From Pseudomonadota bacterium (GTDB lineage: Bacteria > Bdellovibrionota > FAC87 > UBA2466), in assembly GCA_043718025.1 (NCBI GenBank), contig JAYSWN010000172.1, positions 29,630-93,629 on the forward strand: a DNA stretch of 64,000 nucleotides. Reading direction: 5' to 3'. The notes under the pieces are model-generated. The model worked only from the letters and a program-made list of their open reading frames with translations. It made no database searches and had not been told where the DNA came from. Positions 1-64,000 of this stretch are shown here, one piece after another. Within the stretch, counting starts at the first letter, position 1; each line of letters begins with the position of its first letter. The translations under genes were made by a program, and so were the position numbers.

Positions 1-221
1 TACGGCCTTCGGGTGGCGCTGTTTGCCGCCCCCCGCTGGCCGGTAGGGATTGTTATCAATGCCTTTGCCACCATGGGCGCAGCCCGCCAAGAAGCGGTGG
101 CAAGGCTTTATCACAAGCCGATTGCATGGGCGAAAACGGAACACGAACTTCCCGAGATGTTCGGAGAAGCCGTCAGCGCTTGAGCGGGATTACGAGACCT
201 AATGAAGAGCGGGAGCACGAC

Positions 222-2006
222 ATGACGCGCAACTTATTTGGATTGGTTTTGGGCACCGCCCTCATCGGTATCGCTTGCGTCGGGCCTAAGATGGAAAATG
301 AAGCGCTGGCCATGGCCGTGCGTTCCCCAAAGTGCGTGCAAATTTTTTTCGATGGCAATGGTCGGCCCGAAAAGCAGCTCGGCTACGGACGCCGGATGGC
401 GCTCTACCTGCAAAATCTGCTCGGCCACTTCGTAAACATTCAGCAGGTGCTCTCTCCCATCGAACTCTATAAAAAGGGCGATCTCGACGGCTGTCCCTAT
501 AACTTTTATATAGGCAGCCAATTCGACAACGCCCTACCCGCTGATTTTATTGCCGACGTAAAGACCAGCCCCAGTAGCCTCGTGTGGATGGGCTACAACG
601 TTTGGCAAATGGGTGAAGACGTTTTTAAAGAGCGTTTCGGATTGCAGTACAACAGCATCGCCGAACCCGATAAAAACCACTTGGACCCCGACGGCATCCC
701 CGGTTTTTTTCGCCTGCACGAATACAAGGGCGAGGTATTTAAGAAGTACGCCAAGGTGAGCGGCGAAGGCACGCTGGAAGCGGTTTACGACGTAGTAAAA
801 ACCAAGCCACTCAACGCCAAGGTAAAAGTGGTTAGTTGGGTGCAGCACTCAACGCTTGCCGAGCGAATCCCCTACATTACCCACCATTGGAACCGCTGGT
901 TCGTGGCCGACGTGCCCTTCTCCTATATAAATGAGGAGGACCGCTATCTGATTTTTGCTGACGTACTCTTCGACATGATCGACGAGAAGCCCTTGCGCCA
1001 AGACAAACTTGCGATTGTACGTTTAGAAGACGTTCACCCCGCCATTCCCGAATGGCAGATCCGATCATTTTACGAAGCGGCAAAACGGCAGCAGGCTAAA
1101 TTCGTGGTGTCGTTGATCCCTATCTTCAAAGACCCATACCATGTCTTAGTGCCAAAGGAGCCGGAACTGCTACCGATGGGCGAACGCCCCGCCTTTGCCA
1201 AACTCTTGCACGAAATGCAAGACGCCGGCGTGGCGACGGTGGCCATGCACGGAGTGACTCACCAGAGTGACGATCAAAAAAACCCGGCCGGAGTCAGTGG
1301 CTTTGATTACGAGTTTTGGGACATCCTACTCAATAAGCCGATGCCCAATGACAACGCCGAAGCGGTGGTGAGGCGACTTGAAGAAGGGTACAAAGAGATG
1401 CAAAAGGTCGGGCTCACGCCTCACCTTTGGTTAACGCCGCATTACGCCGCCTCCACCCTAGATACTGCCGTATTCGGCCAGATGTTTGACTGGGTGGTAG
1501 GCCGCATCATTTACACTCCTTTCACCTTGAGCCAACGAGAAAAGTTGCCCGAGTCAATGCGCTTAAGCCGAGGAGCCGTTGGCGCCGACGGGCAACGGGC
1601 AAAGTATTTTGCGGACCTCGCGATTGATGTGGGCAAAGGCGGCCCTACCGAGCAGTACTTTCCCTACGAAATTTACGGCGATGTGCACGACCAGAAGGTG
1701 TTGCCGGAAAATGCCGGCTACCTGGTTCCCAAAAAGGGGGTCCCCCCCGCGGTGGCGATAGACAGAGTGCTGGCCGTGATGAAACGCAATCGCGTGTTGC
1801 GTGACTTTATGGGCTCGCTCTTCATCCACCCCTTTCTAATGGGAAGCATCGAGGGGGGAGGCTTCGGTAAAGTGGATGGCGACACCACTGAAATTGAACG
1901 CCTCTTCTCAGAAATGCGTAAAATGGGCTACCGCTTCTTGTCGACCAAAGAATGGGTGGCAAGTCATCGCGAACCCATTCGCCCCGCGCCCAAAGATCTT
2001 CACTAA
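222..2006 (+). CDS. Putative lipoprotein, function unknown, possibly a carbohydrate deacetylase-like hydrolase
   Basis: Long ORF 126..2006. Start chosen at ATG 222 (MTRNLFGLVLGTALIGIACVG, signal peptide with a lipobox-like IAC). The REDVHP and DxxH-type motifs are only weakly reminiscent of DUF2334/polysaccharide deacetylases, so the function is a guess. Confidence 0.5.
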   Translation: MTRNLFGLVLGTALIGIACVGPKMENEALAMAVRSPKCVQIFFDGNGRPEKQLGYGRRMALYLQNLLGHFVNIQQVLSPIELYKKGDLDGCPYNFYIGSQFDNALPADFIADVKTSPSSLVWMGYNVWQMGEDVFKERFGLQYNSIAEPDKNHLDPDGIPGFFRLHEYKGEVFKKYAKVSGEGTLEAVYDVVKTKPLNAKVKVVSWVQHSTLAERIPYITHHWNRWFVADVPFSYINEEDRYLIFADVLFDMIDEKPLRQDKLAIVRLEDVHPAIPEWQIRSFYEAAKRQQAKFVVSLIPIFKDPYHVLVPKEPELLPMGERPAFAKLLHEMQDAGVATVAMHGVTHQSDDQKNPAGVSGFDYEFWDILLNKPMPNDNAEAVVRRLEEGYKEMQKVGLTPHLWLTPHYAASTLDTAVFGQMFDWVVGRIIYTPFTLSQREKLPESMRLSRGAVGADGQRAKYFADLAIDVGKGGPTEQYFPYEIYGDVHDQKVLPENAGYLVPKKGVPPAVAIDRVLAVMKRNRVLRDFMGSLFIHPFLMGSIEGGGFGKVDGDTTEIERLFSEMRKMGYRFLSTKEWVASHREPIRPAPKDLH

Positions 2007-2189
2007 TTGCCAGCGTAAATCCCTGTCACCACGCGTCTACGCCGCAAATAAATGGTCATTGTTTTTTATCGTCTTTTCCCTTTAAATGACGGTGTCTTTC
2101 AGGAGCCATGGTGGTTCCTGCAGGTCGATCCGAAAAGGGTCCGTCAGAGCGGCCGCTACCGGCAAGTTCTACTGGCTGAAAGGAAAAGA

Positions 2190-4440
<2,251 letters not shown>

Positions 4441-4466
4441 GGAATTAGATAATTGACTCATATGAA

Positions 4467-4497
4467 GGGTCAGGCCGTTGGCCTGGCCCTTTTTTAT
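4467..4497. terminator. Intrinsic terminator-like hairpin between the convergent glnN and lipoprotein genes, possibly bidirectional
   Basis: GGGTCAGGCC-GTTG-GCCTGGCCC followed by TTTTTT. Confidence 0.5.
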
Positions 4498-4610
4498 TTG
4501 GCGGTAACCATTTTTTAAGAAGTGACGATAAAACAGAAAACTACCGCAATGAAAAATAGCGATCGAAATGAAATCATGCTGCCCTACTCCCCATATCAAA
4601 AAAGGAATTC

Positions 4611-6167
4611 TTAATTAAGTTTGCCGACCATAAAGTCTAAACCAGTGAATTGCCCGCGATCCGCTTCGCCGGTGAAGTAGTATGAACTTCCATCCCAGAG
4701 TGACGCCCGTCCCGAAGCGGGTTTAACAACACCCGAAACAGTGTTGTCGAATCGCATCACGCCGGCGGTACCGAAAACGGAATCTACGGCGCCGTCGGAG
4801 TTAAATCGGACCAAGAGTTTTTGGTTAATGTTAACGCCCACTACCTTCGTCTCTCCTAAGGCAAGAATCTTGGAGCCCTGCAACGCCAGGGAATGAATAC
4901 GACCGTCGGTAGGCAACTCGAGACGTTTTTTACCATCGAGATCAAATGACGTGTCCAGAGCGCCTGACTCTGGCAGCAGCCGAAGCAGCGCCAAATCTGA
5001 CTTGGTCGCGCCCATCGCCACCCCGCCTACTAAAATTTTTCCGTCCGATTGAATGGCAATAGCGAGCCCCTCGTCATTCTTGCTCATTCCCATATCCAAA
5101 TTCGGTGGATTAAAGTTGGTATCGAGCACCCCGTCGGCACTTAAACGGATGACAAAAATGTTGGTGTGAGTCGCCCCCGTCAACTTTGACGTTCCCACGA
5201 TCAAGATTCGTCCCGTTGAATCTAAGGCCATGGCGCGCGGAGTGGCGTCACTGGCGCTCAATTCCGCCTCAATCACGGTGAACCCGGCCAGAGTCGCCTG
5301 TCGGCCCGAGGCGCCCGGTGCAAAGCTATAGTCTTGGGACCAATTGGTATTGAGCCGGCGCAACGCCACTTTTGTCCCGCCCCGCACGTCGGTAGAACCG
5401 AGCAAAAGAGGACGCCTCTGGCTATCCAAAATAATTGCCGTCAGCACTTCAGCAGAATTTTTTTCGATGGGGTCGCTATAGCTTGGGTACGCCGCAAAGT
5501 TAGGGGCTTTGTAACGAGTGGAAAGTCTCTGCAAGGTACCGTCTGAAGCAAACCCTACGAGGGCAAAATCGGTATCGGCCGGGTCGGCGGTTTTAGTTAA
5601 CGTGTAGCCAGCCCAAACGCTGCCGTCCGGCAGAGTCACCGCACCGGCTACGTCAGCGTGACCCAAAGTGTCGCGAACCACAATGCGGCCATTCTGACTC
5701 GGATTTATTGCTGCTGAATAAGTGGCATCAAAGAGTCCGGTCGTCAGGTTCACCCTAACCGCCGAAATACCACGAAAGTCCCCGGCCGGGGCCGAAGGCC
5801 CGGCGGGGAAAGTCGCCAAACTGGTTCCCACAATAATTAAATTTCCACTGGTAGATTGTTTAACGATGGCGGCGGGAACATCGCTCTTTGCCACCGGAGT
5901 CGGAAAGGTGGTGGAATTAAAATCAAACTCAGCAAGCCCGTCTCCCGCGAAGGCGGTGGCTAAGGCCAACGGGCGCTCGATGGTCGAGGTGTCATCCTCT
6001 GGTCCTACCTGAACTTCCCAGGTGGGGCACACCGCTACGTTCATCATGGCCGTCGTGCCAGCCTCGGTTAGGCAGCTTCTTTCAAACTTGTTACAGCCCG
6101 CAAGAAACAGGAGCGAAAGGGTAAGCATGCTGAAAACAATTGTGGAAAGTCTCACGGTGTACTCCAA
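4611..6167 (-). CDS. Delta-60 repeat (beta-propeller-like) lipoprotein
   Basis: Lipobox LFLAGC at the N-terminus. Repeated DG(S/A)LDTSF..DGKI.. units are typical of delta-60 repeat proteins. Confidence 0.6.
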   Translation of the reverse strand: MEYTVRLSTIVFSMLTLSLLFLAGCNKFERSCLTEAGTTAMMNVAVCPTWEVQVGPEDDTSTIERPLALATAFAGDGLAEFDFNSTTFPTPVAKSDVPAAIVKQSTSGNLIIVGTSLATFPAGPSAPAGDFRGISAVRVNLTTGLFDATYSAAINPSQNGRIVVRDTLGHADVAGAVTLPDGSVWAGYTLTKTADPADTDFALVGFASDGTLQRLSTRYKAPNFAAYPSYSDPIEKNSAEVLTAIILDSQRRPLLLGSTDVRGGTKVALRRLNTNWSQDYSFAPGASGRQATLAGFTVIEAELSASDATPRAMALDSTGRILIVGTSKLTGATHTNIFVIRLSADGVLDTNFNPPNLDMGMSKNDEGLAIAIQSDGKILVGGVAMGATKSDLALLRLLPESGALDTSFDLDGKKRLELPTDGRIHSLALQGSKILALGETKVVGVNINQKLLVRFNSDGAVDSVFGTAGVMRFDNTVSGVVKPASGRASLWDGSSYYFTGEADRGQFTGLDFMVGKLN

Positions 6168-6503
6168 GGCGAAATTCTATTGCTATCGACTTACTATCCA
6201 ATGTCCGTGCCAGCTAATTGCGCCTGAGAAATTGGTGGCCAGGGGAATGGGGAATGGACAAGTTTTAGGAGTGGCCGGCTAAGCCATTGAAAGCGCTGGT
6301 TTCTTCTGTGTTCCAGCGGTATACACCGTGCTGTATTCTGACGGTAGACTAAGTAAGGCTCTGCATTTATTGATATTTTAACTGTTGTATTCTGTGGGAT
6401 GTTTTCAGAATACGCCGCCTTAAAAGGCTGCCGCCGAACCCGCGCAAAAAAAAAAGGGCCCGCCCCAGTGGGACAGACCCTTTTTGAAGATCAAAATCGG
6501 CGC

Positions 6504-8132
<1,629 letters not shown>

Positions 8133-8152
8133 CTAATTCTCCTTAGGCTAAA

Positions 8153-8440
8153 TTAACCGACGATTCCGAGGATCTCATCCTCGCGCATCATCAAATACTC
8201 ATCACCATCCACCTTCACCTCAGTGCCGGAATACTTTCCGAAGAGGATTTTGTCCCCTTTTTTCACTTCGAGAGGCACGACTTTTCCATCGTCCAGAATC
8301 TTGCCGCTACCTACGGCAACAACTTCACCCTCTTGTGGTTTTTCCTTAGCGGTATCTGGAATAATGATTCCGCCCTTGGTGGTTTCTTCTTCATTCAAGC
8401 GACGCACGATTACTCGATCGCGCAATGGCTTTATCTTCAT
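8153..8440 (-). CDS. groS: Co-chaperonin GroES (Hsp10)
   Basis: [39 protein letters not shown] 8440 is preceded by AGGAG at 7 nt. The GTG at 8446 in the ORF track is less likely. Confidence 0.9.
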
Positions 8441-8773
8441 ATTCACACTCCTAATTAAGTTACGTTAGACTAGCGCCGCCCCACCCCCCGAAGGACTGGT
8501 GAGCTATTCTCTTTAAGCTCTTCAGGGTGAAGACAACGTTATAGTTAAAACATTGAACGTTGTTTTAGGGATTCCCGCGCCAAGGTCAAGTAAATTTATT
8601 TATTTCCAAGCCATATCAAGGGTTTAAGGATTTCATGGCCAGCCCCAGTTTTGACTTCTTTTTCAGCGTTCCCAAATAAGAAAGCGTCGGAAGGCGCCTC
8701 CGACAAAAATCTTTGCGCAGCACGGCAATTAGGCCGTTCAGCGCCATTTAAATTTAGAGAGAAGGAGCCTTTT

Positions 8774-9265
8774 ATGATGCTTTTTAAAAACGACCGAAAC
8801 TGGGACCCCTTTAAAGAGTGGGAGCAATTTTTTACCAATACGGCTGCCCGTCAAGCGCGGCAGAGCCCGGCCTATGAGTCGCCACGCTACGCAGTTCAGG
8901 AGAAGGAAGATGGCTTTATTCTTAGCCTAGATGTGCCAGGAGTGCGTAAGGAAGACATTCAGATTGAGAGCAAAGGGCGCACCCTTTCGGTCACGGCCAA
9001 GCGTAAAGCGGCCCACACCGAGGGCGAAGCCTCCGAAGAGTCGACGTTTTCCTACCACGCCAGCTTCGAACTACCTGAAGCGGTGCAGATGGACGGGGCC
9101 GAGGCGTCTTACCAAGACGGAGTGCTGTGCCTGGCCCTGCCAAAAGTGAAAGAGGCCACTACGCGGGCCATTAAGGTAACGGACGGTCGTGGCGAGTTTT
9201 TCGGAAAACTCGTTCAAGGCTTTAAGAAAAAGATCCCAGAAGTAAAAACGGAAGCCAAAGCCTAA
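8774..9265 (+). CDS. Small heat shock protein, Hsp20/alpha-crystallin family
   Basis: Alpha-crystallin core YAVQEKEDGFILSLDVPGV..IESKGRTLSVTA..GVLCLALPK. ATG 8774 is preceded by GAGAAGGAG. Divergent from groES. Confidence 0.85.
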   Translation: MMLFKNDRNWDPFKEWEQFFTNTAARQARQSPAYESPRYAVQEKEDGFILSLDVPGVRKEDIQIESKGRTLSVTAKRKAAHTEGEASEESTFSYHASFELPEAVQMDGAEASYQDGVLCLALPKVKEATTRAIKVTDGRGEFFGKLVQGFKKKIPEVKTEAKA

Positions 9266-9298
9266 TCCCCACTCGGCCTGTACGCTTTTCCCCCAATA

Positions 9299-9328
9299 GG
9301 GGGCCCGGAAACGGGCCCCCTTTTTTTT
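9299..9328 (+). terminator. Rho-independent terminator after the Hsp20 gene
   Basis: GGGGGCCCG-GAAA-CGGGCCCCC followed by TTTTTTTT. Confidence 0.65.
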
Positions 9329-9445
9329 AGCCGGCGTCACCCCATTTGCCCTTTTTTAGGAAAACTAGCCGGAATCGTTGAAATCTCTGCCTTCCCCGTT
9401 TATCTTTTTCCCCAATTTCGAATTGTTTCTAGAGTAGGAGCCGCC

Positions 9446-10609
9446 GTGTTCAGGTCTTCATTTACTGTCTCAATAAAAGCTCAGGGCCTTACCCTTGGCG
9501 TTTGCCGGTCACGCGTGCCTGGCACCTTAGAAGTGTTTGTCGATGGTCCGGTGAAAAGGGCTGAACTGCTGCGCGTCACCGTAGAGGGAACTAACGCTAC
9601 GGGGCAGCAGGCCTTTCCCCCGTTGAGCTACACTTTTACCCCCTCAATCGATGCCCCTGCCGCCGCTGCTCTCGAACTTTCATTGCCGTTCAAAGACTTT
9701 TTAGTTGGCAAAGAGAAGTCGACCCACGGGCTGCTAAGAATTCAGTTTTATGTAGATGGGGCCCAGCCGGTTTCGGCGCTGCTGCCGGTAGAAAGCTTTT
9801 TGCGTCTTTACCGCGCTAAAGGAAAAGCGGCAGCGGACTCATTGAGTTGGCATGGCTTGGCGTTGATCGACCACAAAGAAGTGGCCGCATTATCGCCGCT
9901 CAGTTTAAAAGCGCGCTCGGATCAAAGACGGGAAGAGATTGAGGCAGCTCGCCTTAAGGCCGTGGAAGAGGCCAAGGCAAAAGAGGCGGCTCGTTTGGCC
10001 GCCGCCAAAGCGGCGGAAGAGGCGCGCGCCAAGAGTGCGGTCGGAGCTTCGGCCGCCACTTCGGCCCCCGTCGACAAATCAAAACCCACCTTGGCCGGCG
10101 CTAAAACGCTGCTGATCTACGGATCTTCGACCGGCAACACCACGGATGTGGCGGAAATGATCAAAGCAGAATTGGGCGATAGCGTTGATGCGGTAAAAAA
10201 CATTACCGACTTGAGCCTTTTAGATTTTGGCATTCCGGAAAGATTCATTCTCGGGGTGCCCACCTGGCACATTGGCGAGATGCAAGATGACTGGGCCTCG
10301 ATATTGCCTGACTTTGATAAATCGACGATAAGCTTGGCGGGAAAAAAACTTGCGGTCTTTGGCTTGGGCGATGGCAAGGGCTACCCTGACTCGTACGTGG
10401 ACGCGATGCAGGAGTTGGCCGAAAAATTCGAGAAAAAAGGGGCCAAGCTGGTGGGGTTGTGGCCAACCGAAGGTTATGAATTCAAAAAGTCAAAAGCCAT
10501 TCGCGGCAATAAATTCGTAGGCCTGGTGATCGATGTAGAGAACCAAGACGAACTGAGCGAACGCCGAGTTAAAGAGTGGTGCGCGCAGCTTAAGAACGAA
10601 CTATTCTAA
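9446..10609 (+). CDS. Fusion protein: unknown N-terminal domain (about 190 aa), Ala/Lys/Glu-rich linker, C-terminal long-chain flavodoxin
   Basis: C-terminus LLIYGSSTGNTTDVAEMI..LAVFGLGDGKGYPDSYVDA..FVGLVIDVENQ is a flavodoxin (FldA-like). GTG start is preceded by AGGAG. The N-terminal domain is not recognised. Confidence 0.7.
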   Translation: MFRSSFTVSIKAQGLTLGVCRSRVPGTLEVFVDGPVKRAELLRVTVEGTNATGQQAFPPLSYTFTPSIDAPAAAALELSLPFKDFLVGKEKSTHGLLRIQFYVDGAQPVSALLPVESFLRLYRAKGKAAADSLSWHGLALIDHKEVAALSPLSLKARSDQRREEIEAARLKAVEEAKAKEAARLAAAKAAEEARAKSAVGASAATSAPVDKSKPTLAGAKTLLIYGSSTGNTTDVAEMIKAELGDSVDAVKNITDLSLLDFGIPERFILGVPTWHIGEMQDDWASILPDFDKSTISLAGKKLAVFGLGDGKGYPDSYVDAMQELAEKFEKKGAKLVGLWPTEGYEFKKSKAIRGNKFVGLVIDVENQDELSERRVKEWCAQLKNELF

Positions 10610-10912
10610 AGCCGTCACGAACTCCACCCAGTTCGGAGTGGCGTTTTCGATCTTAAAACCAAAATTATTTTCTTCATCGGCCCACACGGGCTGCACGGTC
10701 ATCTGCGCGCTGACCGTCTCACTTAGCTCCACACTCACAAACATACGACTGCCAAAAAAGATTCTTTCGGGAAGATTTGCCTTAAACCCGCCCTGAGAAA
10801 TTTCGGAGGTCGAGATTGGGATTTTGATGTCGCTGGTGGGCATCATCAAATAGCCAGTGCGTTCACATTTAATGCGCGGATGACGTCGGCGATTAAGAGC
10901 GGTGTTGTCCAT
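10601..10912 (-). CDS. PilZ domain protein (c-di-GMP binding)
   Basis: RRRHPR (RxxxR) and EISQGG (D/NxSxGG) motifs. 103 aa. Confidence 0.6.
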   Translation of the reverse strand: MDNTALNRRRHPRIKCERTGYLMMPTSDIKIPISTSEISQGGFKANLPERIFFGSRMFVSVELSETVSAQMTVQPVWADEENNFGFKIENATPNWVEFVTALE

Positions 10913-11051
10913 GGATCTAGAATAACTCGGAATCTATCGACGCATAACGGCGTATCGCAACACGTTGGGTCGAATTTGCCGTAGGACAACTTGAAAACTG
11001 GGTCGCCAAGCCTCTCATGACTACCAGCCCAGTTTCGGCTATCGTTGGGCC

Positions 11052-12263
11052 ATGCCGATGACCAGCTTAGAGGCCATTCAACAGGCCCAGACCCGCATTG
11101 CCCCCTACATCGTCCAGACGCCACTCATTCTTTCCGAAGCCCTATCGCGCCACTGCCATAAAGAAGTCCTGATGAAGTGTGAAACTTTTCAGCGTACCGG
11201 TTCTTTTAAAATGCGCGGGGCAGCGCACTGCATCCTGCAAAATCTGGCCCAGGCCAAAAAGAATGGTGTGGTTGCGGCCTCGGCGGGAAACCACGCGCAA
11301 GCGGTTGCCTTGATGTGCAAGATAACCGGAATTCAAGCCACGATCGTGATGCCGGTAACAACGCCTCCGATTAAGATTCAACACACGGCGCGCTGGGGGG
11401 CCAAGATCGAGCTGGCCGGGGTTTTTTTAGATGAGGCATTTACCCACGCCTTAGCGCTATCACAAAAGCGCGGCTGCGTTTTCGTGCACGCCTTTAATGA
11501 TGCCGATATCGTGGCGGGGCAAGGCACCGTTGCTTTAGAGATGTGTGCCGATGCCAAATTCAAAGGTACCGAAGCCTTTTTGATTCCAATTGGGGGCGGT
11601 GGCTTAGCGGTGGGAATGGCCACCGCGTTAAAGGCGCTGTCACCCGGGACCAAGATTTATGGCGTCGCGCCTAAAAATGCCGGCGCCATTTTAGAAAGCT
11701 TTCGCACCGGAAAAGTGATGCCGCTTGACGTGACTTTTACGTTGGCCGACGGCACCGCAAAAAAACGGCCCGATGAAGTGATGCTGGCCGAGCTCAGAAG
11801 CTTACTGACCGACGTAATTTTGATGAGCGAAGAGTCCATCGCGCACGGCATTTCACTCATCGCCGAAGAATCTAAAATGGTGGTTGAAGGCTCGGGCGCG
11901 CTGGGCGTGGCCGCTCTGCTCGAAGACAAGATTCCAGAAAAAAAGATTGGCATCATCCTTTCGGGTGGAAACATTGACCTTCCCGCTTTTTCTTCGGTGT
12001 TGCATCGTGGCTTGGTTGAGCAAGGGCGATTGATTCGCGTTGCCATTACCATCAGCGACCGGCCCGGAGGGTTGGCGGCAGTAACCCAAATTCTCGCCGA
12101 TAAGAAAGCAAACATCTTGCAAGTCTTTCACCAGCGCTCCACCTTAAAGGCCGCCATCGGCGAAACCGAAATCGATGTCGACATGGAAACCAAAGGGCCC
12201 GAGCACACCCTGGAAATTTTGCAGGCGCTGAAAGAGCGAGGGTTTCAAGTTAGCCGTGTTTAA
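11052..12263 (+). CDS. ilvA: Threonine dehydratase (threonine ammonia-lyase), PLP-dependent with C-terminal ACT-like domain
   Basis: SFKMRGA lysine motif and SAGNHAQAVA Gly-rich PLP loop. About 400 aa with a regulatory C-terminus. Confidence 0.8.
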   Translation: MPMTSLEAIQQAQTRIAPYIVQTPLILSEALSRHCHKEVLMKCETFQRTGSFKMRGAAHCILQNLAQAKKNGVVAASAGNHAQAVALMCKITGIQATIVMPVTTPPIKIQHTARWGAKIELAGVFLDEAFTHALALSQKRGCVFVHAFNDADIVAGQGTVALEMCADAKFKGTEAFLIPIGGGGLAVGMATALKALSPGTKIYGVAPKNAGAILESFRTGKVMPLDVTFTLADGTAKKRPDEVMLAELRSLLTDVILMSEESIAHGISLIAEESKMVVEGSGALGVAALLEDKIPEKKIGIILSGGNIDLPAFSSVLHRGLVEQGRLIRVAITISDRPGGLAAVTQILADKKANILQVFHQRSTLKAAIGETEIDVDMETKGPEHTLEILQALKERGFQVSRV

Positions 12264-13008
12264 ACGTTTGGTAATTGCGACCGCTATTTTTGCTTCGGGC
12301 CCAATACGCGCCGACGATTCGCTATCGGCCAGCGCCAACTACGTTCGGCAGAAAAATGGCCCCGATCGCGTTGAACTATCGGCGATTCGCAATTGGCAAG
12401 GGCCCGAGAACTTCCGGCTGGAGGCAAAACTGCGCTTGGGCACCAACGAAAAACAGCTGCAAACTTTTGATTGGGCCGGCGAAGCCACTTACCATCTCAT
12501 CGAGTACGTGCAACCCGCTCTGCGTTTTTACAACGTTAGCCACCTCGCTAACGGCACTCACCACACCGGAATCTATCCGGCGATAAATTTCTATCTGCCG
12601 GTTTTTTCGCAGTTTAGACTGCACGCGAACTTCGGCTGGTTTTTGCGCTGGGTTTCGCTTTCGACAGCCGTACCGCTGCCCTACTGGGGGGGCACGTCTT
12701 ACTTTGAACACGACATTGGATTTGCCCTGGGCGGAGAACTCAAGTTTCTACCGGCCTGGCGTTTTTCGGCCACGGCCACCACTTACGATGACTTTGACGT
12801 GCACAACTTCAATCACCCCATTCTCAAACTGACCGTTGCTCATGATCTGGCTGACCGCAATGAGGTAGCCCTCTTCTTTCGCAATGATTTTTTATTGGGC
12901 TTTGGCCGAACGCAGTCGTGGCGGATAGGTGCCACCTACGTCTGGAAATTTAGTAGTCCAGCCGCTTTCGCTCAAAACTTAACTGGTCGCCGTCTACCGA
13001 AACCTTGA
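12256..13008 (+). CDS. Hypothetical secreted protein, possibly an outer-membrane beta-barrel
   Basis: Signal peptide MFKRLVIATAIFASGPIRA. Alternating hydrophobic pattern and terminal ..YVWKF. GTG start overlaps the ilvA stop. Confidence 0.45.
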   Translation: MFKRLVIATAIFASGPIRADDSLSASANYVRQKNGPDRVELSAIRNWQGPENFRLEAKLRLGTNEKQLQTFDWAGEATYHLIEYVQPALRFYNVSHLANGTHHTGIYPAINFYLPVFSQFRLHANFGWFLRWVSLSTAVPLPYWGGTSYFEHDIGFALGGELKFLPAWRFSATATTYDDFDVHNFNHPILKLTVAHDLADRNEVALFFRNDFLLGFGRTQSWRIGATYVWKFSSPAAFAQNLTGRRLPKP

Positions 13009-13804
13009 CGTAAAAGTTTTCTAACACGGGCTCCATACGTCGACCGCCGCCACCACCGGCCACGAGATAGCTCACCCCATCAATATTCTTCTGCACATAG
13101 CTGTGATAGTGCGCCGCCAACCAGGCCGATACATTCCGAGTGGTCGCCAATTTCATCAGGGCCTGAGCCTCTTGTGCGTCAGAGAAACGCAGATAGCTGC
13201 GCACTCCGGCAACGATGGGGGAGTAATGGCTGAGTAGAAAAATATTTGTCTCTGGGCGCCCACCCAATTGCTGATTCAGCCATTCGGTCTGCTCGCTGCC
13301 TAAAGTGGCGTCGGCGGTATCAAGCGCAACAAACCGCGAGTTGCCTACGGTGAAGGCGTAGTGGCTCGGCCCGACTTTGGCTTTAAAGAACTCCCAACCG
13401 TCGGCAAAGATATCGTGGTTACCGAGAATCGAAAAAACCTTTCCGGCCAAGGGCGACGCAAGAATTGCCGCGTGGTAAGCATTCACCTGCTCAGCGGTGC
13501 CCTGATCGGCCAAATCGCCAAGCATGATCGCAAAGGCATCGCCGTCAGCCGCCGACAGCGCCAGCATCTTTTCGAGCCAGGTCGTGGCCCCTAGGTGCAG
13601 ATCGCCTACGGTGGAAAAGCTGAACTTGTTGGGATTGGTAAGCACAGGCGGAGTGACGACCAGCGCGAGCTTCTCGCTTTCAGCAAAACGGGTTTCGGGA
13701 AGAGTTCGGCTCACGCAACCTGGCCACAAGAGCGCGCCCAAAAGCGCTGACGAAATAATAGACACCCGAAAAAATAAAATCATGGTTACCCCTTGAAACT
13801 GCAC
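12950..13804 (-). CDS. Calcineurin-like metallophosphoesterase, secreted or lipoprotein
   Basis: GDLHLG..LGDLADQG..GNHD..HYH motifs. N-terminal signal peptide. The start may be at the internal MILFF (13783). Confidence 0.7.
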   Translation of the reverse strand: MQFQGVTMILFFRVSIISSALLGALLWPGCVSRTLPETRFAESEKLALVVTPPVLTNPNKFSFSTVGDLHLGATTWLEKMLALSAADGDAFAIMLGDLADQGTAEQVNAYHAAILASPLAGKVFSILGNHDIFADGWEFFKAKVGPSHYAFTVGNSRFVALDTADATLGSEQTEWLNQQLGGRPETNIFLLSHYSPIVAGVRSYLRFSDAQEAQALMKLATTRNVSAWLAAHYHSYVQKNIDGVSYLVAGGGGGRRMEPVLENFYVKVSVDGDQLSFERKRLDY

Positions 13805-14021
13805 CTATTTTCACTCAAAGCCCGGCGATTTCAAGCAAGTGTGTAAGAAGTAGGCAGCTTGCCCCCTAAGATTTCAACGGTTTACAAAAAGGTGTCAATA
13901 AACTGGAAATTGTTTGTCCGAGAGTTAGGCCACGAAACAGGTGGCGATTTGTTACGCACTGACAAGAATTAAAACTTAGAAAACAATGACTTACAAAGTA
14001 TCCTTGAAGTGACCAAGAAGC

Positions 14022-14039
14022 TGGCACAACCCTCGCTTA
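14022..14039 (+). promoter_or_regulatory. Candidate sigma-54 (-24/-12) promoter facing the glycan cluster
   Basis: TGGCAC-N7-GC (cTGGCACaaccctcGCtt) with the correct GG/GC spacing. No EBP site identified. Confidence 0.3.
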
Positions 14040-14236
14040 TATAGAAATCATGCGGGCCAATAAGAGAAGTGCGGCGACAAGCCCAAGCCGGCACTTCCGT
14101 CTCCAGGTAGTAGGTCTGATGAACTTCCCAGCGGCTCCCGCTGGAAAAAGTAGTCGCCTCGCCTGAAGGTTTTACCGGAACGGTGAGTGCAACCGCCCGG
14201 TCGAAACAGAAAATTGAACTCTTCGAATTCTAAGGT

Positions 14237-14275
14237 GGGGCCTTCCGCAATCCAAACGGAAGGCTCCATTTTTGG
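14237..14275 (+). terminator. Intrinsic terminator-like hairpin inside the 580 nt intergenic leader
   Basis: GGGGCCTTCCG-caatccaaa-CGGAAGGCTCC followed by aTTTTTg. Lies about 190 nt downstream of the sigma-54-like element and about 110 nt upstream of the GT gene. Confidence 0.35.
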
Positions 14276-14382
14276 GCCTCTTCAAAAACCCTTCTCCCCC
14301 TTTAAAGAAACATCGCAAAAAAAAGAATCGCTTTAACCCCCCGCGGCTTTCCTCTTTCAATCCCTACGCTATCGTTTGCAAA

Positions 14383-15597
14383 ATGAAAAAAGACGCCGTT
14401 GTTGCTTACCTAGTAGGTGAATACCGAAAAACCACCCACACTTTCATTCATCGTGAAGTGCGTGAGCTGCGCCGGCAGGGGGTTAAGCTTCATACCTTCA
14501 CCATTCGCGACCGCTGTGATTTTCCGGATCCACTGTACCTGTCCGACGAGCCCCCGACCCGCCAGGTGCTGACCTACAACCCAATCAAAATACTTGCGGC
14601 GCAATTTTTTTGGATTCAGCGTTCGCCGGCAGCCTACCTCCAAGCGATGAAGGCCGCGTGGACTCTACGCGCCCCGGGCGCAAAGTCTTTACTCTACGCT
14701 GGGTTCTATTTTTTAGAGGCGACCGTATTTGCGCGGAGCGCCCTTGAATTGGGAGTAAGTCACTTCCACAATCATTTCGGTGATTCTAGCGGCAACGTGG
14801 TTTTCATAGCTTCACGACTGGCAAAGATTCCGTTCAGCATCACCTTTCACGGCCCAGATATTTTTAACGAAGCCAAGAAATGGCATCTGGGGCTGAAGCA
14901 AAAATTTGCAAAGTTCACCGTCGGCACCAGTTCTTACGCCAAATCGCAGGTGATGCTTTTTTCCGATGAGCTCGAACAGGACAATATGCACGTGATTCGA
15001 GCCGCCATCGACCTAGCTGATTTCATTAATGAGCCTCCCCACGTTCCCACGACCAAGTGGAAGCTACTCTTCATCGCCCGCACCGCTCCGGCCAAGGGGT
15101 GGCGCGTGCTATTAGAAGCGGCAGAGAAGCTAGAGAGAGCGGGAGTGGTAGATTTTTCATTGAGCATTGTCGCGGCCGGACCGCCCCATCACCTAAAAAA
15201 GTTAAAAGAATCAATCGCACGCCGCGGCCTGTCCTCGGTGCATGTTTCAGGCGCTTGCCCGCCGGCGACCATTACCGCGCTCATCGGATCTCACGATATT
15301 TTGCTCTCCACCAGTTTTGCCGAAGGGCTACCGGTAGTATTGATCGAGGCCATGGCAATGGGAAAAGCGGTTGTCGCCACGGCCGTGGGTGGAGTTGGGG
15401 ATTTGGTTCGCCACGACGAAAATGGCATTTTAGTTCCCCCCGCCCGGCCCGATCTCGTGGCTCAGGCGATTACCGAACTTACCCAAGACCCCGAACGGTA
15501 CACGCGAATCTGCAAGGCCGCTCGCCTGGAAATTCAACTTGGCTACCAAGCCGAAAGCGAATTTGGCAGACTCAAGGCACTTTTCAATGATCACTAG
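14383..15597 (+). CDS. Glycosyltransferase family 1 (GT4-type)
   Basis: C-terminal EGLPVVLIEAMAMGKAVVAT..GGVGDLV GT1 motif. ATG 14383 (MKKDAVVAYLVGEY..). The ORF-track start at 14272 is over-extended. Confidence 0.8.
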   Translation: MKKDAVVAYLVGEYRKTTHTFIHREVRELRRQGVKLHTFTIRDRCDFPDPLYLSDEPPTRQVLTYNPIKILAAQFFWIQRSPAAYLQAMKAAWTLRAPGAKSLLYAGFYFLEATVFARSALELGVSHFHNHFGDSSGNVVFIASRLAKIPFSITFHGPDIFNEAKKWHLGLKQKFAKFTVGTSSYAKSQVMLFSDELEQDNMHVIRAAIDLADFINEPPHVPTTKWKLLFIARTAPAKGWRVLLEAAEKLERAGVVDFSLSIVAAGPPHHLKKLKESIARRGLSSVHVSGACPPATITALIGSHDILLSTSFAEGLPVVLIEAMAMGKAVVATAVGGVGDLVRHDENGILVPPARPDLVAQAITELTQDPERYTRICKAARLEIQLGYQAESEFGRLKALFNDH

Positions 15598-17260
15598 CCA
15601 ACGCCGTTACCCCTTTCTGATTTGGCTCGCTGTTTTCTCACTCGCCCCGGCACTCTTTCTCACGCTGTGGTCGCAGCGATCACGCCGCCTATTCAATTTG
15701 CGCGAACCCCAGCTCGACATGTTTCTGTTTCACGACACCAAGGCCGTCTACGTAAATGTATTTCTGATTACAGCAGGTTTTATTCTGTTCGCTTGGCCGC
15801 AGCTTTTTGGGTGGCCAGCAAAAACGTTAAATGCCAATTGGGAAAAGTATCGCGCGCCCGCGATTAAATATTTTCCCGTGTTTTTTTTCATTCTTGCGGC
15901 GGCGTTGGCTTTGCCGGTTTACCAGAATACCGCGTTGACCCTCGATGAGTACGCCGCCTTCTTTCAAGCCGAAGCGTTTAGTCACGGAAGTCTTGGCGGA
16001 AAAATGCCAATTGGCCTCATACCGTGGGCGGTCCCACGCTGGCTAGGTAGCTATTTTTTTACGGTCTCGCCCGAGGGGTTGATCACCGAGACCTATCTGC
16101 CGGGTTACGCCTTGTTGCTGGCCCCTTTTGTAAAATTGAATCTGGGTTGGCTGTTTAACCCGACCTTGGGCGCACTCATTTTGGCGACCTTAGTTTCCTT
16201 GGCGCGAAGACTCTTTGACGATGAAACCGCTTTATGGGTGGCGGTGCTGGCGATATCTTCGCCGGTTTTTTGGGTTAACTCGGTCTCTTTTTATTCTCTA
16301 AACTGCCGTCTGCTTTTCAACTTGTTGTTTCTCTATTTTCTTTGGCCCTCAACCGCAATGACCGGGCGGCGCGCGCTGCTGGCTGGTCTGGCTGGCGGCA
16401 TGGCGGCATTTACCCACAACCCCTATCCCCACGTCGTATTTGCCCTGCCGTGGCTCTTATATTTCTTTTACCGGAAAGAGAGCCGCCGTTTTATCTGGGC
16501 CCTGTGCTTAGGTTACCTACCCTTTGTTCTATTGACGTGCAGCTGGGGGCTGCTCCTGTACCGATCTCAGACGGTATCTACCGGCCCCACCGGCGGCGGC
16601 TTTACCTACGCTTGGGATATGGCCAGCGCCTTGGTACCGCCTCCGTGGAGCGAGCGGACCTTTGTGATGTGGAGCACTTCACTCTGCAAGTTGTTGCTAT
16701 GGAGCACTCCCGGTATTTGGTTTTTCTTTCTTTCAACCAAGTCGATTAAAAGTCCGTTTTTGCGCCTTAGCCTTATCTCCTTTGTGCTCACTTTTTTTGC
16801 GTACGGTTTAGCCAAAAACAGAGTGGCGCAGGGTTTTGGCTGGGGACACCGTTATAGCTACGCGGCGATGGGCGCGGTGTGGTTGGCGGCGGCTTACTGG
16901 CTAGCGCGCCGGGAACAGCGCAGTGCCTTCCGCATCCCCGCCATGGGGATGGCGCTAGGCGGACTGCTGGTGATGACGCCCCTACAACTGATCCAAACGC
17001 ATCGCTTCATTGCCAGCCAAAACAAGAAGTTGCCGTGTCTGGCCAAAGACGTTCGGCAGGTTTGTTTAGTGGTGGCAAAGAGCGACTATTATTTAGGTGA
17101 CCGTTTACAAAACGATCCGTTTTTAAAAAGGCCTCGACTCCTTTTCCACAGTGCCGGGAAAGAGAGCGACGACAAAATGATGCAGGAGTTCTTTCCCAAC
17201 TACGAGTTGAAAAAGAGGGACGACCGGCACGCGATTTGGTTGCCGAAAGAAAAACCGTAA
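15587..17260 (+). CDS. Polytopic membrane protein, GT-C fold glycosyltransferase-like (ArnT/PMT-type)
   Basis: At least 10 predicted TM segments. LTLDEYAAF DE motif in the first extracytoplasmic loop. ATGA overlap with the upstream GT. Confidence 0.5.
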   Translation: MITSQRRYPFLIWLAVFSLAPALFLTLWSQRSRRLFNLREPQLDMFLFHDTKAVYVNVFLITAGFILFAWPQLFGWPAKTLNANWEKYRAPAIKYFPVFFFILAAALALPVYQNTALTLDEYAAFFQAEAFSHGSLGGKMPIGLIPWAVPRWLGSYFFTVSPEGLITETYLPGYALLLAPFVKLNLGWLFNPTLGALILATLVSLARRLFDDETALWVAVLAISSPVFWVNSVSFYSLNCRLLFNLLFLYFLWPSTAMTGRRALLAGLAGGMAAFTHNPYPHVVFALPWLLYFFYRKESRRFIWALCLGYLPFVLLTCSWGLLLYRSQTVSTGPTGGGFTYAWDMASALVPPPWSERTFVMWSTSLCKLLLWSTPGIWFFFLSTKSIKSPFLRLSLISFVLTFFAYGLAKNRVAQGFGWGHRYSYAAMGAVWLAAAYWLARREQRSAFRIPAMGMALGGLLVMTPLQLIQTHRFIASQNKKLPCLAKDVRQVCLVVAKSDYYLGDRLQNDPFLKRPRLLFHSAGKESDDKMMQEFFPNYELKKRDDRHAIWLPKEKP

Positions 17261-17319
17261 CCGGGTGATGCAGAAAGGCTAGACCAAGAGCCTGCGCCCC
17301 CCTAAAATCAGGCCAACGA

Positions 17320-17994
17320 ATGCGCTACGAAAAAAGAATATTTGATCTCTTTTTCGCATCGGCACTGCTCTTAGCGGCTTTGCCCCTATTCTTGGTAATC
17401 GCGGCCCTGATCTACAGCACCAAGACTGGCCCCATCTTCTTTCGCCGACGGCGCTACGGCTTAAACGGCGCCACATTTGAGATTCTAAAATTTCGCACCC
17501 TATCTTCCTCAAAGGGTAAACCGGTAGCAATGGCCGACTTTCTGCGTCGCACTTGCTTAGATGAACTGCCGCAGCTTATCAATGTGCTTAAAGGTGAAAT
17601 GAGTTTGGTAGGCCCGCGTCCGCTCGACGTCGAAGAGAGTGACGCGTTAGCGCTGATCTATCCGCGCCATCACCGTCGCCACACCGTACCTCCGGGACTG
17701 ACGGGCAGCGGCCAGATTGAGGGAATGCGCGGCCTTTTGGACAGGACCCAAATCGAAAGACGGCTTCGCCTCGACATTGCCTATACCGAACGAAATTCGT
17801 TTCGCGGCGACCTTATGATTTTATGGTTAACTCCCTTTTCGATTTTGTGCGGGCCGAAAGCAGCTCCAAAACAAACGCCGCTAAAAACCCCCCATTCGCC
17901 AGGTAGCGCGGACCAAGCCGCTTTGGCTCTTGCCACATTCGATAGGCCCATTCCAAACCCAAGTTGCCTAACCAGCGCGGAGATCGGCGCTTAA
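17320..17994 (+). CDS. Bacterial sugar transferase (polyprenyl-phosphate hexose-1-phosphate transferase, WbaP/WcaJ C-terminal-domain type)
   Basis: IFDLFFASALLLAALPLF..GPIFFRRRRYG..FEILKFRTL..DELPQLINVLKGEMSLVGPRP. The C-terminal tail after DLMILWLTPFSIL is low-complexity and overlaps the convergent WecG gene. Confidence 0.8.
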   Translation: MRYEKRIFDLFFASALLLAALPLFLVIAALIYSTKTGPIFFRRRRYGLNGATFEILKFRTLSSSKGKPVAMADFLRRTCLDELPQLINVLKGEMSLVGPRPLDVEESDALALIYPRHHRRHTVPPGLTGSGQIEGMRGLLDRTQIERRLRLDIAYTERNSFRGDLMILWLTPFSILCGPKAAPKQTPLKTPHSPGSADQAALALATFDRPIPNPSCLTSAEIGA

Positions 17995-18592
17995 TTCCCG
18001 AGATGAGATCTAACGCATTTCCCACCTGAAAGATCACTCCCGCTTCAATTTTGGCCAAATGCTCATGAATCCAAAGTTCACCCTGCGGTTGCCCAAGCGC
18101 CAGAATCAAATAATTTGGTTTTGCTTTTGCGATCGCATTCAATACCCGGTTCGTTTCGCGATCGGTGATCGGTTTTCCAACGTGTTCGGTGCCCGCCACG
18201 ATGAAGTCAGGGTGTTTTTCCTTCAACCGCCGAATCGCCAGTTGGGTCGCCTCCTCCCGTCGCCCCACGAAAAAGAAGGTATGTCCTTGCAGGGCGCCAA
18301 CGCCGCACAGCTTTTCTAACAACTCAGAACCCGGGATCCGTTCCAAGAGCTTATGCTCGGCCCAGCGTGAGGCCAAAACGATTGGCATGCCGTCGGCTAC
18401 GGTAAGCGCGCTCTGCCGATTACAATCCTGGAGCCGAGGGTCGCGACCAGCAAGCTCGGCAAAGTTAAGATTGCCCGAGACAATCACCGACTTTTCCATT
18501 CTTCGCGCCAGGTTGGATGCGTGCGCCACCGCTTCGCTCATGCCCACGGTGTCGATCCAGATTCCCAGTAATTTCTGGCGATGAAACGTCAT
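17813..18592 (-). CDS. WecB/TagA/CpsF family glycosyltransferase
   Basis: LGIWIDTV..VSGNLNFA..DGMPIVLASR..KPNYLILALGQPQGELWIHEH. Start chosen at the internal ATG 18592. The ORF track extends to 18667. Confidence 0.75.
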   Translation of the reverse strand: MTFHRQKLLGIWIDTVGMSEAVAHASNLARRMEKSVIVSGNLNFAELAGRDPRLQDCNRQSALTVADGMPIVLASRWAEHKLLERIPGSELLEKLCGVGALQGHTFFFVGRREEATQLAIRRLKEKHPDFIVAGTEHVGKPITDRETNRVLNAIAKAKPNYLILALGQPQGELWIHEHLAKIEAGVIFQVGNALDLISGIKRRSPRWLGNLGLEWAYRMWQEPKRLGPRYLANGGFLAAFVLELLSARTKSKRELTIKS

Positions 18593-18687
18593 GATTCGGT
18601 AATTAAAGCGCGAACCGCACCAATGCGCAAACCGCAGGAAGTGCCGAGTCATGAGCTTTGGTTTCAATCCTGTTACCGTTTAGCGAA

Positions 18688-19881
18688 ATGCTGAACGCGG
18701 CGCTGCTCATTCTATGTTCCCTATTCCTGCTGGTGTTGCTTGCGTATCTCCTCTTGGCGCTCACTGAATTGGCCCTGAGCTTCTGGCCCAAGCCTGGTAA
18801 AGAAAATTATTCCACCGGAGTTTACGACGCCGTCCTATTTCTACCGGCCCACAACGAAGCCACCACGATTGCTGCGTCGCTCACTAGACTGCTTCGGCAA
18901 CTGCCGCCATCGTTTACGCTGGTGGTACTGGCCGACAACTGTATAGATGACACGGCCGCGGTGGCCCGAAATTTTGCCGGCGTTACCGTTTGGGAGAGGA
19001 ATTGCCAAGACCGTAAAGGAAAAGGGCATGCCTTGCGCCACGGTTTTCGCCGTTTGCGCCAAGAAGGCATTCAGGCCGAAGCGGTTCTGGTCTTCGATGT
19101 CGATACCTACGCCAGCGCCGCAACCCTGCTAGTCCTTGCCGCCGCCGCAGTGGAAACTCAGCGACCAGTTCAAGCCGCGCACCTCTATGCGGAGGCAAGC
19201 CAACGGGAGAATGCTCTTTCCACGATGGGAAGTTGGTGGAGCACGTTTGTGCGCGAACAAGGCCGTAGCCGTCTGTCACTTCCGCATTTTATGCACGGCA
19301 CGGGCATGGCGATCCCCTTTTCTCTGCTCCCCTTTTTCGACGAACTCGATGGGTCGCCCGTTGAAGACAAACGGCTCACGGCAAATTTCGTGATCTCCCA
19401 ACATCGACCTCTCTTTCTACCGAATTACCCAGTCGCATTTTATGAAAATGAGAGTGAGGGAGACTGGCGGCGGCGACGTCAGCGCTGGGAATTTGGTCAC
19501 CTGGCCGAAATAAAAACCACCACTCCCCGGATTTTACTGGCGGCCGTCGAACAGAATCGATTTTCTCTTTTTTTCTTTGCCCTGGATTTCTCATTGCCGC
19601 CGCTTTCGCTGCTGTTTGCCTTGGGTTCCGGCCTTGCCGCAATCGGTTTTCTAATCAAATTTCCCGCGCCCTTTCTGCTGCTTAGCGGGATATGGAGCGG
19701 CTCGACCGTTCTGTTTATTGTACTGGGGGGCACTCGCGTTTGGTTTTCGCCGTGGCGAGCGCAATTTGGTCGTTGCGTTCACGACTTGCCGCGCTGGTGG
19801 GTTGGTAAGGCGAAAAACTACTCTCTTTTATTGACCCGGCGTTGGCAAAAACGATCAGTGCCGGGTTTGTGGCTAAAATAG
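18688..19881 (+). CDS. Membrane-anchored glycosyltransferase family 2
   Basis: LFLPAHNEATTIAASLTRLL..LVVLADNCIDDTA (DxD-type) with C-terminal TM segments. Confidence 0.7.
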   Translation: MLNAALLILCSLFLLVLLAYLLLALTELALSFWPKPGKENYSTGVYDAVLFLPAHNEATTIAASLTRLLRQLPPSFTLVVLADNCIDDTAAVARNFAGVTVWERNCQDRKGKGHALRHGFRRLRQEGIQAEAVLVFDVDTYASAATLLVLAAAAVETQRPVQAAHLYAEASQRENALSTMGSWWSTFVREQGRSRLSLPHFMHGTGMAIPFSLLPFFDELDGSPVEDKRLTANFVISQHRPLFLPNYPVAFYENESEGDWRRRRQRWEFGHLAEIKTTTPRILLAAVEQNRFSLFFFALDFSLPPLSLLFALGSGLAAIGFLIKFPAPFLLLSGIWSGSTVLFIVLGGTRVWFSPWRAQFGRCVHDLPRWWVGKAKNYSLLLTRRWQKRSVPGLWLK

Positions 19882-19911
19882 TTTGGTCCACAGCGGTTTT
19901 CTTAACGCCGA

Positions 19912-21636
19912 ATGATTGATAGAGTGCCGAGAAGCTCAATGAATAAATCTGCGTCCCTCATTTTTATTTCGGTGCTGGTACTTCAGTCTATTCTGATCGC
20001 CCTTTTCCACTTCTATTTTCATGAACCTTGGCGCGATGAAGTGCAGCATTTTTTAATTGCTACCTCGACCAAAGGATTAGGCGGCCTATTTTCGGCGCTT
20101 CGCTACGAGGGTCACCCCCCATTTTTGCATCTGCTCTATCGCGGGCTAGATCATTTTGTTGAGCCTCGCGTGGCGTTGGCCCTGGTCTCAGGCATCGGTT
20201 ACTTCACGCTCTCCACCTCCGTTTTTGCGCTCCTGAGCACGGCTTCGACTGCGCCTTGGCTGGTGGTGTTGGCTTCATGGCTTCTCAGCCTATCTTACGT
20301 GTCGGTTTACGAATTCGGCGTGATTGCGCGCGGCTACGGCCTGGGCATGGGAATGGCAATCGCTGGACTGGTCTGTTTTATCCGCCTGCTCAAGTCGCCG
20401 GGTGACGCGAATTCGGGGGGCCGGCGATGCACTTTCGCCCTTGGTCTGGCCTTTTTCTGCGCCGCCATTTTAACTTCCGTACATTCCGCAATTTTAAGTG
20501 CCTGCTTTTTGGTGCCCTTCTTTTTGAACTGGTTCATCGAAAAAAAATGGCGCGCCCTAGTGCTCACCCTGGCAGCCCTGGCGCTACCGTTGGTGATTCT
20601 TTTTTCCCTGCTCAGGGATCACACCGACCGCATGCCTTCGCCCATGGCCGCCACGCCCCAGGATTTGGCCAGCAAACTTCTCTGGGTCGGTGAGCAAGTT
20701 CAAATGGGGCGGTACGCCGCCGAAATGATGAGTCGTCTTTACCAGCTTTTTTACGAATTCAGTTTTCCCACTCACTGGTGGAATTTTGCCTACTCCGAGG
20801 TGCCGCGTTGGTTTGGCCACAAAATGTTTTGGACGCTGCTCAGCCTCACTCTGATCAGCTTTTTTTTCCAGAAAGGAAAAGGGCGGCACCGCCTTCTCAT
20901 TGTCATCTCGTTGATTTTCGGAGCCCTGGTTTTCGATTTCTTTTTTACTTTCTTGTACCCAGCCTCCTTCCGACACCGGGTTTTTTTTACCTTTCCCGTA
21001 TTTTTACTGATCGCGCGCCATTGGCTTGAGTATTGGAGCCCGAATCTCCGCCAGGAACTGAAAGCCCAGCTCCCTCGGGTGCGACTGCGCAGCGGCACGA
21101 CGCTCTTTGCCTTCCTTCTTTTGACCGGCCTTTCCCTATCGCAAATTGCCGCCAGCGCGCTGGCCCTGGGAGCAGACTATTTTTGGTATTTTTCGCAAAC
21201 GGCAATGGCCCCCGCTTTCATTCCCAATTCGCCGAACGTAATGGTGGCGGTCGATTCTGATTTCACCGCTACGGCGATCGCGCTGTGGAACCCAAAGGTA
21301 AAACTCTATTCCCGAACGGGCGGCGGCCGCCCCTTCACTTACGCCAAATGGGATCGAGCCCGTGGCGAGAGAAAATTGAGGCGTAAAGTTCTGTTGGGCC
21401 GACTTTGCGATGAAGTAAATGAGCATCCGGAACGATCCCTTTACTACTTAAGTGTCCACCCATCGCAAGACGCTGAATACCCGTTCAAAGAAATTTTTGC
21501 CTCGTCGCCGTTGGTACCCACCGCGGTCCTGGATGAGCGCTTTCGCTTCTATTCAGTTGATTGCAAAACGCAGACACGCGAGGAACTCCAACACCATGCC
21601 GGCGGCTTTTATCAAAGGGGCACCGCCGCAAACTAA
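19912..21636 (+). CDS. Second polytopic GT-C-like membrane glycosyltransferase
   Basis: Many TM helices. WRDEVQH DE motif in the first loop. Same architecture as 15587..17260. Confidence 0.45.
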   Translation: MIDRVPRSSMNKSASLIFISVLVLQSILIALFHFYFHEPWRDEVQHFLIATSTKGLGGLFSALRYEGHPPFLHLLYRGLDHFVEPRVALALVSGIGYFTLSTSVFALLSTASTAPWLVVLASWLLSLSYVSVYEFGVIARGYGLGMGMAIAGLVCFIRLLKSPGDANSGGRRCTFALGLAFFCAAILTSVHSAILSACFLVPFFLNWFIEKKWRALVLTLAALALPLVILFSLLRDHTDRMPSPMAATPQDLASKLLWVGEQVQMGRYAAEMMSRLYQLFYEFSFPTHWWNFAYSEVPRWFGHKMFWTLLSLTLISFFFQKGKGRHRLLIVISLIFGALVFDFFFTFLYPASFRHRVFFTFPVFLLIARHWLEYWSPNLRQELKAQLPRVRLRSGTTLFAFLLLTGLSLSQIAASALALGADYFWYFSQTAMAPAFIPNSPNVMVAVDSDFTATAIALWNPKVKLYSRTGGGRPFTYAKWDRARGERKLRRKVLLGRLCDEVNEHPERSLYYLSVHPSQDAEYPFKEIFASSPLVPTAVLDERFRFYSVDCKTQTREELQHHAGGFYQRGTAAN

Positions 21637-21642
21637 ATTCGG

Positions 21643-22263
21643 TTGCCGGTCGAAACCCGGCCCCCTAGGGTGAAGCCGATGAGGAGCGCCGAACAGATTC
21701 GATTTTTAGAGGGGGAATACAGTCGGCTTTGGCAAGACTATGGACTGGACGCAATTTCAGCGCCACCTGCCGTAGACCAGGCCGTGCCTTCACCCCTTAT
21801 TGAACCCCGGCCCACTCCCGAAGGCCCCTCCCCCTTTCTGGTGTGCGTTGAAACGCCACCAGAACCGAGCGTGGGCTTTGTGGTGCAGCTTTCTTTGGAA
21901 TACCCTCGGTTAAAGAAAGACGAAGAGGCGCTGTGGGAGCGAATGCTTCAAGCCCTCTCCCTAAATCGGGATGCCGTCGCACTCATTAAAATTCTTGCCC
22001 TACCTGGCCAACCACAGACTGCCGCGACGAATCATTTCTTATGGGCGTTGCCCCCGTCGCTGCGCTGGATCATATTTTTCGGCAACCTACCTTTTCAAAC
22101 CGTGACCCATGGGGCGGGAACGCAGGGGATCTGGGCGCCGCTGCCTGACTCGGCGGCCGGTCAATGGCTGCTTACTCACGACCTGGCGAAACTAACGCGT
22201 GACCCCAATTCGAAAAAAGAGACATGGAATCATTTGAAGGATCTCCCGCAGCGTCTAAAATAG
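21643..22263 (+). CDS. Hypothetical protein
   Basis: ORF with a TTG start, or ATG at 21679. Pro-rich N-terminus. No recognisable domain. Confidence 0.4.
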   Translation: MPVETRPPRVKPMRSAEQIRFLEGEYSRLWQDYGLDAISAPPAVDQAVPSPLIEPRPTPEGPSPFLVCVETPPEPSVGFVVQLSLEYPRLKKDEEALWERMLQALSLNRDAVALIKILALPGQPQTAATNHFLWALPPSLRWIIFFGNLPFQTVTHGAGTQGIWAPLPDSAAGQWLLTHDLAKLTRDPNSKKETWNHLKDLPQRLK

Positions 22264-22273
22264 AGGCGCCGCT

Positions 22274-23560
22274 ATGAAAAAAATAATCGCCTTCAGCTTC
22301 GTCGTTTGCTCCCAACTCTTAATGGCCGGCCCGATTTCGGTGGCCCGAGTCAACTCCAGCATCAATCCTGGGACGGCCGATTACCTGATCACCGCCATCG
22401 AAAAGGCGGAGGCAAAGGGCTCGCCCTTTCTCTTGATCGAAATCGATACCCCCGGAGGGCTGCTCTCAAGCACCCGTACGATCGTGCAAAAAATTTTGAA
22501 CAGTAAAATTCCTGTGGTGGTTTACGTCACCCCAAAAGGCGGCCACGCCACTTCTGCCGGTGCCATCATTGCTCTGGCTGCGGAGGTAACGGCCATGTCG
22601 CCCGGCACCCACATCGGGGCGGCTCATCCGGTTACCGGATCGGGAGAAAAATTAGATGACTCCGTACGAACTAAAATGGTGAACGACACGGTCGCTTTTA
22701 CCGAAAGTTTGGCGCGCGCCACCGGACGCAATCCTGATTGGGCCGCAAAGATCGTAAGAGAAAGCCTGGCGATTACGGCTGAGGATGCCCTTAAAAGCGC
22801 GGCCATTGAGATCATCGCAGATAGCCGCGGCGACTTAATTTCGAAGCTCGTGCAGTGGAAATGGAAGAAAACGAATGCCGCTCAAGTTGAAATGAAAAAA
22901 GGGACGGCCGAGATTGAAATCATTGCCCCAAGCTTGAAACAAGATTTGGTCTCTTTTTTTTCCGATCCCACTCTCGCCTACTTAGTTTTGTCGTTGGCCG
23001 GGCTCTGTTTGTGGATCGAACTCACTCATCCGGGCCTAATCTTACCTGGGGTGATTGCGGTTTTCTGTGGGCTGTTAAGTCTAATTTCATTTCAGCTTCT
23101 ACCCATCAGCTACGGGGCCGTGGGGCTAATGGTGCTGGGCATGGCGATGCTTTTCGCTGAACTTTTTCTACCCACGTTCGGCTTGCTTGGGATAGCGGGG
23201 GTAGCTTGCTTTATTTTTGGTTCGCTGTTTCTGGTCGACACCCAGACGGGCGCACTCGGGGTGCCACTATCGCTAGTGCTGACCACCGCTACCTGTCTTA
23301 GCGCAGCGGCGCTGGGCTTAGGCATGCTGGTATGGAGATCCCGGGGCGTAAAAAAATTGTCGGCCGACGACGCCATGGTTGGCGAAATTGGCGAGGTGGC
23401 TGACCGGGTCGATCACCAGCACGGCATGGTATTGGTCCGCGGCGAGCTCTGGAAAGCGCGCGGCTTTGGCGGAGCCGCGTTCGAAAAAGGGGCCCTTGTG
23501 GAAGTGGTTGCCATAAAAGATTTAACCATTACGGTGCGATCTCAAACGGTGACCTCGTAA
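22274..23560 (+). CDS. NfeD-like membrane-bound serine protease (ClpP class), stomatin operon partner
   Basis: N-terminal ClpP-like region GGLLSSTRTIVQKI..GGHATSAGAIIALAA, then TM segments and a C-terminal OB-like region. Immediately upstream of the SPFH gene. Confidence 0.8.
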   Translation: MKKIIAFSFVVCSQLLMAGPISVARVNSSINPGTADYLITAIEKAEAKGSPFLLIEIDTPGGLLSSTRTIVQKILNSKIPVVVYVTPKGGHATSAGAIIALAAEVTAMSPGTHIGAAHPVTGSGEKLDDSVRTKMVNDTVAFTESLARATGRNPDWAAKIVRESLAITAEDALKSAAIEIIADSRGDLISKLVQWKWKKTNAAQVEMKKGTAEIEIIAPSLKQDLVSFFSDPTLAYLVLSLAGLCLWIELTHPGLILPGVIAVFCGLLSLISFQLLPISYGAVGLMVLGMAMLFAELFLPTFGLLGIAGVACFIFGSLFLVDTQTGALGVPLSLVLTTATCLSAAALGLGMLVWRSRGVKKLSADDAMVGEIGEVADRVDHQHGMVLVRGELWKARGFGGAAFEKGALVEVVAIKDLTITVRSQTVTS

Positions 23561-23579
23561 TTTGAAAATGGAGCCTTAA

Positions 23580-24347
23580 ATGATTGCGCCCTATTTTATT
23601 GTCGGTTTTTTCATCCTCTTCTTTTTAAGCTCAGCCCTTAAGGTTCTGCAGGAGTACGAAAAAGGGGTGGTCTTTCGACTGGGCCGCTTAATCGGCGCCA
23701 AAGGGCCGGGCCTTATTATATTGATTCCGGGAATTGACCGCATGGTGAAGGTGTCGATGCGCATCGTAACCGCCGACATTCCCCCGCAGGACGTGGTGAC
23801 CAAAGACAACGTGTCGATCAAGGTAAACGCCGTAGTCCTATTTCGCGTGGTCGATCCAATTCGCGCCATCAATAACGTAGAGAGCTATTTGGACAGTACC
23901 TATCAGTATGCGCAAACCACTCTGCGTTCCGTACTCGGTAGCGTTGAGCTCGATGACGTGCTGGCCGAAAGGGTTGAACTCAACAAACGCATTCAAGAGA
24001 TTCTCGATCTACACACCGAGCCCTGGGGCATCAAAGTATCCGGGGTTGAGATCAAGCAAGTCGATTTACCCAAAGAAATGCAACGCGCAATGGCGGGGCA
24101 GGCCGAGGCCGAGCGTCAACGGCGGGCCAAAGTGATTAATGCCGAGGGCGAAGCCCAAGCCGCAAGCAAGCTGGTGGAAGCGGCAAAGAAAATTGAAGAC
24201 TACCCGGCGGCGCTTCAGCTGCGCTATTTGCAGACGCTTCAGGAGATTGCGACGGAGAATAACTCCACGGTAATTTTCCCGCTGCCGATAGACCTATTAA
24301 AAGCTTTCATGGAAAAGATTCAAAACAAACCCACGCGTGAGGTTTAA
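23580..24347 (+). CDS. SPFH/band 7 stomatin-like protein
   Basis: N-terminal TM then [47 protein letters not shown]. Confidence 0.85.
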
Positions 24348-24350
24348 TTC

Positions 24351-24953
24351 TCAGCCGCCGAGCGTCTTTAACAACGGACCAACATCTTTCTGCATTTTCT
24401 CAACTAGCGTCGGGGGAATCAGAAACGTGCCCCCAAGAACGCGATTGCCCCCCTGTCGGACTCGCCAATGGAGTGGGTAGTACGTGCCGAAACTATTCCA
24501 ATCAATTAGCAGAGGGAAAGTGGCTGAGCCTCTTCCCAAATTACCCATAACCTCGGTCACACGAACTTCTATCGTTTCAAGTTCATGAGTGCGAGAGTTT
24601 TCAATTTCGAGGCGATAGGCCTGGGTGTCTTCCTCGTCTACCGAAAAAGGGATCGCTCCAGCCCGCTCAAAAACTGCCGCAGCGTAAGCTCCAAAAGGGA
24701 AGGAGCCAGATAAAAGGCGATCAAGGCGCTGAAAATAGGGAAGCAAAAGGTTACGCGCTTTTTTATCGGCATCCCTCTTTAACTCGCCGTCTTCATCAAA
24801 AACGGCGTCATAAAATTCGCTAACCGAAGGCAGGGCATTGAGAATTTCGAACCGCGGATCCCCATTCTGATCGTGATGATTGGCTACAGAAAGAATGAAC
24901 CGCTCGGCACTAAGAATCTGGTGTTCTTCGAACCATTTCCCCCATCGCAACAA
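24351..24953 (-). CDS. Hypothetical protein
   Basis: 200 aa ORF with a TTG start 6 nt after the stop of the upstream small membrane ORF. No domain recognised. Confidence 0.4.
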   Translation of the reverse strand: MLRWGKWFEEHQILSAERFILSVANHHDQNGDPRFEILNALPSVSEFYDAVFDEDGELKRDADKKARNLLLPYFQRLDRLLSGSFPFGAYAAAVFERAGAIPFSVDEEDTQAYRLEIENSRTHELETIEVRVTEVMGNLGRGSATFPLLIDWNSFGTYYPLHWRVRQGGNRVLGGTFLIPPTLVEKMQKDVGPLLKTLGG

Positions 24954-24959
24954 GAGACC

Positions 24960-25211
24960 CTAGTAAGTTTTGCCCAAAGGCAATTGGTCCAGGGCATGCC
25001 ACTGCGACTCAAACGCTTCAAACGAAAGGCGACCACGATAAAAACTAACTTCTGGAATGCGAACTCGATCGAAAGATTTACCGGCTTCCACGATCAACTC
25101 GATGCAGGGATCTTTGGAATGACTACCGACATCAAAAATGGCCCACGCGGCGGGAGCCGCAAGCAGAAAAGCCACGAAGGCGCCTAGAAAACCCCAATAC
25201 CCATTGCCCAT
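24960..25211 (-). CDS. Hypothetical small membrane protein
   Basis: 83 aa with an N-terminal TM (WGFLGAFVAFLLAAPAAWA). Translationally coupled to 24351..24953. Confidence 0.35.
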   Translation of the reverse strand: MGNGYWGFLGAFVAFLLAAPAAWAIFDVGSHSKDPCIELIVEAGKSFDRVRIPEVSFYRGRLSFEAFESQWHALDQLPLGKTY

Positions 25212-25333
25212 CCTTTATGGGTAGCGCATTGGATTATTTTCCACAATGGGTAATCAGCCAAATGGCGAAAAAAGAAGCTCTCCGCCTCACCGAACTCTAA
25301 ATTTTATTCATGGCAAAATCAGCTCAGTTTGCC

Positions 25334-26032
25334 TTAGCAAGAGGCGTAAGAAACCGCCCCAGCGTCGGGCGCTCCGTACCGTTTTTCGACGCCGGTAAGA
25401 AATTCGTGCCAGGCTTCCAAAGAATCTTTGGCCGCCGTTAAAGCACGCTCTGCTTGAGCAGAATCCGTGCAGAGCTTTTCGAGGCCAAGCATCTCATGTT
25501 CGGAGTGAACCACATCGTAGTGTTGGTGCGCGGTAAAAAAGCCCACACTTCTTTCGTCCACCACTCCGTAAAAGGACTTTAATCCTTCTTTTTTCTGGCG
25601 AGCGACGTCTGGCTGCTGCCGCTCGTACGCATAAACCGCGGCCAGCCCATCCACCGGATTTTCCGAAGCGGAATGTTTACGAAAGACGCGGAGTAAGTTT
25701 TCGGTTTCATCAGAATGGAAATGCGTTTTGACGGCCTCACGATCAACGCCAACGCTCTCGGCAAAACGTAACCACAGTTCGGGATGATTTTCTGGACCCT
25801 GCTCTTCATGAGCTAGGTTCTCAGCAATAGTGACACGAATGTCGGGGTCAGCAATGTGGGAATGAATTGCACTAAGGAATCGAGGGAATTCTTTTTCAAA
25901 GGCAAAATACTCTTTAGCGTAGCCCTGAAGCTCAGCCGTGCTGAGCTGACCGGCAGACCAACGAGTGTAAAAAGAGTGGCTCAATAAATGACGTGCCTGA
26001 ATGGCTTCTTCTAAACGAATTCGTAATGACAT
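25334..26032 (-). CDS. TenA/PqqC/CADD-like (heme-oxygenase-fold) family protein
   Basis: HSFYTRW..L..YAKEYFAFEKEFPRFL..AENLAHEEQG pattern. AGGAGAGG RBS. Confidence 0.55.
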   Translation of the reverse strand: MSLRIRLEEAIQARHLLSHSFYTRWSAGQLSTAELQGYAKEYFAFEKEFPRFLSAIHSHIADPDIRVTIAENLAHEEQGPENHPELWLRFAESVGVDREAVKTHFHSDETENLLRVFRKHSASENPVDGLAAVYAYERQQPDVARQKKEGLKSFYGVVDERSVGFFTAHQHYDVVHSEHEMLGLEKLCTDSAQAERALTAAKDSLEAWHEFLTGVEKRYGAPDAGAVSYASC

Positions 26033-26126
26033 AACCTCTCCTACAAAATAGCGATGGCGCCACTATAGAAAAGGGCGGGACCAGGGTCAAACCCTGAGAT
26101 AGGAAAGTTTAAGAATTGAAGGGCGC

Positions 26127-26474
26127 TTAGCGCCGATGACGGCGAGAACGTCGCGCTGCGCGACGGGCGTGGCGCTGGCGCTTGGCCTTGCCGCTGTAGC
26201 TAAAGCTCTTACGCGACGAGGAAGGCGCATAGCGAGAAAAACGCGACCCAAAGTACGGCACATGGCGAAGCGCATTGGTAACCACCGGGCCGAAGCCACG
26301 GCGAAACGCGCCCGCTTTATAGAGATTGTATCCACCGTATAAAAAGGCCCCAATCAAGGCGATTGGAAAAATCTGCCGAAACCACTGTTTTAACTTCCAT
26401 CCTAAATCACGCATACGTTCCCCTATAGACAAGGGTGCCCGCAAAGACACCGCCTCGGATGTCTCAAAAAGCAA
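26127..26474 (-). CDS. Hypothetical small protein with one TM helix and an Arg-rich C-terminal tail
   Basis: IFPIALIGAFLYGGYNLY TM, tail KRQRHARRAARRSRRHRR. The strand choice follows the neighbouring genes. A competing plus-strand ORF 26136..26342 exists. Confidence 0.3.
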   Translation of the reverse strand: MLFETSEAVSLRAPLSIGERMRDLGWKLKQWFRQIFPIALIGAFLYGGYNLYKAGAFRRGFGPVVTNALRHVPYFGSRFSRYAPSSSRKSFSYSGKAKRQRHARRAARRSRRHRR

Positions 26475-26699
26475 CTCGTATGCCGTTGGTCTACGAACTC
26501 AGTATTTGCATGAATTTAGCTACTTACGATGGAGTACGCGGCTCAAAAAGGTGTCAGCGCGCTGGACAGTTCGCCGTTTTTGGTCGCCAGCACCGCTTCT
26601 TTATAATTTTTTAGGGTTCTTTATGATGAATAGCAGCGTGCGCCCTGGCCTAAGGTAGCGTTTCGATCGACCCATTGCCCGAGCCCGGGCGAAAATAGC

Positions 26700-27812
26700 T
26701 TACTTCCGCTTTTTCTCCTTCGCCTCCAGACGATAGATAATGCCGGCGTACGAAACCACCAAAAGCTCACCGTCGTTATCTTCGCCGAAGCTTGAGATAG
26801 GCTGTTGAGAGTTGAGCAGTAACTCGTTTTTTACGCCTGTCTTGGTCACCTCATCCCAAGTCAGACCCCAAACTTTTCCTGAGCCGAAGTCGCCGAAAAT
26901 ATACTTTCCGCTCAAAACCGGCAACTTCGTGCCACGGTAAACGTAGCCACCGGTAACCGAAATGCCCGCGGCGCGAGGGTACTCGTGAATAGGCATGGTC
27001 ATGCCTTCCGCACGGCAGCCCACATCTGGCTTGTAGCAGTGATTGGCTTCCCACACGCCCCAGCCATAGTTCTTTCCTTTTTCAATGATGTTGATCTCTT
27101 CAAATCTATTTTGGCCAACGTCGGCTGCGAACAACAGGCCAGTTTTTCGATCGAAACTAAACCTCCACACATTACGCAAACCCCACGCGAAGATTTCGGG
27201 GCGGCCAGACTTACCCACCAATGGGTTATCGTTGGGGATTGAGTAAGGTGCTTTTCCGTTTACATCGATGCGAAGCATTTTACCCAAAAGCGTATCTAGC
27301 TTTTGGCCGTTGCCTTGCGGATCTCCGCCGCTGCCGCCGTCTCCCACGGTGATGAAGAGATGCCCCTGGTGGTCAAATTCAAGCATTCCCCCTTTATGGT
27401 TTGTGAACGGCTGCGCAAACTTCATGACCCGGGTTTCGACCAAGGTGTCGGCATTAAATTCGGCAATCACCGTACTCAATTCACCCGCCGGATTGTAATT
27501 TACGAAAAAGCGCCGATTGCGCGCAAACTGGGGGTGAAAGGCTAGACCGAGCAAACCCATTTCGCCACCCGAACGCACACGGCTCACAATATCGAGCACC
27601 GGGGTTGCCTCAAGCTGACCATTGCGAAAACGTCGAATACGACCGGCCTGTTCAAGAATCCAGTATGTGTTCACCTCGCCGGGAACCGGCGCAATGTACA
27701 CCGGATCTTCGATGCCATCCTTTAAAATGGGGGTTAACTGATAAGCGGAAGCCGAAAAACCAGGCGACGCGATTGTCAAAGAGAGAAAAAGAAAACTAAA
27801 TGCGATTTTCAC
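26700..27812 (-). CDS. PQQ-dependent soluble sugar dehydrogenase (glucose/sorbosone dehydrogenase family)
   Basis: Signal peptide. GLAFHP, HKGGML, GDGGSGGDPQGNGQ, WGLRNVWRFSFD and NYGWG motifs. Confidence 0.75.
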   Translation of the reverse strand: MKIAFSFLFLSLTIASPGFSASAYQLTPILKDGIEDPVYIAPVPGEVNTYWILEQAGRIRRFRNGQLEATPVLDIVSRVRSGGEMGLLGLAFHPQFARNRRFFVNYNPAGELSTVIAEFNADTLVETRVMKFAQPFTNHKGGMLEFDHQGHLFITVGDGGSGGDPQGNGQKLDTLLGKMLRIDVNGKAPYSIPNDNPLVGKSGRPEIFAWGLRNVWRFSFDRKTGLLFAADVGQNRFEEINIIEKGKNYGWGVWEANHCYKPDVGCRAEGMTMPIHEYPRAAGISVTGGYVYRGTKLPVLSGKYIFGDFGSGKVWGLTWDEVTKTGVKNELLLNSQQPISSFGEDNDGELLVVSYAGIIYRLEAKEKKRK

Positions 27813-27969
27813 GATGACTCCTTTGCCTCAACTCAAGACAAGAGTTAAAACCCGACCATTCCCCAAAAAAGGAATTCTGGTTAGCGAAAGTTCTTATTTA
27901 AAAGTATTTTCGTTAACCCCTAGTATTGGTACGGGTAAGAATCAGAGTTAGGGATCAGGGTCATATTTT

Positions 27970-29304
27970 ATGAGCAGCGTCATGAGGCAACCACCGCACA
28001 ACAACGAGGCAGAAACCTCGGTGCTCGGTGGCATCCTCCTCGACAATCAGATTTATCAGAAACTCGAAGACGTACTCGAGCCCGACGATTTTTACCGCCC
28101 GGCCAACGCCAAAATCTTTCACTCCATGCGCGAGCTATCCAGCCGCAACGAGCCAATCGACATCGTTACCCTTACGGTGAAGATGAAAGAGCTGGGCCTA
28201 TTCGAAGAGTGTGGCGGCGCGGCTTACCTGGCCGACATTTTGGAGCGCGTGCCGACCGCCATCAACGCTGAGTACCACGCTAAACTGGTGGCCGATCAAG
28301 CGATAAAACGGCGGCTGGTCAGTGCCTGTACCGATCTCGGTCAGCGCGGCATGGATCAAAGCGAACAGACCGAAGAGCTTTTGGATCACGCCGAAAAGAC
28401 CATTTTTGGCCTGACCTCATCGCGCAAAACCAAATCGGTGGTGCACCTGCGCGACATCATTAAGCCCGCGTTTCATGAGCTAGAATACCGCTTCGCGCAC
28501 CGTGGAGAACTCACCGGTGTGCCCACCGGTTTCGATGCCCTAGATAAACAGACGTACGGGTTTCAAAAATCAGACCTCATCATCGTGGCCTGCCGCCCCA
28601 GCGTTGGTAAAACCAGCTTTGCGCTAGGCGTATCGCGACATGCGGCCACCCGAAAAAAGCTGCCCGTGCTTTTCTTTTCATTAGAAATGTCGAAAGAGCA
28701 GATCGTCACCCGCCTGTTAGCCGCCGAAGCCAAAGTTGACTCCACTAAAATCAGGAGTGGGGAGCTCGCTGATCAAGACTGGCAAAAGCTCACTCGCGCC
28801 GCCGGAGTACTTACCGACGCACCGCTTTTTATCGATGATACTCCCTCGCTTTCAGTGCTAGAAATGCGCGCCAAAGCCCGGCGTCTCAAATCACAGCATG
28901 GTGATCTTGGGCTCATTATTGTGGACTACCTGCAAATTATGGGAACCCCAAAAGGTTCGGAGAGTCGTGAAAAAGCGATCTCTGAAATTTCGCGGTCGCT
29001 AAAATCGCTGGCCAAAGAGCTGCAAGTGCCGGTGTTGGCGCTGTCGCAGCTGAACCGCAGTATTGAGTCACGCACAGAAAAAAGGCCGATGATGTCAGAC
29101 ATTCGAGAATCGGGTGCCATTGAACAAGACGCCGACGTTATCATCTTCATCCACCGTGAAAATACGGAGGCTTCAACCAAAGAGGCCTCGCCCGCCACTT
29201 TAATTGTGGGCAAAAACCGAAACGGCCCGCGCGAAGATGTGCCGGTGGTCTGGTTGGGTCAGTACACCTCGTTCGAAAATCTGGCGGCGCCACCGTCCGG
29301 GTAA
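27970..29304 (+). CDS. dnaB: Replicative DNA helicase DnaB
   Basis: N-terminal ETSVLGGILLDNQ. Walker A ACRPSVGKTSFAL. 444 aa. Confidence 0.9.
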   Translation: MSSVMRQPPHNNEAETSVLGGILLDNQIYQKLEDVLEPDDFYRPANAKIFHSMRELSSRNEPIDIVTLTVKMKELGLFEECGGAAYLADILERVPTAINAEYHAKLVADQAIKRRLVSACTDLGQRGMDQSEQTEELLDHAEKTIFGLTSSRKTKSVVHLRDIIKPAFHELEYRFAHRGELTGVPTGFDALDKQTYGFQKSDLIIVACRPSVGKTSFALGVSRHAATRKKLPVLFFSLEMSKEQIVTRLLAAEAKVDSTKIRSGELADQDWQKLTRAAGVLTDAPLFIDDTPSLSVLEMRAKARRLKSQHGDLGLIIVDYLQIMGTPKGSESREKAISEISRSLKSLAKELQVPVLALSQLNRSIESRTEKRPMMSDIRESGAIEQDADVIIFIHRENTEASTKEASPATLIVGKNRNGPREDVPVVWLGQYTSFENLAAPPSG

Positions 29305-29334
29305 TTAAATTTTAACGCGTTTAAAAAAAAGACT

Positions 29335-29682
29335 GTGCTAGAGTTTACGAAACTAAAGACTCCACAAATGGAAACCAAAACAGGGCGAACACCTACTCAC
29401 TCTTTGCAAAAAAAGAGAGTCAAAAAGAAGGCGCCGGCGTCTTCTCCTGCGCCCGACTGTGTTTCGTCGAAAGGGCAGGATCTCCTCAATCAGGTAATTC
29501 AGTTAACCGGAATTCCGGCCGATTCGATCCGCCGCGAGCTGAAAGTGATTCTGGATAAAAAGAATCTAGCGCTTGAGCAATTAACGCTTGAGCAATTGCG
29601 CGCCGTGACAGCAAGCTATCTGCGCGAAATTATAGGTTCAATATTGGACCGTGGGCGCCCTCCAAAAGAGCCTACCAACTAA
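29335..29682 (+). CDS. Hypothetical basic protein
   Basis: 115 aa ORF with a GTG start, or ATG at 29368. Lys-rich N-terminus. Confidence 0.35.
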   Translation: MLEFTKLKTPQMETKTGRTPTHSLQKKRVKKKAPASSPAPDCVSSKGQDLLNQVIQLTGIPADSIRRELKVILDKKNLALEQLTLEQLRAVTASYLREIIGSILDRGRPPKEPTN

Positions 29683-29861
29683 GCTCGTCATCAATTGCCC
29701 GGAAGCGACGAAATTTGTCATTCTATTTTGTAACAAGTTGACGCGTAATATCGTCCAACATTGAAAATAAGCTTTATAATGTGGTACAAGCTTTCGGTTC
29801 CCAATCAATTCAAATCACCATAAAAGACAGTCTGGTACCGACCATCCAGGAGGCCCCTATT

Positions 29862-31403
29862 TTGACGCGTAACGCAAATCATTGGCTTTTGTCCGTAGCC
29901 TTTTTGGCGGTCTCCTTAATTCTTTCGTCGTGCGCAACCACGACGGTCGATAAAACCGCGGACGGGCCCCCAAACGATCCGGTGGTCTCCACCGCCGATG
30001 AACCCGAAACAGAACATTCTAGAAATTCGGCGAAAATCGAAAATCAAACGATCGATGACATTATTCGCATCGAAGAGCCCAACACCCTCACTCTGTACGA
30101 CAACTCGCGCTACGATTTTCCAATCACCGTGAACTCACGGGTCGAAGGCTGGATTGACTATTTTACCGGCCGCGGCCGCGGGCACATGGAACGCTACTTG
30201 GCCCGTTCCGCTCGCTACATCCCCCGAATGAAAGAAACCTTGAAGAGTTTGGGCATGCCGCAAGACTTAGTTTACCTGGCCCTCATCGAAAGCGGATTTA
30301 ACGTCCGCGCCAAATCTCACGCCCGAGCGGTTGGGCCCTGGCAGTTCATTAAGCCTACCGGCAAACGCTATGGCCTTCGTGTCGACGCCTGGCTCGACGA
30401 ACGGCGCGATCCGATTAAGAGCACCGTGGCGGCCGCCAAATATTTAAAAGACCTCTACCTGATGTTTGAGTCGTGGTATCTCGCCGCTTCGGCCTATAAC
30501 GCCGGTGAATACAAAGTGCTGCGCGCCATCGAAGAACAAAAAACGAATAACTACTGGCGCATTTGTGAAACCCGCTCACTTAAACGCGAAACCAAAGATT
30601 ACGTGCCAAAACTCATTGCCGCCGCGGTGATCGCCAAGAACCCCAATCGCTACGGGTTCGATGGAATCGTCTATCAGGATGCTTTAGAGTTTGAAACAGT
30701 GAGTATCGACTTTCCGCTGCACTTAAAGGAAGTGGCGAAACTTATCGACGTGCCGATGGACGACTTAGAAGAGCTGAACCCCCATCTCGTACGCAACATG
30801 ATCCCGCCCAATTCACCTAACTTCGAGCTGCGCGTGCCCACCGGCACTCGCGCGTTAGTCGAACGGGCGATTGCGCAGATGCGGCCCGCATTAGAAGAAA
30901 ATAAATTGCCCAGACAACACCTGGTCGCCAACGGGGAAACGCTAAATTCAATTGCCCGCCGATACCGCATTTCCAGCCGTGCGCTGGCTAACGCCAATAA
31001 CGTGGTGCCAAAAGAAAAACTGACCCCGGGTCTATCGCTGGTCATTCCCGGAGCCGAAGAGCGACGGGCTGAACCAGTTCGGCGCGAAAATGCGGCCAAC
31101 CGCCGCGGACGTAATAACGCCGCCCTGGTTGCCGATGAATCTGGTTTTGTTACGCACGTGGTCCGGCGAGGAGAATCGCTATGGTCCATCTCTGAAAAGT
31201 ATGACGTCACCGTTCATGACATCTTCAAGTGGAACAGTTTGCGCAAGTCACGCATCTTTCCCGGTAAGCGGCTTCGCATCAAGGGCGCGGCGGGTGGAGA
31301 GCAGTCCCTTAACGGTCACAATAGCCGCGCCACTCAAACCGGAATGAGATTTGCCAGCCTGAAAGCACCGGCCAAAAAGAAGGCTACAAAGTTCCAACCG
31401 TAA
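29862..31403 (+). CDS. Membrane-bound lytic murein transglycosylase D-like (SLT domain plus two LysM)
   Basis: SLT catalytic region LALIESGFN..GPWQF..AYNAG. Two LysM repeats near the C-terminus. Lipoprotein signal ..LILSSC. TTG 29862 follows GGAGG. The ORF-track start at 29781 is less likely. Confidence 0.8.
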   Translation: MTRNANHWLLSVAFLAVSLILSSCATTTVDKTADGPPNDPVVSTADEPETEHSRNSAKIENQTIDDIIRIEEPNTLTLYDNSRYDFPITVNSRVEGWIDYFTGRGRGHMERYLARSARYIPRMKETLKSLGMPQDLVYLALIESGFNVRAKSHARAVGPWQFIKPTGKRYGLRVDAWLDERRDPIKSTVAAAKYLKDLYLMFESWYLAASAYNAGEYKVLRAIEEQKTNNYWRICETRSLKRETKDYVPKLIAAAVIAKNPNRYGFDGIVYQDALEFETVSIDFPLHLKEVAKLIDVPMDDLEELNPHLVRNMIPPNSPNFELRVPTGTRALVERAIAQMRPALEENKLPRQHLVANGETLNSIARRYRISSRALANANNVVPKEKLTPGLSLVIPGAEERRAEPVRRENAANRRGRNNAALVADESGFVTHVVRRGESLWSISEKYDVTVHDIFKWNSLRKSRIFPGKRLRIKGAAGGEQSLNGHNSRATQTGMRFASLKAPAKKKATKFQP

Positions 31404-34212
31404 AGTAAAAGCGGGCGCCCCCGGCCCCCGTATTGAGCCCCTGGGCCACATCTATGACCACTGGGCCCACCGGGGTCTTGTAGCGAAATCCGGCACCTAA
31501 GGAAGTCTTCTGCACGCCGGCGATGAGCTCCGGAAAGATTTGCCCGCTGTCCATAAAAAGCGCCACACTAAAGTTTCCGAAGATAACGCAATTCACTTCG
31601 CCGCGAAGGTTCCAAAAGGCGCTTTTAGACGGTGACGCATCATTTGCGGCCGGTGACAGGCCGCGCAAATCAAACCCTCGTATCGAGGGTTGACCGCCCA
31701 GGGCCAGTTCATTCACCAAACGAGTACGCGGGATGCCCTGTCCAAAGATACCTTGGGCATAGCCTAGACCACCAAATACTGTGAAGCTCAATGGTCCGAC
31801 CAACGGAAAGTAAAAAGAATTGCGCGCCACCGACAAAATGAAACCAACCCCGTTCGAAGACAGTAGCGCCGGGTGTGAGAACTCCAAATCAATTGTATGG
31901 AAACTGCCCGTGGTGGGATTAAAGGGATCATCACGCCGGTCCAAGATCAGGCCCGGTCCGGTAGAACCGATCGAATCAATGCGCGTGCTGGTGCTACCGT
32001 CTAATGTTTCATTCTTGGTTCGCTCAAAGCGATAGAGTCTATAAAATAACGTCAGGCGGTCATTGAGCTTTTTCTCAATCTTACCTTCGATACGGGCCCG
32101 AGTTTGAATGCCTGGCCCCACCGCGCTAATTTGAAAACTGTCGAGCCCCACCTGAGAACTGAATATAAATGGCAGTCCCAAAAAGTAAGGGGCCCGGTAG
32201 CCTAACAGGGCTCCATACTCAACGAAGGGAATGAAGTTATCTCGGCTGATCGGCAAGGCAATTTCAGAGCGCGCCGAAACCGTGTGATTGAGGCCGGCTA
32301 CATTTCGGTAGGCAATGCCGCCGAACGCGCGAAGCCTAAATAACGGGTCTTCGTAAAGCCCGCCGAGACCAAACTCACCGAGGCCCGGTTCGCTTTCTCT
32401 CACCGCCACAACGAGATTCTTGCGGGCGCCGTCAGCATTTTCGACGCGCACTTCGACACGACTAAAAATGCCTAACACCGAAATTTCTTCTTCGCTCTGG
32501 CGAACCTTAACCGGGTCGAGCAGATCGCCCTCGTGAATGCGCAGTTCGCGGAGAATAACCTCCGGTCGGGTTCTGCGATTTCCAGCGATCGAAATCTTTC
32601 CAACCCGGTACTGTGCCCCTTCTTCAACCTTCATCGAAACGTTGGCGACGCTCTTATTGGCCGGAAACTGAATCCAGTCGTCTTCGCTGGTCGTAACCGC
32701 CGCATCAACGTACCCCAGCGTTTTAAGTCTCTCTATAAAGGCCTTCCGCCCCCGCAATAACGCCTCTTTGTCGAAAGGGGCTCCGGCTTTAAACTGAAGA
32801 AGGGTTGCCGCCTCATCGATCGACATCGATTTCAAACCCAGAATTTCCAAACTTCCCATGGAGGTTTGCCGTCCCAAATCCAGGTCAAACAGAATGCGTA
32901 CCCCTTTGTGATCATCAGAAAAAAACCATTTAGGGTCAGAAACGATGGGATTTAAGAACCCCCGCCGCAAAATTTCAGCTTTAAAATCGATGATTGAATC
33001 GCGCAGCCCCTCTTCCCAAAAAAAGCCCTGCCGGAGCACTCCGCGCTCTACGGATTCAAAAACCGCGATCGGCGTTTCGCTACCGATCAGATCGCGACTG
33101 GTAATTTTAATTGAATCAATGCGAACGCGCGGTCCTTCGCTGATTCGAAATTCGGTAAGCTTAGCCGCTTGGGCGCCCACTTCGCGCTGAATCACCTCAA
33201 CCTTGGCAAAGGCGTACCCGACTTCGCGGTACTTCTTCTCGATGAGCAGACGAATGCGGCCCATCGAATCGGCCCCGGCCGCTTCGGTCCGTATCCAGCT
33301 TCGCAGCGTGAACTCGTCGTAAACTTCGTTCCCGAAAAAGGCGATAAGGTAACGGCCGCCCAGGGTAAAGCGGATCAAAATCTTACGGGTATTTTCTTGC
33401 TCCGGAGTGCGTGAAACTTCAATTACCACCTTTGCTTCCGGATATTGGTTTTCACGAAGGTAGTTTTCTAAATCCCCTACTGACTCATCAAGATCGGAAC
33501 GGCGTAAAATTCCCGATTCGCGGAATCGCAACCGCGACATTAGGTTTGCTTTTAGCTCCAGCGGAACACCGTGCCACTCAATAGTCCCCACTCTCGAAGC
33601 TTCGCCCAAGGCCGCACGAACACGAATTAAGGTTGGCGTCGGCTCTCCCTCGTCGTCCTCCAAAGTGAATTGAATCTCGGCGTTTTCGTAGCCCAAGGCG
33701 GCCAATGCCGCTAGTGATTCAGACCGCCAGGTTTCAAGGTGGCGCGAGTCAAAAGCCATCCCCTCATCCCATTTGAGGCGCTGACGAATGGCGCGGGCCA
33801 TGCGCTCATCGGCCAGATCATAGCTCCACCCTTTGAGCACCCGGATACGGTTTCCCCTAACGATGAGGCGCAGGCCAGCCCCCTCGGGCTCGGCTTCTAC
33901 AAACAAACTCTGCATCCGGCCACGTTGAATCAACGCGCGAATGCCCGACTCCATTCGCGCAAAATCAACCGGTGAGCCCACCGTCAATCCTAAGTCAGAG
34001 ATCAAAACTTTGCGTTCTTCGGCGGTGAAGGCCGGAGCGGTGATCGATACAGCGCTCTTTTGGGCAAGATCGTGAAAGTTTTCGGCGAGGCTACTCGAAG
34101 GTAAAACGGTAGCGCACATCCAGACCATAAGACTGAGAAGAGGTCGAAGAAGTCGTGGCCGAGCTGCTCTTCGTTCGGTCGGTAGTAGTGGCATTGATCG
34201 ATAAGTTATCAT
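31384..34212 (-). CDS. Omp85 family outer-membrane protein (BamA/TamA-like) with multiple POTRA domains
   Basis: 942 aa with POTRA-like repeats and a C-terminal D15/bacterial surface antigen barrel. Its 5' end overlaps the tamB-like gene by 30 to 120 nt. Confidence 0.75.
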   Translation of the reverse strand: MITYRSMPLLPTERRAARPRLLRPLLSLMVWMCATVLPSSSLAENFHDLAQKSAVSITAPAFTAEERKVLISDLGLTVGSPVDFARMESGIRALIQRGRMQSLFVEAEPEGAGLRLIVRGNRIRVLKGWSYDLADERMARAIRQRLKWDEGMAFDSRHLETWRSESLAALAALGYENAEIQFTLEDDEGEPTPTLIRVRAALGEASRVGTIEWHGVPLELKANLMSRLRFRESGILRRSDLDESVGDLENYLRENQYPEAKVVIEVSRTPEQENTRKILIRFTLGGRYLIAFFGNEVYDEFTLRSWIRTEAAGADSMGRIRLLIEKKYREVGYAFAKVEVIQREVGAQAAKLTEFRISEGPRVRIDSIKITSRDLIGSETPIAVFESVERGVLRQGFFWEEGLRDSIIDFKAEILRRGFLNPIVSDPKWFFSDDHKGVRILFDLDLGRQTSMGSLEILGLKSMSIDEAATLLQFKAGAPFDKEALLRGRKAFIERLKTLGYVDAAVTTSEDDWIQFPANKSVANVSMKVEEGAQYRVGKISIAGNRRTRPEVILRELRIHEGDLLDPVKVRQSEEEISVLGIFSRVEVRVENADGARKNLVVAVRESEPGLGEFGLGGLYEDPLFRLRAFGGIAYRNVAGLNHTVSARSEIALPISRDNFIPFVEYGALLGYRAPYFLGLPFIFSSQVGLDSFQISAVGPGIQTRARIEGKIEKKLNDRLTLFYRLYRFERTKNETLDGSTSTRIDSIGSTGPGLILDRRDDPFNPTTGSFHTIDLEFSHPALLSSNGVGFILSVARNSFYFPLVGPLSFTVFGGLGYAQGIFGQGIPRTRLVNELALGGQPSIRGFDLRGLSPAANDASPSKSAFWNLRGEVNCVIFGNFSVALFMDSGQIFPELIAGVQKTSLGAGFRYKTPVGPVVIDVAQGLNTGAGGARFYFTVGTL

Positions 34213-37200
34213 TCAGCAATTGCTCAACGCGAAACTCTTTAACGGACGCTGTGTCTAAAGTACTAGAATATGACAGCCGCGTCTTTCTGGTAATGTCTTT
34301 TTGAATTACGACGCTAGGTACCGTAGGATTGGCATTGTCGTTGCTGCCGGCCGCCGAAGAGATGCTGGTGGACTGGGCCTGATTTTTGGATTTAATTTTG
34401 ATATCAAAGCCCAAATTACCCTGGATTTTAGACTGCAACGGAATCTGGCCCATCACCGCCGACCCCAAATCCATAAAATTTCCTTCCGAACCACGTCCCG
34501 TAAAGCCCAAGAGGAGCAACGAAATAATTTCGGGCTCACTGAGTGCGGGTGAAGAGGTAAGGCGGATGCGGTAATCTTCGGGAATGCCGTAGGCCAAAAG
34601 GGTGACTTCATACTCCGCCGGATTTTGCCCCTTCTCTTCTTTCTTGCGGGTGGTGCCCGACAGATTAAAGCGCGGAAGAATGCGGGATTCGCTTTCAAAT
34701 TTCACAACGCCAGAATTCAGAGTGAAAGGGGTTTCGCGGAACAGCAATTTACCATCGATTAACTCGGCCTGCCCGAGCAAGCCCATCGCGGTGTCCTTAC
34801 CGACCAGGTGGAAATTCCCCTTAAACTGCGCGTTTAGCAAATCTGTTTTTACGTGGGCCGCTCCGCGGCTGTTGCAATCGACGTCCAAGGTGAAGGTGGG
34901 CGTGAGGTTGCGCGGCTGGGCAAGGGGAGCCGCGGATTCGAGCTTAAGCAAATTGGCTTCGATGAGCTGACACTTTCCTGCAATGTGGTACGGCAATCCC
35001 TTTCCGGCGAAGGTAAAATCACCGCTCACCAGAGTTTCTAAATTATTGTCCATGAAGTGGAGCATGACCCGGTCGGTATTGATCGTAAGCCGAGGAACAA
35101 ACTTAGTGAAGAGATCCATCCCGATCTCGCCGCCCGCCTTTAAAACGCCCCCATTTACATTCGCGTCAAATTTATCGAAGCGGATTGCGTTGCTACTCAG
35201 CGTTAGCTGGGCGTCGATGCCCTTGATCTCATCGGTCATCCCCTTGAAACGCAGTGCCCCTTGTTCAATGCGGGCGTTGCCCAAAAAATCTCGTCTAGCG
35301 GACGACCCCGTTGCCCGCACCCCAAACGCTAACCGCCCCGAGGCCGATTCCACGAAAGGAAGAAACGGCCGCAACGCCCCGACGTCGGAACGGCCATCGA
35401 GACGACCTTGCCATTTCCCGCCGGTACTCCAATGCCAATCACCGCTGAATTGGCTATCGCCGCCTTCAAGTAAAAAGGGAGCGATTTTGAATTCACCCGG
35501 CTCCATTGAAATTTCAATCGGCTTACGGCTTTCCAGAACGGCGTTACGAAGGCCCAATCGAAGGGTATCGAGCTTGGCGCGGCCGCGCAGCGAATTCCAC
35601 CGCTCTAAACTGCCAACCAGATCGATGCGCCCCCCTAGCCGCACTTCCTGAAACGTATCCAGATCCATACCCAGTAGGGCGGAAAGCCATGGCAAGCCAT
35701 CAAATCGCACCAGGCTCATCGAAAGTTCGCCTTCTCCTTTTTTGATGGGATGGCGGTAGGTTCCGGCAAAGCTGCCATCGTTAGCCGCAAAGGTAGAACG
35801 CACTTGCGTTTCATCGCTCTGCATATTCAAGCTCCACTCAGGAATTTCAGCCGACCGAAAAGTGAATTTTTTTGCCTGAATTTTTCCGAGAGCCTGCGTT
35901 AACTTTCCTTCCTTCAACTTAAATTCAACATCGCCCAGTAGTTCGCCCGACAATGAGGTGCCCTTGAACTTCGCAAACTCTTCCAATCGCAGCGAATGGC
36001 TTTTGAAATGGAGTTCAGTTTCACCATCATCCAGACTCCCCGAGACTTGCAGTGCGCCCGTACGTTTAAAGAGCAGGATACGCCGCAACGAAGTGTGCTT
36101 GGGCCGAAAGTTGGTCGAAAAGCTCCCCCCCTGCCAGTGCTCTCCGTACCAATCAAAGTCTTTAGCCTGTCCCGTCGCTTCAATCTCTAACCCTTCGTTG
36201 TCACGCCCCCCCTCGATAAATACACGGCCACTCAACTCACCGCCGGTTGGTTCGGGAAAGGGCAGCACGCCTTCAGGAAACACCTGAAAGACCCGCGCCA
36301 ATTCCGTTCGTTTCACGTCCGCCTGAAACTTGTAGTGAGTCTTTTCTGGTGAAAAATCGACGTACCCACGGCCAAGAATAGGCTCGTCCGACGCCAGTAC
36401 CAGATCCTCGAAAGTCAAAAGACCGCTCTCGAAGTGGGCGCGCCCTTGAATCTCTCCCAAACGAACGCCCTCAATCTCGGAATCGTTCGTTGTAAACGCT
36501 CCGTTGATCTTGCCACCCAGGGCCTTCGAAGCCGAAATCTCCGCCTCCAGTTGAGCCACCGTGCCCTTCAAATTTAAATTGGAAATGTGCTTTAGCTCAG
36601 TAAGCGAAATGTTTTTCGCTTTCACCGAAAGCTCAGCCGAACTGTTGAATCCCAAGTGCCCCTTCACATCGGCACGACCACCCAAAACGTCCACGGCAGT
36701 ATCAAATGTCATTCGATCTAAGAAAAAAGTGATCTGCCCCTGAACCTTGCCCGCTCCGGCTTCGATAATGGGCTCTTTGGGGTCGTTACTTTCAACCACT
36801 AAGCCCGTAAACGGATTCTGCACATCGACGGCAATTTGAAACGGCCCGCTGAAGGCGCCGGTTACGTTGAGCTCCCCGTCAAAGTTCATATTCACCGGGG
36901 CATCGGCCGTACGCACATCGCTCAACAAATTTTTAAGGCTAAGTCCTTTAGCCTTCATTTTCCCCTGAATCGGGTAAGGTGGGGATAGGGAAACCGCCAA
37001 ATCGCGTGAGCTCAACTCACCACCGGCCCATAAAAAGGAAAGATCCTTTAGATGAAGCCAATTTTTGGGATCGCTCTCGAATAAAAAGTCACCGCTGCCG
37101 ATGCGATAACCGTCGACGTAAACGTTTTTGTACTTCAGGGCGCCCGTGGTCGAAATGGTCTTTTCGTTAGTTTTAGCTTTTAAGTGTAGACCAACGTTAC

Positions 37201-38038
37201 CGGCCAGTTCAGGAATCTCCCCCAGAATGCCGAGGCGATTTAACCACGAAATGTCGCCATCGTAGTCAATGGCCAGGGCGCTCGAGGAGGGAATTTTTTG
37301 TTTGGTGATTGCATCCAAAGAGCTCACTCCGGTGGTGGTGAGCGAAAACTTTTCGCCGTCTAATTGCAATCGATTGAGCCGTACGCTCTTTTCGGACCAG
37401 TCGGCGTCCAAATCAAAGCGTTTAATATCAATCTCGGTAGTTTCGTAACGCCCTTTACCGTTTCTGATCTCAGCCTGCACCGTCATTTGGCTCTTTGAGC
37501 CATTCTGAATAAAAAAGGTTAAACTCGGAGAGGTAAACGTCCACAGAGGAGCCGTCGATTTCAAATCCATCAGCGCGTCGACAAAACCCACTTTTTTAAA
37601 ATTGATACGAAACGGGATAGGGGTGGTGACCGTCTTTTTTTTTGAGCCACCAAACTCTTTTTGAAACAGAGGAATCCAACGTTCGACGTTGTGGGCCACG
37701 AATACCGGATGAAAAAAAGAAAGCTCCGTCACCTGAATTTCGCGCACCAAAAGCGCCAACGGCTGGAACTCGAACTTTATCTTATCGATGGTGATCTGCG
37801 GCAGCCCTTGAAATTTGCCCTTATCGTCGGCCAAAACCGTAACGCGGTTTAAATATATACGCGGGAAAAGCGCCGAAAACTCGATGCTTTCGATCTTAAG
37901 ATCGAGGCCCAAGGCCTTCAATTGCATCTGCATTTCGCTAATAATTCGCCGCTGCACGGGCGTGCTTCCCAGCACCACGTGCAATAGCACGTAGGCCGAG
38001 ACCAAGGCCACAATAAGTCCGACGAAAAAACGACGCAT
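34091..38038 (-). CDS. TamB/AsmA-like translocation-and-assembly module protein
   Basis: 1315 aa. N-terminal signal anchor MRRFFVGLIVALVSAYVL. C-terminal DUF490-like end ..VRYRFTFE. Confidence 0.75.
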   Translation of the reverse strand: MRRFFVGLIVALVSAYVLLHVVLGSTPVQRRIISEMQMQLKALGLDLKIESIEFSALFPRIYLNRVTVLADDKGKFQGLPQITIDKIKFEFQPLALLVREIQVTELSFFHPVFVAHNVERWIPLFQKEFGGSKKKTVTTPIPFRINFKKVGFVDALMDLKSTAPLWTFTSPSLTFFIQNGSKSQMTVQAEIRNGKGRYETTEIDIKRFDLDADWSEKSVRLNRLQLDGEKFSLTTTGVSSLDAITKQKIPSSSALAIDYDGDISWLNRLGILGEIPELAGNVGLHLKAKTNEKTISTTGALKYKNVYVDGYRIGSGDFLFESDPKNWLHLKDLSFLWAGGELSSRDLAVSLSPPYPIQGKMKAKGLSLKNLLSDVRTADAPVNMNFDGELNVTGAFSGPFQIAVDVQNPFTGLVVESNDPKEPIIEAGAGKVQGQITFFLDRMTFDTAVDVLGGRADVKGHLGFNSSAELSVKAKNISLTELKHISNLNLKGTVAQLEAEISASKALGGKINGAFTTNDSEIEGVRLGEIQGRAHFESGLLTFEDLVLASDEPILGRGYVDFSPEKTHYKFQADVKRTELARVFQVFPEGVLPFPEPTGGELSGRVFIEGGRDNEGLEIEATGQAKDFDWYGEHWQGGSFSTNFRPKHTSLRRILLFKRTGALQVSGSLDDGETELHFKSHSLRLEEFAKFKGTSLSGELLGDVEFKLKEGKLTQALGKIQAKKFTFRSAEIPEWSLNMQSDETQVRSTFAANDGSFAGTYRHPIKKGEGELSMSLVRFDGLPWLSALLGMDLDTFQEVRLGGRIDLVGSLERWNSLRGRAKLDTLRLGLRNAVLESRKPIEISMEPGEFKIAPFLLEGGDSQFSGDWHWSTGGKWQGRLDGRSDVGALRPFLPFVESASGRLAFGVRATGSSARRDFLGNARIEQGALRFKGMTDEIKGIDAQLTLSSNAIRFDKFDANVNGGVLKAGGEIGMDLFTKFVPRLTINTDRVMLHFMDNNLETLVSGDFTFAGKGLPYHIAGKCQLIEANLLKLESAAPLAQPRNLTPTFTLDVDCNSRGAAHVKTDLLNAQFKGNFHLVGKDTAMGLLGQAELIDGKLLFRETPFTLNSGVVKFESESRILPRFNLSGTTRKKEEKGQNPAEYEVTLLAYGIPEDYRIRLTSSPALSEPEIISLLLLGFTGRGSEGNFMDLGSAVMGQIPLQSKIQGNLGFDIKIKSKNQAQSTSISSAAGSNDNANPTVPSVVIQKDITRKTRLSYSSTLDTASVKEFRVEQLLNDNLSINATTTDRTKSSSATTSSTSSQSYGLDVRYRFTFE

Positions 38039-38049
38039 AAATTAGATTA

Positions 38050-39255
38050 TTATCTCTTCTTTTCCTTGCGAGGAGGGGCATCCCCCTCAAGCTCTCGTGT
38101 GATCTCAGTCTTTAAAAAACGGAGGTCCCGATAGTTAGGATCCCTTTTTTCTAAGGCTTCAATTTCAACCATTGCCCGCGGCCAGTCTCCCAATCGAACG
38201 TAGGTCTTGGCAAGGTGGTAGCGCACACTGTTGGCTTCATCGGCGGATATCCGCACATCGTGCAAGCATTCTTGCAAGGCCGGTAGCGCTTTTAGCGGTT
38301 CATCGACTCGTAGCAGAAACTCACCCAGTAAACAGCGTGCACGCAGAAACAAATCGTGCGAGGCCGGAACGGCGCGCAGCTCCTCGAAGGCCACTTCGGT
38401 TAAGCCCATTTCGAAATAGCCGATTGCGAGATCGATGCGTGATTTCGGATCGCTCTGTAAAGTGGCCTCGGCCCGTTTACGAAACTTGGCAAAATCCTGC
38501 GGCGCGGCGGCTTCAGGGGGAGGCGCGGCGTTTACGTCAGCATCCAGTTCGCGCTCAATTTCGGCAACCAGATCGCCCAACGTTAACTCACGCGGTGAGT
38601 CGACGCCCAATTCTTCTGGTTGGCGAACCTCGGTGGCGCGGAGCAACTCACCTTCGTCGGGAGCCAACAATGTAATGAGATCTTTTCGAGAAAGCTGACC
38701 AGCCCGAAAACTATCGAAATAGCGGCGCCCTTTCTCATTTTGAGTCTCGTGCAAAATCTTTTCTGCCCCCGCCAATGCCGGCCCATCTTGCGTGCGACTG
38801 GCTAGCGCCCGCAAAAAAGCGCGCATGGCACCCGACAGATCTCCGTCACCCTTTAGGCGCCGTGCAAGTTCAATGTCTTTTTCAGCCGCCTGGCGCTCGA
38901 TCTCTTTCGAACGTTCGAAAAACGCCTCTTTGACTTGCGGAAAATCGAGGAGCTCGCGTTCTAAGTACGTACGATACTCGTGGTAGCGATCGGGCTTGCG
39001 ATTGACCCAATCAAACGCCAAACGGGCCGCCGCTTTGGCTTCGTCGGGCAATTGCATTTCCGCCAGCACCCGCGCGTGAAACACGTAGAGACGGGGAGAG
39101 TCAGCGACCAGCGATAGTGCGTCTTCGACCAGTTTGCGAGCCTCGGCAAACTTTCCGTCTTTCAAACAAAGCCGGGCCGCATCGGCAAAGCGGGCTGCCG
39201 CCTCGCGCGCCCGATTGGAATTTTCGGTTTTGGCGGCCCCTTTTTTGGAAGGCAT
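38050..39255 (-). CDS. TPR repeat protein
   Basis: Repeated A..A..Y..LG.....A TPR-like helices. 401 aa. Confidence 0.6.
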   Translation of the reverse strand: MPSKKGAAKTENSNRAREAAARFADAARLCLKDGKFAEARKLVEDALSLVADSPRLYVFHARVLAEMQLPDEAKAAARLAFDWVNRKPDRYHEYRTYLERELLDFPQVKEAFFERSKEIERQAAEKDIELARRLKGDGDLSGAMRAFLRALASRTQDGPALAGAEKILHETQNEKGRRYFDSFRAGQLSRKDLITLLAPDEGELLRATEVRQPEELGVDSPRELTLGDLVAEIERELDADVNAAPPPEAAAPQDFAKFRKRAEATLQSDPKSRIDLAIGYFEMGLTEVAFEELRAVPASHDLFLRARCLLGEFLLRVDEPLKALPALQECLHDVRISADEANSVRYHLAKTYVRLGDWPRAMVEIEALEKRDPNYRDLRFLKTEITRELEGDAPPRKEKKR

Positions 39256-39369
39256 GCTTCGACCTCATTTTCAGAAAGTGTCCAGATGGAAACCTACCAC
39301 CGGGAGCGTCAGTACTTCTGGGGAGAGACGGAACAGAATAAGAACTGTGAGACGAGCACCAATAAGGCG

Positions 39370-39933
39370 CTATTTAACCTTTTCAACGTATTCGGAAGTG
39401 CGGGTATCGATTTTTAAAATATCGCCAATCTTTACGTGCAGCGGAACGTTGGTAACCAGGCCAGTGTGCATGGTGGCCGGCTTTCCGCCGCCTCCACTCA
39501 CCGTGTCGCCCTTTATGGCGGGTTCGGTGTAAGTCACCGTCAAATTGATAAACGTCGGTAAGTCGATGGCGATCGGACGCTCGTTAAAGTACAGAACTTC
39601 AATTTCAAGATTCTCGATTAGAAAACCCTTTTTATCACCTACGGCTTCGGGGCTCAAAAGCACTTGGTCAAAAGAGCCCATGTCCATAAACTGATAGCCA
39701 TCTTGGTCTTTGTACAAAAACTGCATCGTGCGCTTATCGAGGGCCGGTTCGCCCACTCGTTCACCCGACTTGAAGGTCTTTTCTTGCAAGTTTTGGTTGA
39801 TGAGATTCTTCATCTTGGTACGAGTAAAAGCGTTACCCTTGCCTGGCTTGACGTGCTGAAACTCAACAATTTGAAATGGAGTTCCTTCAAATTCAATGTA
39901 TAGGCCGCGTTTGAAGTCTGACGTTTCGTACAT
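39370..39933 (-). CDS. efp: Elongation factor P
   Basis: MYETSDFKRGLYIEFEGTPFQIVEFQHVKPGKGNAFTRTKMKNL. 187 aa. Confidence 0.9.
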   Translation of the reverse strand: MYETSDFKRGLYIEFEGTPFQIVEFQHVKPGKGNAFTRTKMKNLINQNLQEKTFKSGERVGEPALDKRTMQFLYKDQDGYQFMDMGSFDQVLLSPEAVGDKKGFLIENLEIEVLYFNERPIAIDLPTFINLTVTYTEPAIKGDTVSGGGGKPATMHTGLVTNVPLHVKIGDILKIDTRTSEYVEKVK

Positions 39934-39967
39934 AGGCCTTGGGTTTTCGCCGAAATGCGAAGGAATT

Positions 39968-41329
39968 TCAAGACTCTTTTACTTTATGAAGCATGTCTTT
40001 CAGGGCTTTGATTTGGCGCATGCGCACCAAGGCCTCTTGATCGACCCCCAATTTTACCCGACAGGCCTGAATCTTTTTTTCAATTTCAGGCCCTGGTTTG
40101 ACGACCGCGATTTTCTCAAAGATCTGCAAAGCCTTATCGTATTGCTGTTGCCCAAAGTACAGATCGCCCAAGGTCGCCGTAGTGATTTCGTGACCCGACT
40201 CTGGTTCGGCAAACACTTGGCTGATGTGCGAGATCTGAAAGCTCTCGCTTTCAGTCTTGGCATCGACGCCCAGCAGCCCTTCAATCTGGCCATGCCCTTC
40301 GCCATCATCGTCCCAACCATCCATTGCGGCATCGGCCGCCACCGGATCTAACGCCGGAAGCGGTGGCCACACTTCGGCGGCCGAATTGGCCTTGGCGTCG
40401 CTCTCTGTTGGAGTGAAAGGGGCCATCGTACCCAGGGGCATTCTCTCCGCCGCCTCTTTTTGAATGCGGGCATTCCACTCGGCCACCAGCTCTTCAGCCG
40501 TAGGGATAGCGGGCAAAGGCTCAATGGCTGCTTCGGCGGGCGGCACGGGTGCCGATGCTACAGCGGGCGCCGGATCGGGCTCCGGCGGCAAGCCTTCCAA
40601 TCCAGGTGCCTCTTCAAAAAAATCGTTTTCAAGAACTCGTTCGGAACTCTCCACAAATGGGGGCTGAACTTGGGATGGAAGCTCAGGCAGAGTGAGCAAA
40701 GCTTCCGGAGGTCGTCCAAAAAAGAGTTGCGGATCGTCGTCGGCAGACTCTTGCTCCCCCTCTTCCATCGCCAGTTGCTCAAGCAGTTCGCTAGTGGTGG
40801 GCCGGCGTCTCACTTCGGACGCGGAGGCAAGGGCCTCCGACGCCTCCTTGGCGTCTTTCGCCGTGCTCTTTTCCAAATCGTAAATTTTTTGCGAGAGATG
40901 GGGATCGCTGGGAGACAACAACTCCGCCATGCGAAACGCCCGGAGCGCCTGGCCTTTTTCTTTGAGCGCAAGGCACGCTTCACCCAAAAGCTTTTGGGCG
41001 AGTAAATTCTCGGGAACGACGTGAACCACTTTTTCTAATTCGTATTTTGCCAATACAAATTCTCGTTTGTCCAAAAAGCAGCGGGCAAGCGCCACCCGAC
41101 CGCCGTAAAAATCGGGATGATGACTTAAGCCCTCTTGGCAAATCGCAATGGCGTCATCGAGACGGCCCATTCGGCGGTACGCCTCAGAAAGGGGAGCAAA
41201 AATTCGGCTCGTGGGGTCTTCGCGAAAACGCCGCAGGTACTCCTGAAAGTACGGGCCCTCTTCTTGATACAGCCGTCCGAGTGCCTCGCGAATCCGAGGT
41301 GATCCTTTGTGTCCCTTGTTTGATTCCAT
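39968..41329 (-). CDS. TPR repeat protein with an acidic, Pro-rich central linker
   Basis: N- and C-terminal TPR-like helices around a PE/PA-rich low-complexity segment. Confidence 0.55.
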   Translation of the reverse strand: MESNKGHKGSPRIREALGRLYQEEGPYFQEYLRRFREDPTSRIFAPLSEAYRRMGRLDDAIAICQEGLSHHPDFYGGRVALARCFLDKREFVLAKYELEKVVHVVPENLLAQKLLGEACLALKEKGQALRAFRMAELLSPSDPHLSQKIYDLEKSTAKDAKEASEALASASEVRRRPTTSELLEQLAMEEGEQESADDDPQLFFGRPPEALLTLPELPSQVQPPFVESSERVLENDFFEEAPGLEGLPPEPDPAPAVASAPVPPAEAAIEPLPAIPTAEELVAEWNARIQKEAAERMPLGTMAPFTPTESDAKANSAAEVWPPLPALDPVAADAAMDGWDDDGEGHGQIEGLLGVDAKTESESFQISHISQVFAEPESGHEITTATLGDLYFGQQQYDKALQIFEKIAVVKPGPEIEKKIQACRVKLGVDQEALVRMRQIKALKDMLHKVKES

Positions 41330-41338
41330 CGTCTTTAA

Positions 41339-42700
41339 TTATCTGCTCTTTTGGCCGGGAAACCAATGTTTGGCCGCCAGAAAACGCACGGACGTGACCG
41401 CTAGCGTTATTAATAAGACTTCCGCCGCAAGACATTCCCCTAGTGTGGGGCGAAGCGTCGAAAATGAGAGCGCCTTCACGTGAGGCAGGTAACCCTCAAG
41501 CCCACGCTCAAAAAAACCAAGTCCCCGCTCTATCCACGTCGCCAAGGAAAAAACCCAAGCCTGAGGGAGGCCATGAGCCACGACGGGGGCCAAAAATCCC
41601 AGGGGTAGAAAAACCGCCGCCCACAACGCTCCCCCCACCCCCCCAAGTAAAATGCCGAGCACGGCCACTTTAGAAAACAGATGCGCGGTCCACGGCAGAA
41701 TTAACATCGGCACGAAGAGAGAAAGCAATATGGCGGTGGCCCATGTCTTTTTGCCGGGTTGATTTTCGGAAACATGAAACAAGGCGAAGGTGCCCCAAGC
41801 GCTCAGTAAAAAGCCTGGAGACAAGGCCACGCCAGGGTCCCACGCCAAGGCAAAAGCAAATGAGGAAGCCAGCCACTGCAATGAGTTGGTGCGCATCGAT
41901 CGGCATTTGAGACAGCACCAAAACAGCGCCATCCACCAAGTGCGCTTCATGGAGGGCAGCCCGCCACTCGTCCACAACAGTAAACTGGCCCCGGCCAGCA
42001 GCCGAAAACGGCGCCAACCCAAGGCCAACGCCCGTAAGGCGCTGGCCGGCGTTCCGACGATTAAAAGGGGAAACAGAGCGCCAAAGAAAAGGCCGGCGGC
42101 AGCTTCGGCCCCGATCAAAAAGATCGCCACGTGTTCGCCGCTCAAAGCCAAAATCGCCAAGAGCCCCCCCTCGCGAAAAATTTGAATCACCGCAGGAGAT
42201 TGAAAAATGGTCTCTCCAGTCCAGGTCGACTGCGCCAAGGCATGCAGTCGGGGAAAGCCATTGAGTGGCGAAAAAAAGGCATTCAACAAAGAGGCACGTA
42301 GGGTCACTTTGCTGGTGACTTCGGTGAGTGACGCCAACCGAAAGTGCCAACTGGGCGAATCTTGAAAATTGGTGCTTGGAAAAAGTGAGGGGTTGCGATG
42401 GGGCGGCCGACAAAAGAGGCGACCCGAAACACGATACTGTCGTCCGATTTGCGGAGCCATGACGGCGGGCCTTCCTAAAGGCGAAACGGTGAGGACTTCG
42501 GGTAAAAACGGCAGTTGGGAATTGGGTTCGGGGCTAAACCGGTAACGCCCCCCTTCCCCCTCAACCAGAGCCAAAAAGACCACCGGCTGACTGGATGGGT
42601 GTTGATAGCAATCGGTCCAGCGCTGCTCTCGGCCTTGGCGGTGGAAGGCCAGGCGAACCCCGATCAATAAGAAAACTACGGACAGAGCGAAAATTTTCAT
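41339..42700 (-). CDS. ComEC/Rec2-like membrane protein (competence domain only, no metallo-beta-lactamase domain)
   Basis: N-terminal signal then a polytopic region with LAILALSGEHVAIFLIG (ComEC SGxHV-type motif). 9 nt upstream of the TPR gene. Confidence 0.5.
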   Translation of the reverse strand: MKIFALSVVFLLIGVRLAFHRQGREQRWTDCYQHPSSQPVVFLALVEGEGGRYRFSPEPNSQLPFLPEVLTVSPLGRPAVMAPQIGRQYRVSGRLFCRPPHRNPSLFPSTNFQDSPSWHFRLASLTEVTSKVTLRASLLNAFFSPLNGFPRLHALAQSTWTGETIFQSPAVIQIFREGGLLAILALSGEHVAIFLIGAEAAAGLFFGALFPLLIVGTPASALRALALGWRRFRLLAGASLLLWTSGGLPSMKRTWWMALFWCCLKCRSMRTNSLQWLASSFAFALAWDPGVALSPGFLLSAWGTFALFHVSENQPGKKTWATAILLSLFVPMLILPWTAHLFSKVAVLGILLGGVGGALWAAVFLPLGFLAPVVAHGLPQAWVFSLATWIERGLGFFERGLEGYLPHVKALSFSTLRPTLGECLAAEVLLITLAVTSVRFLAAKHWFPGQKSR

Positions 42701-42827
42701 GCAAAAGCGGACAGAGCAATTTTCTCGCCAAGGCTTGATAACCCTTTAACAATAAGGGGAGCCCGGCATAAGGGCGGCAAAAATTGCCGGTAAGTCTAAG
42801 GGAATTGCTGTGTTGCGCTGACTGTGC

Positions 42828-42857
42828 TTGACGTGCCCCTAACCTATCCGCTACAAA
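42828..42857 (+). promoter_or_regulatory. Candidate sigma-70 promoter for rplU-rpmA
   Basis: TTGACG-N18-TACAAA about 35 nt upstream of the rplU start. Confidence 0.35.
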
Positions 42858-42892
42858 CCCATGCTTTGACTAATATCTATTGAGGTTTGCGT

Positions 42893-43210
42893 ATGTACGC
42901 GGTGATTCGTTCGGGCAGCAAGCAATACAGAGTGGAACCAGGCCAAGAACTCTTGGTGGAACTTCTTACCGCTGAACCCGGCACATCTTTAAAGATTGAC
43001 GACGTTTTATTGGTTTCCAACGGCAGCTCGGTTGCCGTGGGAACTCCGAAAGTGGCGGCTACCGTTCATTGCACCGTGTTGGGCGATGAAAAAGGGCCAA
43101 AGCTGCGCACGATTAAATACCGTCGCCGGAAGCATTACATGCGCAAATACGGACATCGTCAGGGCTATACCCGGTTGCAGATCGACAAGATCGAAAGCCT
43201 CGGTAACTAA
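42893..43210 (+). CDS. rplU: 50S ribosomal protein L21
   Basis: MYAVIRSGSKQYRVEPGQ. ATG 42893 with TGAGGT RBS. The ORF-track TTG at 42887 is rejected. Confidence 0.9.
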   Translation: MYAVIRSGSKQYRVEPGQELLVELLTAEPGTSLKIDDVLLVSNGSSVAVGTPKVAATVHCTVLGDEKGPKLRTIKYRRRKHYMRKYGHRQGYTRLQIDKIESLGN

Positions 43211-43239
43211 GCTGAACAACAAGTAGGGGAGAGACTTCC

Positions 43240-43527
43240 ATGGCACATAAGAAAGCAGGCGGCAGCTCTAGAAACGGCCGCGATAGTCAGGGTCAGCGCC
43301 TCGGCGTAAAAGTTTTTGGTGGCCAAGTGGCTAAAGCCGGAAACATCATCGTTCGTCAGCGCGGCAGTAAATTTCACGCCGGGCTTAACGTAGCGTACGG
43401 CCGTGACTGGACGCTTTACGCCTTGATTGAAGGCACCGTTACTTTTGAACGCTTAGATAAAACGCGTAAGCGCGTTGCCGTATACCCTTTGGTCGAACGA
43501 GCGCCTTTGGCAGTGGCGAAAGCCTAA
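43240..43527 (+). CDS. rpmA: 50S ribosomal protein L27
   Basis: [29 protein letters not shown]. Confidence 0.9.
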
Positions 43528-43574
43528 TCCGATTCAAGGCTTAAGTGCCTTGATCGCAATTTTCTTTTTTTTAA

Positions 43575-43601
43575 GGGTGCGACTTAGGTCGTGCCCTTTT
43601 T
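43575..43601 (+). terminator. Intrinsic terminator after rpmA
   Basis: GGGTGCGAC-TTAG-GTCGTGCCC followed by TTTTT. A smaller hairpin and T-run lie at 43535..43572. Confidence 0.4.
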
Positions 43602-43726
43602 ATTTTCCGCCACTGGATTGCTTACCCACCTTTGTGGCATAAGAGGCCAAAGCGGTAGAGACCTAAATAGTCTTGAATCAAGTATCTGGCCGAATTATTG
43701 GGGGCCTTCCCCCGTAGGATTTTAGT

Positions 43727-44872
43727 ATGGCGCTCATCGACGAAGTGACGATCAAGGTAATTTCTGGTGCCGGGGGCAACGGTTGCCGCAGCTTTCGCCG
43801 TGAAAAATACGTACCATTCGGTGGCCCTAACGGGGGCGACGGGGGACGGGGCGGCCACGTTCACCTTCACGCCACGCGCGATAAAACCAGCCTTTTAGAT
43901 TTTAAGTTTCGCCCCAAATACGAAGGCGAACGCGGTGAGCACGGCATGGGTTCGGATATGTACGGCAAAGCCGGTAACGATCTTCACCTTTCGGTTCCGG
44001 TGGGCACCTTGGTGTACGATTTGAACTCGGGCGAATTGGTGGCAGATCTGGTGGAACACGAACAGACTTTGGTCATCGCTAAGGGCGGCCGTGGCGGCTT
44101 GGGTAATATTCACTTTAAGACGTCGACCAATCGCGCGCCACGCACCAGCACTCCGGGCGAAGCCGGCGAAGAGCGTGAACTTCGATTAGAATTGCGCCTA
44201 TTAGCCGACGTTGGGTTGTTGGGTTTGCCAAACGCCGGAAAGTCCTCATTTTTGACGGCGGTATCGCGGGCGCGGCCTAAGATTGCCGACTACCCGTTCA
44301 CCACCCTTGAACCGCACTTAGGAGTGGTGAGCCACAAAGATCAAGGTTTCGTAGTGGGCGATCTGCCCGGCCTCATTGAAGGCGCTTCGGATGGCGTGGG
44401 ATTAGGAATTAAGTTTTTAAAACATGTGTCGCGTAACCGCGTACTACTGCACTTGGTAGAGGCCACGTCGGATGCGGAAAGCATTCAAAAGCAGGTGGAA
44501 ATTATCGAAACAGAGCTCGAAGCCTTTGACCCTGAGCTGCTGAAACGAAAGCGAATTTTAGTTTTCACAAAGATCGATCTGTTTCCACCCGAAGAGCTTG
44601 AAGCACGAAAGGCCGCGTTAGCAGAAAAAGGGCTGACCGGATTTTGGATCAGCAGCCACGCTCGCCACGGCATTGCTGAACTGCTCGACTGCTTGATTGA
44701 AGAGATCAAAGTTGCGGCCGAAGCGGAAAAAGCCGCTAAGCTAATTATCGATGCCGAAAATGCGGCGGCGGCCATTGTCTTGGCGGCCAAAAAGGCTGAT
44801 GAGATCGCGGGCACCGAAATACCCACGGCTCGCCGTCCATCACGCAGCCCGAGAGAAGAAGCCGCCCATTGA
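43727..44872 (+). CDS. obg: GTPase Obg/CgtA
   Basis: N-terminal Gly-rich Obg fold (FRREKYVPFGGPNGGDGGRGG). G1 GLPNAGKSS, DLPGLIEGA. Confidence 0.9.
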   Translation: MALIDEVTIKVISGAGGNGCRSFRREKYVPFGGPNGGDGGRGGHVHLHATRDKTSLLDFKFRPKYEGERGEHGMGSDMYGKAGNDLHLSVPVGTLVYDLNSGELVADLVEHEQTLVIAKGGRGGLGNIHFKTSTNRAPRTSTPGEAGEERELRLELRLLADVGLLGLPNAGKSSFLTAVSRARPKIADYPFTTLEPHLGVVSHKDQGFVVGDLPGLIEGASDGVGLGIKFLKHVSRNRVLLHLVEATSDAESIQKQVEIIETELEAFDPELLKRKRILVFTKIDLFPPEELEARKAALAEKGLTGFWISSHARHGIAELLDCLIEEIKVAAEAEKAAKLIIDAENAAAAIVLAAKKADEIAGTEIPTARRPSRSPREEAAH

Positions 44873-45465
44873 AAGCATTATTTGGCGGCTCGTTCGATCC
44901 CATTCATTTGGGCCACCTCAACATTGCGCGCCAGTTACTCATCCAATTTTCTTTTTCTGAACTCTACTTCGTTCCCGCCTTTCAAAATCCCTTGAAGGGC
45001 GCCACGAACGCCAATGCCGATCAGCGACGTCAGATGGTCGAGTTGGCAATTGCAGAGGCCAACGAGCCACGATTTCATGTTCTGGATTGGGAATTGAAAC
45101 GAGAGTTTCGCAGCTACACCGTAGACACCTTAGACCTGTTTGTGAAAATGAATGGCGATACGGCGCTACTGATCGGCGATGAAGTGTTTCGCGAATTTTT
45201 AAGCTGGAAAGAGCCCCAAAAAATTTTGCAACTGGCGCACGTCATTGTGTTTTCTCGACTGAACCAAACCGACCCGCGCGGCGAAGTCTTAAGCGCTCTG
45301 GGCGCGCCCTCGCCGCTGCAAAAGCCGGTGGCTTGGGTACCCCTCGAGGTGCTGCCGGTCTCTTCGACCGAAATCCGTCGGCAACTATTCGAAAAGACTG
45401 AACCCCAGGGGCTGTCCCCCTTGGTACGCCGCTTCATCAAGGACCACGCCCTTTACACCGAATAG
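44869..45465 (+). CDS. nadD: Nicotinate-nucleotide adenylyltransferase
   Basis: MKALFGGSFDPIHLGH. TTG start in a TTGA overlap with the obg stop. Confidence 0.85.
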   Translation: MKALFGGSFDPIHLGHLNIARQLLIQFSFSELYFVPAFQNPLKGATNANADQRRQMVELAIAEANEPRFHVLDWELKREFRSYTVDTLDLFVKMNGDTALLIGDEVFREFLSWKEPQKILQLAHVIVFSRLNQTDPRGEVLSALGAPSPLQKPVAWVPLEVLPVSSTEIRRQLFEKTEPQGLSPLVRRFIKDHALYTE

Positions 45466-45485
45466 GTAAGGGCGAGGGAATCTTA

Positions 45486-45680
45486 ATGTGCGCTGAGAAT
45501 GCAAAGTCAAAACTGAACAAGACTCTGGACAGCTTCGTGGACTTTGGCCCCGACGCCTCACTTTACGACATCGGCATGGCCGCCCCCTCCGAGCAAGAAG
45601 CCCAACGCCGAATCCGCAATATCGTCAAACAGATGGAAGAATTGAACCGCCGCATCGATAACCTGCTTAACTCCCGCTAA
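45486..45680 (+). CDS. Hypothetical small protein (64 aa) with a coiled-coil-like C-terminus
   Basis: ATG with GAGGGA RBS at 7 nt. Sits between nadD and queC. Confidence 0.4.
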   Translation: MCAENAKSKLNKTLDSFVDFGPDASLYDIGMAAPSEQEAQRRIRNIVKQMEELNRRIDNLLNSR

Positions 45681-45737
45681 GATTTGTCAAGAAACAATGG
45701 CTATCGTTTCTACCGGGCCTGTGCCATATCAGGGCCA

Positions 45738-46451
45738 ATGGCTTTGGGACATCCACGACAAGCAATTGCCTGCCTCTCTGGCGGCTTAGACTCCTCCGTA
45801 GCGATGGCGATGGCCATCTCCACCGGCTGGTCGGTGCTGCGCGCGGTAACGTTTAACTACGGGCAGCGGGCGCACGATCGCGAAAAAACCGCCGCCCAGA
45901 AAATTTCGGCCCATTACGGCGTTCCCCATCAGGTGATCCCCCTCCCCTGGTTTACCGAAATGAACAAGGGCGGAGGGCTTTTAAACCCTCATAAAGAGCT
46001 GCCCCACCCGAAGAGCTCAGATCTTTCGGAAGCCAAGTTTTCGCAAAATAGCGCCAAGGCCGTTTGGGTACCCAATCGCAATGGCGTGATGATTGAAATC
46101 ACGGCCGGCATTGCCGAAGATCTTGGAGCCGAGGTGGTTTTAATGGGGTTTAACCGCGAAGAAGCGGCGACCTTTCCGGATAACTCGAAGGCTTACCTTG
46201 AAGCGGTAAACCGGGCCCTCTCTTTTTCAACCGCTAACGGCGTTACGGTTCTTTCTCCCACCGTGCCATTAGACAAAATAGAAATCGTAAGCGAGGCCAA
46301 GCGTCTTGGCCTGCCTCTAAATTTGCTTTGGAGCTGCTACGAAGGCGAACGGCAAATGTGCGGCGTATGCGAATCGTGCATGCGCTTAAAACGCGCGCTG
46401 CACGCGCATGGAGCTCTCTCCGATGCCCCCTTTTCAAACTCTCGTTTTTGA
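45738..46451 (+). CDS. queC: 7-cyano-7-deazaguanine synthase
   Basis: PP-loop CLSGGLDSS and C-terminal CGVCESC Zn-binding motif. Start chosen at ATG 45738. The ORF track extends to 45684. Confidence 0.85.
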   Translation: MALGHPRQAIACLSGGLDSSVAMAMAISTGWSVLRAVTFNYGQRAHDREKTAAQKISAHYGVPHQVIPLPWFTEMNKGGGLLNPHKELPHPKSSDLSEAKFSQNSAKAVWVPNRNGVMIEITAGIAEDLGAEVVLMGFNREEAATFPDNSKAYLEAVNRALSFSTANGVTVLSPTVPLDKIEIVSEAKRLGLPLNLLWSCYEGERQMCGVCESCMRLKRALHAHGALSDAPFSNSRF

Positions 46452-46989
46452 TCAATCCGAAATCACTTACGACGGCACCCAGTTGGCCCCGCATTGGATT
46501 TATCGGAAATTCGACTTACTGGGTAACGCCGTGGTGGCCTTTGTCGGCCCGGCGACGGTAACGCTTGAACACATGGTAGATCTCGCCGACGTAAAAAAGC
46601 AGGCGCCAATCTACAGCCCAAAAATGCTACATTTTCTGGCCGAGTTTTTTATCGATTCGTTCGATCAAGGAATTTTGCTGCAGCATCTTTTTGTCGCCAA
46701 CGTCTACGAATGGCTTTGGGAAAAATCCATCAAGGGCTTATCCCGTAAAGGAAATGACATCTACGTTGATGGCAAAAAACTGAGCGTCAGCGTTTGCACC
46801 AAGTCTACGGTTTCGATCTTGATTCATTACGCGGCCAACATTGAAACCGAAGGCACGCCGGTACCCACTAAAGGATTGCGCGAACTCGATATCGATCCCC
46901 TAATCATGGCCCACGCGGTGATTCGGCGGTTTAGGGATGAACTGCTCGTCGTGCAAGCGGCCCGCGCCAAAGCGCTTCCGCGTCTGTAA
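46423..46989 (+). CDS. Conserved-looking hypothetical protein overlapping the queC 3' end
   Basis: About 188 aa ORF in a different frame, overlapping queC by about 29 nt. GGAG upstream of ATG 46423. No radical-SAM or QueD motifs. Confidence 0.5.
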   Translation: MPPFQTLVFDQSEITYDGTQLAPHWIYRKFDLLGNAVVAFVGPATVTLEHMVDLADVKKQAPIYSPKMLHFLAEFFIDSFDQGILLQHLFVANVYEWLWEKSIKGLSRKGNDIYVDGKKLSVSVCTKSTVSILIHYAANIETEGTPVPTKGLRELDIDPLIMAHAVIRRFRDELLVVQAARAKALPRL

Positions 46990-48046
46990 AATAGCCTTCG
47001 CCCCGCTCCCACACTCTTTTTGAAAACAGATTGGTTAGTGGGTAGCCGAAAGCGCCGATCAATTCGCTTGTGGTTTGCAGCGCCCCTTCCACCAGTTTAG
47101 GGTAGGCGCGACCCGTGGCCGCGTACGCCCGCGAGTAGTGTAGCGCCTTGCCGGTTTTAAAAAAACTGACGTAACGAATCCACAGGGTATCCACTACGGT
47201 CTGCCGTAGCGAAAACTCTCCCGCTCGCCATTGATCAAAAAGCGACGCCCCTAAACTAATGGCGGTCATGGCGTTGCGGCCGGCATTTTTATCGCCCATA
47301 CAAGAGAGGGCGCCGAGACTGGTCATGAGAATCGAATTCCACGTCATTAGGTGAGTGAACTCCGGATCGGCCCAGGCTTTTTTCCACACCGCTTTGGTGA
47401 AGAGATCTTTCTTGAGAAAGGTCCAAAAGCTCTTGTTTCCAACCGGTGAAAATTTTTCCCAGTTTACCACTACGGCGCCGAGTGCCGAGACGAGAGAGCT
47501 AATTCCCAAGAGCAATGCGGTTTCGCCAGCGCAAGTTTGAAAGGAGGGGCGTTCGAAGTAGGCATCAATCTCGGCGATGATCCGCGGGTCGGGCTTTGGC
47601 AGTTCGTCAGAAAAAGAATTGAGGGGTGGCTCCTCGCCACCGCCGCCACCCTGCCCACCACCATGGCCAAAGTTTGCAACATCCGGCACGTCGCCTTGAA
47701 AGGCCCTTATGGCCTGATCGAGACTCTCGAGCAGCTCGCTTTTTTTGTCCGCCGAAAGAAATTTTGCGGCTTCCACTCTTTCGCCAAGCACTTTTCGCAG
47801 CACTCGCCCCAACCCATGGCGAAGCCCACTGCCCGGAATTCCGATTTGGCCGGGAAATTTTTTCTCGAGCGTTTCGATAAGCAGCAGAGGATCGCGTGGC
47901 GCTACCGCACTTTTGTTCCACAGCTCTGAGAGTGCGCCCATGGCCTCTAGTTTGTAATCACAAGCCGGCGGCTCTGCCGCCACGGAGGCGCTAGCCATCA
48001 TAAAAAATATGCCAAAGCAGAATAATTGAAACAAGCACCCCCCCAT
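46931..48046 (-). CDS. Hypothetical secreted protein
   Basis: Signal peptide MGGCLFQLFCFGIFFMMASASVAA. Gly-rich linker. No domain recognised. Confidence 0.45.
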   Translation of the reverse strand: MGGCLFQLFCFGIFFMMASASVAAEPPACDYKLEAMGALSELWNKSAVAPRDPLLLIETLEKKFPGQIGIPGSGLRHGLGRVLRKVLGERVEAAKFLSADKKSELLESLDQAIRAFQGDVPDVANFGHGGGQGGGGGEEPPLNSFSDELPKPDPRIIAEIDAYFERPSFQTCAGETALLLGISSLVSALGAVVVNWEKFSPVGNKSFWTFLKKDLFTKAVWKKAWADPEFTHLMTWNSILMTSLGALSCMGDKNAGRNAMTAISLGASLFDQWRAGEFSLRQTVVDTLWIRYVSFFKTGKALHYSRAYAATGRAYPKLVEGALQTTSELIGAFGYPLTNLFSKRVWERGEGYFTDAEALWRGPLARRAVHP

Positions 48047-48312
48047 TCCCCACTGTTCGCTGTTTCGTTTTAGTGTTTTGAGTTAACGAGGATGGCGCGA
48101 TTTCGGCAAAACTTTTTTGGCTAACACCAGCGGATAAATCTCTTGCCATTTCAGGGGCTTGCGGCGGTTTTGCTAACGCGGTTTGTCAAACTGATTTTGT
48201 AGTTTCGCCGCTTAAAAACTTTTGTGGAGTCAGCGCAACACTACGGAATTGAAGTATAAAACTGTTGCCAAGTTATTGCTTCACAACCATAACTGACCGT
48301 TCCAATCACTTG

Positions 48313-48388
48313 GTCCCCATCGTCTAGAGGCCTAGGACGACGCCCTTTCACGGCGTAGACACGAGTTCGAATCTCGTTGGGGACGCCA
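48313..48388 (+). tRNA. tRNA-Glu (anticodon UUC)
   Basis: 76 nt cloverleaf. Acceptor GTCCCCA/TGGGGAC. Anticodon loop CTTTCAC. T-loop GTTCGAATC. CCA end encoded. Near-identical in form to canonical bacterial tRNA-Glu. Confidence 0.9.
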
Positions 48389-48619
48389 ATTCATTCCGCG
48401 AGTTTTAACCCGTTAAACTTCAATAGTTTGAAAAAATTAAACGACACGAGTTCGAGTCCTGCTTCGGGACTTTAAGTCGTGTCGTAAGGACCGCGCTACC
48501 TAGACTCAGTAGCTCCACGGGAGTTCAATAAAGTTTGGCCCTGGCCTCAGGCTAGCTATCGAAATAGCTCACGACAAAGGCTTGTTCCCGATCGCAACCC
48601 TTTTGGGGGAAGGGAGCAA

Positions 48620-49792
48620 CTACTTGCGCGGAAAGTACAGCACGGCGTCGAAGTCGTTCCAATGCGACGCCCGATTTTGTTTGGCGGCCCGCTCGGGAAG
48701 ACCTCGCAAATCCCACGATGAGGGGGGATAGGAGACCAAAAACTTGCTATCCGCCCCGGGCAAAAAGCCGAAGGCCGCCATCTCGGGCTTGTAGATGGCC
48801 CAGGTGCAATCGGGAGGAGTCAATTCGTTCAGGACATGCTCGACCGGCGGCCGGAGGATCTGCACGGTCTTCGTTTTGATTTTCTTCTCCGCGACCAGCA
48901 CCTGGACGGGAACGGGCATTCGGGTACCCGGAATTCTCGACGGCGCCACGTGGTTCTGCCCGACAATGAAGAGGCCCTTCGCCTTCGGATCCTTTTCCAG
49001 CACCCCTACCATATTGTCGGCCATGGTTTCGTTTCGGTGCGCCATCCCGGTAAATTCGTTGCCCTCGTTGCGCCAGTCCCCCACCTCCCGGTCTACACAC
49101 ACGATCTTAAGCCCCAGCTCCTTGGCCGCCCGGTACATCGGCTCCGACGCTTTTCCTGCGGAAGAGAACTGGCTCTTGGCTAACTCGTCGAAGGTCATTT
49201 TGCCGACGAGATAATTATCAATCGCCGCCTGCATCCCCTTTCCGGCCGACATTTCAAGAAAGAGGTACTTCAACCCTCCCTTGGTTTTCTCCTTCAAGGT
49301 CTTCATGATGTCGCCGTAGAGGTCCTTGCCGTTCATATCCGGATGCTTTTCTCCGAGAACAAAGAGCTGGGTCTCGTCGTTGGACAGCTTATCCAATACC
49401 GCGTCTGGCGTCATTCCCGCTTCAATCTGTTTACGCAGATAGCGCTCGCGAATCTTGCAATAGGAGGCGACGAACCCCGGCTTGGCGTAGTTCTTTTGCA
49501 GGAAGGTGTTCCAAAACACGTCCTTCAGCTCGAACTCTTCCATCGTGGAGCGAATCTCCTTGCGCCAATCGCTCTCCGGGAGGTCCGCCCGAAGCTTGGC
49601 CATCCATTTGTCGGTCTCACAAATCTTCTGAAAAAACTGCGGCATTTTCTCTTCGGGGATTACCGGAAAGAACCGGGGCGTTTGGCCGTGGTCCTCGGCA
49701 CTGGCCAGAGGACCGAATGCAAAGCCAATCAACAAGAGAAGTGACGAAAAATGTCCGATTGCTAGTCTGGTAAACAGTCGCGAATTCCACAT
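48620..49792 (-). CDS. ChaN/Tiki/GumN superfamily-like secreted protein (possible haem-binding or protease-like)
   Basis: Signal peptide. LFVLGEKHPD (GxxH-like) near the N-terminus and FIVGQNHV near the C-terminus resemble Tiki/ChaN motifs. Weak assignment. Confidence 0.45.
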   Translation of the reverse strand: MWNSRLFTRLAIGHFSSLLLLIGFAFGPLASAEDHGQTPRFFPVIPEEKMPQFFQKICETDKWMAKLRADLPESDWRKEIRSTMEEFELKDVFWNTFLQKNYAKPGFVASYCKIRERYLRKQIEAGMTPDAVLDKLSNDETQLFVLGEKHPDMNGKDLYGDIMKTLKEKTKGGLKYLFLEMSAGKGMQAAIDNYLVGKMTFDELAKSQFSSAGKASEPMYRAAKELGLKIVCVDREVGDWRNEGNEFTGMAHRNETMADNMVGVLEKDPKAKGLFIVGQNHVAPSRIPGTRMPVPVQVLVAEKKIKTKTVQILRPPVEHVLNELTPPDCTWAIYKPEMAAFGFLPGADSKFLVSYPPSSWDLRGLPERAAKQNRASHWNDFDAVLYFPRK

Positions 49793-49860
49793 TGGTTAGT
49801 TACCTACTTCAACTAAAGAGCTGCATAAAATCCGAAGATGGATAATGCAAAGGGACGGCC

Positions 49861-50028
49861 ATGTCCGAGCTGTGGATATTGAAGAAACATTCGGTAACCA
49901 AAAAAATCACCAGGCGAGAAGTCTTTAGGGCAAACGCCTTGAGCTATGCGTTACTCTTTCTCATTCTTGCCGTGACCTTACTCAGAGAGTTGCGTCACTG
50001 ACGGGGATGCCTATTTCCAGTCCTGGAT
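49861..50028 (+). CDS. Candidate small membrane protein (55 aa), not in the ORF track
   Basis: ATG with AAGGGA upstream. C-terminal hydrophobic helix ALSYALLFLILAVTLL. Opposite strand to the flanking genes. Confidence 0.2.
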
Positions 50029-50036
50029 GAGCTTCA

Positions 50037-50579
50037 TTAGCGAGACACTAACCCTTTTACAACGGCTCGCTCGACCGCTTCCGTCTCAGTGCAGCCGAGC
50101 CTCTTTGCGAACTCCTTAAGTTTTCGGGCCACCTCCGGTTTCAAACGGAAAGTCTTCGTGATCTTTTTCTTTCCGAATTCCTTTACCCGTCCGTCAGGTA
50201 GGGGCAGTTTTACCCACACTTTGATTTTCTCGTAGGGCACACCCCATAGGGGTTCCCCCTTCTCCTCCGCATTTTTGAGTCTTTCGACAGTTGCATAAAG
50301 CTCTTCGTGTCTAGTTGCATCGAGATCGAAGTGCCTTGGCAAACGCAAGACAGCAGCAGGAAGAACTTCCAGTATGCGCGGTTCGACATTCATTCCGGCC
50401 CAAATGGCATCCAGAATCGTTAATCGCTTATTTGGCAAAAGAAGTAGGTCCTGATTCGACCGGAGAAATCCCTTAGCCACGAGAAACCCCATCGTCTCAA
50501 GATATCGGCGATCGTGCCGACGCTTTCGGTCTCTCTTAGCCGCTTGAGTGATTCTTCTAACTAAATTTTTGTTATTCAT
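50037..50579 (-). CDS. Hypothetical protein with C-terminal ribbon-helix-helix (CopG/Arc-like) module
   Basis: C-terminal KTFRLKPEVARKLKEFAKRLGCTETEAVERAV fits the RHH beta-alpha-alpha pattern. N-terminal 140 aa is basic and unrecognised. Confidence 0.5.
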   Translation of the reverse strand: MNNKNLVRRITQAAKRDRKRRHDRRYLETMGFLVAKGFLRSNQDLLLLPNKRLTILDAIWAGMNVEPRILEVLPAAVLRLPRHFDLDATRHEELYATVERLKNAEEKGEPLWGVPYEKIKVWVKLPLPDGRVKEFGKKKITKTFRLKPEVARKLKEFAKRLGCTETEAVERAVVKGLVSR

Positions 50580-50940
50580 AAATGATTTTCTGTTTAAAAA
50601 AAGAAAAACTGCTTATAGCACTCGCGTTGCTAATGCTCTCTCAACCTGTCGTTGCGGTGGGTTGGGGGGATTGTGTAAATTGGCTTCGTAGGGTGAGGGC
50701 AGACCGGGGAATACACAGATTATGATACCAATGAACGGCGATGTCGTTATCGAGGAGCCGATGGGACTATAAGCGACGCTCCAAAGTATTATAGACCCGA
50801 GGGCGGATACATTCTCGATCGTGATGCTGATGGAGCCGACTGCTATCTCCCTCTCCCCGTCGCTCCCGATGAGAAGTGAGTTTCTCTTAACGCTGCTTTT
50901 CCTTAGTTTGTAACGGATACCTTTTTCCTCTTTTTCCGTT

Positions 50941-52428
50941 TTAGAAAGACGCAAAGGCTTCTAGCAGCTTGGCACACGTAACAATTACCCCTGCGCGAAC
51001 AGCACCGCTCGTAGCCCCTTCTCGGAGTGGCCGTAAAACCGGGGGGTTTTTCTCACTTTTAACGCTAAAAAGTGCAACTGCCGTGTTTAACCCCCAAAAA
51101 AAAGGTGATGGGCTCTCCAAAATACCCACGCCGGGAATCAACCGATCAACGGCGCCCGCGGCCCCCATAAGAGCGCATTGAGTGGCAAACCGTGTGGTCA
51201 GCCGACCCAGTCTTCTCAGACCCCGCTCTCCAAGCTCCCGCTGATGGCGTGATTCCATGACGAACTCTTGCCTCTGCCTTTCTAGCTCTTCTTGATAGCG
51301 TCGGTGCTGGTACTTATCGGGGTTTAGGAGATCGTCTTTTGCCTGGACCAATTGTTTAAATTCTTTTGGTCGTGCGGAGGGGCCATCCGCTGGAAACTGG
51401 CTAACCCAATGGTGAAAGGCGGTTTTGATCTCTTTCTCCGTCAATTCGCCAGGGCCCGCGATGCCCAGGATCTTACGCGGTTCTTTAGATGAAAAAATGG
51501 GCGGTAACAAAAAGATCTCTCTTTGGTTGAGCTCACTCACCTTTTTGAACCACGGATTTACTTCGTAAAACTCAGCCAATCGTTTAGCCGCTCTTTTCTT
51601 TTCGGTGGCATAGGCCTCAGCAAAAAGTGCACCTATCTGAGGAGCCTCTAATCTTTCGTAGGTGGCTTTTAAACCTTGAGCTGGTTCATCAAGGTAGTGT
51701 TCGGGATCAGCGCTCATCCGGTGCAAAAACCCCTGAACTTCGATAATGGAAAGGGCAAAGTCCCTGCGGTTAGCCAATAGGTACGTGTTAATTAGCATCT
51801 CTTCGGCAAGGGCATTGGACTCTAAGGCTACCACGGCTTCGACTCTCTCCTTTAACTCGCTGGTGGTAAGGGGTCGATCCAAATGGAGATCCGTCTGGAG
51901 GAAATTCAATGGGGACACTTTTCTCTCCGCGCTGGCTCTGGCGGAGTCGCCTGACACCTCTCGTCTTCTCTTCTCAATGAGATAGTGAGCAAACTCATGA
52001 AGTAGCACGCCACGGGTCGAATCTTCCCTGAAAACAATCAAATCTTTATCAGCCATAGGTCGCTGGGTTTGACCCCATCGACCCTGATCGTCCAACGTTA
52101 CGGCAAAACTCTGAGCCGCCACATACATCCCTTCGGCCCCTCCGGTATCAAGAATATTTCCAAAATACAGTGCATCAGCTGAATCCTTTTGTGTGTTTTT
52201 TTTCGAGGTGCCCGGACGGCGCGTGGCCAAGGTCGCCACTCCGTATTCTTCTTGAATTATCCTGCGCATTTCGTCTGTGCTCTTGGCTTGCGCCACTCTC
52301 ACCATTGCCTGGCCATCGAACGATGGGGAGTCGGTTTTGACAGTGGGGGGCGCTGCGTGAGCCTTGAGGGTTAGGCTAAGACCCAGATAAACAGAGAGAA
52401 AACAAATTGTCCAACTGGCTCTGTGCAT
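50941..52428 (-). CDS. Secreted HExxH-motif protein (putative zinc metallopeptidase-like)
   Basis: Signal peptide. LLHEFAHYLI motif. Otherwise unrecognised. C-terminal hydrophobic segment. Confidence 0.5.
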   Translation of the reverse strand: MHRASWTICFLSVYLGLSLTLKAHAAPPTVKTDSPSFDGQAMVRVAQAKSTDEMRRIIQEEYGVATLATRRPGTSKKNTQKDSADALYFGNILDTGGAEGMYVAAQSFAVTLDDQGRWGQTQRPMADKDLIVFREDSTRGVLLHEFAHYLIEKRRREVSGDSARASAERKVSPLNFLQTDLHLDRPLTTSELKERVEAVVALESNALAEEMLINTYLLANRRDFALSIIEVQGFLHRMSADPEHYLDEPAQGLKATYERLEAPQIGALFAEAYATEKKRAAKRLAEFYEVNPWFKKVSELNQREIFLLPPIFSSKEPRKILGIAGPGELTEKEIKTAFHHWVSQFPADGPSARPKEFKQLVQAKDDLLNPDKYQHRRYQEELERQRQEFVMESRHQRELGERGLRRLGRLTTRFATQCALMGAAGAVDRLIPGVGILESPSPFFWGLNTAVALFSVKSEKNPPVLRPLREGATSGAVRAGVIVTCAKLLEAFASF

Positions 52429-52435
52429 GACCTAG

Positions 52436-52947
52436 CTACTGCCTGCAAGACAAAGGCCGGAAAGACCCAAAGTGTTGCTGCAGAAACCGTAGTTTTTTTT
52501 CGGCCTTTGGGGTCACATTCGGTAAGCTGTTTTCGCTGTCCTGTTTTCCCAAAGCGAGACGAAGAAGCAGCGAAGTATCCAAGGGGGGAAAGCCAATTTC
52601 TGCGACAACAATTTTCCCTTTCCAATCGGCGCGGCCAAAGAGGCAATCGGGCGCCGCGTATACCAACGGGGCTGCGACCCCTCCGTCCGGAGAAAAGGCG
52701 GTGTAGGGAATGCCGAACACCGAAAAAGAGTTTGCCCCTAAGTGAAGGGCAGCCTCTTCCGCTTGCCAGTGGGTAACCGGTACCGATTCACGCCGTACGT
52801 TGGATAAACCAAAGTCCTCAAGCTGGGAAAAGATAAAATCTTCATTGGCTTTGCCCGCCGGACTGCCCGGACGGCGCGAGCCAAGTTTCGCTTGAAACTC
52901 AATCCAACGAAATAACTCCTCATTACAAAATGGATCGGTGTTGGACA
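52436..52947 (-). CDS. Hypothetical protein with PA-domain-like segment, possibly a truncated peptidase N-terminus
   Basis: WKGKIVVAEIGFPP resembles a PA-domain core. No catalytic domain or signal peptide. ATG 52947, or GTG 52984. Confidence 0.35.
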
Positions 52948-53039
52948 TAGCCCTGCCTAATACGATTAACGGGTCGGTAAGCACAGAAAAAGGCCTCTCC
53001 TCGATAGACGCATCGGCACAGTTGGTCTACTTATGAAAA

Positions 53040-53999
53040 ATGAGCACATTAAAGGTGGCCAGTTTAGTTCTGTTCGTCTGTTTTACTCTTCGCGGGGAAG
53101 ATGAGGCTCCGTTTTGTTATCGGCTGCTCGGTGAAAAGGGGGAGGCTTTGGACTATTCCACGGTTGTCTCCCGCTTGTCGCCGGACTGGCTTGACCATCA
53201 CCTTGTGGGCAGCAAGGAAAAGGCGTTGGCGGTTTACCCCGCGGCGGCCTACCTCGACGGAATTTTGGCGGCTATGATGAACCAGCCCGAGCGCGCCCGG
53301 CATGACACTATCGTATTGGAAAATGTGGAGATCCCCTCGGCGCTTCCCTTGCTTCCCGCGCGCAAGGAAAAACCACCGGCCGAGGCCACGATCAAAACCA
53401 CCCTTGTCGCCGATGCCACGGGCTACCGCTTTTCCATCGCGAGCCGCGGCGAGCATATGAAGGGGCAAGCCTCCTTTTCCGGCGCCTTCGCTGCGTTTCC
53501 TGCGCTTCACTTAAAGGACGGGGTCTGGACGGAACTTCCCCCGGGTGTTTTGTACGCTGATCTAGAAAAACGAGGCCTACCGTACGGAGAAACGTTTCGT
53601 CTGGTTGGCAAGGTGGTGGTGACCGGAGTGACTTCGGCAGGACAAATCGAGCCGCACCAATCGCTCAATTTTTCTCAGCACTTTATTCACCCGACAATTA
53701 CCGACAGCGCTCTGCACACGGTGGCCGCCATTCTCGTGGCCAACCCGCGGGAGTGGGAAATTCCGGAACAGTTTCGAAACTCCATTGCCTTGCCGGTGGG
53801 CTTCGATCGCGTTCAGGCCCCAACCAAAAAAGCGCACCAGCTTCGGGGCGTGTTTACCACCGAGGCTAAAATCACCGAGGTAAAAACCCATACTGAGGGG
53901 GACATGAGGGTGACCGTAAAATACGATCTGCTTTTGCGCGATGCCGATGGCACGGTGGTACTTCAAATCACCGGGGGCCGGCTCCTGTTTCGGGGATAG
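53040..53999 (+). CDS. Standalone polyketide-synthase-type dehydratase (PS-DH, hot-dog fold)-like protein with signal peptide
   Basis: HHLVGSKEKALAVYPAAAYLD (HxxxGxxxxP motif), GLPYGETF (YGP-like motif) and HPTITDSALH (DxxxH/Q-like). N-terminal hydrophobic signal. Confidence 0.5.
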   Translation: MSTLKVASLVLFVCFTLRGEDEAPFCYRLLGEKGEALDYSTVVSRLSPDWLDHHLVGSKEKALAVYPAAAYLDGILAAMMNQPERARHDTIVLENVEIPSALPLLPARKEKPPAEATIKTTLVADATGYRFSIASRGEHMKGQASFSGAFAAFPALHLKDGVWTELPPGVLYADLEKRGLPYGETFRLVGKVVVTGVTSAGQIEPHQSLNFSQHFIHPTITDSALHTVAAILVANPREWEIPEQFRNSIALPVGFDRVQAPTKKAHQLRGVFTTEAKITEVKTHTEGDMRVTVKYDLLLRDADGTVVLQITGGRLLFRG

Positions 54000-54363
54000 G
54001 TTTAGGCCGGCCCTAGCCGCTGGCACGCCGCTGCGCATGGGGCACATCGGCGACTCCATCACTAACGCGGCCAATGCTGTTCAGTTTGCCTTTAGCGCCG
54101 CTGATTACATTTCAATATGTTGCAGAAGAAAAATGACAGGGTTGCGAATCCTGTAACGGACGCGGGTACCCAGATAAAACCCGAACTCAATAGACTTCTT
54201 TAAGAAGGTCATGGGCCGCGACAAAGATAAGATGGCAGTTCGTGAATTGTCCCTCATCAAAGCGAAGAGCCTAAAACATGACTGATACCATGCTCATTGC
54301 TCGCTTCGCGTTGTCGCTAAGGTTGCGATTGGTTTCGTGTTTCCTGTGGAAACTTTCTAGGGG

Positions 54364-54849
54364 CTAAGGCAACTTTACCACCGGGGCATTGCTCACCACT
54401 CGACCGCCACCGGTGTAGGCGATCCATTGGTGGGCCGAATCAAAGGTGGCGGTTAAAGTGTCGCCTTTGGGACCTTTTGAATAAATTATAAAATACGGTC
54501 CAAAAGTGGAGTCATCGCCCGTCGCATAGCCATAGGTCTGATTTACCAAATCCGTATTAAAAGGGTCCGGCATCACTTGTGAAATCATCTGCGGGGTGGC
54601 GTTGACCAGGGCAGAGTGAATATTGGGAGGGTAAACATTTGTATTGTTGCGCCAATATGACGTAACGGCGGTCTTAATGGACGATAGCTCTCCGTCCACT
54701 TTGGTGAGCTGGCCCTCGGCAATCATGGCCCGTATATTCGGCAGCACTACGCTTAAAAGGGCGGCGATCATCCCCATGGTCAGCAACAACTCAATGAGGG
54801 TGAAGCCGGCCCGGCCTATCCCTAGCCTTTTTTTGCAGATCTTTCCCAT
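54364..54849 (-). CDS. Type IV pilin / T2SS pseudopilin-like protein
   Basis: Prepilin leader plus GFTLIELLLTMGMIAALLSV N-methylation motif. Start chosen at MGKICKKRLG. Confidence 0.7.
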   Translation of the reverse strand: MGKICKKRLGIGRAGFTLIELLLTMGMIAALLSVVLPNIRAMIAEGQLTKVDGELSSIKTAVTSYWRNNTNVYPPNIHSALVNATPQMISQVMPDPFNTDLVNQTYGYATGDDSTFGPYFIIYSKGPKGDTLTATFDSAHQWIAYTGGGRVVSNAPVVKLP

Positions 54850-54931
54850 AGTGGTGTTCTTGATTCGGCTTCTCCCGGTAAAAACTTTAGTCACTCAAGT
54901 TCGACGCGCGGCAAACCGATAAGAAGGGAAA

Positions 54932-55792
54932 GTGGGCGAAAACATGGCCAAACGAACGAACGCAAAACGAAAAAAAACGGTAGCAAAGTCCAGCCCGCAA
55001 AGGGCCAACACCAGGAATGAGGTGGCTCTTTCGCTTGTGAATACCTCCGATTCGATTGCACGACCAAATACAAAACCGCGTTTCACCGATACCGCGGTCT
55101 CGATGGCCGACGATCCGAATCGGCCCGCCCATTTTCCAGAATTGATTTCATGGCCCGGCTTAGCCCTCGTCTGCTGGGTTTTTACAGCGCTAGTGGGGAC
55201 CCTGGGAATTACGGGACTCTTTGGCGGGCCGAAAGCCTATTCGGGCATGGGCACTGGCTTAGTTCCCATCGCCCATAGTGAAGCCGTGCTGTTTATTATT
55301 TTAGGCTTAAGCCTCGTGCTCTTCGTTTACGGCGTCACTCGAAAATTTGCCAGATCAGCCGTGGTTACCGCTACGCTGCTCTGTTCTGTTTTTTCGATTT
55401 TGAAATTGGTTGAGCACTTTGGTCACGCGTGGTTCGGAATTGAAAACCTCTTCAACCTACGCATAACCTATTTTAAAAACTTTCTTGTCGGAGCCATGTC
55501 GCCGGTTTCTGCAGCGTTGTTCATCGCAATTAGCGTTTCCGTTATTCTATTAGTGATCGTCGAAGATCAACGCAAAACTGCCATTCGGTGGGCCATGCGC
55601 CTAACCAGCGCTTGCGCCATTGCCACCGTGCTTATCGTGCTCAGCTACTGTTTTGGAAATCCACTGTTGTACGCAGGTAAAATAACCCCGGTTTCACTCA
55701 CGGCCGGCATCGCTTTTTTGTTTCTGGAGGCCGGCATCTTCATCGCTATCGGCCCGACTCAATACCCTATCCAGTTCTCAATTAGAAAATAA
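54932..55792 (+). CDS. Hypothetical polytopic membrane protein with basic N-terminal tail
   Basis: 6 to 8 predicted TM helices after a Lys/Arg-rich N-terminus. Confidence 0.45.
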   Translation: MGENMAKRTNAKRKKTVAKSSPQRANTRNEVALSLVNTSDSIARPNTKPRFTDTAVSMADDPNRPAHFPELISWPGLALVCWVFTALVGTLGITGLFGGPKAYSGMGTGLVPIAHSEAVLFIILGLSLVLFVYGVTRKFARSAVVTATLLCSVFSILKLVEHFGHAWFGIENLFNLRITYFKNFLVGAMSPVSAALFIAISVSVILLVIVEDQRKTAIRWAMRLTSACAIATVLIVLSYCFGNPLLYAGKITPVSLTAGIAFLFLEAGIFIAIGPTQYPIQFSIRK

Positions 55793-55807
55793 CAAACCAA
55801 AACGCAT

Positions 55808-56149
55808 TCAGTTTTCAAACTCTTCGAGCGCGGTTTCTAGCTCTTCGTTGCCGACCAGCTGAACGGTGGTCACGCCCTTGAACGGCAAGATTCTAAACCC
55901 ATCGAATACTAGGTGTTCGCCGTTTTCCACCTCACTGTCGTCCTCAATCGCTTCAACTTCGATCGAAGCCAGCGGCAGCAAGGCTTCGCGCGACTCAAAC
56001 ACCACCGCCTCTTCCCGGCTCTGGGTGTAGCCATTAAAACCGGCCACGGCCTCGGGATCGAACGACGAAATGTAACAGGGCTGGCTATCCCCATTGCGAT
56101 AGAGTTCTAAGATAAAGCCTTCAATTTCAGTCTGCGTCTCTTGTTCCAT
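55808..56149 (-). CDS. Hypothetical acidic protein
   Basis: 113 aa, Glu/Asp-rich. No motif recognised. Confidence 0.4.
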   Translation of the reverse strand: MEQETQTEIEGFILELYRNGDSQPCYISSFDPEAVAGFNGYTQSREEAVVFESREALLPLASIEVEAIEDDSEVENGEHLVFDGFRILPFKGVTTVQLVGNEELETALEEFEN

Positions 56150-56290
56150 AGGGGCTGGATCTAAACCATTTCCCGTTTTAAGTGAAGCGTCCGTTCAAAC
56201 TCCCCCACGAATACCGGCCTAGTCGCCTGATTATTAAGCCAAAACCCGAATCCCCCCCAACTTGGGGCCCAGACGTGCTAATTTCGCCGC

Positions 56291-56683
56291 ATGAACTTTG
56301 ACTCCGAATCCGAAGCTGAAATCGTCTTTGATTCCACCCGAAACGAATTTACGGGCTCATTGCGCGAATCCATCGCCCCGCCGGAGCCAACTGAGCCACT
56401 TTGCCTCATTAGCTACGAAGTGACGTTTATTTTGCTGGGAGATGGCCCCCATTGCCGCCCCAGCTTCTGGAAAAGCTACCGCCGAGAATTGGCACTCAAT
56501 CAAAAGACCAATTACAACAACTACCACGTCAGCGTTTGCCGCCACCAATTGGTCTCATTACGCATGCGCCTAGATCAACCCGTGTACTTTAAAAACAATC
56601 GCATCACCACCGAGAATCAGCTCGACCCCTACACTATTAAGGCGCTTAACGACCCGCATTTCGCCCATCAGACGGCCCTTTAA
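56291..56683 (+). CDS. Hypothetical protein
   Basis: 130 aa ORF divergent from 55808..56149. Confidence 0.4.
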   Translation: MNFDSESEAEIVFDSTRNEFTGSLRESIAPPEPTEPLCLISYEVTFILLGDGPHCRPSFWKSYRRELALNQKTNYNNYHVSVCRHQLVSLRMRLDQPVYFKNNRITTENQLDPYTIKALNDPHFAHQTAL

Positions 56684-56712
56684 GACCAAACCCTAAAGCA
56701 AAGCCATCGCGC

Positions 56713-57726
56713 TTACACCTCGCAGACCGCAATTTTTAGGGGCGGGCGGCCATCGAACGACGGAAAGTCAGCCTCCGGCTCTATGATTTGCAGATCACGA
56801 ATCGGCCGACCCGCCTTTTCGGCGCAACGCCTTAGCGTATTAATCCAGCTCTCAAGATCCACCACGGCCGCGTGGTTGGTGGCCAAAATCCGTCCGCCAT
56901 TAGGGCGAGTAGCCAGCAAGGCTGGTTTAAACAAACTGGCGTAGTCACCCACAACATCGACTGCGCCGAAGGCACTTTTTGACCAAGCCGGCGGATCAAG
57001 AAAGACGAGATCAAACTCACGAGGCTCAAACTTGGTCACCCGGTTTCCCCGCCCCCCGCGCCCACCGATCGGTAAACCGGCGATCTGGCGCACGAAGGGC
57101 AAACAATCTTCGTTGATGGTGCGGACTTGACGGTCGGTAAGCTGATTAAGAAGCGCGTTGCGCCGGCCCACTTCAAGACTCGAAGCCGCAAAATCCACAT
57201 TCCACACTTCGCTGGCGCCCACCACCGCCGCGCAAATACCGGCGCTGCACGTATAGGAAAACAAATTGAGCATGGACAAGCCCTTACCAACCTGACGAAG
57301 AAACCGACGCCCGGCGCGTAAGTCGAGAAACAGCCAAGGGTCAAGGCCGCGGTGCCGCGAGCTAATCAGGTAGCGAACGCCAAACTCTTTGCACTCGGTT
57401 TCAGCCAACGCTTCGGCAATGGGTTTGTGCCATTCGTCAAACGCTTGGGCCGCGTTTTTATTGCGGTGGTTGTAGGCCAACGTAAAGTCATCAGGCACTA
57501 TTTTGTGTAGGGCTTCTTCAACCTGACTCAGCTCGACGCTGGTGAGCGGATCGCGAAACGTTTGCACGAGAATCAAGGTGCCGTAGCGGTCAACGGTAAG
57601 CCCGGCGACGCCTTCGGTTATGCCGTGAAAAAGGCGGTAACAATCAGTGTCCTCGGCACGTAAGGCAGCTATTAGGGGCTCCCGCCGCCCGATCGCCGCT
57701 TCGAAATGGGATGAGAATGAATTCAT
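56713..57726 (-). CDS. Class I SAM-dependent RNA methyltransferase, RlmI/RlmK-like
   Basis: FSYTCSAGICAAVVGASEV and LDPPAWSK motifs. Start chosen at ATG 57726. The ORF track extends to 58011 and would overlap the SDR gene. Confidence 0.65.
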   Translation of the reverse strand: MNSFSSHFEAAIGRREPLIAALRAEDTDCYRLFHGITEGVAGLTVDRYGTLILVQTFRDPLTSVELSQVEEALHKIVPDDFTLAYNHRNKNAAQAFDEWHKPIAEALAETECKEFGVRYLISSRHRGLDPWLFLDLRAGRRFLRQVGKGLSMLNLFSYTCSAGICAAVVGASEVWNVDFAASSLEVGRRNALLNQLTDRQVRTINEDCLPFVRQIAGLPIGGRGGRGNRVTKFEPREFDLVFLDPPAWSKSAFGAVDVVGDYASLFKPALLATRPNGGRILATNHAAVVDLESWINTLRRCAEKAGRPIRDLQIIEPEADFPSFDGRPPLKIAVCEV

Positions 57727-57828
57727 GGCCACTAAAGACAATAAATTCGTTACCGGCGTCCAGAGAATTCGTATGAAAGGCAATGACACGTTTTCACAGA
57801 CTGGCCTAAAGTCAGCATGGGAGGCCCT

Positions 57829-58575
57829 ATGAAACTTGGCGGAAACACGATTCTTATCACCGGCGGCGGCAGCGGCATTGGGTTGGCTTTGGCAAAACGA
57901 TTCTTGGCGGCAGAGAGTGAAGTCATTTTGTGCGGGCGGCGCCAACAGACACTCGAGACCGCTAAGCGTGAGTGCCCTAAGTTTCACACTTTCGTTTGCG
58001 ACGTTAGCCAAGCCTCAGAGCGCGTGCGTCTCGCCCAAAGACTGACCAGCGACTTCCCCCGATTAAATGTGATTATCAACAATGCCGGCGTGCAGAACCG
58101 CCCCCCCTCGGTGCTGCAATCGCAAGAATGGAGCGATACCGAAAGGGAGATTGCCACCAATCTTTCGGCGCCCATCCACCTGGCCATGCTGTTCGCCCCC
58201 CACCTGGCGAAGCAGAAGGCGGCGGCCATCATTAACGTGACGTCGGGGTTGTCTTTTAGCCCGCTTGCTTTCATGCCGGTCTACTGCGCAACCAAAGCGG
58301 CGCTTCACTCTTTCACGCTGAGCCTGCGCCACCAACTGGTGAACACTTCGGTAAGCGTAATCGAAGTGGTGCCACCGGCCGTGCAGACCGACCTGGGAGG
58401 TAAAGGGCTACATGACTTTGGGGTGCCGCTTGAGGCCTTTGCCGATCACGCCGTGAAGGGGATTGCCAGCGGCGAGTTGGAGTTTGGCTATCAGCTTTCG
58501 GAAAAGGCGCGCCTAGCCTCACGCCAAGAGCTCGACGCCATATTCAAGGGCATGAATGCGGCCAATCAGCCGTAG
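57829..58575 (+). CDS. Short-chain dehydrogenase/reductase (SDR)
   Basis: TGGGSGIG Rossmann motif, NNAG, YxxxK (YCATKAA). GGGAGG RBS. Confidence 0.8.
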   Translation: MKLGGNTILITGGGSGIGLALAKRFLAAESEVILCGRRQQTLETAKRECPKFHTFVCDVSQASERVRLAQRLTSDFPRLNVIINNAGVQNRPPSVLQSQEWSDTEREIATNLSAPIHLAMLFAPHLAKQKAAAIINVTSGLSFSPLAFMPVYCATKAALHSFTLSLRHQLVNTSVSVIEVVPPAVQTDLGGKGLHDFGVPLEAFADHAVKGIASGELEFGYQLSEKARLASRQELDAIFKGMNAANQP

Positions 58576-58640
58576 TAATCATTAGTCTGCCGCCGACGCT
58601 AAAGTACGGCTAACTCTCAACGATCTGTTAGGATCAGTCT

Positions 58641-59519
58641 ATGACCTCCATCCACCACAGTTTCCATTTCGCGGTGCAACCCGCGGCCATTCGCTCGGCG
58701 CTTACCGAAGAAGCTCACCTGCGCAAGTGGTGGACCAAACACGCCTCGGTACAAAATGGCAAAGGCGTCTTTCGTTGGCCGGAGAATGATTGGTCAGTAG
58801 AGTTCACGATTGAACCGCCGGATGGCGGTCGAGAAGTCGTTTGGAGCTGCACCAAATCAAATATGCAGAACACTCACGCCTGGGAAGGTAGCCAGATTTC
58901 ATTTCGCCTAACCTCCGACGCCACCGGCACCAAGGTGGAATTCACGCAGTCTGAGTATCAAGATTCTGCCTGCCTCGAGGCCTGCGCCAACGACTGGAAC
59001 TATTTTCTGGGGACAAGCCTCAAAAATTATCTTGAGTCGGGTAAAGGCACTCCGTATCCGGAGGCGCACGACACCACTAAGCCAAGCTCAAGCCGTGAAG
59101 TGGTCACCACCCGAGTTTTTAATGTGTCACGCGAAGTTCTTTTCACCGCGTGGAGTGACCCCACCCATCTCATTGAATGGTGGGGGCCTAAAGGGTGCAC
59201 CAGCACTTTTCAGGAGTTTGATTTTAGGGCTCGGGGGTTGTGGCATTTCACGATTCAAACACCGAACGGCATCAACGTTGAAAACAAGTGCGTGTTCGTA
59301 GAAATTGCGCGACCCGAACGAATTGTATTTGAACATTTACAACCCGCCCCCAAATTTCAGGCCACTTGGACCCTTGAGCTGCACGGCAGTAAGACCAAAC
59401 TCACGTTTCGCATGAGATTTGAAACGCAGGAAGAGTGCGACAAAGTGAAAGTTTTGGTTAGTGACGCCAATGAGCAGATCTTCGATCGTTTAGAGGCTGA
59501 AGTGGTCAAGATGATGTAA
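58641..59519 (+). CDS. SRPBCC superfamily protein (tandem AHSA1/polyketide-cyclase-like domains)
   Basis: Two repeats with a W..K..W / TDPE..WW-like pattern typical of Aha1-like domains. Confidence 0.55.
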   Translation: MTSIHHSFHFAVQPAAIRSALTEEAHLRKWWTKHASVQNGKGVFRWPENDWSVEFTIEPPDGGREVVWSCTKSNMQNTHAWEGSQISFRLTSDATGTKVEFTQSEYQDSACLEACANDWNYFLGTSLKNYLESGKGTPYPEAHDTTKPSSSREVVTTRVFNVSREVLFTAWSDPTHLIEWWGPKGCTSTFQEFDFRARGLWHFTIQTPNGINVENKCVFVEIARPERIVFEHLQPAPKFQATWTLELHGSKTKLTFRMRFETQEECDKVKVLVSDANEQIFDRLEAEVVKMM

Positions 59520-59538
59520 TGAGCCGGCGGCTCATTTA

Positions 59539-60414
59539 TTACTGGCGCCAAGTTGCAATGCGACCCGCCAGATCAGGATCGGCAATCTCTTCACAAATCT
59601 GTTCGACCGCCTGCCTACCTGCGCCCCGCCACTCGATATCGCGCAATGACTCTTCAAGCGGTACATCAAAACGTAACCTTGCGAGTTGCTTATAAAGCGC
59701 CGCCTCTTTACGGCCCGCATTGAGACTATCGGCCAATGCTTCGGCCCCGCGAACGGCAACTTTCCAGTCGGCGGCTCGCTTCGGGATTTTTTCAATCGAG
59801 CCATAGGCGGCGAGAATGGTCGAGGCCGATTTCATTCCCCAACGCGTAATCCCCGGAATGCCGTCGGCTGAGTCACCCACCAAGGCCAGTAAATCGGCAA
59901 TGGCCGACGGCGGCACACCAAATTTTTTTATCACCCCCGCCTCGTCCAAAATAATTTTCTTCGAACGATCGTAGGCAACGATGGCTTTACCACTCACGCA
60001 TTGCGCCAAATCCTTATCGGGCGAACAGATAAGCACTTGCTCAACCTTTTTTAATGCCGAAAAGCGGGCGGCCCCGGTCGCCAGCGCATCGTCGGCTTCA
60101 AACTCCACCATCGACCACACCACGATGCCCAGTGCCGCCACGGCACGTTCTATCAGCTCAAATTGGCCGTAAAGCTCAGGGTCGATCCCGGCGCCGGTTT
60201 TGTAGCCACTAAAAAGTTTATTACGAAACGATTCAATCACGTGATCGAAAGCGCAGGCGACGTGAGTGACTTCACCGGTGCCGAGCCACGCGGCAAAACT
60301 TCGCACCATTGCTCGGGTGGCCCCCACTTCCCTGCCCGCCGCATTTTTTTTTGAGGGCGCGCCGAAATAGCAACGAAACAGTTCGTATGTACCGTCGATA
60401 AGATGAACTTGCAT
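59539..60414 (-). CDS. 5'-3' exonuclease / flap endonuclease (Xni/ExoIX-like)
   Basis: MQVHLIDGTYELFRCYF N-terminus, acidic metal-binding residues, H3TH-like region. Confidence 0.8.
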   Translation of the reverse strand: MQVHLIDGTYELFRCYFGAPSKKNAAGREVGATRAMVRSFAAWLGTGEVTHVACAFDHVIESFRNKLFSGYKTGAGIDPELYGQFELIERAVAALGIVVWSMVEFEADDALATGAARFSALKKVEQVLICSPDKDLAQCVSGKAIVAYDRSKKIILDEAGVIKKFGVPPSAIADLLALVGDSADGIPGITRWGMKSASTILAAYGSIEKIPKRAADWKVAVRGAEALADSLNAGRKEAALYKQLARLRFDVPLEESLRDIEWRGAGRQAVEQICEEIADPDLAGRIATWRQ

Positions 60415-60415
60415 A

Positions 60416-60685
60416 CTAGGTTTGGCTCTTTTTTTCAGCCAGGTAATTGAGATAGAGATCTTCCACTTTTTTTCTGGCCCAAGGGGTTCGGCGTAAAAAT
60501 TTTAAGCTAGAGCTGATGCTGGGGTCACTGTGGAAACAATTGATCTTCACCGCTTCACCCATGGTCTTCCAACCGAGTTGATCAACGAGTATTTTTAAAA
60601 TGGCTTCTAACGTCATTCCATCAAGCGGGTCTTTGGCGGTCTTTGGGCTCATAGTGATCTGGTGAGTTAGCTTTAGACCAATCAC
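60416..60685 (-). CDS. DUF2132 (VF530-like) family protein
   Basis: GMTLEAILKILVDQLGWKTMGEAVKINCFHSDPSISSSLKFLRRTPWARKKVEDLYL matches the conserved core of this family. Confidence 0.6.
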   Translation of the reverse strand: MIGLKLTHQITMSPKTAKDPLDGMTLEAILKILVDQLGWKTMGEAVKINCFHSDPSISSSLKFLRRTPWARKKVEDLYLNYLAEKKSQT

Positions 60686-60811
60686 CCCCTAAACTAAACC
60701 ACTAAAAAGGGGCTACGAAGAGCGGTAAGCAAATTTACAATCGGCAAACGCACGTACTGTGCTGACGCATTTCGGCGTGATTTTTTTTGAAGCGAACGGT
60801 ACCAAAAGGGC

Positions 60812-61126
60812 ATGAAAAAATTAATCTTCTCGCTCGTGACCCTCATTTTGGTTAACGCATCGGCGGCGCAAGCCAACGATAATTCGTCGCACGTTTGGAC
60901 AGAACAGGAGGTCGCAAATCTATATCAGACGAATAAGAGCTCAATCGACCAGGACGACGCCAACAACGCGCTTGATTGGGGCTACGTTTTCTACTGCCAA
61001 TCGCAGTCGTATGTGACCGGCGCGTGGTACTACTGGTACTCGTATAACCTCGGCGTCGCTCGCTACAACGCGCTAGCGCTTTGCGTACAAAACAATGGCT
61101 ACACTTGCACCGTGGGCTGTCGGTAA
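60812..61126 (+). CDS. Small secreted Cys-containing protein (DUF4189-like)
   Basis: Signal peptide. 4 Cys. WGY..C..C..GC arrangement. Confidence 0.45.
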   Translation: MKKLIFSLVTLILVNASAAQANDNSSHVWTEQEVANLYQTNKSSIDQDDANNALDWGYVFYCQSQSYVTGAWYYWYSYNLGVARYNALALCVQNNGYTCTVGCR

Positions 61127-61218
61127 ACGGCGGTAGCTACCTCGAAACTCATTAGTCGCCTCCCCTGCCGGCGAAAAGATTTGTTAGGCGGGGGACGGCG
61201 AAGGCTAAACCTTAGCGT

Positions 61219-61836
61219 TCAATAGTATTGCGCGCGGCCCACGGTCATATAGCCAAATGGTTTGGGAATTGCTTCGACGTAAAAACGCCGGCATTCGGTA
61301 ACATCCCAGCAAGCATCGGCCAAAAATCCCAACACATTTCTATTTAAATGGCAGCCTCCGCCAAAGCGCTTTTGCAGCGGCGTTAGCCGGTGTTGCCATT
61401 TTTGTACCGCGGCATCGGGAGCCAAGCCATGCTCTAAAAACAGAAACTCGCCGCCGGGTTTTAAAATTCTTCGGGCCTCCTGTAACACGCCCATGGTGCT
61501 GGCCACACTGCAAAGCGTAAAGGAGCAGACCACAAAATCGACGGAATGCTTTGCTAGCGGCACGCGATCGGCCGAAAGAAGGTGGTGCTCAAACTCAGGT
61601 TTAAAGCCGCTAAGCCGCGCTTTGGCCCGAGTCAACAGTTCTGGGGAGGGGTCCACGGCAATCAGCTTTTCAACGGTTGGGGGATAAAATGGCAGGTTCG
61701 TGCCGCTACCAAATCCAAACTCGGCAACGGTACCGCGGGCTGGAGCCAATTGCGTTAAGCGCAATGGTGCCAGTTTTTTATCATCCATCGCCCAATCAAT
61801 CAGGCGAGGCAAAACGAAGGCCGAGTAAAAAGACAT
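61219..61836 (-). CDS. Class I SAM-dependent methyltransferase
   Basis: VAEFGFGSGTN motif I and LKPGGEFLFLEH post-I region. Confidence 0.75.
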   Translation of the reverse strand: MSFYSAFVLPRLIDWAMDDKKLAPLRLTQLAPARGTVAEFGFGSGTNLPFYPPTVEKLIAVDPSPELLTRAKARLSGFKPEFEHHLLSADRVPLAKHSVDFVVCSFTLCSVASTMGVLQEARRILKPGGEFLFLEHGLAPDAAVQKWQHRLTPLQKRFGGGCHLNRNVLGFLADACWDVTECRRFYVEAIPKPFGYMTVGRAQYY

Positions 61837-61904
61837 AGGGAGAATCTACTATTTCAAACTGGTTCAAAAACGTACCCGAGGCGCATCGGTATTAAGGCAA
61901 TGGG

Positions 61905-62447
61905 TTAGCTCCAGCCCTCTTCCCCCTTAAGCATTCCCACCGCTTCGTCTGGAGTCATGGCGAGCACGCCGAAGGCCGAACGAAGCGATTCTCTTCGCCC
62001 TCCCGCAATAAAAATCTCTTTGTTGCTGGTAACAAAAATTTTATTGCCACTCACCTGATGCACGACGAGATGGCTCACGTCGTTGATCTCCAATCGATTT
62101 AAACGGTGGGTATCGCGAAAGGGAAAGAGGATGGCGGCCATTTGTTCAAACCGGGCCTTGGCCGAGGGCGAGCTCTTAGTAGTTTTGTGAAACTTACCCC
62201 TACCGAATCGATTGGCCACCGGCTCAACCACTACCGGCGCTTCGCGAATCGGATTTTTAGGTTCGGCTTCAACCAGCTCGAGTTTCCCTTCGGACGCCCA
62301 GCGCTTTAATACTTCCATGGCGGCAATGGCTGGAGTTTGGTTTAACAAATTTCTATCGATAGTAAATTTATAGCTCATGGAATTTCCTAAGGTCTCGTTG
62401 ATTCGTCCCTCTTTTGACCGGACGTCAGCCGTTTTAGAAGTTGTCAT
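61905..62447 (-). CDS. Hypothetical protein
   Basis: 180 aa. ATGA overlap with the upstream DUF465-like ORF. Confidence 0.4.
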   Translation of the reverse strand: MTTSKTADVRSKEGRINETLGNSMSYKFTIDRNLLNQTPAIAAMEVLKRWASEGKLELVEAEPKNPIREAPVVVEPVANRFGRGKFHKTTKSSPSAKARFEQMAAILFPFRDTHRLNRLEINDVSHLVVHQVSGNKIFVTSNKEIFIAGGRRESLRSAFGVLAMTPDEAVGMLKGEEGWS

Positions 62448-62632
62448 TTCGGATGCCTCCGCCGGGACGCATAGGCCTCCAGCTTTTGGTTGTGAGCACT
62501 GATCTCATTCTGAATAGCCTGTATCACCGAAATGGGAGCCGATCGGCGCGTAGCCTCCTGCAGCTTACTCTGAAGTTGAACTCGCTTATCTAGATCATCT
62601 ATCTCGTCTTGGGTGGTCTTGTCATTTGTCAT
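62444..62632 (-). CDS. Small DUF465/YdcH-like protein
   Basis: MTNDKTTQDEIDDLDKRVQLQSKLQEATRR..IQNEISAHNQKLEAY coiled-coil. The ORF track extends to 62860 but would overlap the divergent RRM gene. TATAAT-like element immediately upstream of ATG 62632. Confidence 0.4.
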   Translation of the reverse strand: MTNDKTTQDEIDDLDKRVQLQSKLQEATRRSAPISVIQAIQNEISAHNQKLEAYASRRRHPK

Positions 62633-62781
62633 GCCAGAATTATAACACCGACACGAATTACATGGTGAACCCTTACTATCTGTGTCAGTATGCCCCCGAG
62701 TATTTACGCTGATTTTACGCAGTGCGCGTGATTTAGTTTGCCCCTTTTTAGGGCTCCCGTGGCGCACCAACGAAAGCAGGA

Positions 62782-63090
62782 TTGATTTTGAAAAGCCGTC
62801 TCTTTGTAGACCACCTACCTTCGAACGCCACCGTTGAGTCCCTGACGCAGCACTTCTCAAGCGCTGGAAAAGTAAGCCGAGTCACCTTGGTTCTGAATAA
62901 AGTCTCTGGAAAGCCAGAGAGCCACTGTTTTATTCAGATGGGCAGCGAAGCCGATGCCAGTAAGGCAATCCAGCAGTTCAATAAGACACTCTTCGAAAAG
63001 AGCACGCTAACCGTGACCCACGCCGGTCCGATTAATCAGCGTGATGGCTTTAGCGGAGTGGGAACCACCGAAGAGCGAAAAAATCGCTAA
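62782..63090 (+). CDS. RRM-type RNA-binding protein
   Basis: RLFVDHLPSNATVESLTQHFSSAG (RNP-2-like) and HCFIQMGSEADASKAI (RNP-1-like). TTG start, exact codon uncertain. Confidence 0.55.
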   Translation: MILKSRLFVDHLPSNATVESLTQHFSSAGKVSRVTLVLNKVSGKPESHCFIQMGSEADASKAIQQFNKTLFEKSTLTVTHAGPINQRDGFSGVGTTEERKNR

Positions 63091-63107
63091 GAAAAGAGTA
63101 AACCCTA

Positions 63108-63335
63108 GTGAGTAGAGAAGATTTATTAAAAGTAGACGGGGTGGTAACGCAGTCCGTTTCTTCAGGCCAATTTAGCGTAAAGCTTGCCGATGGTCGCGAA
63201 GTGCTCGCGAAGTTGTCGGGCCGCATTCGCCGCTTTCACATTAAAGTGCTGGTGGGCGACAAGGTCACGCTGGGCATCTCCCCTTACGACTTAACTCACG
63301 GAATCATTCTGACCCGCGAACGGCTCAATCGTTAG
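63108..63335 (+). CDS. infA: Translation initiation factor IF-1
   Basis: S1-like DGVVTQS..F.V.L.DGREVLAKLSGRIRRFHIKVLVGDKVT..SPYDLTHGII. GTG start. Confidence 0.85.
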   Translation: MSREDLLKVDGVVTQSVSSGQFSVKLADGREVLAKLSGRIRRFHIKVLVGDKVTLGISPYDLTHGIILTRERLNR

Positions 63336-63344
63336 TCTTTAAAA

Positions 63345-63388
63345 AACGGGCGCTACCTCCTAAAGAGGTCGTGCGCCCGTTTCTGTTT
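63345..63388. terminator. Nested hairpin terminator between the convergent infA and downstream gene
   Basis: AACGGGCGC..(ACCTC-ctaaa-GAGGT)..GCGCCCGTT followed by TCTGTTT. Confidence 0.5.
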
Positions 63389-63408
63389 AACTCTCCTTAA
63401 AATCAGGT

Positions 63409-63966
63409 TTAGGGCATCATAGCGGTGGTGGGCGTGGCTTTTTCCCAGCGGTTAAAGCGGAGACTAAATCTCCCATCCGGCGGAATGACCAGAGGGATCG
63501 GTGCTTTGTGGTTTTCGGCCATCATTTGATGGAACTCTTCGCGCGTATAAAATCTGCCACCAAAGTCTCTCGCCGCCTGGTTAACCGTTACGGAATCTAT
63601 CCATTTCACGCCAAGCCCTTCCAAAAAATCTAGTTCGGCGAAAAAAGCCAGCCTGCCGGCGCCATCGTAAAACATGTCATTCTTTTTGTCGGGCGCATGA
63701 CTGCGATCCATGAATAGAGAAATTCCGGTATAAACGCCGTCGACGACAATGCCGATGGCTCCGGCCACCAGTTTGCCCCCACGACCATTTAATGCAATTT
63801 CATGCGGATGGTGCTCGGTGGTGTAAACCCCCAGACTGTAACCCGCCCCCCGTCTTACCATGTCTCCAAGCGCGCTCTGCACTTCGAGAGAAAGCCAGGT
63901 GGCGGTGGTAAGTACCGTATGGTTATTGAGATCGCGAATTTTTTCTTTGGTGGTGGTGTTCTGCAA
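63409..63966 (-). CDS. Hypothetical protein
   Basis: 185 aa ORF. No motif recognised. Confidence 0.4.
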   Translation of the reverse strand: MQNTTTKEKIRDLNNHTVLTTATWLSLEVQSALGDMVRRGAGYSLGVYTTEHHPHEIALNGRGGKLVAGAIGIVVDGVYTGISLFMDRSHAPDKKNDMFYDGAGRLAFFAELDFLEGLGVKWIDSVTVNQAARDFGGRFYTREEFHQMMAENHKAPIPLVIPPDGRFSLRFNRWEKATPTTAMMP

Positions 63967-64000
63967 AAGACGTTCGGACTTAGCGCATTGGCTTATGAAA

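Follow-up and report, generated by a model that had tools for sequence, protein, structure and literature searches.

A long-chain flavodoxin joined by an Ala/Glu/Lys-rich helix to a predicted β-sandwich domain in Bdellovibrionota-type bacteria

The fusion gene and its transcription unit

The window, that is, the whole stretch of 64,000 nucleotides analysed in this study, carries a coding sequence for a protein of 387 amino acids at 9446..10609 on the forward strand, stop codon included. The coding sequence is a single unbroken open reading frame, and its extent was supported by full-length orthologues. The gene has three parts: an N-terminal domain, an Ala/Glu/Lys-rich helix with a disordered tail, and an FldA-type long-chain flavodoxin. 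The original prediction had described a one-gene fusion, with two genes separated by a frameshift as the alternative. About 20 full-length orthologues, taken from assemblies independent of one another, had the same continuous frame; therefore, the two-gene or frameshift reading was excluded.

The start codon of the fusion gene is GTG, and the aligned start in orthologues is ATG, reading MFRS at the N-terminus. A Shine-Dalgarno sequence, AGGAG, was read at 9437..9441 (+), 4 nt ahead of the GTG (5-nt spacing when counted to the G). The upstream sHSP gene is ended by an intrinsic-terminator-like hairpin at 9298..9321 (+), with 10 pairs, 9 of them G-C, followed by T7. This hairpin marks the 5′ limit of a transcription unit that belongs to the fusion gene alone. 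A sigma-70-like promoter candidate, TTGAAA-17 nt-TATCTT, lies at 9378..9406 (+), about 40 nt 5′ of the start codon; it is a consensus match, and three such sites were seen in the region versus 1.5 expected by chance. A CIRCE heat-shock operator was sought near the adjacent chaperone genes, and none was found in the window.

An internal start giving a free flavodoxin was considered and rejected, as there was no conserved Met or Shine-Dalgarno sequence ahead of residue 221; the in-frame TTG at Leu214 is likewise not preceded by a Shine-Dalgarno sequence. Neither a hydrophobic signal at the N-terminus nor a membrane segment is evident in the fusion protein, which is therefore presumably cytoplasmic.

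The three parts of the protein

The flavodoxin occupies residues 221–387 (10106..10606, +). It matched the long-chain model TIGR01752 (flav_long) with 189.4 bits against a cutoff of 146.75 and the FldA subfamily model NF006739 with 183.1 bits against a cutoff of 175, both over residues 220–386. The Pfam Flavodoxin_1 match covered residues 223–378, and the short-chain model TIGR01753 matched residues 222–337 only, with 52 bits against a cutoff of 123. The alignment to solved cyanobacterial flavodoxins of 169–186 amino acids was essentially full-length (E 2e-45).

The FMN-phosphate loop is present as Y-G-S-S-T-G-N-T (S227-S-T-G-N-T232) and aligns with the loop of solved flavodoxins. Residues G226, T229, N231, T232, W274, and Y313 were invariant among nine aligned orthologues. 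W274 lies in P-T-W-H-I-G-E and Y313 in G-K-G-Y-P-D, aligned with P-T-W-N-V-G-E and Q-V-G-Y-S-D of 8hgq and 6kif. They occupy the positions of Trp57 and Tyr94 (Anabaena numbering), the aromatic pair that flanks the isoalloxazine ring. Long-chain flavodoxins are told from short-chain ones by an insertion of about 20 residues that splits the last β-strand. This insertion is present in the fusion protein, with an ungapped alignment from W339 to N366 to 169-aa long-chain structures. In the family, 89 of the 167 flavodoxin positions were at least 85% conserved. By alignment, the FMN-binding residues of the flavodoxin part are intact. The long-chain identity originally assigned was borne out by both family models, the phosphate loop, the Trp/Tyr pair, and the insertion. 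With 387 residues in total and about 220 extra at the N-terminus, the protein is a member of the long-chain flavodoxins by its domain and has a new architecture.

The N-terminal domain, residues 1–150 (9446..9895, +), belongs to a sequence family absent from the libraries searched. Residues 1 to about 160 had no match in Pfam, NCBIfam, or PDB sequences, and no weak Pfam match recurred over nine N-terminal domains. The suggestion that this region matches no described family thus held at the level of these sequence libraries. The novel domain was originally put at 190 aa; its globular part is about 150 aa, and the remainder is the start of the helix at residues 151–200. The predicted secondary structure has nine strands within residues 7–139 and helices at 80–87, 115–123, and 144–147. 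The AlphaFold model of the domain was confident (pLDDT 88, pTM 0.86); it was built on a shallow alignment of seven sequences. The model suggests a β-sandwich of Ig/arrestin-like type. The nearest β-sandwich comparisons were the TRAPα lumenal domain, Spo0M, Vps26, ApaG/PDIP38, RhoGDI, and superoxide reductase, and these fold matches are generic.

The conserved positions of the domain are G18, G26, E40, R43, S61, T63, F64, P66, E77, F85, L86, G88, G95, R123, K125, G126, and D142. No conserved His or Cys was found among 20 members: 13 of the 20 have His at position 27 (Thr in the window protein), and 9 have Cys at position 20. The domain is therefore predicted to have no residues that bind a cofactor and no metal or redox centre. 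A superoxide reductase or neelaredoxin-like identity was rejected, as the His4-Cys iron ligands are not conserved; the Foldseek matches to superoxide reductase entries were weak (E ≥ 8.5e-3, TM ≤ 0.38).

Between the two domains lies a linker of a predicted helix and a flexible hinge. The helix, rich in Ala, Glu, Lys, and Arg, spans residues 151–200 (9896..10045, +) and starts with the conserved motif L154-K155-A156-x-S158-D. It was predicted by AF2 with block pLDDT values of 92–83, and above 90 in the predicted model, to about residue 190. The hinge, residues 201–220 (10046..10105, +), is rich in Ala, Ser, Pro, Gly, and Thr and had a pLDDT below 50 for residues 197–210. It ends with the semi-conserved V-D-K-S-K-P-T-L-x-G-x-K, which abuts the first flavodoxin strand in alignments and translations. 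The connector, foreseen as helical or low-complexity, is thus both in the model: a predicted helix followed by a low-complexity tail.

Residues 160–220 contain 21 Ala, 8 Glu, 8 Lys, and 5 Arg among 61. In 9 and 17 orthologues, the linker was 58–69 aa in all members measured, with shared composition and a net charge of +3 to +7. Its sequence drifts and is poorly conserved; length, composition, and net positive charge are kept. Regularly spaced large hydrophobic residues are few in the helix of the window protein, with only I165, L170, V173, and L184. Natural spacer helices rich in Ala, Glu, and Lys exist, such as TolA domain II. A weak match to the TolA model TIGR02794 (E 0.035) is explained by the linker composition, and the weak matches to DUF6465, Herpes_UL25, and TolA were all rejected as composition-driven. 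The linker resembles engineered rigid A(EAAAK)nA linkers in composition and in its long, unbroken predicted helix; here, 40–50 such residues lie inside a presumably cytoplasmic redox protein.

Distribution, selection, and gene neighbourhood

About 25 independent assemblies shared the three-part layout, and the named ones were all Bdellovibrionota or Pseudobdellovibrionaceae MAGs. In the searches made here, which included a metagenome scan with the full-length fusion alignment, the family was seen only in Bdellovibrionota-type genomes and metagenomes. The phylogenetic distribution is thus that of a conserved family and not of a one-off. Every flavodoxin more than about 60% identical to the flavodoxin part was itself a fusion, and standalone flavodoxins were at most 51% identical. 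N-terminal domains were found down to 23–31% identity, still always attached to a flavodoxin. No description of this β-sandwich-helix-flavodoxin architecture was found in the literature, and it is a new domain architecture on a known carrier.

Standalone copies of the N-terminal domain were sought. Single-sequence and profile searches of a 5.8-billion-protein collection gave one fragment (P0001) as the sole match, and tblastn against plasmids gave none. Phmmer with a single N-terminal domain against 1.84 billion representatives gave, spurious matches aside, only fusion members or fragments of them; from a single-sequence query of this kind, very remote homologues in other architectures could escape. 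Four matches (P0002, P0003, P0006, and P0009) were spurious, being long proteins full of repeats that aligned with the query piecemeal, over many short segments. P0012, a 169-aa protein named "flavodoxin", is truncated by a contig edge, and its open frame runs upstream into the linker. P0007 has exactly the sequence with which the full-length L017 protein begins. P0008, on a short metagenome contig (L036), has an in-frame TAA within the linker; since the linker-like frame goes on past the stop, this copy is an error or a pseudogene. For P0005, an apparent standalone copy, the genomic locus was sought and not found. No convincing standalone copy remained among the phmmer matches checked. The N-terminal domain is new at the sequence level, as far as these collections reach.

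The selection on each part was estimated from the least saturated pair of orthologues (L018 and L019). The ω values were about 0.13 for the N-terminal domain, 0.04 for the linker, and 0.02 for the flavodoxin. These values indicate that all three parts are under purifying selection. The sequence comparisons likewise indicate that the fusion is stable across long divergence, with selection kept on all three parts while the N-terminal domain diverged to about 25% identity.

A PilZ-domain open reading frame lies at 10601–10912 (−) (PF07238, 30.4 bits). It is convergent with the fusion gene, as the original prediction had it, and overlaps its 3′ end by 9 nt. The PilZ gene is missing from the syntenic loci of the closest relatives (L001, L002, and L003), in which a threonine dehydratase gene directly follows the fusion, and from every other locus. 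A link to c-di-GMP was not upheld, and the PilZ adjacency is a coincidence seen in the window only.

The genomic context in relatives is clade-specific. Neighbourhoods were conserved within subclades only and consisted mostly of housekeeping genes that differ between subclades. The genes beside the fusion in various clades include a threonine dehydratase, a Gfo/Idh/MocA oxidoreductase with SMC, AsmA, MscS, or sdh. In L005 and L008, eutB, eutC, and eutA follow downstream on the same strand after 19–47 nt. Of about 21 loci, these two alone, together making up a single subclade, show this adjacency. A role as a eut accessory protein was rejected since the co-location with eutBC is limited to these two loci. 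As no neighbour is conserved, there is no dedicated operon partner. Since the neighbours in each subclade are unrelated housekeeping genes, the flavodoxin probably works for metabolism in general, as opposed to a single pathway encoded in an operon.

Proposed function and alternatives

Flavodoxins are known from textbooks as free-diffusing, promiscuous electron carriers. The anatomy of the fusion protein, together with analogy to known systems, suggests a general-purpose flavodoxin on a leash, docked through the β-sandwich, with the FMN domain swinging between donor and acceptor. This is the reading we prefer, tentatively, at slightly short of an even chance. The fusion protein would be the cell's low-potential FMN electron carrier. 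The β-sandwich would act as a docking module, tying the protein to a partner enzyme, to a scaffold or surface, or to its own copies. The stiff helix would be a spacer of about 7 nm (50 residues at 0.15 nm per helical residue), and the flexible tail would be a hinge. The acidic flavodoxin head could then swing from its donor to an acceptor, or to several, over a reach of about 10 nm, as opposed to diffusing freely. In the full-length AF2 model, the inter-domain arrangement is uncertain (pTM 0.47). The dedicated electron delivery to a bound partner that was proposed originally is plausible; a general, anchored carrier fits the neighbourhood data at least as well.

Several known systems were compared with the fusion protein. 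Standalone long-chain flavodoxins (FldA/IsiB; Anabaena/Synechococcus 1flv and 1czl; E. coli FldA 1ag9) align with the C-terminal 167 residues over nearly their full length (E 2e-45 to 6e-36). They are single-domain proteins of 165–185 aa, whereas the fusion adds about 220 N-terminal residues and is at most 51% identical to any standalone flavodoxin found. In cyanobacterial ferredoxin-NADP+ reductase, an N-terminal CpcD-like docking domain on a linker parks the enzyme on the phycobilisome. The likeness to the fusion is that of an electron-transfer protein with an N-terminal non-catalytic domain on a linker; the two cases differ in enzyme, docking domain, and organism, and the fusion, as read from its sequence, has no conserved internal start for a free short isoform. 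CysJ/SiRFP and cytochrome P450 reductase are alike in concept, having a tethered flavodoxin-fold FMN domain that moves between donor and acceptor. In the sulfite reductase flavoprotein CysJ, the N-terminus upstream of the Fld domain is reported to build an octamer with tethered FMN domains (PMC11195156; bioRxiv 10.64898/2026.04.08.717228). Diflavin reductases have an FNR-like FAD/NADPH domain, whereas the fusion has none, and its Pfam match is Flavodoxin_1 only. The flavodoxin of the fusion is FldA-type and not CysJ-type (TIGR01931 cysJ, 16.4 bits against a cutoff of 668), its anchor would be a β-sandwich, and its linker is predicted to be a long rigid helix.

The permanent tie of an FldA-type flavodoxin to a docking-like domain, through a presumably rigid spacer of conserved length, suggests spatially organised electron delivery in these cells. 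More specifically, the β-sandwich may serve solely to dock the protein onto one particular large redox complex or scaffold of Bdellovibrionota, which would make the protein a natural "swinging-arm" flavodoxin on an EAAAK-like stalk with a hinge; this narrower version is conceivable but rather doubtful. Lipoyl and acyl-carrier arms carry substrates, whereas here electrons would be carried on a complete FldA-type flavodoxin. If true, it would be a mode of flavodoxin action not described before and would bring a new protein-interaction domain family. Finding the docking target would define that new interaction domain family, reveal how low-potential electrons are routed in Bdellovibrio-like bacteria, and give engineers of tethered redox carriers a template from nature, with its β-sandwich anchor, its EAAAK-like stalk, and its hinge. 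If the N-terminal domain binds nothing, it would be a lineage-specific decoration of an ordinary protein.

Among the alternatives, self-assembly survives best and is considered unlikely. The β-sandwich, possibly with a coiled-coil helix, would oligomerise to give multivalent stalked flavodoxin heads. The layout of assembly region, linker, and Fld domain is that reported for CysJ; Ala-rich helices are able to pair, and no heterologous partner gene is conserved nearby. However, with its few regularly spaced large hydrophobic residues, the helix looks more like an EAAAK-type monomeric helix.

Charge distribution bears on two further alternatives. In most members, the charges are complementary: the N-terminal domain has a pI of 8–9.8 and the linker a net charge of +3 to +7, while the flavodoxin has a pI of about 5 and a net charge of −5 to −7. 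The basic half could thus fold onto the acidic flavodoxin as a lid, gating the FMN edge or tuning its potential or oxygen reactivity. Such intramolecular regulation or shielding is quite unlikely: 5 of the 17 members measured have a near-neutral or slightly acidic N-terminal domain (pI 5.9–6.7), a conserved and presumably rigid helix of about 50 residues is an odd connector for a lid, and AF2 gave no confident inter-domain packing, the pTM falling from 0.86 for the domain alone to 0.47 at full length. Alternatively, the N-terminal half, basic in most members, could hold the flavodoxin at the anionic inner face of the cytoplasmic membrane or at another polyanion, near membrane redox enzymes. 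Membrane-protein genes are neighbours in some clades (MscS, AsmA, and sdhCAB), but neighbours vary by clade and are probably incidental. An amphipathic or hydrophobic anchor is absent, the charge is not kept in all members, and the fold matches are generic; surface anchoring is therefore improbable.

A carrier dedicated to one pathway, either a PilZ/c-di-GMP-linked process or cobalamin reduction for ethanolamine ammonia-lyase, is very unlikely. The first version draws on the convergent PilZ gene of the window and is largely refuted by its absence from all other loci. The second draws on the eutBCA genes after the fusion in L005 and L008. In Salmonella, flavodoxin supplies the electrons that reduce cob(II)alamin for its adenosylation, which fits this version; the other clades, however, carry different neighbours. 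An artefact, whether a frameshift or assembly chimera that merged two genes or a non-functional N-terminal passenger, is refuted by the orthologue set and thus extremely unlikely: about 20 independent copies in one frame, purifying selection on the N-terminal domain and linker, and the confident N-terminal fold prediction all oppose it, and the one observation in its favour, the stop codon in the linker of the L036 contig, is followed by a resumed linker-like frame.

The fused reading frame and its flavodoxin part

The fusion gene was a single ORF at 9446–10609 of the forward strand, encoding 387 aa. Its start codon was GTG with AGGAG upstream; close orthologues had ATG at the aligned position and open MFRS.... 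The single fused ORF of the original prediction was thus borne out, and the alternative of two genes separated by a frameshift was excluded by many full-length copies in other genomes and metagenomes. Because a strong terminator-like hairpin (9298–9321) ends the upstream small heat-shock gene and a sigma-70-like site (9378–9406) precedes the ORF, the fusion gene appears to be transcribed on its own. The protein showed no evident signal or membrane segment.

Residues 220–386 scored 189.4 bits against the long-chain flavodoxin model TIGR01752 (curated cutoff 146.75) and also exceeded the curated cutoff of the FldA subfamily model NF006739. They aligned over about the full length of solved cyanobacterial flavodoxins of 169–186 aa (E 2e-45). 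The FMN-site features (phosphate loop S-S-T-G-N-T, Trp274, Tyr313) and the long-chain insertion were intact, and the flavodoxin head was acidic (pI about 5, net charge -5 to -7). As originally proposed, the C-terminal part, judged by domain, truly belongs among the long-chain flavodoxins; the fusion protein as a whole does not fit the single-domain definition of that family.

A novel N-terminal domain in a conserved family

Residues 1 to about 160 had no match in Pfam (2025 copy) or NCBIfam (release 20), nor did the N-terminal domains of nine orthologues scanned at E≤10. A profile search of PDB sequences gave no match either, which upheld the earlier description of a novel domain. The full-length AlphaFold2 model, built on a seven-sequence alignment, had a mean pLDDT of 80.8. 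It comprised a β-rich domain (residues 7–139), one unbroken helix (151–200; block pLDDT 92, 92, 91, 83, then 56), a disordered stretch (about 197–220), and a flavodoxin fold (221–386). The N-terminal domain modelled alone (pLDDT 88.1, pTM 0.86) had nine strands and short helices at 80–87, 115–123, and 144–147. Foldseek with this model returned nothing at E≤1e-3, with TM-scores ≤0.45. The fold class predicted by the model was a β-sandwich, without an assignable specific family or function.

In a 20-sequence alignment, the conserved positions of the domain were G18, G26, E40, R43, S61, T63, F64, P66, E77, F85, L86, G88, G95, R123, K125, G126, and D142. No His or Cys was conserved in this alignment, so a metal or redox centre in the domain was ruled out. 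A superoxide-reductase site, raised by weak Foldseek matches, was rejected for the same reason.

Scanning a single genome for each GTDB species yielded eight full-length copies (44–69% identity), all in MAGs labelled Bdellovibrionota, Pseudobdellovibrionaceae, or "delta proteobacterium". A metagenome scan yielded ten further full-length copies and edge-truncated ones. A single-sequence phmmer search with the N-terminal domain against 1.84 billion representatives added two full-length fusions (P0004 and P0010) and three short entries. The fusion is therefore a conserved family and not an accident. The window was assigned to Bdellovibrionota by similarity to named MAGs: its GroEL was 94% identical to that of the related locus L001, and its fusion matched the one in L003, from a MAG labelled Bdellovibrionota, at 64% identity in the best segment.

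The three short entries were unconvincing as standalone N-terminal domains. P0007 corresponds to residues 1–140 of the L017 protein, which is full-length, and P0012 (169 aa, annotated "flavodoxin") lies at a contig edge, its open frame running upstream into the linker. P0008 (158–738 of L036, a 738-nt contig from a single sample) carries a single in-frame TAA within the linker, beyond which linker-like sequence (KCRREEEAAKRREAE) continues in the same frame to the contig end; the stop could stem from a sequencing error or mark a pseudogene or a naturally split gene. P0002, P0003, P0006, and P0009 were rejected as homologues, being long repetitive proteins each matched through many short stretches. 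These TPR-like, adhesin-like, and low-complexity eukaryotic repeat proteins outranked true family members in the phmmer search, and E-values of such matches should not be taken as homology.

No convincing standalone copy of the N-terminal domain was found in the GTDB-species, metagenome, or phmmer searches. All relatives that exceeded about 60% identity to the flavodoxin part were fusions; the standalone flavodoxins found were ≤51% identical. For L018/L019, the least saturated pair (dS 0.7–1.2), ω of the N-terminal domain, linker, and flavodoxin was 0.13, 0.04, and 0.02, respectively; in other pairs with finite dS, ω of the N-terminal domain was about 0.1. Purifying selection acts on all three parts. 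The N-terminal domain evolved several times faster than the flavodoxin (mean top-residue frequency 0.49 versus 0.78), and its identity between clades falls to 23–31%, yet it is always retained.

The fusion is most like the FMN domain of diflavin reductases, and like cyanobacterial FNR with its CpcD-like anchor, in that it would work as a tethered redox module, but the defining domains of both are absent. Searches of full-text literature turned up no account of a long-chain flavodoxin that is tethered or extended at its N-terminus, nor of the N-terminal domain seen here. We rate as new the domain architecture, including a new domain family, so far restricted to Bdellovibrionota-type bacteria.

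The linker and the proposed mode of action

Residues 160–220 contain 21 Ala, 8 Glu, 8 Lys, and 5 Arg among 61, and the motif L154-K155-A156-x-S158 opens the long helix. In every member measured the linker was 58–69 residues long and carried a net +3 to +7, comprising about 40 residues rich in Ala/Glu/Lys/Arg and then about 20 rich in Pro, Gly, Ala, and Ser. Judged from sequence comparison, the linker is selected for physical properties and not for sequence. Stretches of the L008 linker such as AKAAAEKAAADKAAAAAAKAAAAK resemble EAAAK repeats, which are rigid helical spacers in protein engineering. A monomeric stalk is favoured over a coiled coil for the predicted helix because large hydrophobic residues are few (only I165, L170, V173, and L184 in the window protein) and follow no regular heptad. 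The motif V-D-(K/R)-(S/T)-x-P-(T/S)-(L/I)-x-x-G-(K/R), at residues 208–219 (nt about 10067–10102), directly precedes the first flavodoxin β-strand and is kept in many clades, the remaining hinge being unconserved; the motif could serve as a hinge stop or contact site.

In the proposed mechanism the β-sandwich, lacking a cofactor, would dock the protein. The helix, with 50 residues rising 0.15 nm each, would form a stalk about 7 nm long, and the disordered tail would act as a hinge, so that the acidic FMN head would shuttle electrons within roughly 10 nm of the position of the N-terminal domain. By analogy with CysJ, the protein might instead self-assemble into a multivalent particle. Another reading is fold-back regulation by a basic N-terminal half; the pI of the N-terminal domain was 8–9.8 in most members, but 5 of the 17 measured were near-neutral or slightly acidic (pI 5.9–6.7). 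Anchoring to a membrane or another polyanion is a further rival reading.

Genomic neighbourhood

The window neighbourhood was common only to the closest relatives, L001–L003 and L015: groEL/groES, sometimes a small heat-shock gene, the fusion, and a PLP-dependent threonine dehydratase with an ACT domain. Elsewhere the fusion adjoined an AsmA-like protein (L006, L007, and L023), an MscS channel (L004 and L013), or divergent sdhCAB (L011 and L012). In L014 and L016–L022 the order was SMC, an unknown gene, the fusion, and a Gfo/Idh/MocA oxidoreductase. In the freshwater-metagenome clade (L014 and L017–L021, with SMC upstream), this NAD(P)-dependent oxidoreductase gene (L019 6145–7128, for example) starts a few nt from the fusion stop, so the two are probably co-transcribed. 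Genomic context yields no partner for the fusion. Since the neighbours are unrelated housekeeping genes, we think that the tethered flavodoxin carries low-potential electrons for general use, not for a single pathway.

The idea that the fusion is dedicated to eut or PilZ was largely refuted. In L005 (4126–7506) and L008 (7183–10551), eutB (602 bits), eutC, and eutA lie directly downstream on the same strand after 19–47 nt, and the flanking sequence shows no microcompartment shell genes. Flavodoxin is able to reduce cobalamin for its adenosylation, which makes the adjacency intriguing, and a B12-related use may exist in these genomes; the adjacency is, however, confined to one subclade. A c-di-GMP link through the originally noted convergent PilZ gene was not supported: the gene occurs in the window only, and in L001–L003 the dehydratase gene directly follows the fusion after about 45–65 nt, so the association is coincidental. 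The PilZ gene (10601–10912, reverse strand; PF07238, 30.4 bits) shares 9 nt with the 3' end of the fusion gene and, compared with L001–L003, seems to have been inserted between that gene and the dehydratase gene. Its small single-domain product (103 aa) has an N-terminal R-R-R-H-P-R stretch (RxxxR-like) and E-I-S-Q-G-G where (D/N)xSxxG is usual.

The chaperone cluster (6504–9321) comprised groEL (6504–8132) and groES (8153–8446) on the reverse strand and a divergent HSP20-family ORF (8651–9265, forward strand) ending in the terminator at 9298–9321; translation of the latter probably begins at a Met-Met pair inside the ORF, at residue 42. The CIRCE operator (TTAGCACTC-N9-GAGTGCTAA, ≤3 mismatches) was absent from the whole window, so heat-shock control here is not of the HrcA/CIRCE type. 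A 250-aa ORF (12256–13008, forward strand) that matches nothing in Pfam and whose N-terminus resembles a signal peptide, overlapped at its 3' end by a convergent metallophosphoesterase gene (12950–13804, reverse strand), had a 42% identical counterpart at the same position in L001 and may encode an uncharacterised envelope protein.

Follow-up and report, generated by a model that had tools for sequence, protein, structure and literature searches.

A spacer of 599 nt (positions 13784–14382) runs from the ATG of a metallophosphoesterase gene (13783, minus strand) to the ATG of a GT4 glycosyltransferase gene (14383, plus strand) in the window, that is, the whole 64-kb stretch of DNA analyzed here. 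An initial annotation had described this region as a locally AT-rich leader of 580 nt placed ahead of a glycan cluster, and the question raised by the locus is whether it contains a switch for the polysaccharide genes that follow or an RNA gene in its own right. The base composition was borne out, with a GC fraction of 0.45–0.50 in the spacer versus 0.52–0.59 in the flanks. Of the 599 nt, only about 335 (ca. 14048–14382) lie downstream of the predicted transcription start, and the other half of the spacer belongs to the control region of the divergent gene. With a probability of about 60%, the spacer is considered to hold a stand-alone gene for a small RNA (sRNA) carrying C-rich (UCCC) loops, whose expression is predicted to depend on sigma-54 and an activator. 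The features of the locus are collected in Table 1.

Table 1. Predicted and annotated features of the locus, and the promoter motif in the distinct loci compared (positions are those of the window).
Feature	Position	Strand	Sequence, description or basis
Metallophosphoesterase gene	12950..13783	-	277 aa, signal-peptide-like N-terminus; Pfam Metallophos; homologues P0001–P0101
Conserved block	13838–13857	.	AGTGTGTAAGAAGTAGGCAG; untranscribed half of spacer
Conserved block	13891–13947	.	GGTG..AAA..TGGAAA..TGTCCGAGAG..CACGAAACAGGTGGCGA; untranscribed half of spacer
Sigma-54-type promoter (predicted)	14022..14037	+	TGGCACaacccTCGCt; -24 GG 14023–14024, -12 GC 14035–14036
Predicted non-coding RNA	14048..14273	+	ca. 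226 nt; fold z-score, homologue folds, covariation
P0, variable 5' hairpin	14066..14097	+	GAAGUGCGGCG...GCCGGCACUUC; minimum-free-energy fold
P1-P2-P3 nested domain	14104..14165	+	P1 = CAGG/CCUG; helices 1–3
Conserved GAAGG linker and hairpin P4	14166..14207	+	GGUUUUACCGG...CCGGUCGAAAC; variable tip
P5, variable small hairpin	14208..14231	+	individual folds
P6 terminator hairpin and UUUUU	14236..14273	+	CAAUCCAAA; 12 bp, 9-nt loop
Glycan cluster	14383..21636	+ (WecG -)	GT4, unknown 573-aa protein, Bac_transf, WecG, GT2, Wzy-like; Pfam
UDG-like gene, NfeD, Band7	21643–24347		directly beyond glycan cluster
Motif, window			TGGCACAACCCTCGC
Motif, L118			TGGCACAACCCTCGC
Motif, L119			TGGCACAACCCTCGC
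Motif, L115 (same in L116 and L117)			TGGCACGAACCTCGC
Motif, L081			CGGCATAAACCTCGC
Motif, L082			TGGCACGAGCTTCGC
Motif, L083			TGGCACGGGTCTCGC

The putative promoter consists of TGGCAC (14022–14027), five bases and TCGCT (14033–14037), which places GG and GC exactly 10 bases apart (GGCACAACCCTCGC, 14023–14036), the canonical spacing of -24/-12 elements. The motif had been correctly recognized in the initial annotation, where its end at 14039 was a few bases too generous. The extended consensus for sigma-54 is TGGCAC-N5-TTGCW, and the element deviates from it at one of 11 specified positions, the -12 element being TCGC and not the textbook TTGC; the C at the mismatched position is kept in all homologues. 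An AT-rich stretch, TTATATAGAAA, directly follows the element. Taken alone and in a single sequence, such a motif is not significant. The strict pattern TGGCAC-N5-TNGC occurs once in the 64-kb window, with 0.44 matches expected, and at least one match was found in 39 of 100 shuffled windows; the looser pattern TGGCAC-N5-TTGCW, with up to two mismatches, was at chance level (30 matches found versus 32 expected in the window). By proportion from the window expectation, the chance that a strict match lands in the 599-nt spacer is about 0.004. Promoter and RNA were judged to be more than chance because of the fold z-score of the RNA and because motif and structure are conserved in related loci.

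These loci were found through homologues of the metallophosphoesterase on related metagenome-assembled contigs, from which five further full-length copies of the RNA and one distinct fragment containing only the promoter were recovered. In contigs L081, L082, L115 and L118 and in the short fragments L116, L117 and L119, the phosphoesterase homologues are 62–64% identical to that of the window, and the arrangement is shared: GT4 gene, a spacer of about 550–610 nt, and phosphoesterase gene. In L083 the homologue is 48% identical and the spacer measures 664 nt, followed by a UDG-family gene, NfeD and Band7, with no glycan cluster. In three further contigs (L084, L085 and L120) a UDG-type gene lies just 10–30 nt from the phosphoesterase gene, and the RNA is missing. 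Where named, the organisms carrying homologues of the metallophosphoesterase and of the GroEL encoded in the window were Bdellovibrionota, Oligoflexia, Bdellovibrionia or Bdellovibrionales, which assigns the window to an uncultured representative of this phylum. A search with GT4 among GTDB species representatives returned only distant glycosyltransferases (24–44% identity over segments), none of them syntenic, and exact-protein look-up of the window proteins and of P0001 gave no recorded match.

The motif could be compared in seven distinct loci, namely the window, L118, L115 (identical in L116 and L117), L119, L081, L082 and L083. GGCA(C/T)-N5-TCGC is invariant in all of them, with the same GG-to-GC spacing in 7/7, although the flanking protein is only 48–64% identical. 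When the stretch between the phosphoesterase start and the 5' end of the RNA is aligned, GGCA plus TCGC is the sole run of invariant columns; over the approximately 90 columns around and upstream of the motif, the majority fraction is about 0.5–0.6, near the value for seven unrelated sequences. The distance from the motif to the phosphoesterase ATG is about 240 nt in six loci and 295 nt in L083, and in each case motif and RNA share a strand. The initial annotation had named a motif unconserved beside conserved flanking genes as the outcome that would tell against it; the comparison gave the opposite result.

Promoters of the sigma-54 type are silent until an enhancer-binding ATPase acts on them from upstream. 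In the upstream, untranscribed half of the spacer, the two conserved blocks of Table 1 show a majority fraction of 0.70–0.76, versus 0.49–0.6 in the surrounding columns. They lie about 75–185 nt upstream of the -24 element, where an activator site (some 80–200 bp from the promoter) could be placed, with no conserved inverted repeat defined within them, and are candidates for an activator site, for the promoter of the divergent gene, or for both. A sigma-70-like site at 13959–13987 was considered as a promoter of the RNA and rejected, as it lies upstream of the sigma-54 element and in poorly conserved columns. A Pfam scan of the open reading frames of the 64-kb window identified neither rpoN nor an activator gene among them. 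Within the phylum, the gene bd0843 of Bdellovibrio bacteriovorus codes for an RpoN-like sigma factor (PMC3464611), and B. marinus also has rpoN (PMC3526173).

The ends of the RNA were predicted from the sequence, the 5' end as the -12 GC plus 12 nt and the 3' end as the U-tract. The fold of the segment 14048–14282 has a z-score of -4.1, a stability matched by 0/200 shuffled sequences. When the six homologues were folded singly, the same helices and the same architecture were obtained. The 5' hairpin P0 is variable: its outer stem differs in sequence yet is complementary in L118 (UUCU/GGAA) and L115 (AGCG/CGCU), as judged by eye from the alignment, while the hairpin is absent in L081 and replaced by one of other sequence in L082 and L083. 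In the nested domain, the apical hairpin P3 (14128–14144) exposes a conserved C-rich loop, GGCUCCCGC, in which TCCC is invariant. The small hairpin P5 has a CUCCCC-type loop in L081, L082 and L083; it aligns poorly and was left out of the counted structure. A motif UCC(C/A) is likewise conserved in the loop of P6.

Covariation was assessed on the core alignment A4, comprising 45 consensus pairs in six full-length copies, with controls in which the partners were slid by 1–3 columns. Standard pairs occupied 92.5% of the cells, versus 40–52% in the slid controls; 17 of the 45 pairs were changed on both sides (3–6 in the controls), as were 28 cells (3–7 in the controls). Each of these three values was reached by 0/500 shuffles, as was the covariation score, and the count of further pair types was reached by 5/500; as the six copies come from one clade and three are closely related, these statistics rest on few independent events. 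The changes are distributed along the molecule, with at least three two-sided changes in every helix. In helices 1–3 (P1–P3), 87–93% of the cells are paired and 9 of 22 pairs are changed on both sides; the corresponding values are 96.6% and three pairs for helix 4 (P4), and 92.3% and five pairs for helix 5 (the P6 helix). On a longer alignment, RNAalifold found compensatory changes in 16 of 47 pairs.

The terminal hairpin P6 is formed by pairing of T14236–G14247 with C14257–A14268 (-22.5 kcal/mol) and is followed by T14269–T14273. This agrees with the GC-rich hairpin with U-tract initially placed at 14237–14275. A consensus scanner skipped P6 solely because its limit for the loop was 8. A terminal hairpin of -20 to -30 kcal/mol is present in all copies. 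The combination typical of an intrinsic terminator, a stable GC-rich hairpin with a U-tract directly after it, is found in three of the six copies (the window, L115 and L118). The U-tract is weak in L081 (UUUCA) and missing from L082; in L083, P6 is followed by an additional small hairpin plus U5.

No conserved open reading frame was found in the homologue alignment, where stop-free frames are unconserved on both strands. Two possible small proteins, a 73-aa open reading frame at 14048–14269 on the minus strand and a 19-codon one starting at 14051 on the plus strand, were discarded, neither being conserved in frame or length. A search of Rfam 15, whose curated families cover known sigma-54-dependent sRNAs, gave no RNA match at the gathering score in this region, and in the whole window only a tRNA (48313–48385) passed; below the threshold, no match recurred in the window and four homologues. 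The model of the c-di-GMP-II riboswitch (RF01786) gave a partial match (E = 0.75) that lacks 50 positions of the model and reaches 18 bits, the threshold being 53.5. This match lies in the unconserved tip of P4, is absent from the homologues, and was dismissed as spurious. The RNA was found as a single copy: no second copy or paralogue was detected by blastn, and the covariance model R1, built on the core, found only the six copies when run over 395 kb of the DNA examined. A promoter-free pattern of the RNA gave 29 matches in metagenome contigs, all chance-like, in unrelated sequence that does not otherwise resemble the RNA; the pattern built on four copies was too strict and misses L115 and L118. 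Judged on these comparisons, the RNA appears to be a previously undescribed family of a small clade of uncultured Bdellovibrionota. The initial proposal of a sigma-54-type sRNA that is about 200 nt long and stops at the terminator thus gains support, at the level of sequence, from the conserved motif and the compensatory changes.

The relationship of the RNA to its neighbors differs on its two sides. In every locus that has it, the RNA lies upstream of the metallophosphoesterase gene and in opposite orientation, and this gene is the conserved divergent neighbor that anchors the locus. Downstream, the RNA precedes GT4 in five loci and a UDG gene in L083. The genes of the window beyond the glycan cluster encode a 206-aa protein sharing an N-terminal motif with the UDG-family protein of L083, an NfeD protein 53% identical to that of L083, and Band7. 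Since genes of the L083 type sit beyond the cluster in the window, the conserved unit consists of phosphoesterase, RNA and UDG/NfeD/Band7, and the glycan cluster was either inserted in the clade of the window or lost in L083. The cluster is located downstream of the RNA, yet it is not its conserved partner. The suggestion that the element is an attenuator of polysaccharide or glycosylation genes found no support: in L083 promoter and RNA occur without a glycan cluster, and no competing antiterminator was found. Pairing of the terminator 5' arm with upstream RNA was no better than in shuffled sequences (fraction at least as good, 0.17–0.83), and the position of the best partner varied among L081, L082 and L083. 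A tempting misreading is thereby corrected, the element not being a dedicated switch for the adjacent glycan cluster. What is found in the spacer is an element with a predicted promoter and terminator of its own, non-coding, and kept whatever the gene downstream.

Beside a stand-alone sRNA gene, other explanations were weighed. An unlikely one, which nevertheless has several observations on its side, is that the sigma-54 promoter serves the downstream operon (glycan cluster plus UDG-like–NfeD–Band7 here, UDG–NfeD–Band7 in L083), that the RNA is its 5' leader, and that the hairpin is a conditional terminator of the riboswitch or attenuator kind, which binding of a ligand or the action of a protein or trans-acting factor would open. 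A gene on the same strand begins about 75–110 nt after the RNA in 6/6 loci, the stretch separating the terminator from the GT4 start yielded no sigma-70-like promoter, the hairpin of L082 is without a U-tract, and the conserved multi-helix core might serve as an aptamer. Beyond the hairpin, the spacer is moreover C/T-rich and G-poor, a composition typical of Rho-loading sites. However, the single conserved class of downstream gene expected of a riboswitch or attenuator is missing, the first gene being GT4 or UDG, and L084, L085 and L120 have the same UDG–NfeD operon behind a spacer of 10–30 nt devoid of the RNA. The lack of any distinguished or position-stable partner for the terminator 5' arm weighs against a leader as well, as do the missing match to a riboswitch family and the conserved sequence of the terminator loop, dispensable in a simple expression platform. 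Likewise unlikely is a combination of both roles, in which the terminated RNA would act in trans on ribosome-binding sites through its UCCC loops and read-through would set the expression of a downstream envelope or membrane operon. If this were true, the operon would be UDG–NfeD–Band7 ancestrally and the glycan cluster in this genome, and newly acquired surface-polysaccharide genes would have been captured under an existing activator-controlled signal.

An improbable reading takes the RNA as a sponge that, instead of pairing with mRNAs, would sequester an RNA-binding protein on its C-rich loops and A-rich linkers, in the manner of CrcZ–Hfq/Crc or CsrB–CsrA. Classical sponge RNAs carry 5–20 copies of their motif, but UCCC-type apical loops number only two to three here (those of P3 and P6, joined in three copies by that of P5). 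Linkers that are A-rich and single-stranded, for example GGAAAAAG and AACAGAAAAUU, do occur, although they are only loosely conserved; CsrA-type GGA-in-loop motifs are missing, and no candidate protein partner is encoded beside the RNA. In favor of a sponge, CrcZ is an established example dependent on sigma-54 and CbrB (reviewed in PMC8871633), and no conserved mRNA target was found among the start regions of the neighboring genes. Most improbable of all is that a chance motif accompanies an ordinary terminator insulating the two divergent or tandem units, the conservation reflecting some other DNA-binding site. The 39% of shuffled windows with at least one strict match, the background frequency of the looser consensus and the lack of rpoN and activator genes in the window are what such a coincidence would look like, but it would not be expected to leave eight core positions invariant in otherwise unconserved DNA beside proteins 48–64% identical, nor to give the motif the orientation and spacing appropriate to a covarying RNA; to this is added the value of about 0.004 for a strict match in the spacer. 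Compensatory changes lie in the helices between motif and hairpin, where insulating DNA would show none.

If the spacer contains a stand-alone sRNA gene, transcription would start near 14048 from the RpoN-dependent promoter and run in the direction opposite to the metallophosphoesterase gene. Initiation would call for an ATP-dependent enhancer-binding activator at an upstream site, confining synthesis of the RNA to times when this activator is switched on. The transcript would fold into the variable 5' hairpin, the nested three-helix domain, a conserved hairpin, a further variable one and the stable terminal hairpin, which together with the U-tract would end most transcripts at 14273 in this genome. 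Two to three apical loops would then expose conserved C-rich sequences of the UCCC type, which most likely act in trans by pairing to target mRNAs at G-rich ribosome-binding regions, as suggested by analogy with other sRNAs bearing C-rich loops. When the RNA was compared with the start regions of the phosphoesterase gene and of the downstream gene, the pairing regions and their significance differed between genomes. Transcripts escaping the terminator could feed the downstream operon.

A sigma-54-dependent sRNA is an established kind of regulator, and what is new here is the RNA family, not the principle. None of the RNAs compared below that share this promoter type (Pxr, Qrr, CrcZ and GlmY/GlmZ) is homologous to the RNA described here. 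GlmY and GlmZ of Enterobacteria are, like Qrr, trans-acting sRNAs dependent on sigma-54 and an activator, and they control the synthesis of amino sugars for the cell envelope. That role loosely recalls the glycan genes of the window, but the glycan link is unconserved, as seen in L083. GlmY/GlmZ and Qrr1–5 of Vibrio resemble the present RNA in design, being short and structured, with a sigma-54 promoter in front and an intrinsic terminator at the end, and differ from it in sequence and fold; no Rfam family reached threshold on the present RNA. CrcZ is about 400 nt long and contains several A-rich motifs that sequester Hfq/Crc. By contrast, the repeat of the RNA described here is C-rich (UCCC), is located in hairpin loops and occurs only 2–3 times; common to both this RNA and CrcZ/CrcY of Pseudomonas are the dependence on sigma-54 (with CbrB in Pseudomonas, predicted here), a location directly ahead of a same-strand gene, and repeated short single-stranded motifs (PMC8871633). 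For Qrr sRNAs, transcription is known to need both LuxO and RpoN (bioRxiv 10.1101/2021.07.01.450815).

Sigma-54 promoters of sRNAs have precedent also in the former delta-proteobacteria, in Pxr (PMC5568312). Pxr of Myxococcus and related myxobacteria is an intergenic non-coding RNA with an apparent sigma-54 promoter, composed of multiple stem-loops, some conserved and some variable, and confined to one former delta-proteobacterial lineage (PMC5568312, PMC5684412). In these traits it is like the RNA described here. However, Pxr is 108 nt long, has three stem-loops and lies beside nla19, a sigma-54 response-regulator gene, whereas the present RNA has about 226 nt, five to six helices and no activator gene nearby, and no homology between the two was detected in sequence or structure.

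The Bdellovibrionota include bacterial predators and are mostly uncultured, and RNA regulators are little known among them. In this setting, comparative sequence alone supports a covarying RNA with a recognizable sigma-54 promoter, which offers a testable entry to an activator-controlled circuit. As regards the C-rich loops, RsaE/RoxS-type sRNAs of Firmicutes, of about 100 nt, contain several UCCC motifs, unpaired or apical, that pair with Shine–Dalgarno regions. These motifs and a terminator hairpin that is part of the functional RNA would be shared with the RNA of the spacer; the unrelated phylum, the promoter not of the sigma-54 type, the shorter length and the lack of homology set them apart. 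Within the phylum, the RNA resembles merRNA and the attack-phase sRNAs of Bdellovibrio bacteriovorus in being non-coding and lineage-restricted (PMC3627812), but merRNA contains a true riboswitch for c-di-GMP, and it is FliA (sigma-28) that drives the attack-phase program. The known sRNAs of B. bacteriovorus, merRNA included, are not conserved beyond that species (PMC3627812).

Comparison of gene order between the window and four related contigs (L083, L084, L085 and L120) revealed a conserved succession of genes for the metallophosphoesterase, a UDG-like protein, NfeD, Band7 and then TENA. In the window this order is broken by the 7.3-kb glycan cluster (14383–21636), which looks like an insertion specific to the window's clade. 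No close relatives of the protein encoded by the first glycosyltransferase gene of the cluster, GT4, were found among 185,579 species-representative genomes. Within this otherwise plus-strand cluster, a WecG/TagA-family gene lies on the minus strand. Its 3' end overlaps that of the sugar-transferase (Bac_transf) gene, by ca. 180 nt in the window and in L082, and by ca. 50 nt in L081.

The spacer separating the terminator of the predicted sRNA from GT4 (14274–14382) is pyrimidine-rich and G-poor. In glycan-cluster loci it carries a conserved block, (C)GCGAC(C/T)CTCCGCG(G/T)TTTTCAC, about 45–55 nt upstream of the GT4 start, of which the window retains just CCGCGGCTTTC. The L115 and L118 versions can fold into a 5-bp stem closing a C-rich loop, with UUUU after it. 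For the glycan cluster, this block may act as an additional terminator or as an operator. No recognisable Shine-Dalgarno sequence precedes the GT4 start codon in TCGTTTGCAAAATG of the window, by contrast to the divergent phosphoesterase gene, where this signal is strong (AAGGGGTAACCATG); L115 and L118 show this contrast as well.

Conservation was also observed in the half of the spacer located 5' of the predicted start of the sRNA, where two blocks were identified that may bind the activator, serve as promoter of the phosphoesterase gene, or combine these functions. A small hairpin inside one of these blocks, GCCACGAAACAGGTGGC, was scored as terminator-like by the consensus scanner. On its other side, the phosphoesterase gene (12950–13783, minus strand) is convergent with a gene encoding a conserved protein of 250 amino acids, for which no Pfam family was found, and their 3' ends overlap by 59 nt. 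This gene, with a comparable overlap, is also present in L081, L083, L085 and L115–L120.

Features of the window and of related contigs
Feature	Location	Strand	Remark
DUF5122 beta-propeller gene	4611–6167	minus	start codon TTG
Sigma-54-like site TGGCACGGACATTGGA	6197–6212	minus	second such site in the window
250-aa protein gene	12256–13008	plus	between threonine dehydratase and phosphoesterase genes
Conserved upstream blocks	13838–13857, 13891–13947		
GT4-upstream block	14335–14353		aligned at matching position in L115, L118 and L081
Bac_transf gene	17320–17994	plus	
WecG/TagA-family gene	17813–18667	minus	
tRNA gene	48313–48385	plus	Rfam match at threshold
Bac_transf, WecG/TagA pair	L081: 950–1711 and 1659–2231 (ascending order)		overlapping
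Bac_transf, WecG/TagA pair	L082: 1188–1982 and 1803–2510 (ascending order)		overlapping

A partial match to the c-di-GMP-II riboswitch model was detected within the sRNA (14168–14207), below threshold (18 bits, E = 0.75). It was confined to the P1 stem and a GUGCAACCG stretch, and showed no conservation in the homologues. The tRNA gene was the sole Rfam match reaching threshold within the window. Elsewhere, the TTG start of the DUF5122 gene is preceded, at a distance of about 30 nt, by the site TGGCACGGACATTGGA, in which the −12 element is GG instead of GC.

Follow-up and report, generated by a model that had tools for sequence, protein, structure and literature searches.

A conserved glycan-assembly locus with two membrane proteins of predicted GT-C_A fold in a Bdellovibrionota-like genome

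A glycan-assembly cluster with two membrane glycosyltransferases of the GT-C class, memA and memB, lies in the window (the whole 64-kb stretch of DNA analyzed here), and this description holds at the level of the protein fold. The two proteins belong to sequence families that no curated database describes, being absent from Pfam, NCBIfam and PDB, and the locus is a variant, of moderate interest, of known routes to cell-surface glycans, with a GT-C pair where a polymerase or ligase normally sits. The extracytoplasmic steps that shape the bacterial surface, such as lipid A modification, O-antigen seroconversion, protein glycosylation and arabinan synthesis, are the work of GT-C enzymes, and new GT-C families, for example GT136, are still founded on single characterized members. 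Two sizeable families now have a fold assigned with high confidence, together with candidate catalytic residues, and both are embedded in a compact, conserved locus with defined cytoplasmic partners.

Gene content and arrangement of the locus

The window holds 47 ORFs of at least 180 aa, of which 41 were compared with Pfam; the screen for hydrophobic segments took in all 47. Six ORFs, all of them real genes, occupy positions 14383-21636 (Table 1), in agreement with the sequence-only reading of a six-gene glycan assembly cluster. Four of the six match curated families above cut-off, and the assignments made earlier for these four (GT4, initiating sugar-phosphate transferase, WecG/TagA-type enzyme and membrane GT2) all stood.

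Table 1. Positions of the genes, motifs and upstream element of the locus, numbered from the first letter of the window.
Feature	Position	Strand	Description
Candidate regulatory element of first operon	14022..14275	+	sigma-54-type box and conserved structured RNA
GT4 retaining glycosyltransferase	14383..15597	+	404 aa from ATG 14383; PF00534, PF13692
memA, GT-C_A-fold membrane glycosyltransferase	15587..17260	+	557 aa; predicted structure
memA D120-E121 codons (TLDEY), candidate catalytic acidic pair	15944..15949	+	position confirmed by translation
memA motif QGFGWGHRY, residues 415-423	16829..16855	+	family's most conserved block
Small monotopic polyprenyl-phosphate sugar-1-phosphate transferase, PglC-like	17320..17994	+	224 aa; PF02397
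WecG/TagA/CpsF-family (GT26) glycosyltransferase	17813..18667	-	PF03808, TIGR00696; likely starts ATG 18652 or 18592
Membrane GT2	18658..19881	+	407 aa; PF00535, PF13641; membrane-embedded
memB, GT-C_A-fold membrane glycosyltransferase	19912..21636	+	574 aa; predicted structure
memB motif HEPWRDEVQ, residues 28-36	20020..20046	+	directly behind first transmembrane helix
memB EGHP	20107-20118	+	downstream of HEPWRDEVQ

The GT4 protein matched PF00534 at 108.9 bits against a cut-off of 26.4 (E = 2.6e-31) and PF13692 at E = 1e-28. Its longest ORF begins at a TTG at 14272, a start that would run into the upstream hairpin described below, and its homologues measure 400 aa in locus L003 and 403 aa in L165. 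The sugar-phosphate transferase matched PF02397 at 165.4 bits against a cut-off of 27 (E = 1.3e-48), contains the sequence LDELPQL with the DE catalytic dyad of Bac_transf/PglC-like enzymes, and has PglC as its nearest solved relative (8g1n, E = 2.8e-23); this small PglC-like protein is the initiating enzyme. Membership of the third protein in GT26 is based on matches to PF03808 (164.3 bits against 27.4, E = 2.9e-48) and TIGR00696 (121.6 bits against 69), and its nearest solved relative is TagA/TarA (7mpk, E = 5.3e-26).

The membrane GT2 matched PF00535 at 47.5 bits (E = 2.4e-12) and PF13641 at 44.1 bits (E = 3.2e-11), and has one hydrophobic helix at its N-terminus and, toward the C-terminus, a hydrophobic region made up of several helices. 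Its homologues carry PF13632 and bear names of the kind "cellulose synthase/PNAG synthase-like", and it belongs to the COG1215/PF13632 type, not to the GtrB/DPM1 type. A role as a GtrB/DPM1/ArnC-type synthase was ruled out by the lack of a GT2_TM_C match and the presence of the N-terminal hydrophobic helix, and BLASTP against the GT2 of L001, a locus with a distant memA relative, gave E = 0.11, so the GtrB-type partner found beside such relatives was rejected as well. The closest GT2 relative outside the clade belongs to an ordinary heteropolysaccharide locus, where its neighbors include GT4s, WecG and Wzy_C, which suggests that the window GT2 is a repeat-unit transferase.

The genes had been described as colinear and tightly coupled, and the spacing is indeed tight: memA, read from its ATG, shares 11 nt with the end of the GT4 gene (a TTG at 15539 would be an alternative start), memA is separated by 59 nt from the sugar-phosphate transferase gene that follows it, and 30 nt lie between the GT2 and memB genes. 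Colinearity, on the other hand, was not upheld, since the WecG/TagA gene, encoded on the minus strand, meets the plus-strand sugar-phosphate transferase gene tail to tail, in a convergent 3' overlap of 182 nt (17813-17994). Because this gene is antisense and convergent, the cluster comprises at least three transcription units.

Genes for Wzx, Wzy, a chain-length regulator, an ABC exporter, GtrA or a GtrB-type enzyme were not found among the 47 ORFs, as had been noted earlier for Wzx/Wzy/Wzz and ABC exporters. The 64-kb window therefore lacks the components that mark a Wzx/Wzy- or ABC-dependent locus (flippase or exporter, polymerase, chain-length regulator or outer-membrane exporter). No recognizable synthase of lipid-monophosphate sugar donors was present in the window, and no pilin or other acceptor candidate was recognizable among the scanned genes. 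TamA/TamB-like genes were found, and the host thus has outer-membrane machinery.

Fold and candidate catalytic residues of memA and memB

The predicted structures of memA and memB were assigned by two methods, with high confidence, to the polytopic GT-C_A fold, and both could be superimposed on ArnT, PMT, STT3 and ALG-type enzymes. The claim that the pair is ArnT/PMT-like thus holds structurally and fails in sequence, since no Pfam GT-C model, including PMT, PMT_2 and STT3, matched either protein or their 26 and 31 relatives. For the ArnT/PMT profiles, this absence extended to E up to 1 in 26 memA and 8 memB relatives, and to E up to 0.01 in 31 distant memB relatives. The STT3/PglB/AglB enzymes (GT66) have a WWDxG motif in the C-terminal domain, and both translations lacked even a WWD; the nearest sequence, WWN, falls in a loop midway along memB. 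Single sequences and family profiles gave no usable match in Pfam, NCBIfam or PDB, and the whole-family profiles gave none even at E up to 1-10. When the two families were compared with each other, the profile-profile probability was 0.3% and BLASTP between both proteins gave no match, and memA and memB appear to be mutually unrelated in sequence.

Each protein carries a conserved acidic pair, in accord with the DE loop motifs claimed in the sequence-only reading. In memA, D120/E121 opens the loop after the third hydrophobic helix, directly behind a transmembrane helix, and among 26 homologues D120 is invariant and E121 at least 90% conserved. The same homologues have invariant Q415, G416, G418, W419, G420, R422 and Y423 in the QGFGWGHRY block, and this motif, used as a search pattern, retrieved at least 481 species-level loci. 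The closest loci in that scan were in MAGs labelled Bdellovibrionota and "Deltaproteobacteria", and the lineage given here for the uncultured host is drawn from these labels. In memB, which would measure 565 aa, as database entry P0026 does, if translation began at the ATG at 19939, H28, E29, W31 and E34 are invariant in 31 distant homologues, and D33, Q36 and E57-G58-H59-P60 are at least 90% conserved.

Conservation of gene order and neighborhoods of relatives

The same gene order was found in four genomes, the window and three others, whose proteins are only ∼36-52% identical, and at this level of divergence the arrangement is not a chance juxtaposition. In all four, memA begins ahead of the GT4 stop codon and is followed by the transferase gene, and the antisense WecG/TagA gene recurs in L003, L004 and L006. 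The synteny extends, however, to housekeeping flanks (a threonine-dehydratase-like gene, Metallophos, NfeD and Band7), so that conserved order alone is no proof of functional coupling.

More distant relatives have other neighbors. At 78 of the 80 best-matching memA-family loci, neither the transferase nor WecG nor memB accompanies the GT-C gene, and its commonest neighbor is a GT2 (25 of the 125 nearest ORFs at 70 loci); PilS-like kinases (10), GtrA (3) and methyltransferases are also present. A GT2 matching that of L001 lies within 420 bp in 24 of the 80 loci. In L001 itself, the GT-C gene is grouped with GtrA and with a GtrB-like GT2 that has a GT2_TM_C domain, and pilD, pilC, pilB and pilin genes lie 4-9 kb from the memA relative. 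The PilS-like kinases adjoin memA relatives in one proteobacterial lineage, mostly Steroidobacteraceae, and this adjacency is therefore close to a single observation. Around 40 distant memB relatives (128 neighbor ORFs), we found GT2 (5), PMT_2 (4), LPG_synthase_TM (4) and Bac_transf (2); these glycan associations are weak and diverse, with no clear partner. Two Pfam-less proteins considered as relatives of the window proteins, of 509 aa in L167 and 418 aa in L166, proved to be unrelated.

A pathway for the locus and its alternatives

In our estimation there is an even chance that the locus makes a cell-envelope glycoconjugate by a lipid-linked pathway with two periplasmic GT-C_A transferases. 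The pathway that we infer, including the order of its steps, the donors, the topology, the acceptor and the periplasmic orientation of the DE loops, would begin in the cytoplasm, where the PglC-like transferase would load a sugar-1-phosphate onto undecaprenyl phosphate, the WecG/TagA-type GT26 would add a second sugar, and the GT4 and membrane-anchored GT2 would extend the product to a short undecaprenyl-diphosphate oligosaccharide. A flippase encoded elsewhere would then carry the oligosaccharide to the periplasmic face, where memA and memB, each with its Asp-Glu pair, would act on lipid-linked donors. One of them would most likely transfer the glycan to its final acceptor, or polymerize it, while the other would add a further residue or branch, and together they may fill the place of Wzy and WaaL, or of the oligosaccharyltransferase, in classical loci. 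The sequence-only reading had proposed lipid A or LPS core, a glycolipid or a protein O-glycan, and not a capsule, as the possible product. The enzyme families, GT-C_A folds, acidic pairs, gene spacing, synteny, absences from the window and a lactococcal precedent (see below) support this model. The syntenic housekeeping flanks, the loci in which memA relatives lack these partners, and the monophosphate donors of most tabulated GT-C_A families, for which the window has no recognizable synthase, count against it, and neither a flippase gene nor an acceptor was identified among the window genes.

A rather unlikely alternative is that the locus is a mosaic, in which memA and memB are Gtr/ArnT-like enzymes that take single sugars from undecaprenyl-monophosphate donors and attach them to a glycan or lipid of other origin, for example O-antigen, LPS core or lipid A. 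The transferase, GT26 and GT4 would then make a separate, unrelated product. The frequent GT2 neighbors of memA relatives, together with GtrA and methyltransferases, the grouping in L001 and the 24 loci with an L001-like GT2 point this way, as do the two mannoses carried by Bdellovibrio lipid A. In Francisella, the enzymes of a comparable lipid A modification are FlmK and the FlmF enzymes. Glycosylation of Francisella lipid A (PMC2233673) offers a precedent, and lipid-monophosphate monosaccharides are the usual donors of GT-C_A enzymes, being used by four of five tabulated families (PMC10920833, Table 1). Against such decoration, the window has neither GtrA nor a GtrB/DPM1-type GT2, its own GT2 being of the COG1215 type, memA is lodged between the GT4 and transferase genes in all four genomes, and no homologue from a cultured Bdellovibrio was among the matches listed. 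It is improbable, in turn, that the undecaprenyl-diphosphate oligosaccharide is moved en bloc by one GT-C enzyme to periplasmic or surface proteins, in the manner of PglB, AglB or TfpW. The initiating enzyme is nearest to PglC of the Campylobacter N-glycosylation pathway, TfpW is a pilin glycosylase of the GT-C type (bioRxiv 10.1101/2020.04.19.049825), and some memA relatives lie near PilS-like kinases or pil genes, but the STT3 match and a recognizable pilin or acceptor gene are missing from the window genes scanned, and the PilS adjacency comes mostly from one family.

The sequence-only reading had set Wzy/WaaL families against GT-C, and named a match to them as grounds for giving up its assignment. 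That contrast is outdated, since the current classification puts O-antigen ligases, SEDS proteins and Wzy polymerases within GT-C, in GT-C_B or other GT-C clans (PMC10920833). When the match was checked, memB residues 179-246 aligned with Wzy_C (PF04932) at E = 2.1e-4 and 21.5 bits, below the cut-off of 31.7. Among the memB family members, the match was seen in just 1 of the 8 close ones and 1 of the 31 distant ones, and memA had none. Accordingly, neither PF04932 at its gathering score nor a WaaL/RodA-like fold was found in either protein, the predicted structures place both in GT-C_A and not GT-C_B, and it is most improbable that they are Wzy/WaaL relatives in a classical Wzy-type locus.

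Comparison with known systems

No sequence relationship of memA or memB was detectable to the GT-C_A enzymes ArnT (GT83), PMT (GT39), STT3/PglB/AglB (GT66), ALG9/ALG12 (GT22) or AftA/AftB, and memA differs from them in two extra N-terminal helices ahead of the DE loop and in its own invariant QGxGWGxRY motif. The GtrA/GtrB/Gtr*, CsbB/GtcA/YfhO and GT136 systems (PMC11127046, PMC8035078) resemble the locus in having an extracytoplasmic GT-C enzyme that uses a lipid-linked donor, and distant memA relatives occur in exactly such a three-component context (L001). The window differs in lacking a GtrB/DPM1-type synthase, GtrA and a MATE or SMR flippase, and in that its GT-C genes are intermingled with those for an initiating transferase of the diphosphate pathway, a GT26 and a GT4.

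In the Myxococcus xanthus EPS pathway, which is Wzx/Wzy-dependent and has PCP and OPX proteins, the best NCBIfam models for the window genes are EpsE (GT4), EpsA (GT26) and EpsU (GT2), with nearly full-length alignments, and the initiating transferase matches EpsZ more weakly. All scores fall far below the equivalog cut-offs (EpsE 175.7 of 400, EpsA 125 of 500, EpsU 105.4 of 700 and EpsZ 102.1 of 800 bits), and Wzx, Wzy, PCP and OPX are all missing from the window.

The lactococcal pellicle polysaccharide (Wps) pathway resembles the locus in that several cytoplasmic transferases make a lipid-linked repeat unit, which one GT-C-fold enzyme polymerizes and a second one joins to the final acceptor (PMC10821137). 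In that pathway, synthesis begins with a GacI/GacJ-type pair acting on undecaprenyl monophosphate, a Wzx-type flippase is among the encoded proteins and the host is a monoderm, whereas the window has a sugar-phosphate transferase as initiator, no flippase gene and a host with outer-membrane machinery. The compact, conserved locus is a tractable target for heterologous reconstitution, which could reveal whether GT-C_A enzymes substitute for Wzy and WaaL in a diderm. We give little credence to the fullest version of the favored lipid-linked model, in which two GT-C_A enzymes of undescribed families would replace Wzy and the WaaL-type ligase or oligosaccharyltransferase in a Bdellovibrionota-like lineage, providing a Wzy/WaaL-independent undecaprenyl-diphosphate route to a surface glycoconjugate that a new sigma-54-dependent structured leader RNA would switch. 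In that version, the two enzyme families, which comprise at least 481 species-level loci and 6,331 or more sequence clusters, would become the founders of new glycosyltransferase families.

A structured RNA upstream of the first operon

Upstream of the GT4 gene, a sigma-54-type -24/-12 box (TGGCAC-N5-TCGC, 14022-14037) precedes a structured RNA of ∼170 nt, with a core at ∼14103-14270, that ends in a GC-rich hairpin and a T-run. A scan of 13700-24600 for consensus promoters and terminators did no better than on shuffled sequence. The RNA matched no Rfam family, and c-di-GMP-II, its best match, was rejected at 18 bits against a gathering score of 53.5. The element is conserved in L005, L006 and L165, and RNAalifold gave 44 pairs, 12 of them with compensatory changes. 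Apart from the enzymes, this RNA may thus represent a new class of regulatory RNA.

The glycan locus and its layout

Six long ORFs lie between 14383 and 21636, four of them in curated families with scores well over the cut-offs; the six-gene glycan cluster of the sequence-only reading is real, with one error of strand. PglC and TagA are the nearest solved relatives of the sugar-phosphate transferase and of the GT26 enzyme, and a simple hydropathy scan shows one hydrophobic helix at the N-terminus of the GT2 enzyme and a hydrophobic region at its C-terminus. The genes had been described as colinear, but the GT26 gene sits on the minus strand, divergent from the GT2 gene and convergent with the transferase gene, with a tail-to-tail overlap of 182 nt (17813-17994), which implies that their 3' ends are also transcribed antisense. 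The plus-strand genes are tightly spaced, with an 11-nt overlap between the GT4 and memA genes and gaps of 59 nt (memA to transferase) and 30 nt (GT2 to memB).

Features of the glycan locus and of other parts of the window
Feature	Position (nt)	Strand	Details
Calcineurin-like phosphoesterase	12950-13804	-	N-terminal hydrophobic segment; divergent from glycan locus
Conserved box plus RNA element	14022-14275	+	
Sigma-54-type -24/-12 box	14022-14037	+	TGGCAC-N5-TCGC; conserved
Structured RNA core	14103-14270	+	~170 nt; three helical elements
GT4	14383-15597	+	PF00534, 108.9 bits
memA	15587-17260	+	557 aa; no Pfam or NCBIfam model over threshold
Sugar-phosphate transferase	17320-17994	+	224 aa; PF02397, 165.4 bits
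WecG/TagA/CpsF GT26 enzyme	17813-18667	-	PF03808, 164.3 bits
GT2	18658-19881	+	PF00535 and PF13641
memB	19912-21636	+	574 aa; no Pfam or NCBIfam model over threshold
206-aa gene, NfeD, Band7/SPFH	21643-24347		206-aa gene without Pfam match
TamA-like Omp85/POTRA and TamB-like proteins	31384-38038	-	942 aa and 1315 aa; adjacent
Polytopic membrane protein	54932-55792	+	286 aa; no Pfam match; ~33 kb from locus

The genes around the locus have housekeeping or envelope functions (GroEL, Hsp20, glutamine synthetase III, DnaB, an SLT-LysM transglycosylase, TamA/TamB-like proteins, EF-P, ComEC, Obg and QueC), and the TamA/TamB-like pair indicates that the organism is diderm. Apart from NfeD and ComEC, the only polytopic protein outside the locus is the unannotated 286-aa protein, the one multi-pass membrane protein of the window that is unexplained.

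memA and memB are predicted GT-C_A enzymes

Neither memA nor memB matched any PDB sequence, and AlphaFold models built on the family alignments were good for memA (pLDDT 86.8, pTM 0.91) and acceptable for memB (pLDDT 73.6, pTM 0.76). The structural matches of memB were to ALG12 (16.5), Pmt4 (16.3), AglB (16.0), Pmt2 (15.7) and ArnT (14.5), and Foldseek independently placed STT3, ArnT, Pmt4, AglB and PglB in the top ranks; there were no O-antigen ligase, SEDS or Wzy-like structures among the structural matches. The models and structure matches support, at the level of fold, the earlier claim of two GT-C membrane glycosyltransferases. The GT-C_B subclass now includes O-antigen ligases and SEDS proteins, and Wzy-type polymerases form GT-C clans (PMC10920833); since Wzy/WaaL-type enzymes are thus themselves counted as GT-C, the accurate statement is that both proteins are predicted to be of GT-C_A type. 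A Wzy/WaaL identity, named at the outset as the competing assignment, was rejected: only memB matched Wzy_C, scoring 21.5 bits where the cut-off is 31.7, and this match, which is seen in one of eight close and one of 31 distant relatives, is treated as noise from hydrophobic sequence.

In GT-C enzymes, the hallmark position of the catalytic base is an acidic pair that starts the loop after a transmembrane helix. The DE motifs that had been reported are present and conserved in both proteins. Among 26 memA homologues, D120 of TLDEY and a further block, QGxGWGxRY, are invariant, and E121 is at least 90% conserved. In memB the block HEPWRDEVQ directly follows the first helix, with EGHP ~20 residues beyond it, and across 31 distant relatives H28, E29, W31 and E34 do not vary, while D33 is conserved in at least 90%. 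We infer that these acidic pairs are equivalent to the GT-C catalytic base, making them candidate catalytic residues. Profile-profile comparison found no similarity between the two families.

A word-based search returned only 25 memA and eight memB relatives, but both families proved larger in more sensitive searches. When one genome per species was scanned with a pattern, memA relatives were found at 481 loci, the best 80 of which are mostly from proteobacterial MAGs, with a few cultured strains (Burkholderia stagnalis, Luteimonas and Silvimonas), and a profile search found 6,331 memB-related sequence clusters, 2,483 of them at E 1e-30 or better. No sampled member of either family carries a Pfam GT-C domain; memA and memB each represent a sizeable GT-C family that is uncurated.

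Conservation and neighbourhoods in other genomes

The order GT4, memA, transferase, GT26 (antisense), GT2, memB is shared with three further genomes, at ~36-52% protein identity to the window: one on contigs L005/L003, interrupted by a contig end; a Bdellovibrionota MAG (L006); and one organism represented by two contigs (L165 and L004) that overlap by 2,953 nt at 100% identity. The antisense GT26 gene and its convergent overlap with the transferase gene (53-180 nt) are kept in L003, L004 and L006. The flanks are also conserved, upstream with a threonine-dehydratase-like gene, a hypothetical gene and Metallophos, and downstream with a hypothetical gene, NfeD and Band7. Because these housekeeping flanks are likewise conserved, gene order alone is weak evidence for functional coupling at such evolutionary distance. 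The 206-aa gene begins 6 nt past memB, with NfeD and Band7/SPFH following at 10-nt and 19-nt spacing; this four-gene run is kept in L004, and in L006 up to NfeD. The phosphoesterase, for which a role in the glycan pathway is possible, has an equivalent position in L003 and L006.

At the other 78 of the best 80 memA-family loci, no transferase, GT26 or memB gene was found. Among the 125 ORFs nearest memA-family genes, GT2 was commonest (25), followed by PilS-like kinases (10), then methyltransferases, GT4 (7) and GtrA (3). The kinases are presumably the ~630-aa minus-strand ORFs just upstream of memA relatives in Steroidobacteraceae-like genomes (loci L011, L013, L015, L020, L024, L032, L042, L052, L054, L067 and L077). 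In L001, a locus with a memA relative, pilD, pilC, pilB and pilin genes (15883-20619) lie 4-9 kb from that relative, and such adjacency, mostly in one lineage, suggests a possible link to pilin glycosylation. In L166 (7463-10275), a 418-aa protein precedes a memB relative (32% identity), with a 4-nt overlap between the two; the 418-aa protein has no Pfam match and is unrelated to the window GT2, and a divergent GT4 gene adjoins the pair.

The GT-C gene of L001 follows a GT2 gene with a GT2_TM_C domain, with a GtrA gene nearby, which is a classical three-component glycosylation arrangement (PMC11127046). Comparison showed that the window GT2 is not of this type. Its relatives carry PF13632 and are annotated as cellulose/PNAG synthase-like or diacylglycerol glucosyltransferase, and the nearest one outside the clade belongs to an ordinary heteropolysaccharide locus that also contains GT4s, WecG, a Wzy_C gene and a GT22 fragment; we therefore read the window GT2 as a putative membrane-anchored repeat-unit transferase.

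A proposed lipid-linked pathway

The most economical reading of the locus would be a lipid-linked pathway, in which the PglC-like enzyme would start a chain on undecaprenyl phosphate, GT26, GT4 and GT2 would lengthen it at the cytoplasmic face, and an unlinked flippase would export the intermediate to the periplasm, where both GT-C_A enzymes would work, one in transfer or polymerisation of the glycan and the other in addition of a residue or branch. A precedent for such paired roles is lactococcal pellicle synthesis, in which one GT-C enzyme acts as polymerase and another as ligase (PMC10821137). As the sequence-only reading had held, no Wzx, Wzy, chain-length regulator or ABC exporter was found among the ORFs of at least 180 aa in the window, nor was an outer-membrane polysaccharide exporter, a GtrA gene or a gene of GtrB type.

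In the main rival reading, the GT-Cs would be Gtr/ArnT-like decorators that put monophosphate-linked single sugars on a substrate made elsewhere. The context of the distant relatives and the kind of donor that most GT-C_A families prefer support this rival; it is weakened by the interleaving of the GT-C genes with the other genes of the locus, and because neither a donor synthase nor a flippase was found in the window. Protein glycosylation, a sub-variant, has some circumstantial support from the PglC-like initiator, the modelled structural matches to oligosaccharyltransferases and, in one lineage, the adjacent pilus genes. The locus would add to known GT-C-dependent glycan pathways one built on two uncurated enzyme families.

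A conserved RNA upstream of the locus

Conservation across the four genomes is unusually high in the 578-nt spacer that precedes the GT4 gene, the box and RNA element recurring at ~8230-8500 in L005, ~2480-2760 in L006 and 1-200 in L165. RNAalifold predicted 44 pairs, 12 of them with compensatory changes, and the conserved G-U pairs point to the plus strand. The RNA ends a short way before the GT4 gene in a hairpin, with a T-run after it in three of the four copies. There was no match in Rfam, and a c-di-GMP-II assignment (18 bits against a gathering score of 53.5) was not credible. This candidate new RNA may act in the first operon as a leader or a riboswitch-like element; alternatively, it may be an independent small RNA.

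Follow-up and report, generated by a model that had tools for sequence, protein, structure and literature searches.

Genomic islands and prophages that were inserted into tRNA genes by tyrosine integrases have been catalogued in Islander (PMC4383910). The locus analyzed here lies next to a tRNA-Glu(UUC) gene in a 64-kb stretch of Bdellovibrionota DNA (hereafter, the window). It resembles the Islander islands in that a tRNA gene received the insertion in its 3' part and is restored by the element, with the displaced 3' fragment present in a distant relative (L002). As with those islands, other relatives contain empty sites, and a viral contig (L018) carries an integrase gene beside a tRNA fragment. 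Unlike the Islander islands, the window lacks both a displaced fragment at the far end and an integrase, and the element is very small. Another close parallel is provided by the cis-mobilizable elements (CIMEs), decayed islets without integrases that are formed by deletion or accretion (PMC5704250). Like CIMEs, the element carries a small cargo and no recombination or transfer genes, is flanked by att sites (in L002 only), and contains an extra internal att-like copy, the kind of residue that is left by tandem accretion (PMC5704250). It differs from them in that the internal copy is just 54 nt away from the tRNA gene and has been remodeled into a palindrome, and in that the window has lost one of the ends.

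Tycheposons and satellites of Prochlorococcus are reportedly also small cargo elements at tRNA-linked hotspots that leave behind partial tRNA copies. They share the hotspot and partial-tRNA traits with the locus analyzed here but come from a different phylum.

The segment that immediately follows the tRNA-Glu gene is probably the remnant of a mobile element that comprises a conserved noncoding end with a putative terminator role and a patchwork of cargo genes (Table 1). The repeat at this tRNA gene is a scar of a type that is commonplace in bacterial genomes, found here in a poorly sampled lineage, and serves as an example of how such a tRNA att site looks after decay.

Table 1. Features of the tRNA-Glu locus (positions in the 64-kb window)
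Feature	Position	Strand	Basis
tRNA-Glu(UUC), intact, CCA encoded	48313..48388	+	ARAGORN; Rfam RF00005, 61 bits
att identity block, 31 nt, GACACGAGTTCGAATCTCGTTGGGGACGCCA, T arm to CCA	48358..48388	+	
Conserved tRNA-proximal end module, ~130 nt, noncoding	48389..48520		Similarity to L002
U-rich tract UUAAUUUUUUC, adjoining the hairpin on its 3' side; candidate intrinsic terminator tail	48430..48440	-	Read from sequence
Imperfect palindrome 19-7-19, ACGACACGAGTTCGAGTCC / tgcttcg / GGACTTTAAGTCGTGTCGT	48441..48485		Repeat search
Decayed second att-block copy, 24/31 with one gap; first 13 nt = GACACGAGTTCGA	48443..48474	+	
ChaN/Tiki-superfamily-like protein, 390 aa, signal-peptide-like N terminus, orphan	48620..49792	-	PF04187
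46-aa ORF, hydrophobic C-terminal half	49861..50001	+	ORF list; gene call on Logan contig L001
RHH protein (RHH180), 180 aa: conserved helical N-terminal domain of unknown fold and C-terminal ribbon-helix-helix	50037..50579	-	
Noncoding gap, 361 nt, where the RHH partner is expected	50580..50940		
HExxH/J-domain protein, 495 aa: signal-peptide-like N terminus, HExxH, degenerate J domain, hydrophobic Cys-containing tail	50941..52428	-	
182-aa ORF, weak likeness to M28 aminopeptidase N terminus	52436..52984	-	Best PDB match 3tc8

The tRNA-Glu gene as an integration target

The tRNA-Glu(UUC) gene is the single tRNA called by ARAGORN in the window, and its sequence is identical to those in L002 and L006 to L012. 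The att block formed by its last 31 nt perfectly matches positions 13588 to 13618 of L002. These positions close a 3.2-kb insertion that has a perfect 31-nt direct repeat of the tRNA-Glu 3' end at either border. The cargo of this insertion consists of a ParE/RHH toxin-antitoxin pair and two secreted proteins of unknown function; no integrase was detected in it, including by phmmer with the L018 integrase as a query. Past the distal repeat, L002 continues with ctcctttagta, the same sequence that comes directly after the tRNA gene in the empty sites of L006 and L009/L012. Altogether, the empty site, in which the identical tRNA is followed by other sequence immediately after its CCA, is seen at six loci (L006, L008, and L009 to L012). 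The viral contig L018, which contains no full tRNA gene, carries a 48-nt 3' fragment of tRNA-Glu that holds the exact 31-mer ∼550 nt from a tyrosine integrase gene (PF00589, E = 3e-23), a phage-type combination of integrase and att site. In addition, public contigs from the same sample end exactly at the att block (about 30 to 31 nt), as is expected if this block has more than one context in the sample.

The repeat-bounded island in L002, the empty sites, and the integrase next to the tRNA-Glu fragment in L018 all support the original prediction that the 3' end of tRNA-Glu is an integration target in this Bdellovibrionota lineage. The gene in the window is the chromosomal target (attB/attL side). 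These data record tRNA-Glu(UUC) as an integration hotspot in a barely sampled lineage and define its exact 31-nt att block.

A shared end module next to the tRNA gene

In the window, the intact tRNA gene is followed from position 48389 on by sequence similar to the L002 island. The L002 insertion opens with the same ∼130-nt module, including the repeat and the hairpin described below (86.7% nucleotide identity over 120 nt, positions 10427 to 10544 of L002). The core proteins flanking the site are just 51 to 73% identical between the window and L002, and the cargo genes are completely different. In the proposed scenario, site-specific recombination by a tyrosine integrase would have placed the element into the 31 nt that end the tRNA gene, with the element restoring the tRNA 3' end and the module representing its tRNA-proximal end.

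The distribution of the module does not follow the relatedness of the genomes. Loci L008 to L012, which are nearer to the window (DUF366 protein, 78% identity; QueC, 79 to 83%; neighboring 371-aa protein, 58 to 59%), do not have the module, whereas the more distant L002 (70%, 73%, and 51%, respectively) does; it was not found in L006 either. The observation that would have spoken against an islet, namely, a gene order downstream of the tRNA shared with relatives that lack the 13-mer repeat, was not made: the gene order in the relatives differs, and among them the repeat is present only in L002, the one carrying an island.

An extremely improbable explanation is that the module belongs natively to the tRNA-Glu transcription unit and has been inherited vertically with it, for instance as a trailer, a small RNA, or a structure for processing or termination, and that its likeness to the T arm is incidental. 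High conservation of noncoding DNA and the strong plus-strand fold (z = -6.1) would fit such a role. In L002, however, the module lies inside the perfect 31-nt repeats, with the native flank resuming after the distal one, and six loci whose tRNA is identical, closer relatives included, lack it. Its plus strand has no U tract, and it matches no Rfam family. The L002 island and the empty sites already largely refute this explanation.

Decayed att copy, palindrome, and candidate terminator

The predicted pair of 13-nt T-arm repeats is exact: GACACGAGTTCGA occurs at 48358 to 48370 and 48443 to 48455 and nowhere else in the window, even with one mismatch, and none of 100 shuffles contained two matches. 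The match lengthens to 15 of 16 nt and, once a single 1-nt gap is allowed, to 24 of the 31 nt at the tRNA 3' end. This second copy and the distal repeat of L002 have their left edges at the same base, and the internal copy in L002 has decayed in the same pattern (25 of 31). By these sequence features, the second copy is an old, decayed att block inside the tRNA-proximal end of a mobile element. The 13-mer copy was also considered as the far boundary of the islet and rejected: it sits 54 nt within the element, and L002 has it in addition to the true 31-nt distal repeat. As a caution, a short repeat of a tRNA fragment near a tRNA gene need not mark the boundary of an island.

The placement of the second copy within an imperfect hairpin was also borne out, as it makes up the 5' arm of the 19-7-19 palindrome, whose arms are 84% complementary and which is kept in L002 as well. 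As RNA, the hairpin is more stable on the plus strand (-27.9 kcal/mol, z = -6.1) than on the minus strand (-20.9 kcal/mol, z = -3.1). Where the window has the minus-strand U tract UUAAUUUUUUC, L002 carries UUUUACUUUUU; the hairpin and the U tract are thus kept in both elements, each of which has a minus-strand gene next to them. All differences between the two hairpins, from the two known copies of the module, are at unpaired or stem-end positions.

This structure is most likely an intrinsic terminator, here a candidate one, for minus-strand genes running toward the tRNA. It resembles Rho-independent terminators in combining a stable stem-loop with a U tract after a minus-strand gene, in both elements, and differs from them in its interrupted 19-position stem, its location 135 nt past the stop codon, and its greater stability on the opposite strand. 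A consensus terminator scan did not call the hairpin and U tract at 48430 to 48485. The palindrome would have formed by inverted duplication of the first 19 nt of the decayed att copy, and the resulting hairpin with the U tract would stop the minus-strand transcription of the element before it enters the tRNA gene in the antisense direction.

The 19-7-19 arrangement matches the layout, and only the layout, of the core sites of tyrosine recombinases (inverted elements around a 6- to 8-bp spacer). Accordingly, the palindrome might be a recombination site, instead of or besides a terminator, made of inverted att left half-sites around the 7-nt spacer, in which case a helper integrase recognizing tRNA-Glu would move integrase-less islets in trans. 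The derivation of the arms from the att block, the ∼87% identity of the module between two integrase-less elements with wholly different cargo, the tRNA-Glu-specific integrase of the viral contig, and the precedent of cis-mobilizable elements without integrases (PMC5704250) all agree with this idea. It is nevertheless very unlikely, given that just two copies of the module are known, that the att arms of L018 show no sequence similarity to it, and that the window offers its copy no further att site to recombine with. It is likewise rather improbable that the module marks a whole family of integrase-less satellite islets in Bdellovibrionota that have interchangeable small cargos and borrow a tRNA-Glu integrase, with the palindrome as the cis site of the helper. 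If such a family existed, secreted proteins and pieces of toxin-antitoxin systems would be among its cargo, moved between distant hosts. An end module common to two integrase-less islets with unrelated cargo may be of wider interest in any case.

Genes downstream of the tRNA

All four predicted minus-strand ORFs are present in the ORF list. The ChaN-like protein matches PF04187 (E = 2.3e-8; 34.7 bits with a cutoff of 27.7) only partially, with residues 141 to 231 aligned to positions 8 to 101 of the 213-position profile. A search of 5.8 billion proteins retrieved only this protein itself, and there was no match in PDB. Its gene has the highest GC3 in the window (0.734) and is in the top 1.6% by tetranucleotide deviation. 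The next feature, the plus-strand 46-aa ORF, has no family match; a second plus-strand ORF, at 50582 to 50725, encodes 47 aa. The 55-aa membrane peptide suggested for this strand does not correspond to any ORF of that length.

The ribbon-helix-helix tail of RHH180 was correctly recognized; the suggested rarity of this protein was not confirmed, as it has 371 homologues. The gene is normally the second in a two-gene module, and its partner accompanies it at each of the 6 loci examined, which represent 5 distinct homologues. The window lacks the partner, and similarity breaks there at position 50581. The noncoding, rare-codon stretch predicted to be ∼360 nt long is real: no codon score in the window is worse than that of the longest ORF in this stretch (-2.03), and the stretch contains no relic of the RHH partner or of neighboring genes. 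Logan contigs from the same sample break at 50627 to 50651. This gap is the junction of a rearrangement at the place of the missing partner.

The HExxH protein, expected to be secreted, does have a signal-peptide-like N terminus, and its family is rare, with 9 other clusters among 1.84 billion representatives. The HExxH residues H144, E145, and H148 are invariant in all 8 family members. The family profile matches DnaJ in PDB with E = 3.5e-10, and Pfam detects DnaJ (PF00226) in 4 of the 8 members, with the window protein itself falling below significance. Most homologues keep the HPD motif, whereas the window protein reads FPAD (HPD to PAD). The last ORF, of 182 aa, is present as predicted; its identification as a PA-like fragment comes down to a weak match of residues 19 to 70 to the M28 aminopeptidase 3tc8 (E = 0.3), with no match in Pfam, NCBIfam, or PHROG. 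It may be a truncated gene that lies where the patchwork ends distally.

With an orphan, a torn RHH module, a rare HExxH/J-domain protein, and a possibly truncated ORF, the cargo looks patched together, and the missing RHH partner and the orphan ChaN-like gene indicate decay. Both the rare, exported-looking HExxH/J-domain family and the widespread, uncharacterized two-gene module ending in the RHH protein have potential wider significance.

Extent of the islet

The original prediction of an old or decayed islet holds for integration and decay, but not for the 13-mer as a boundary; the proposed limit at 52984 found no support. In the 64-kb window, the tRNA 3' end does not recur as a distal repeat (16-mer search with up to 3 mismatches; local-alignment scan, in which the best other score of 23 to 24 lies within the shuffle range of 19 to 27). 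The predicted lack of an integrase was upheld in Pfam searches of the ORFs at 46.4 to 64 kb and in a phmmer scan in which the L018 integrase was the query against the six reading frames. The window also shows no similarity to the right arm of the L002 island. With these three marks missing, the sequence sets no distal limit to the islet. While L002 has both att sites, the window has only attL and the decayed internal copy. The element would later have lost its integrase, distal arm, and distal repeat, and we infer that its distal end was lost through a deletion and that the genes beyond 48520 were brought in by the element. The segment from 48.6 to 53.0 kb would then be an accessory patchwork with two secreted-looking rare or orphan proteins, a torn RHH gene, and a possibly truncated peptidase-like ORF.

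The native genes that lie downstream in the relatives (DUF952 and others) are all missing from the window, so possibly only ∼130 nt are element-derived. It is conceivable, albeit unlikely, that a deletion joined just this stump to ordinary chromosomal DNA and that the four genes are native or independently acquired. This would be in line with the missing distal repeat, right arm, and integrase and with the same-sample contig L019, which is continuous from ∼50627 to 60426 and unbroken at 52.4 to 53.0 kb. The codon usage of the peptidase-like ORF is ordinary, the ChaN-like gene has the best-adapted-looking score of the four, and RHH180 homologues have diverse surroundings with no link to tRNA-Glu. 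Composition leans toward the element remnant with acquired cargo, as 49.8 to 52.4 kb is the most deviant stretch of the window. Positions 49793 to 52428 have the lowest GC among windows of equal length (0.498 versus 0.528 ± 0.013) and a tetranucleotide distance in the top 0.8%; both the RHH180 gene and the HExxH gene (-1.75; GC3, 0.516) have poor codon scores. This shift is small, about 3% GC, and in the ChaN-like gene the deviation has the opposite sign. The stump alone also fits poorly with an orphan ChaN-like gene, with the very rare HExxH family, and with an RHH gene torn from a module of the kind seen beside transposases and toxin-antitoxin genes. Finally, a minus-strand gene abuts the module in both known elements.

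Duplicated 3′ end of the tRNA-Glu gene

The window encodes a single tRNA, tRNA-Glu(UUC), which is recognized by both ARAGORN and Rfam. As originally predicted, a 13-nt piece of its T-arm, GACACGAGTTCGA, occurs twice, with no third site in the window even when one mismatch is allowed, and the second copy does lie within an imperfect hairpin, of which it forms the 5′ arm. The similarity between the copies reaches 15 of 16 nt and, with one 1-nt gap, 24 of the last 31 nt of tRNA-Glu. A chance origin of the repeat was rejected by a local-alignment scan and by shuffling, in which two matches to GACACGAGTTCGA were never reached. Its interpretation as a degenerate second tRNA gene was also rejected: ARAGORN and Rfam see one tRNA only, and the similarity starts at the edge of the att block, with none further 5′. 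No known RNA family was found in Rfam for the hairpin or for the surrounding noncoding module, either at E ≤ 1 or at the gathering score across the whole window.

Coordinates of the features discussed (loci other than the window are numbered on their own contigs)
Feature	Locus	Position	Strand	Detail
Small ORF	Window	45487-45680	+	~64 aa, upstream of queC
371-aa protein gene	Window	46931-48046	−	Directly upstream of tRNA-Glu
tRNA-Glu(UUC)	Window	48313-48388	+	
att block	Window	48358-48388		31 nt, GACACGAGTTCGAATCTCGTTGGGGACGCCA; tRNA-Glu 3′ end
Exact 13-mer	Window	48358-48370, 48443-48455		GACACGAGTTCGA
End module	Window	48389-48520		Noncoding
Palindrome	Window	48441-48485		Imperfect, 19-7-19
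ChaN-like gene	Window	48620-49792	−	
RHH gene	Window	50037-50579	−	180 aa
Intergenic gap	Window	50580-50940		361 nt
HExxH gene	Window	50941-52428	−	495 aa
Peptidase-like ORF	Window	52436-52984	−	182 aa
Exact direct repeat	Window	52209-52223, 52864-52878		15 nt, TGCCCGGACGGCGCG
Extra genes	L002	6814-9044		Between DUF366 and 371-aa protein genes
Distal repeat	L002	13588-13618		Perfect 31-nt repeat of tRNA 3′ end
Tyrosine integrase	L018	2232-3098		
tRNA-Glu 3′ fragment	L018	3650-3697		48 nt, holds exact 31-mer
Two-gene RHH module	L014	9471-10555		
Two-gene RHH module	L015	9488-10558		
Two-gene RHH module	L016	2639-3707		
Two-gene RHH module	L021	3-803		
Two-gene RHH module	L022	254-1329		

Empty and occupied sites in relatives

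The synteny comparison proposed with the original prediction revealed a conserved gene order upstream of tRNA-Glu and differing downstream regions: empty sites, an insertion in the distant relative L002, and the arrangement in the window. The upstream order (Obg, CTP_transf_like [PF01467] nucleotidyltransferase, a small ORF, QueC, DUF366, a 371-aa protein, and tRNA-Glu) is kept in L002 and in the relatives L008 to L012, and the tRNA-Glu sequence is identical in all of them and the window. The empty sites have either a DUF952 gene ~100 nt after the tRNA (L009, L011, and L012) or a different sequence (L006 and L008), and the hairpin is found in none of these relatives. In L002, the ~130 nt after the tRNA are 86.7% identical to window positions 48397-48516, second copy and hairpin included. 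These are followed by a 3-kb cargo, unrelated to the window, that encodes two secreted proteins of unknown function and a ParE/RHH pair, and then by the distal repeat. Next to this repeat is ‘ctcctttagta’, also found after the tRNA where the site is empty, and DUF952 is encoded 2.3 kb beyond the repeat. No integrase is encoded within this textbook repeat-bounded insertion. A suspected tRNA D-arm-like fragment in its right arm was not confirmed.

Elsewhere in the tRNA-Glu neighborhood, L002 has a second indel, two extra genes coding for a 191-aa HEIGH-motif protein and a GH15 glucoamylase-like protein, which the window and L008 to L012 do not have.

The window contains the same 130-nt module, followed by genes that differ from those of L002, and lacks any additional 31-mer copy. 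For the products of three upstream genes, protein identity to the window is 58 to 83% in L008 to L012 and 51 to 73% in L002, and the two module carriers are not each other's closest relatives. An identity of ~87% in a noncoding module shared by the two most distant genomes and missing from the closer ones points to its horizontal movement. Positions 48389-48520 are very probably the terminus of a mobile element that targets tRNA-Glu.

Decayed att block and palindrome in the end module

The similarity of the second copy to the tRNA starts on the same base as the distal repeat of L002 (GACACGAG...) and tracks the att block up to GGGAC of the acceptor strand, and the second copies in the window and L002 carry the same substitutions. 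Accordingly, this copy is an old, decayed att block carried within the element at a distance of 54 nt from the element's terminus. Such internal att sites are left behind by tandem accretion and deletion (review PMC5704250).

The first 19 nt of the second copy recur inverted 7 nt further on (16/19 as read from the sequence), which results in the palindrome. Its minus-strand hairpin (−20.9 kcal/mol) is directly followed by UUAAUUUUUUC, the L002 counterpart at the same place being UUUUACUUUUU, and the next gene beyond the hairpin is on the minus strand in both. We read the palindrome and the tract as a candidate intrinsic terminator that would keep transcription of the element out of the tRNA gene, although the plus strand folds more strongly (−27.9 kcal/mol). 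A consensus scan did not call a terminator at the hairpin, and the main alternative is that the palindrome is a recombinase-binding site. The hairpin is known from two sequences, a number that provides no covariation. A conserved end module with an att-derived palindrome is the only feature of this locus that might prove to be more than a known kind.

Origin and far end of the islet

The att block of 31 nt, the occupied and empty states in relatives, the end module common to both carriers, the integrase/att pair for this tRNA, and the loss of the RHH partner gene are demonstrated. Beyond these, the islet in the window would have entered in the same way as the L002 insertion; its integrase, along with the distal arm and repeat, would later have been lost by deletion, the genes up to ~53.0 kb would be its accreted cargo, and the palindrome would terminate the minus-strand transcripts. 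Taken as a whole, this picture appears reasonably likely. No distal att site was found in the window, either with a 16-mer allowing 3 mismatches or by local alignment of the 31-mer with three kinds of native flank, and sensitive blastn detected no right arm of L002. Native downstream genes of the relatives (DUF952 etc.) are absent from the window. The main rival explanation, in which only the stump at 48389-48520 derives from the element and the islet genes are native, is rather unlikely.

In composition, no other stretch of equal length is as low in GC as 49793-52428, and the tetranucleotide distance of this stretch is close to the maximum. Codon scores are poor for the RHH and HExxH genes; the ChaN-like gene deviates in the opposite direction (GC3 0.734).

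The locus behaves as tRNA-targeted genomic islands do (Islander, PMC4383910) and, in its integrase-less state, as a decayed or cis-mobilizable islet does (PMC5704250). Two defining features of the formal tRNA-island class, a distal repeat and an integrase, are missing from the window copy, whereas L002 has the repeat.

Public contigs from the same sample (Logan, SRR23617201) end and overlap exactly at the 30-nt att block (48359-48388) and also break at 50627-50651, inside the gap, with no break at 52.4 to 53.0 kb. These breakpoints suggest more than one context per sequence in the sample, due to strain polymorphism or a second copy.

The perfect 15-nt direct repeat TGCCCGGACGGCGCG (79% over 28 nt) has one copy in the N-terminal coding region of the HExxH protein and one in the peptidase-like ORF, both encoding RRPG(T/S). 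It may reflect chance (an estimated expectation of ~5% in 10 kb) or a recombination trace at the distal side of the islet.

An integrase-bearing viral contig

The enzyme type missing from the islets is supplied by L018, a 38-kb viral contig (IMGVR_UViG_3300033067_001427) that pairs a tyrosine integrase with a tRNA-Glu att sequence. L018 has no full tRNA gene; its att-containing fragment lies ~550 nt from the integrase gene, whose 3′ end faces it. This contig is a candidate temperate phage of the same Bdellovibrionota lineage, predicted to use the same attB. The module itself is absent from viral contigs, phage genomes, and plasmids; a 17-mer match in the viral contig L020 proved to be unrelated coding sequence. 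An exact-match metagenome scan with the 3′ half of the tRNA as a query returned one contig; the Bdellovibrionota lineage of the window is rare and seldom sampled.

Islet genes

The four minus-strand ORFs and the noncoding gap of the original prediction were all recovered, whereas the opposite-strand peptide of 55 aa was not: the plus-strand ORFs in that region encode 46 and 47 aa. The ChaN-like protein shows only a partial match to PF04187 and has no homologues but itself among 5.8 billion proteins. The 182-aa ORF weakly resembles the N terminus of M28 peptidases. Searches of the islet proteins against defense-system, phage, and NCBIfam profiles gave only weak RHH-type matches.

The RHH protein belongs to a large family (371 matches) and is confidently modeled as a helical N-terminal domain, with no match in PDB, and a C-terminal RHH. 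Its gene is the second of a tight pair in 6/6 loci examined, which represent five distinct homologues, as the protein is the same in L016 and L017. The first gene of this Bdellovibrionota module codes for a conserved uncharacterized protein of 166 to 177 aa (69% identity between L014 and L015) with no Pfam, PDB, or PADLOC match, and is immediately followed by the gene for the RHH-tailed protein of 175 to 188 aa; transposases or toxin-antitoxin genes are often found around the pair. The window copy has lost the partner gene and stands alone. DNA similarity to its closest homologue ends at 50581, and the gap contains no relic of the partner gene or of the L002 cargo; a 16-nt exact match to that cargo (50739-50754) has no protein-level extension and was taken as chance. 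Because the partner is gone without a trace and the similarity breaks at 50581, the supposed 360-nt rare-codon stretch is a rearrangement junction.

The HExxH protein represents a very rare family, with 9 further clusters among 1.84 billion representatives. Its members (homologues P0128 to P0135) combine an invariant HExxH with a true J (DnaJ) domain, a signal-peptide-like N terminus, and a hydrophobic Cys-containing tail; in the window protein, the HPD motif is lost, being replaced by PAD (FPAD). A fold search with its structural model (pLDDT 76) yielded only generic helical bundles. Hsp70 partners are cytoplasmic, so an exported J domain is odd; it can be speculated that, in this predatory lineage, the protein could act inside prey.

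Upstream neighborhood

Conserved DNA upstream of queC (45.5 to 45.7 kb) was considered as an RNA element and rejected in favor of a small conserved ORF, which has no Rfam match and whose DNA is 80 to 88% identical to that of L002 and a further locus, L004. The 371-aa protein, which contains a Gly-rich linker, belongs to no Pfam family, and just 5 homologues of it are known among 5.8 billion proteins; despite this, the place of its gene beside tRNA-Glu is conserved.
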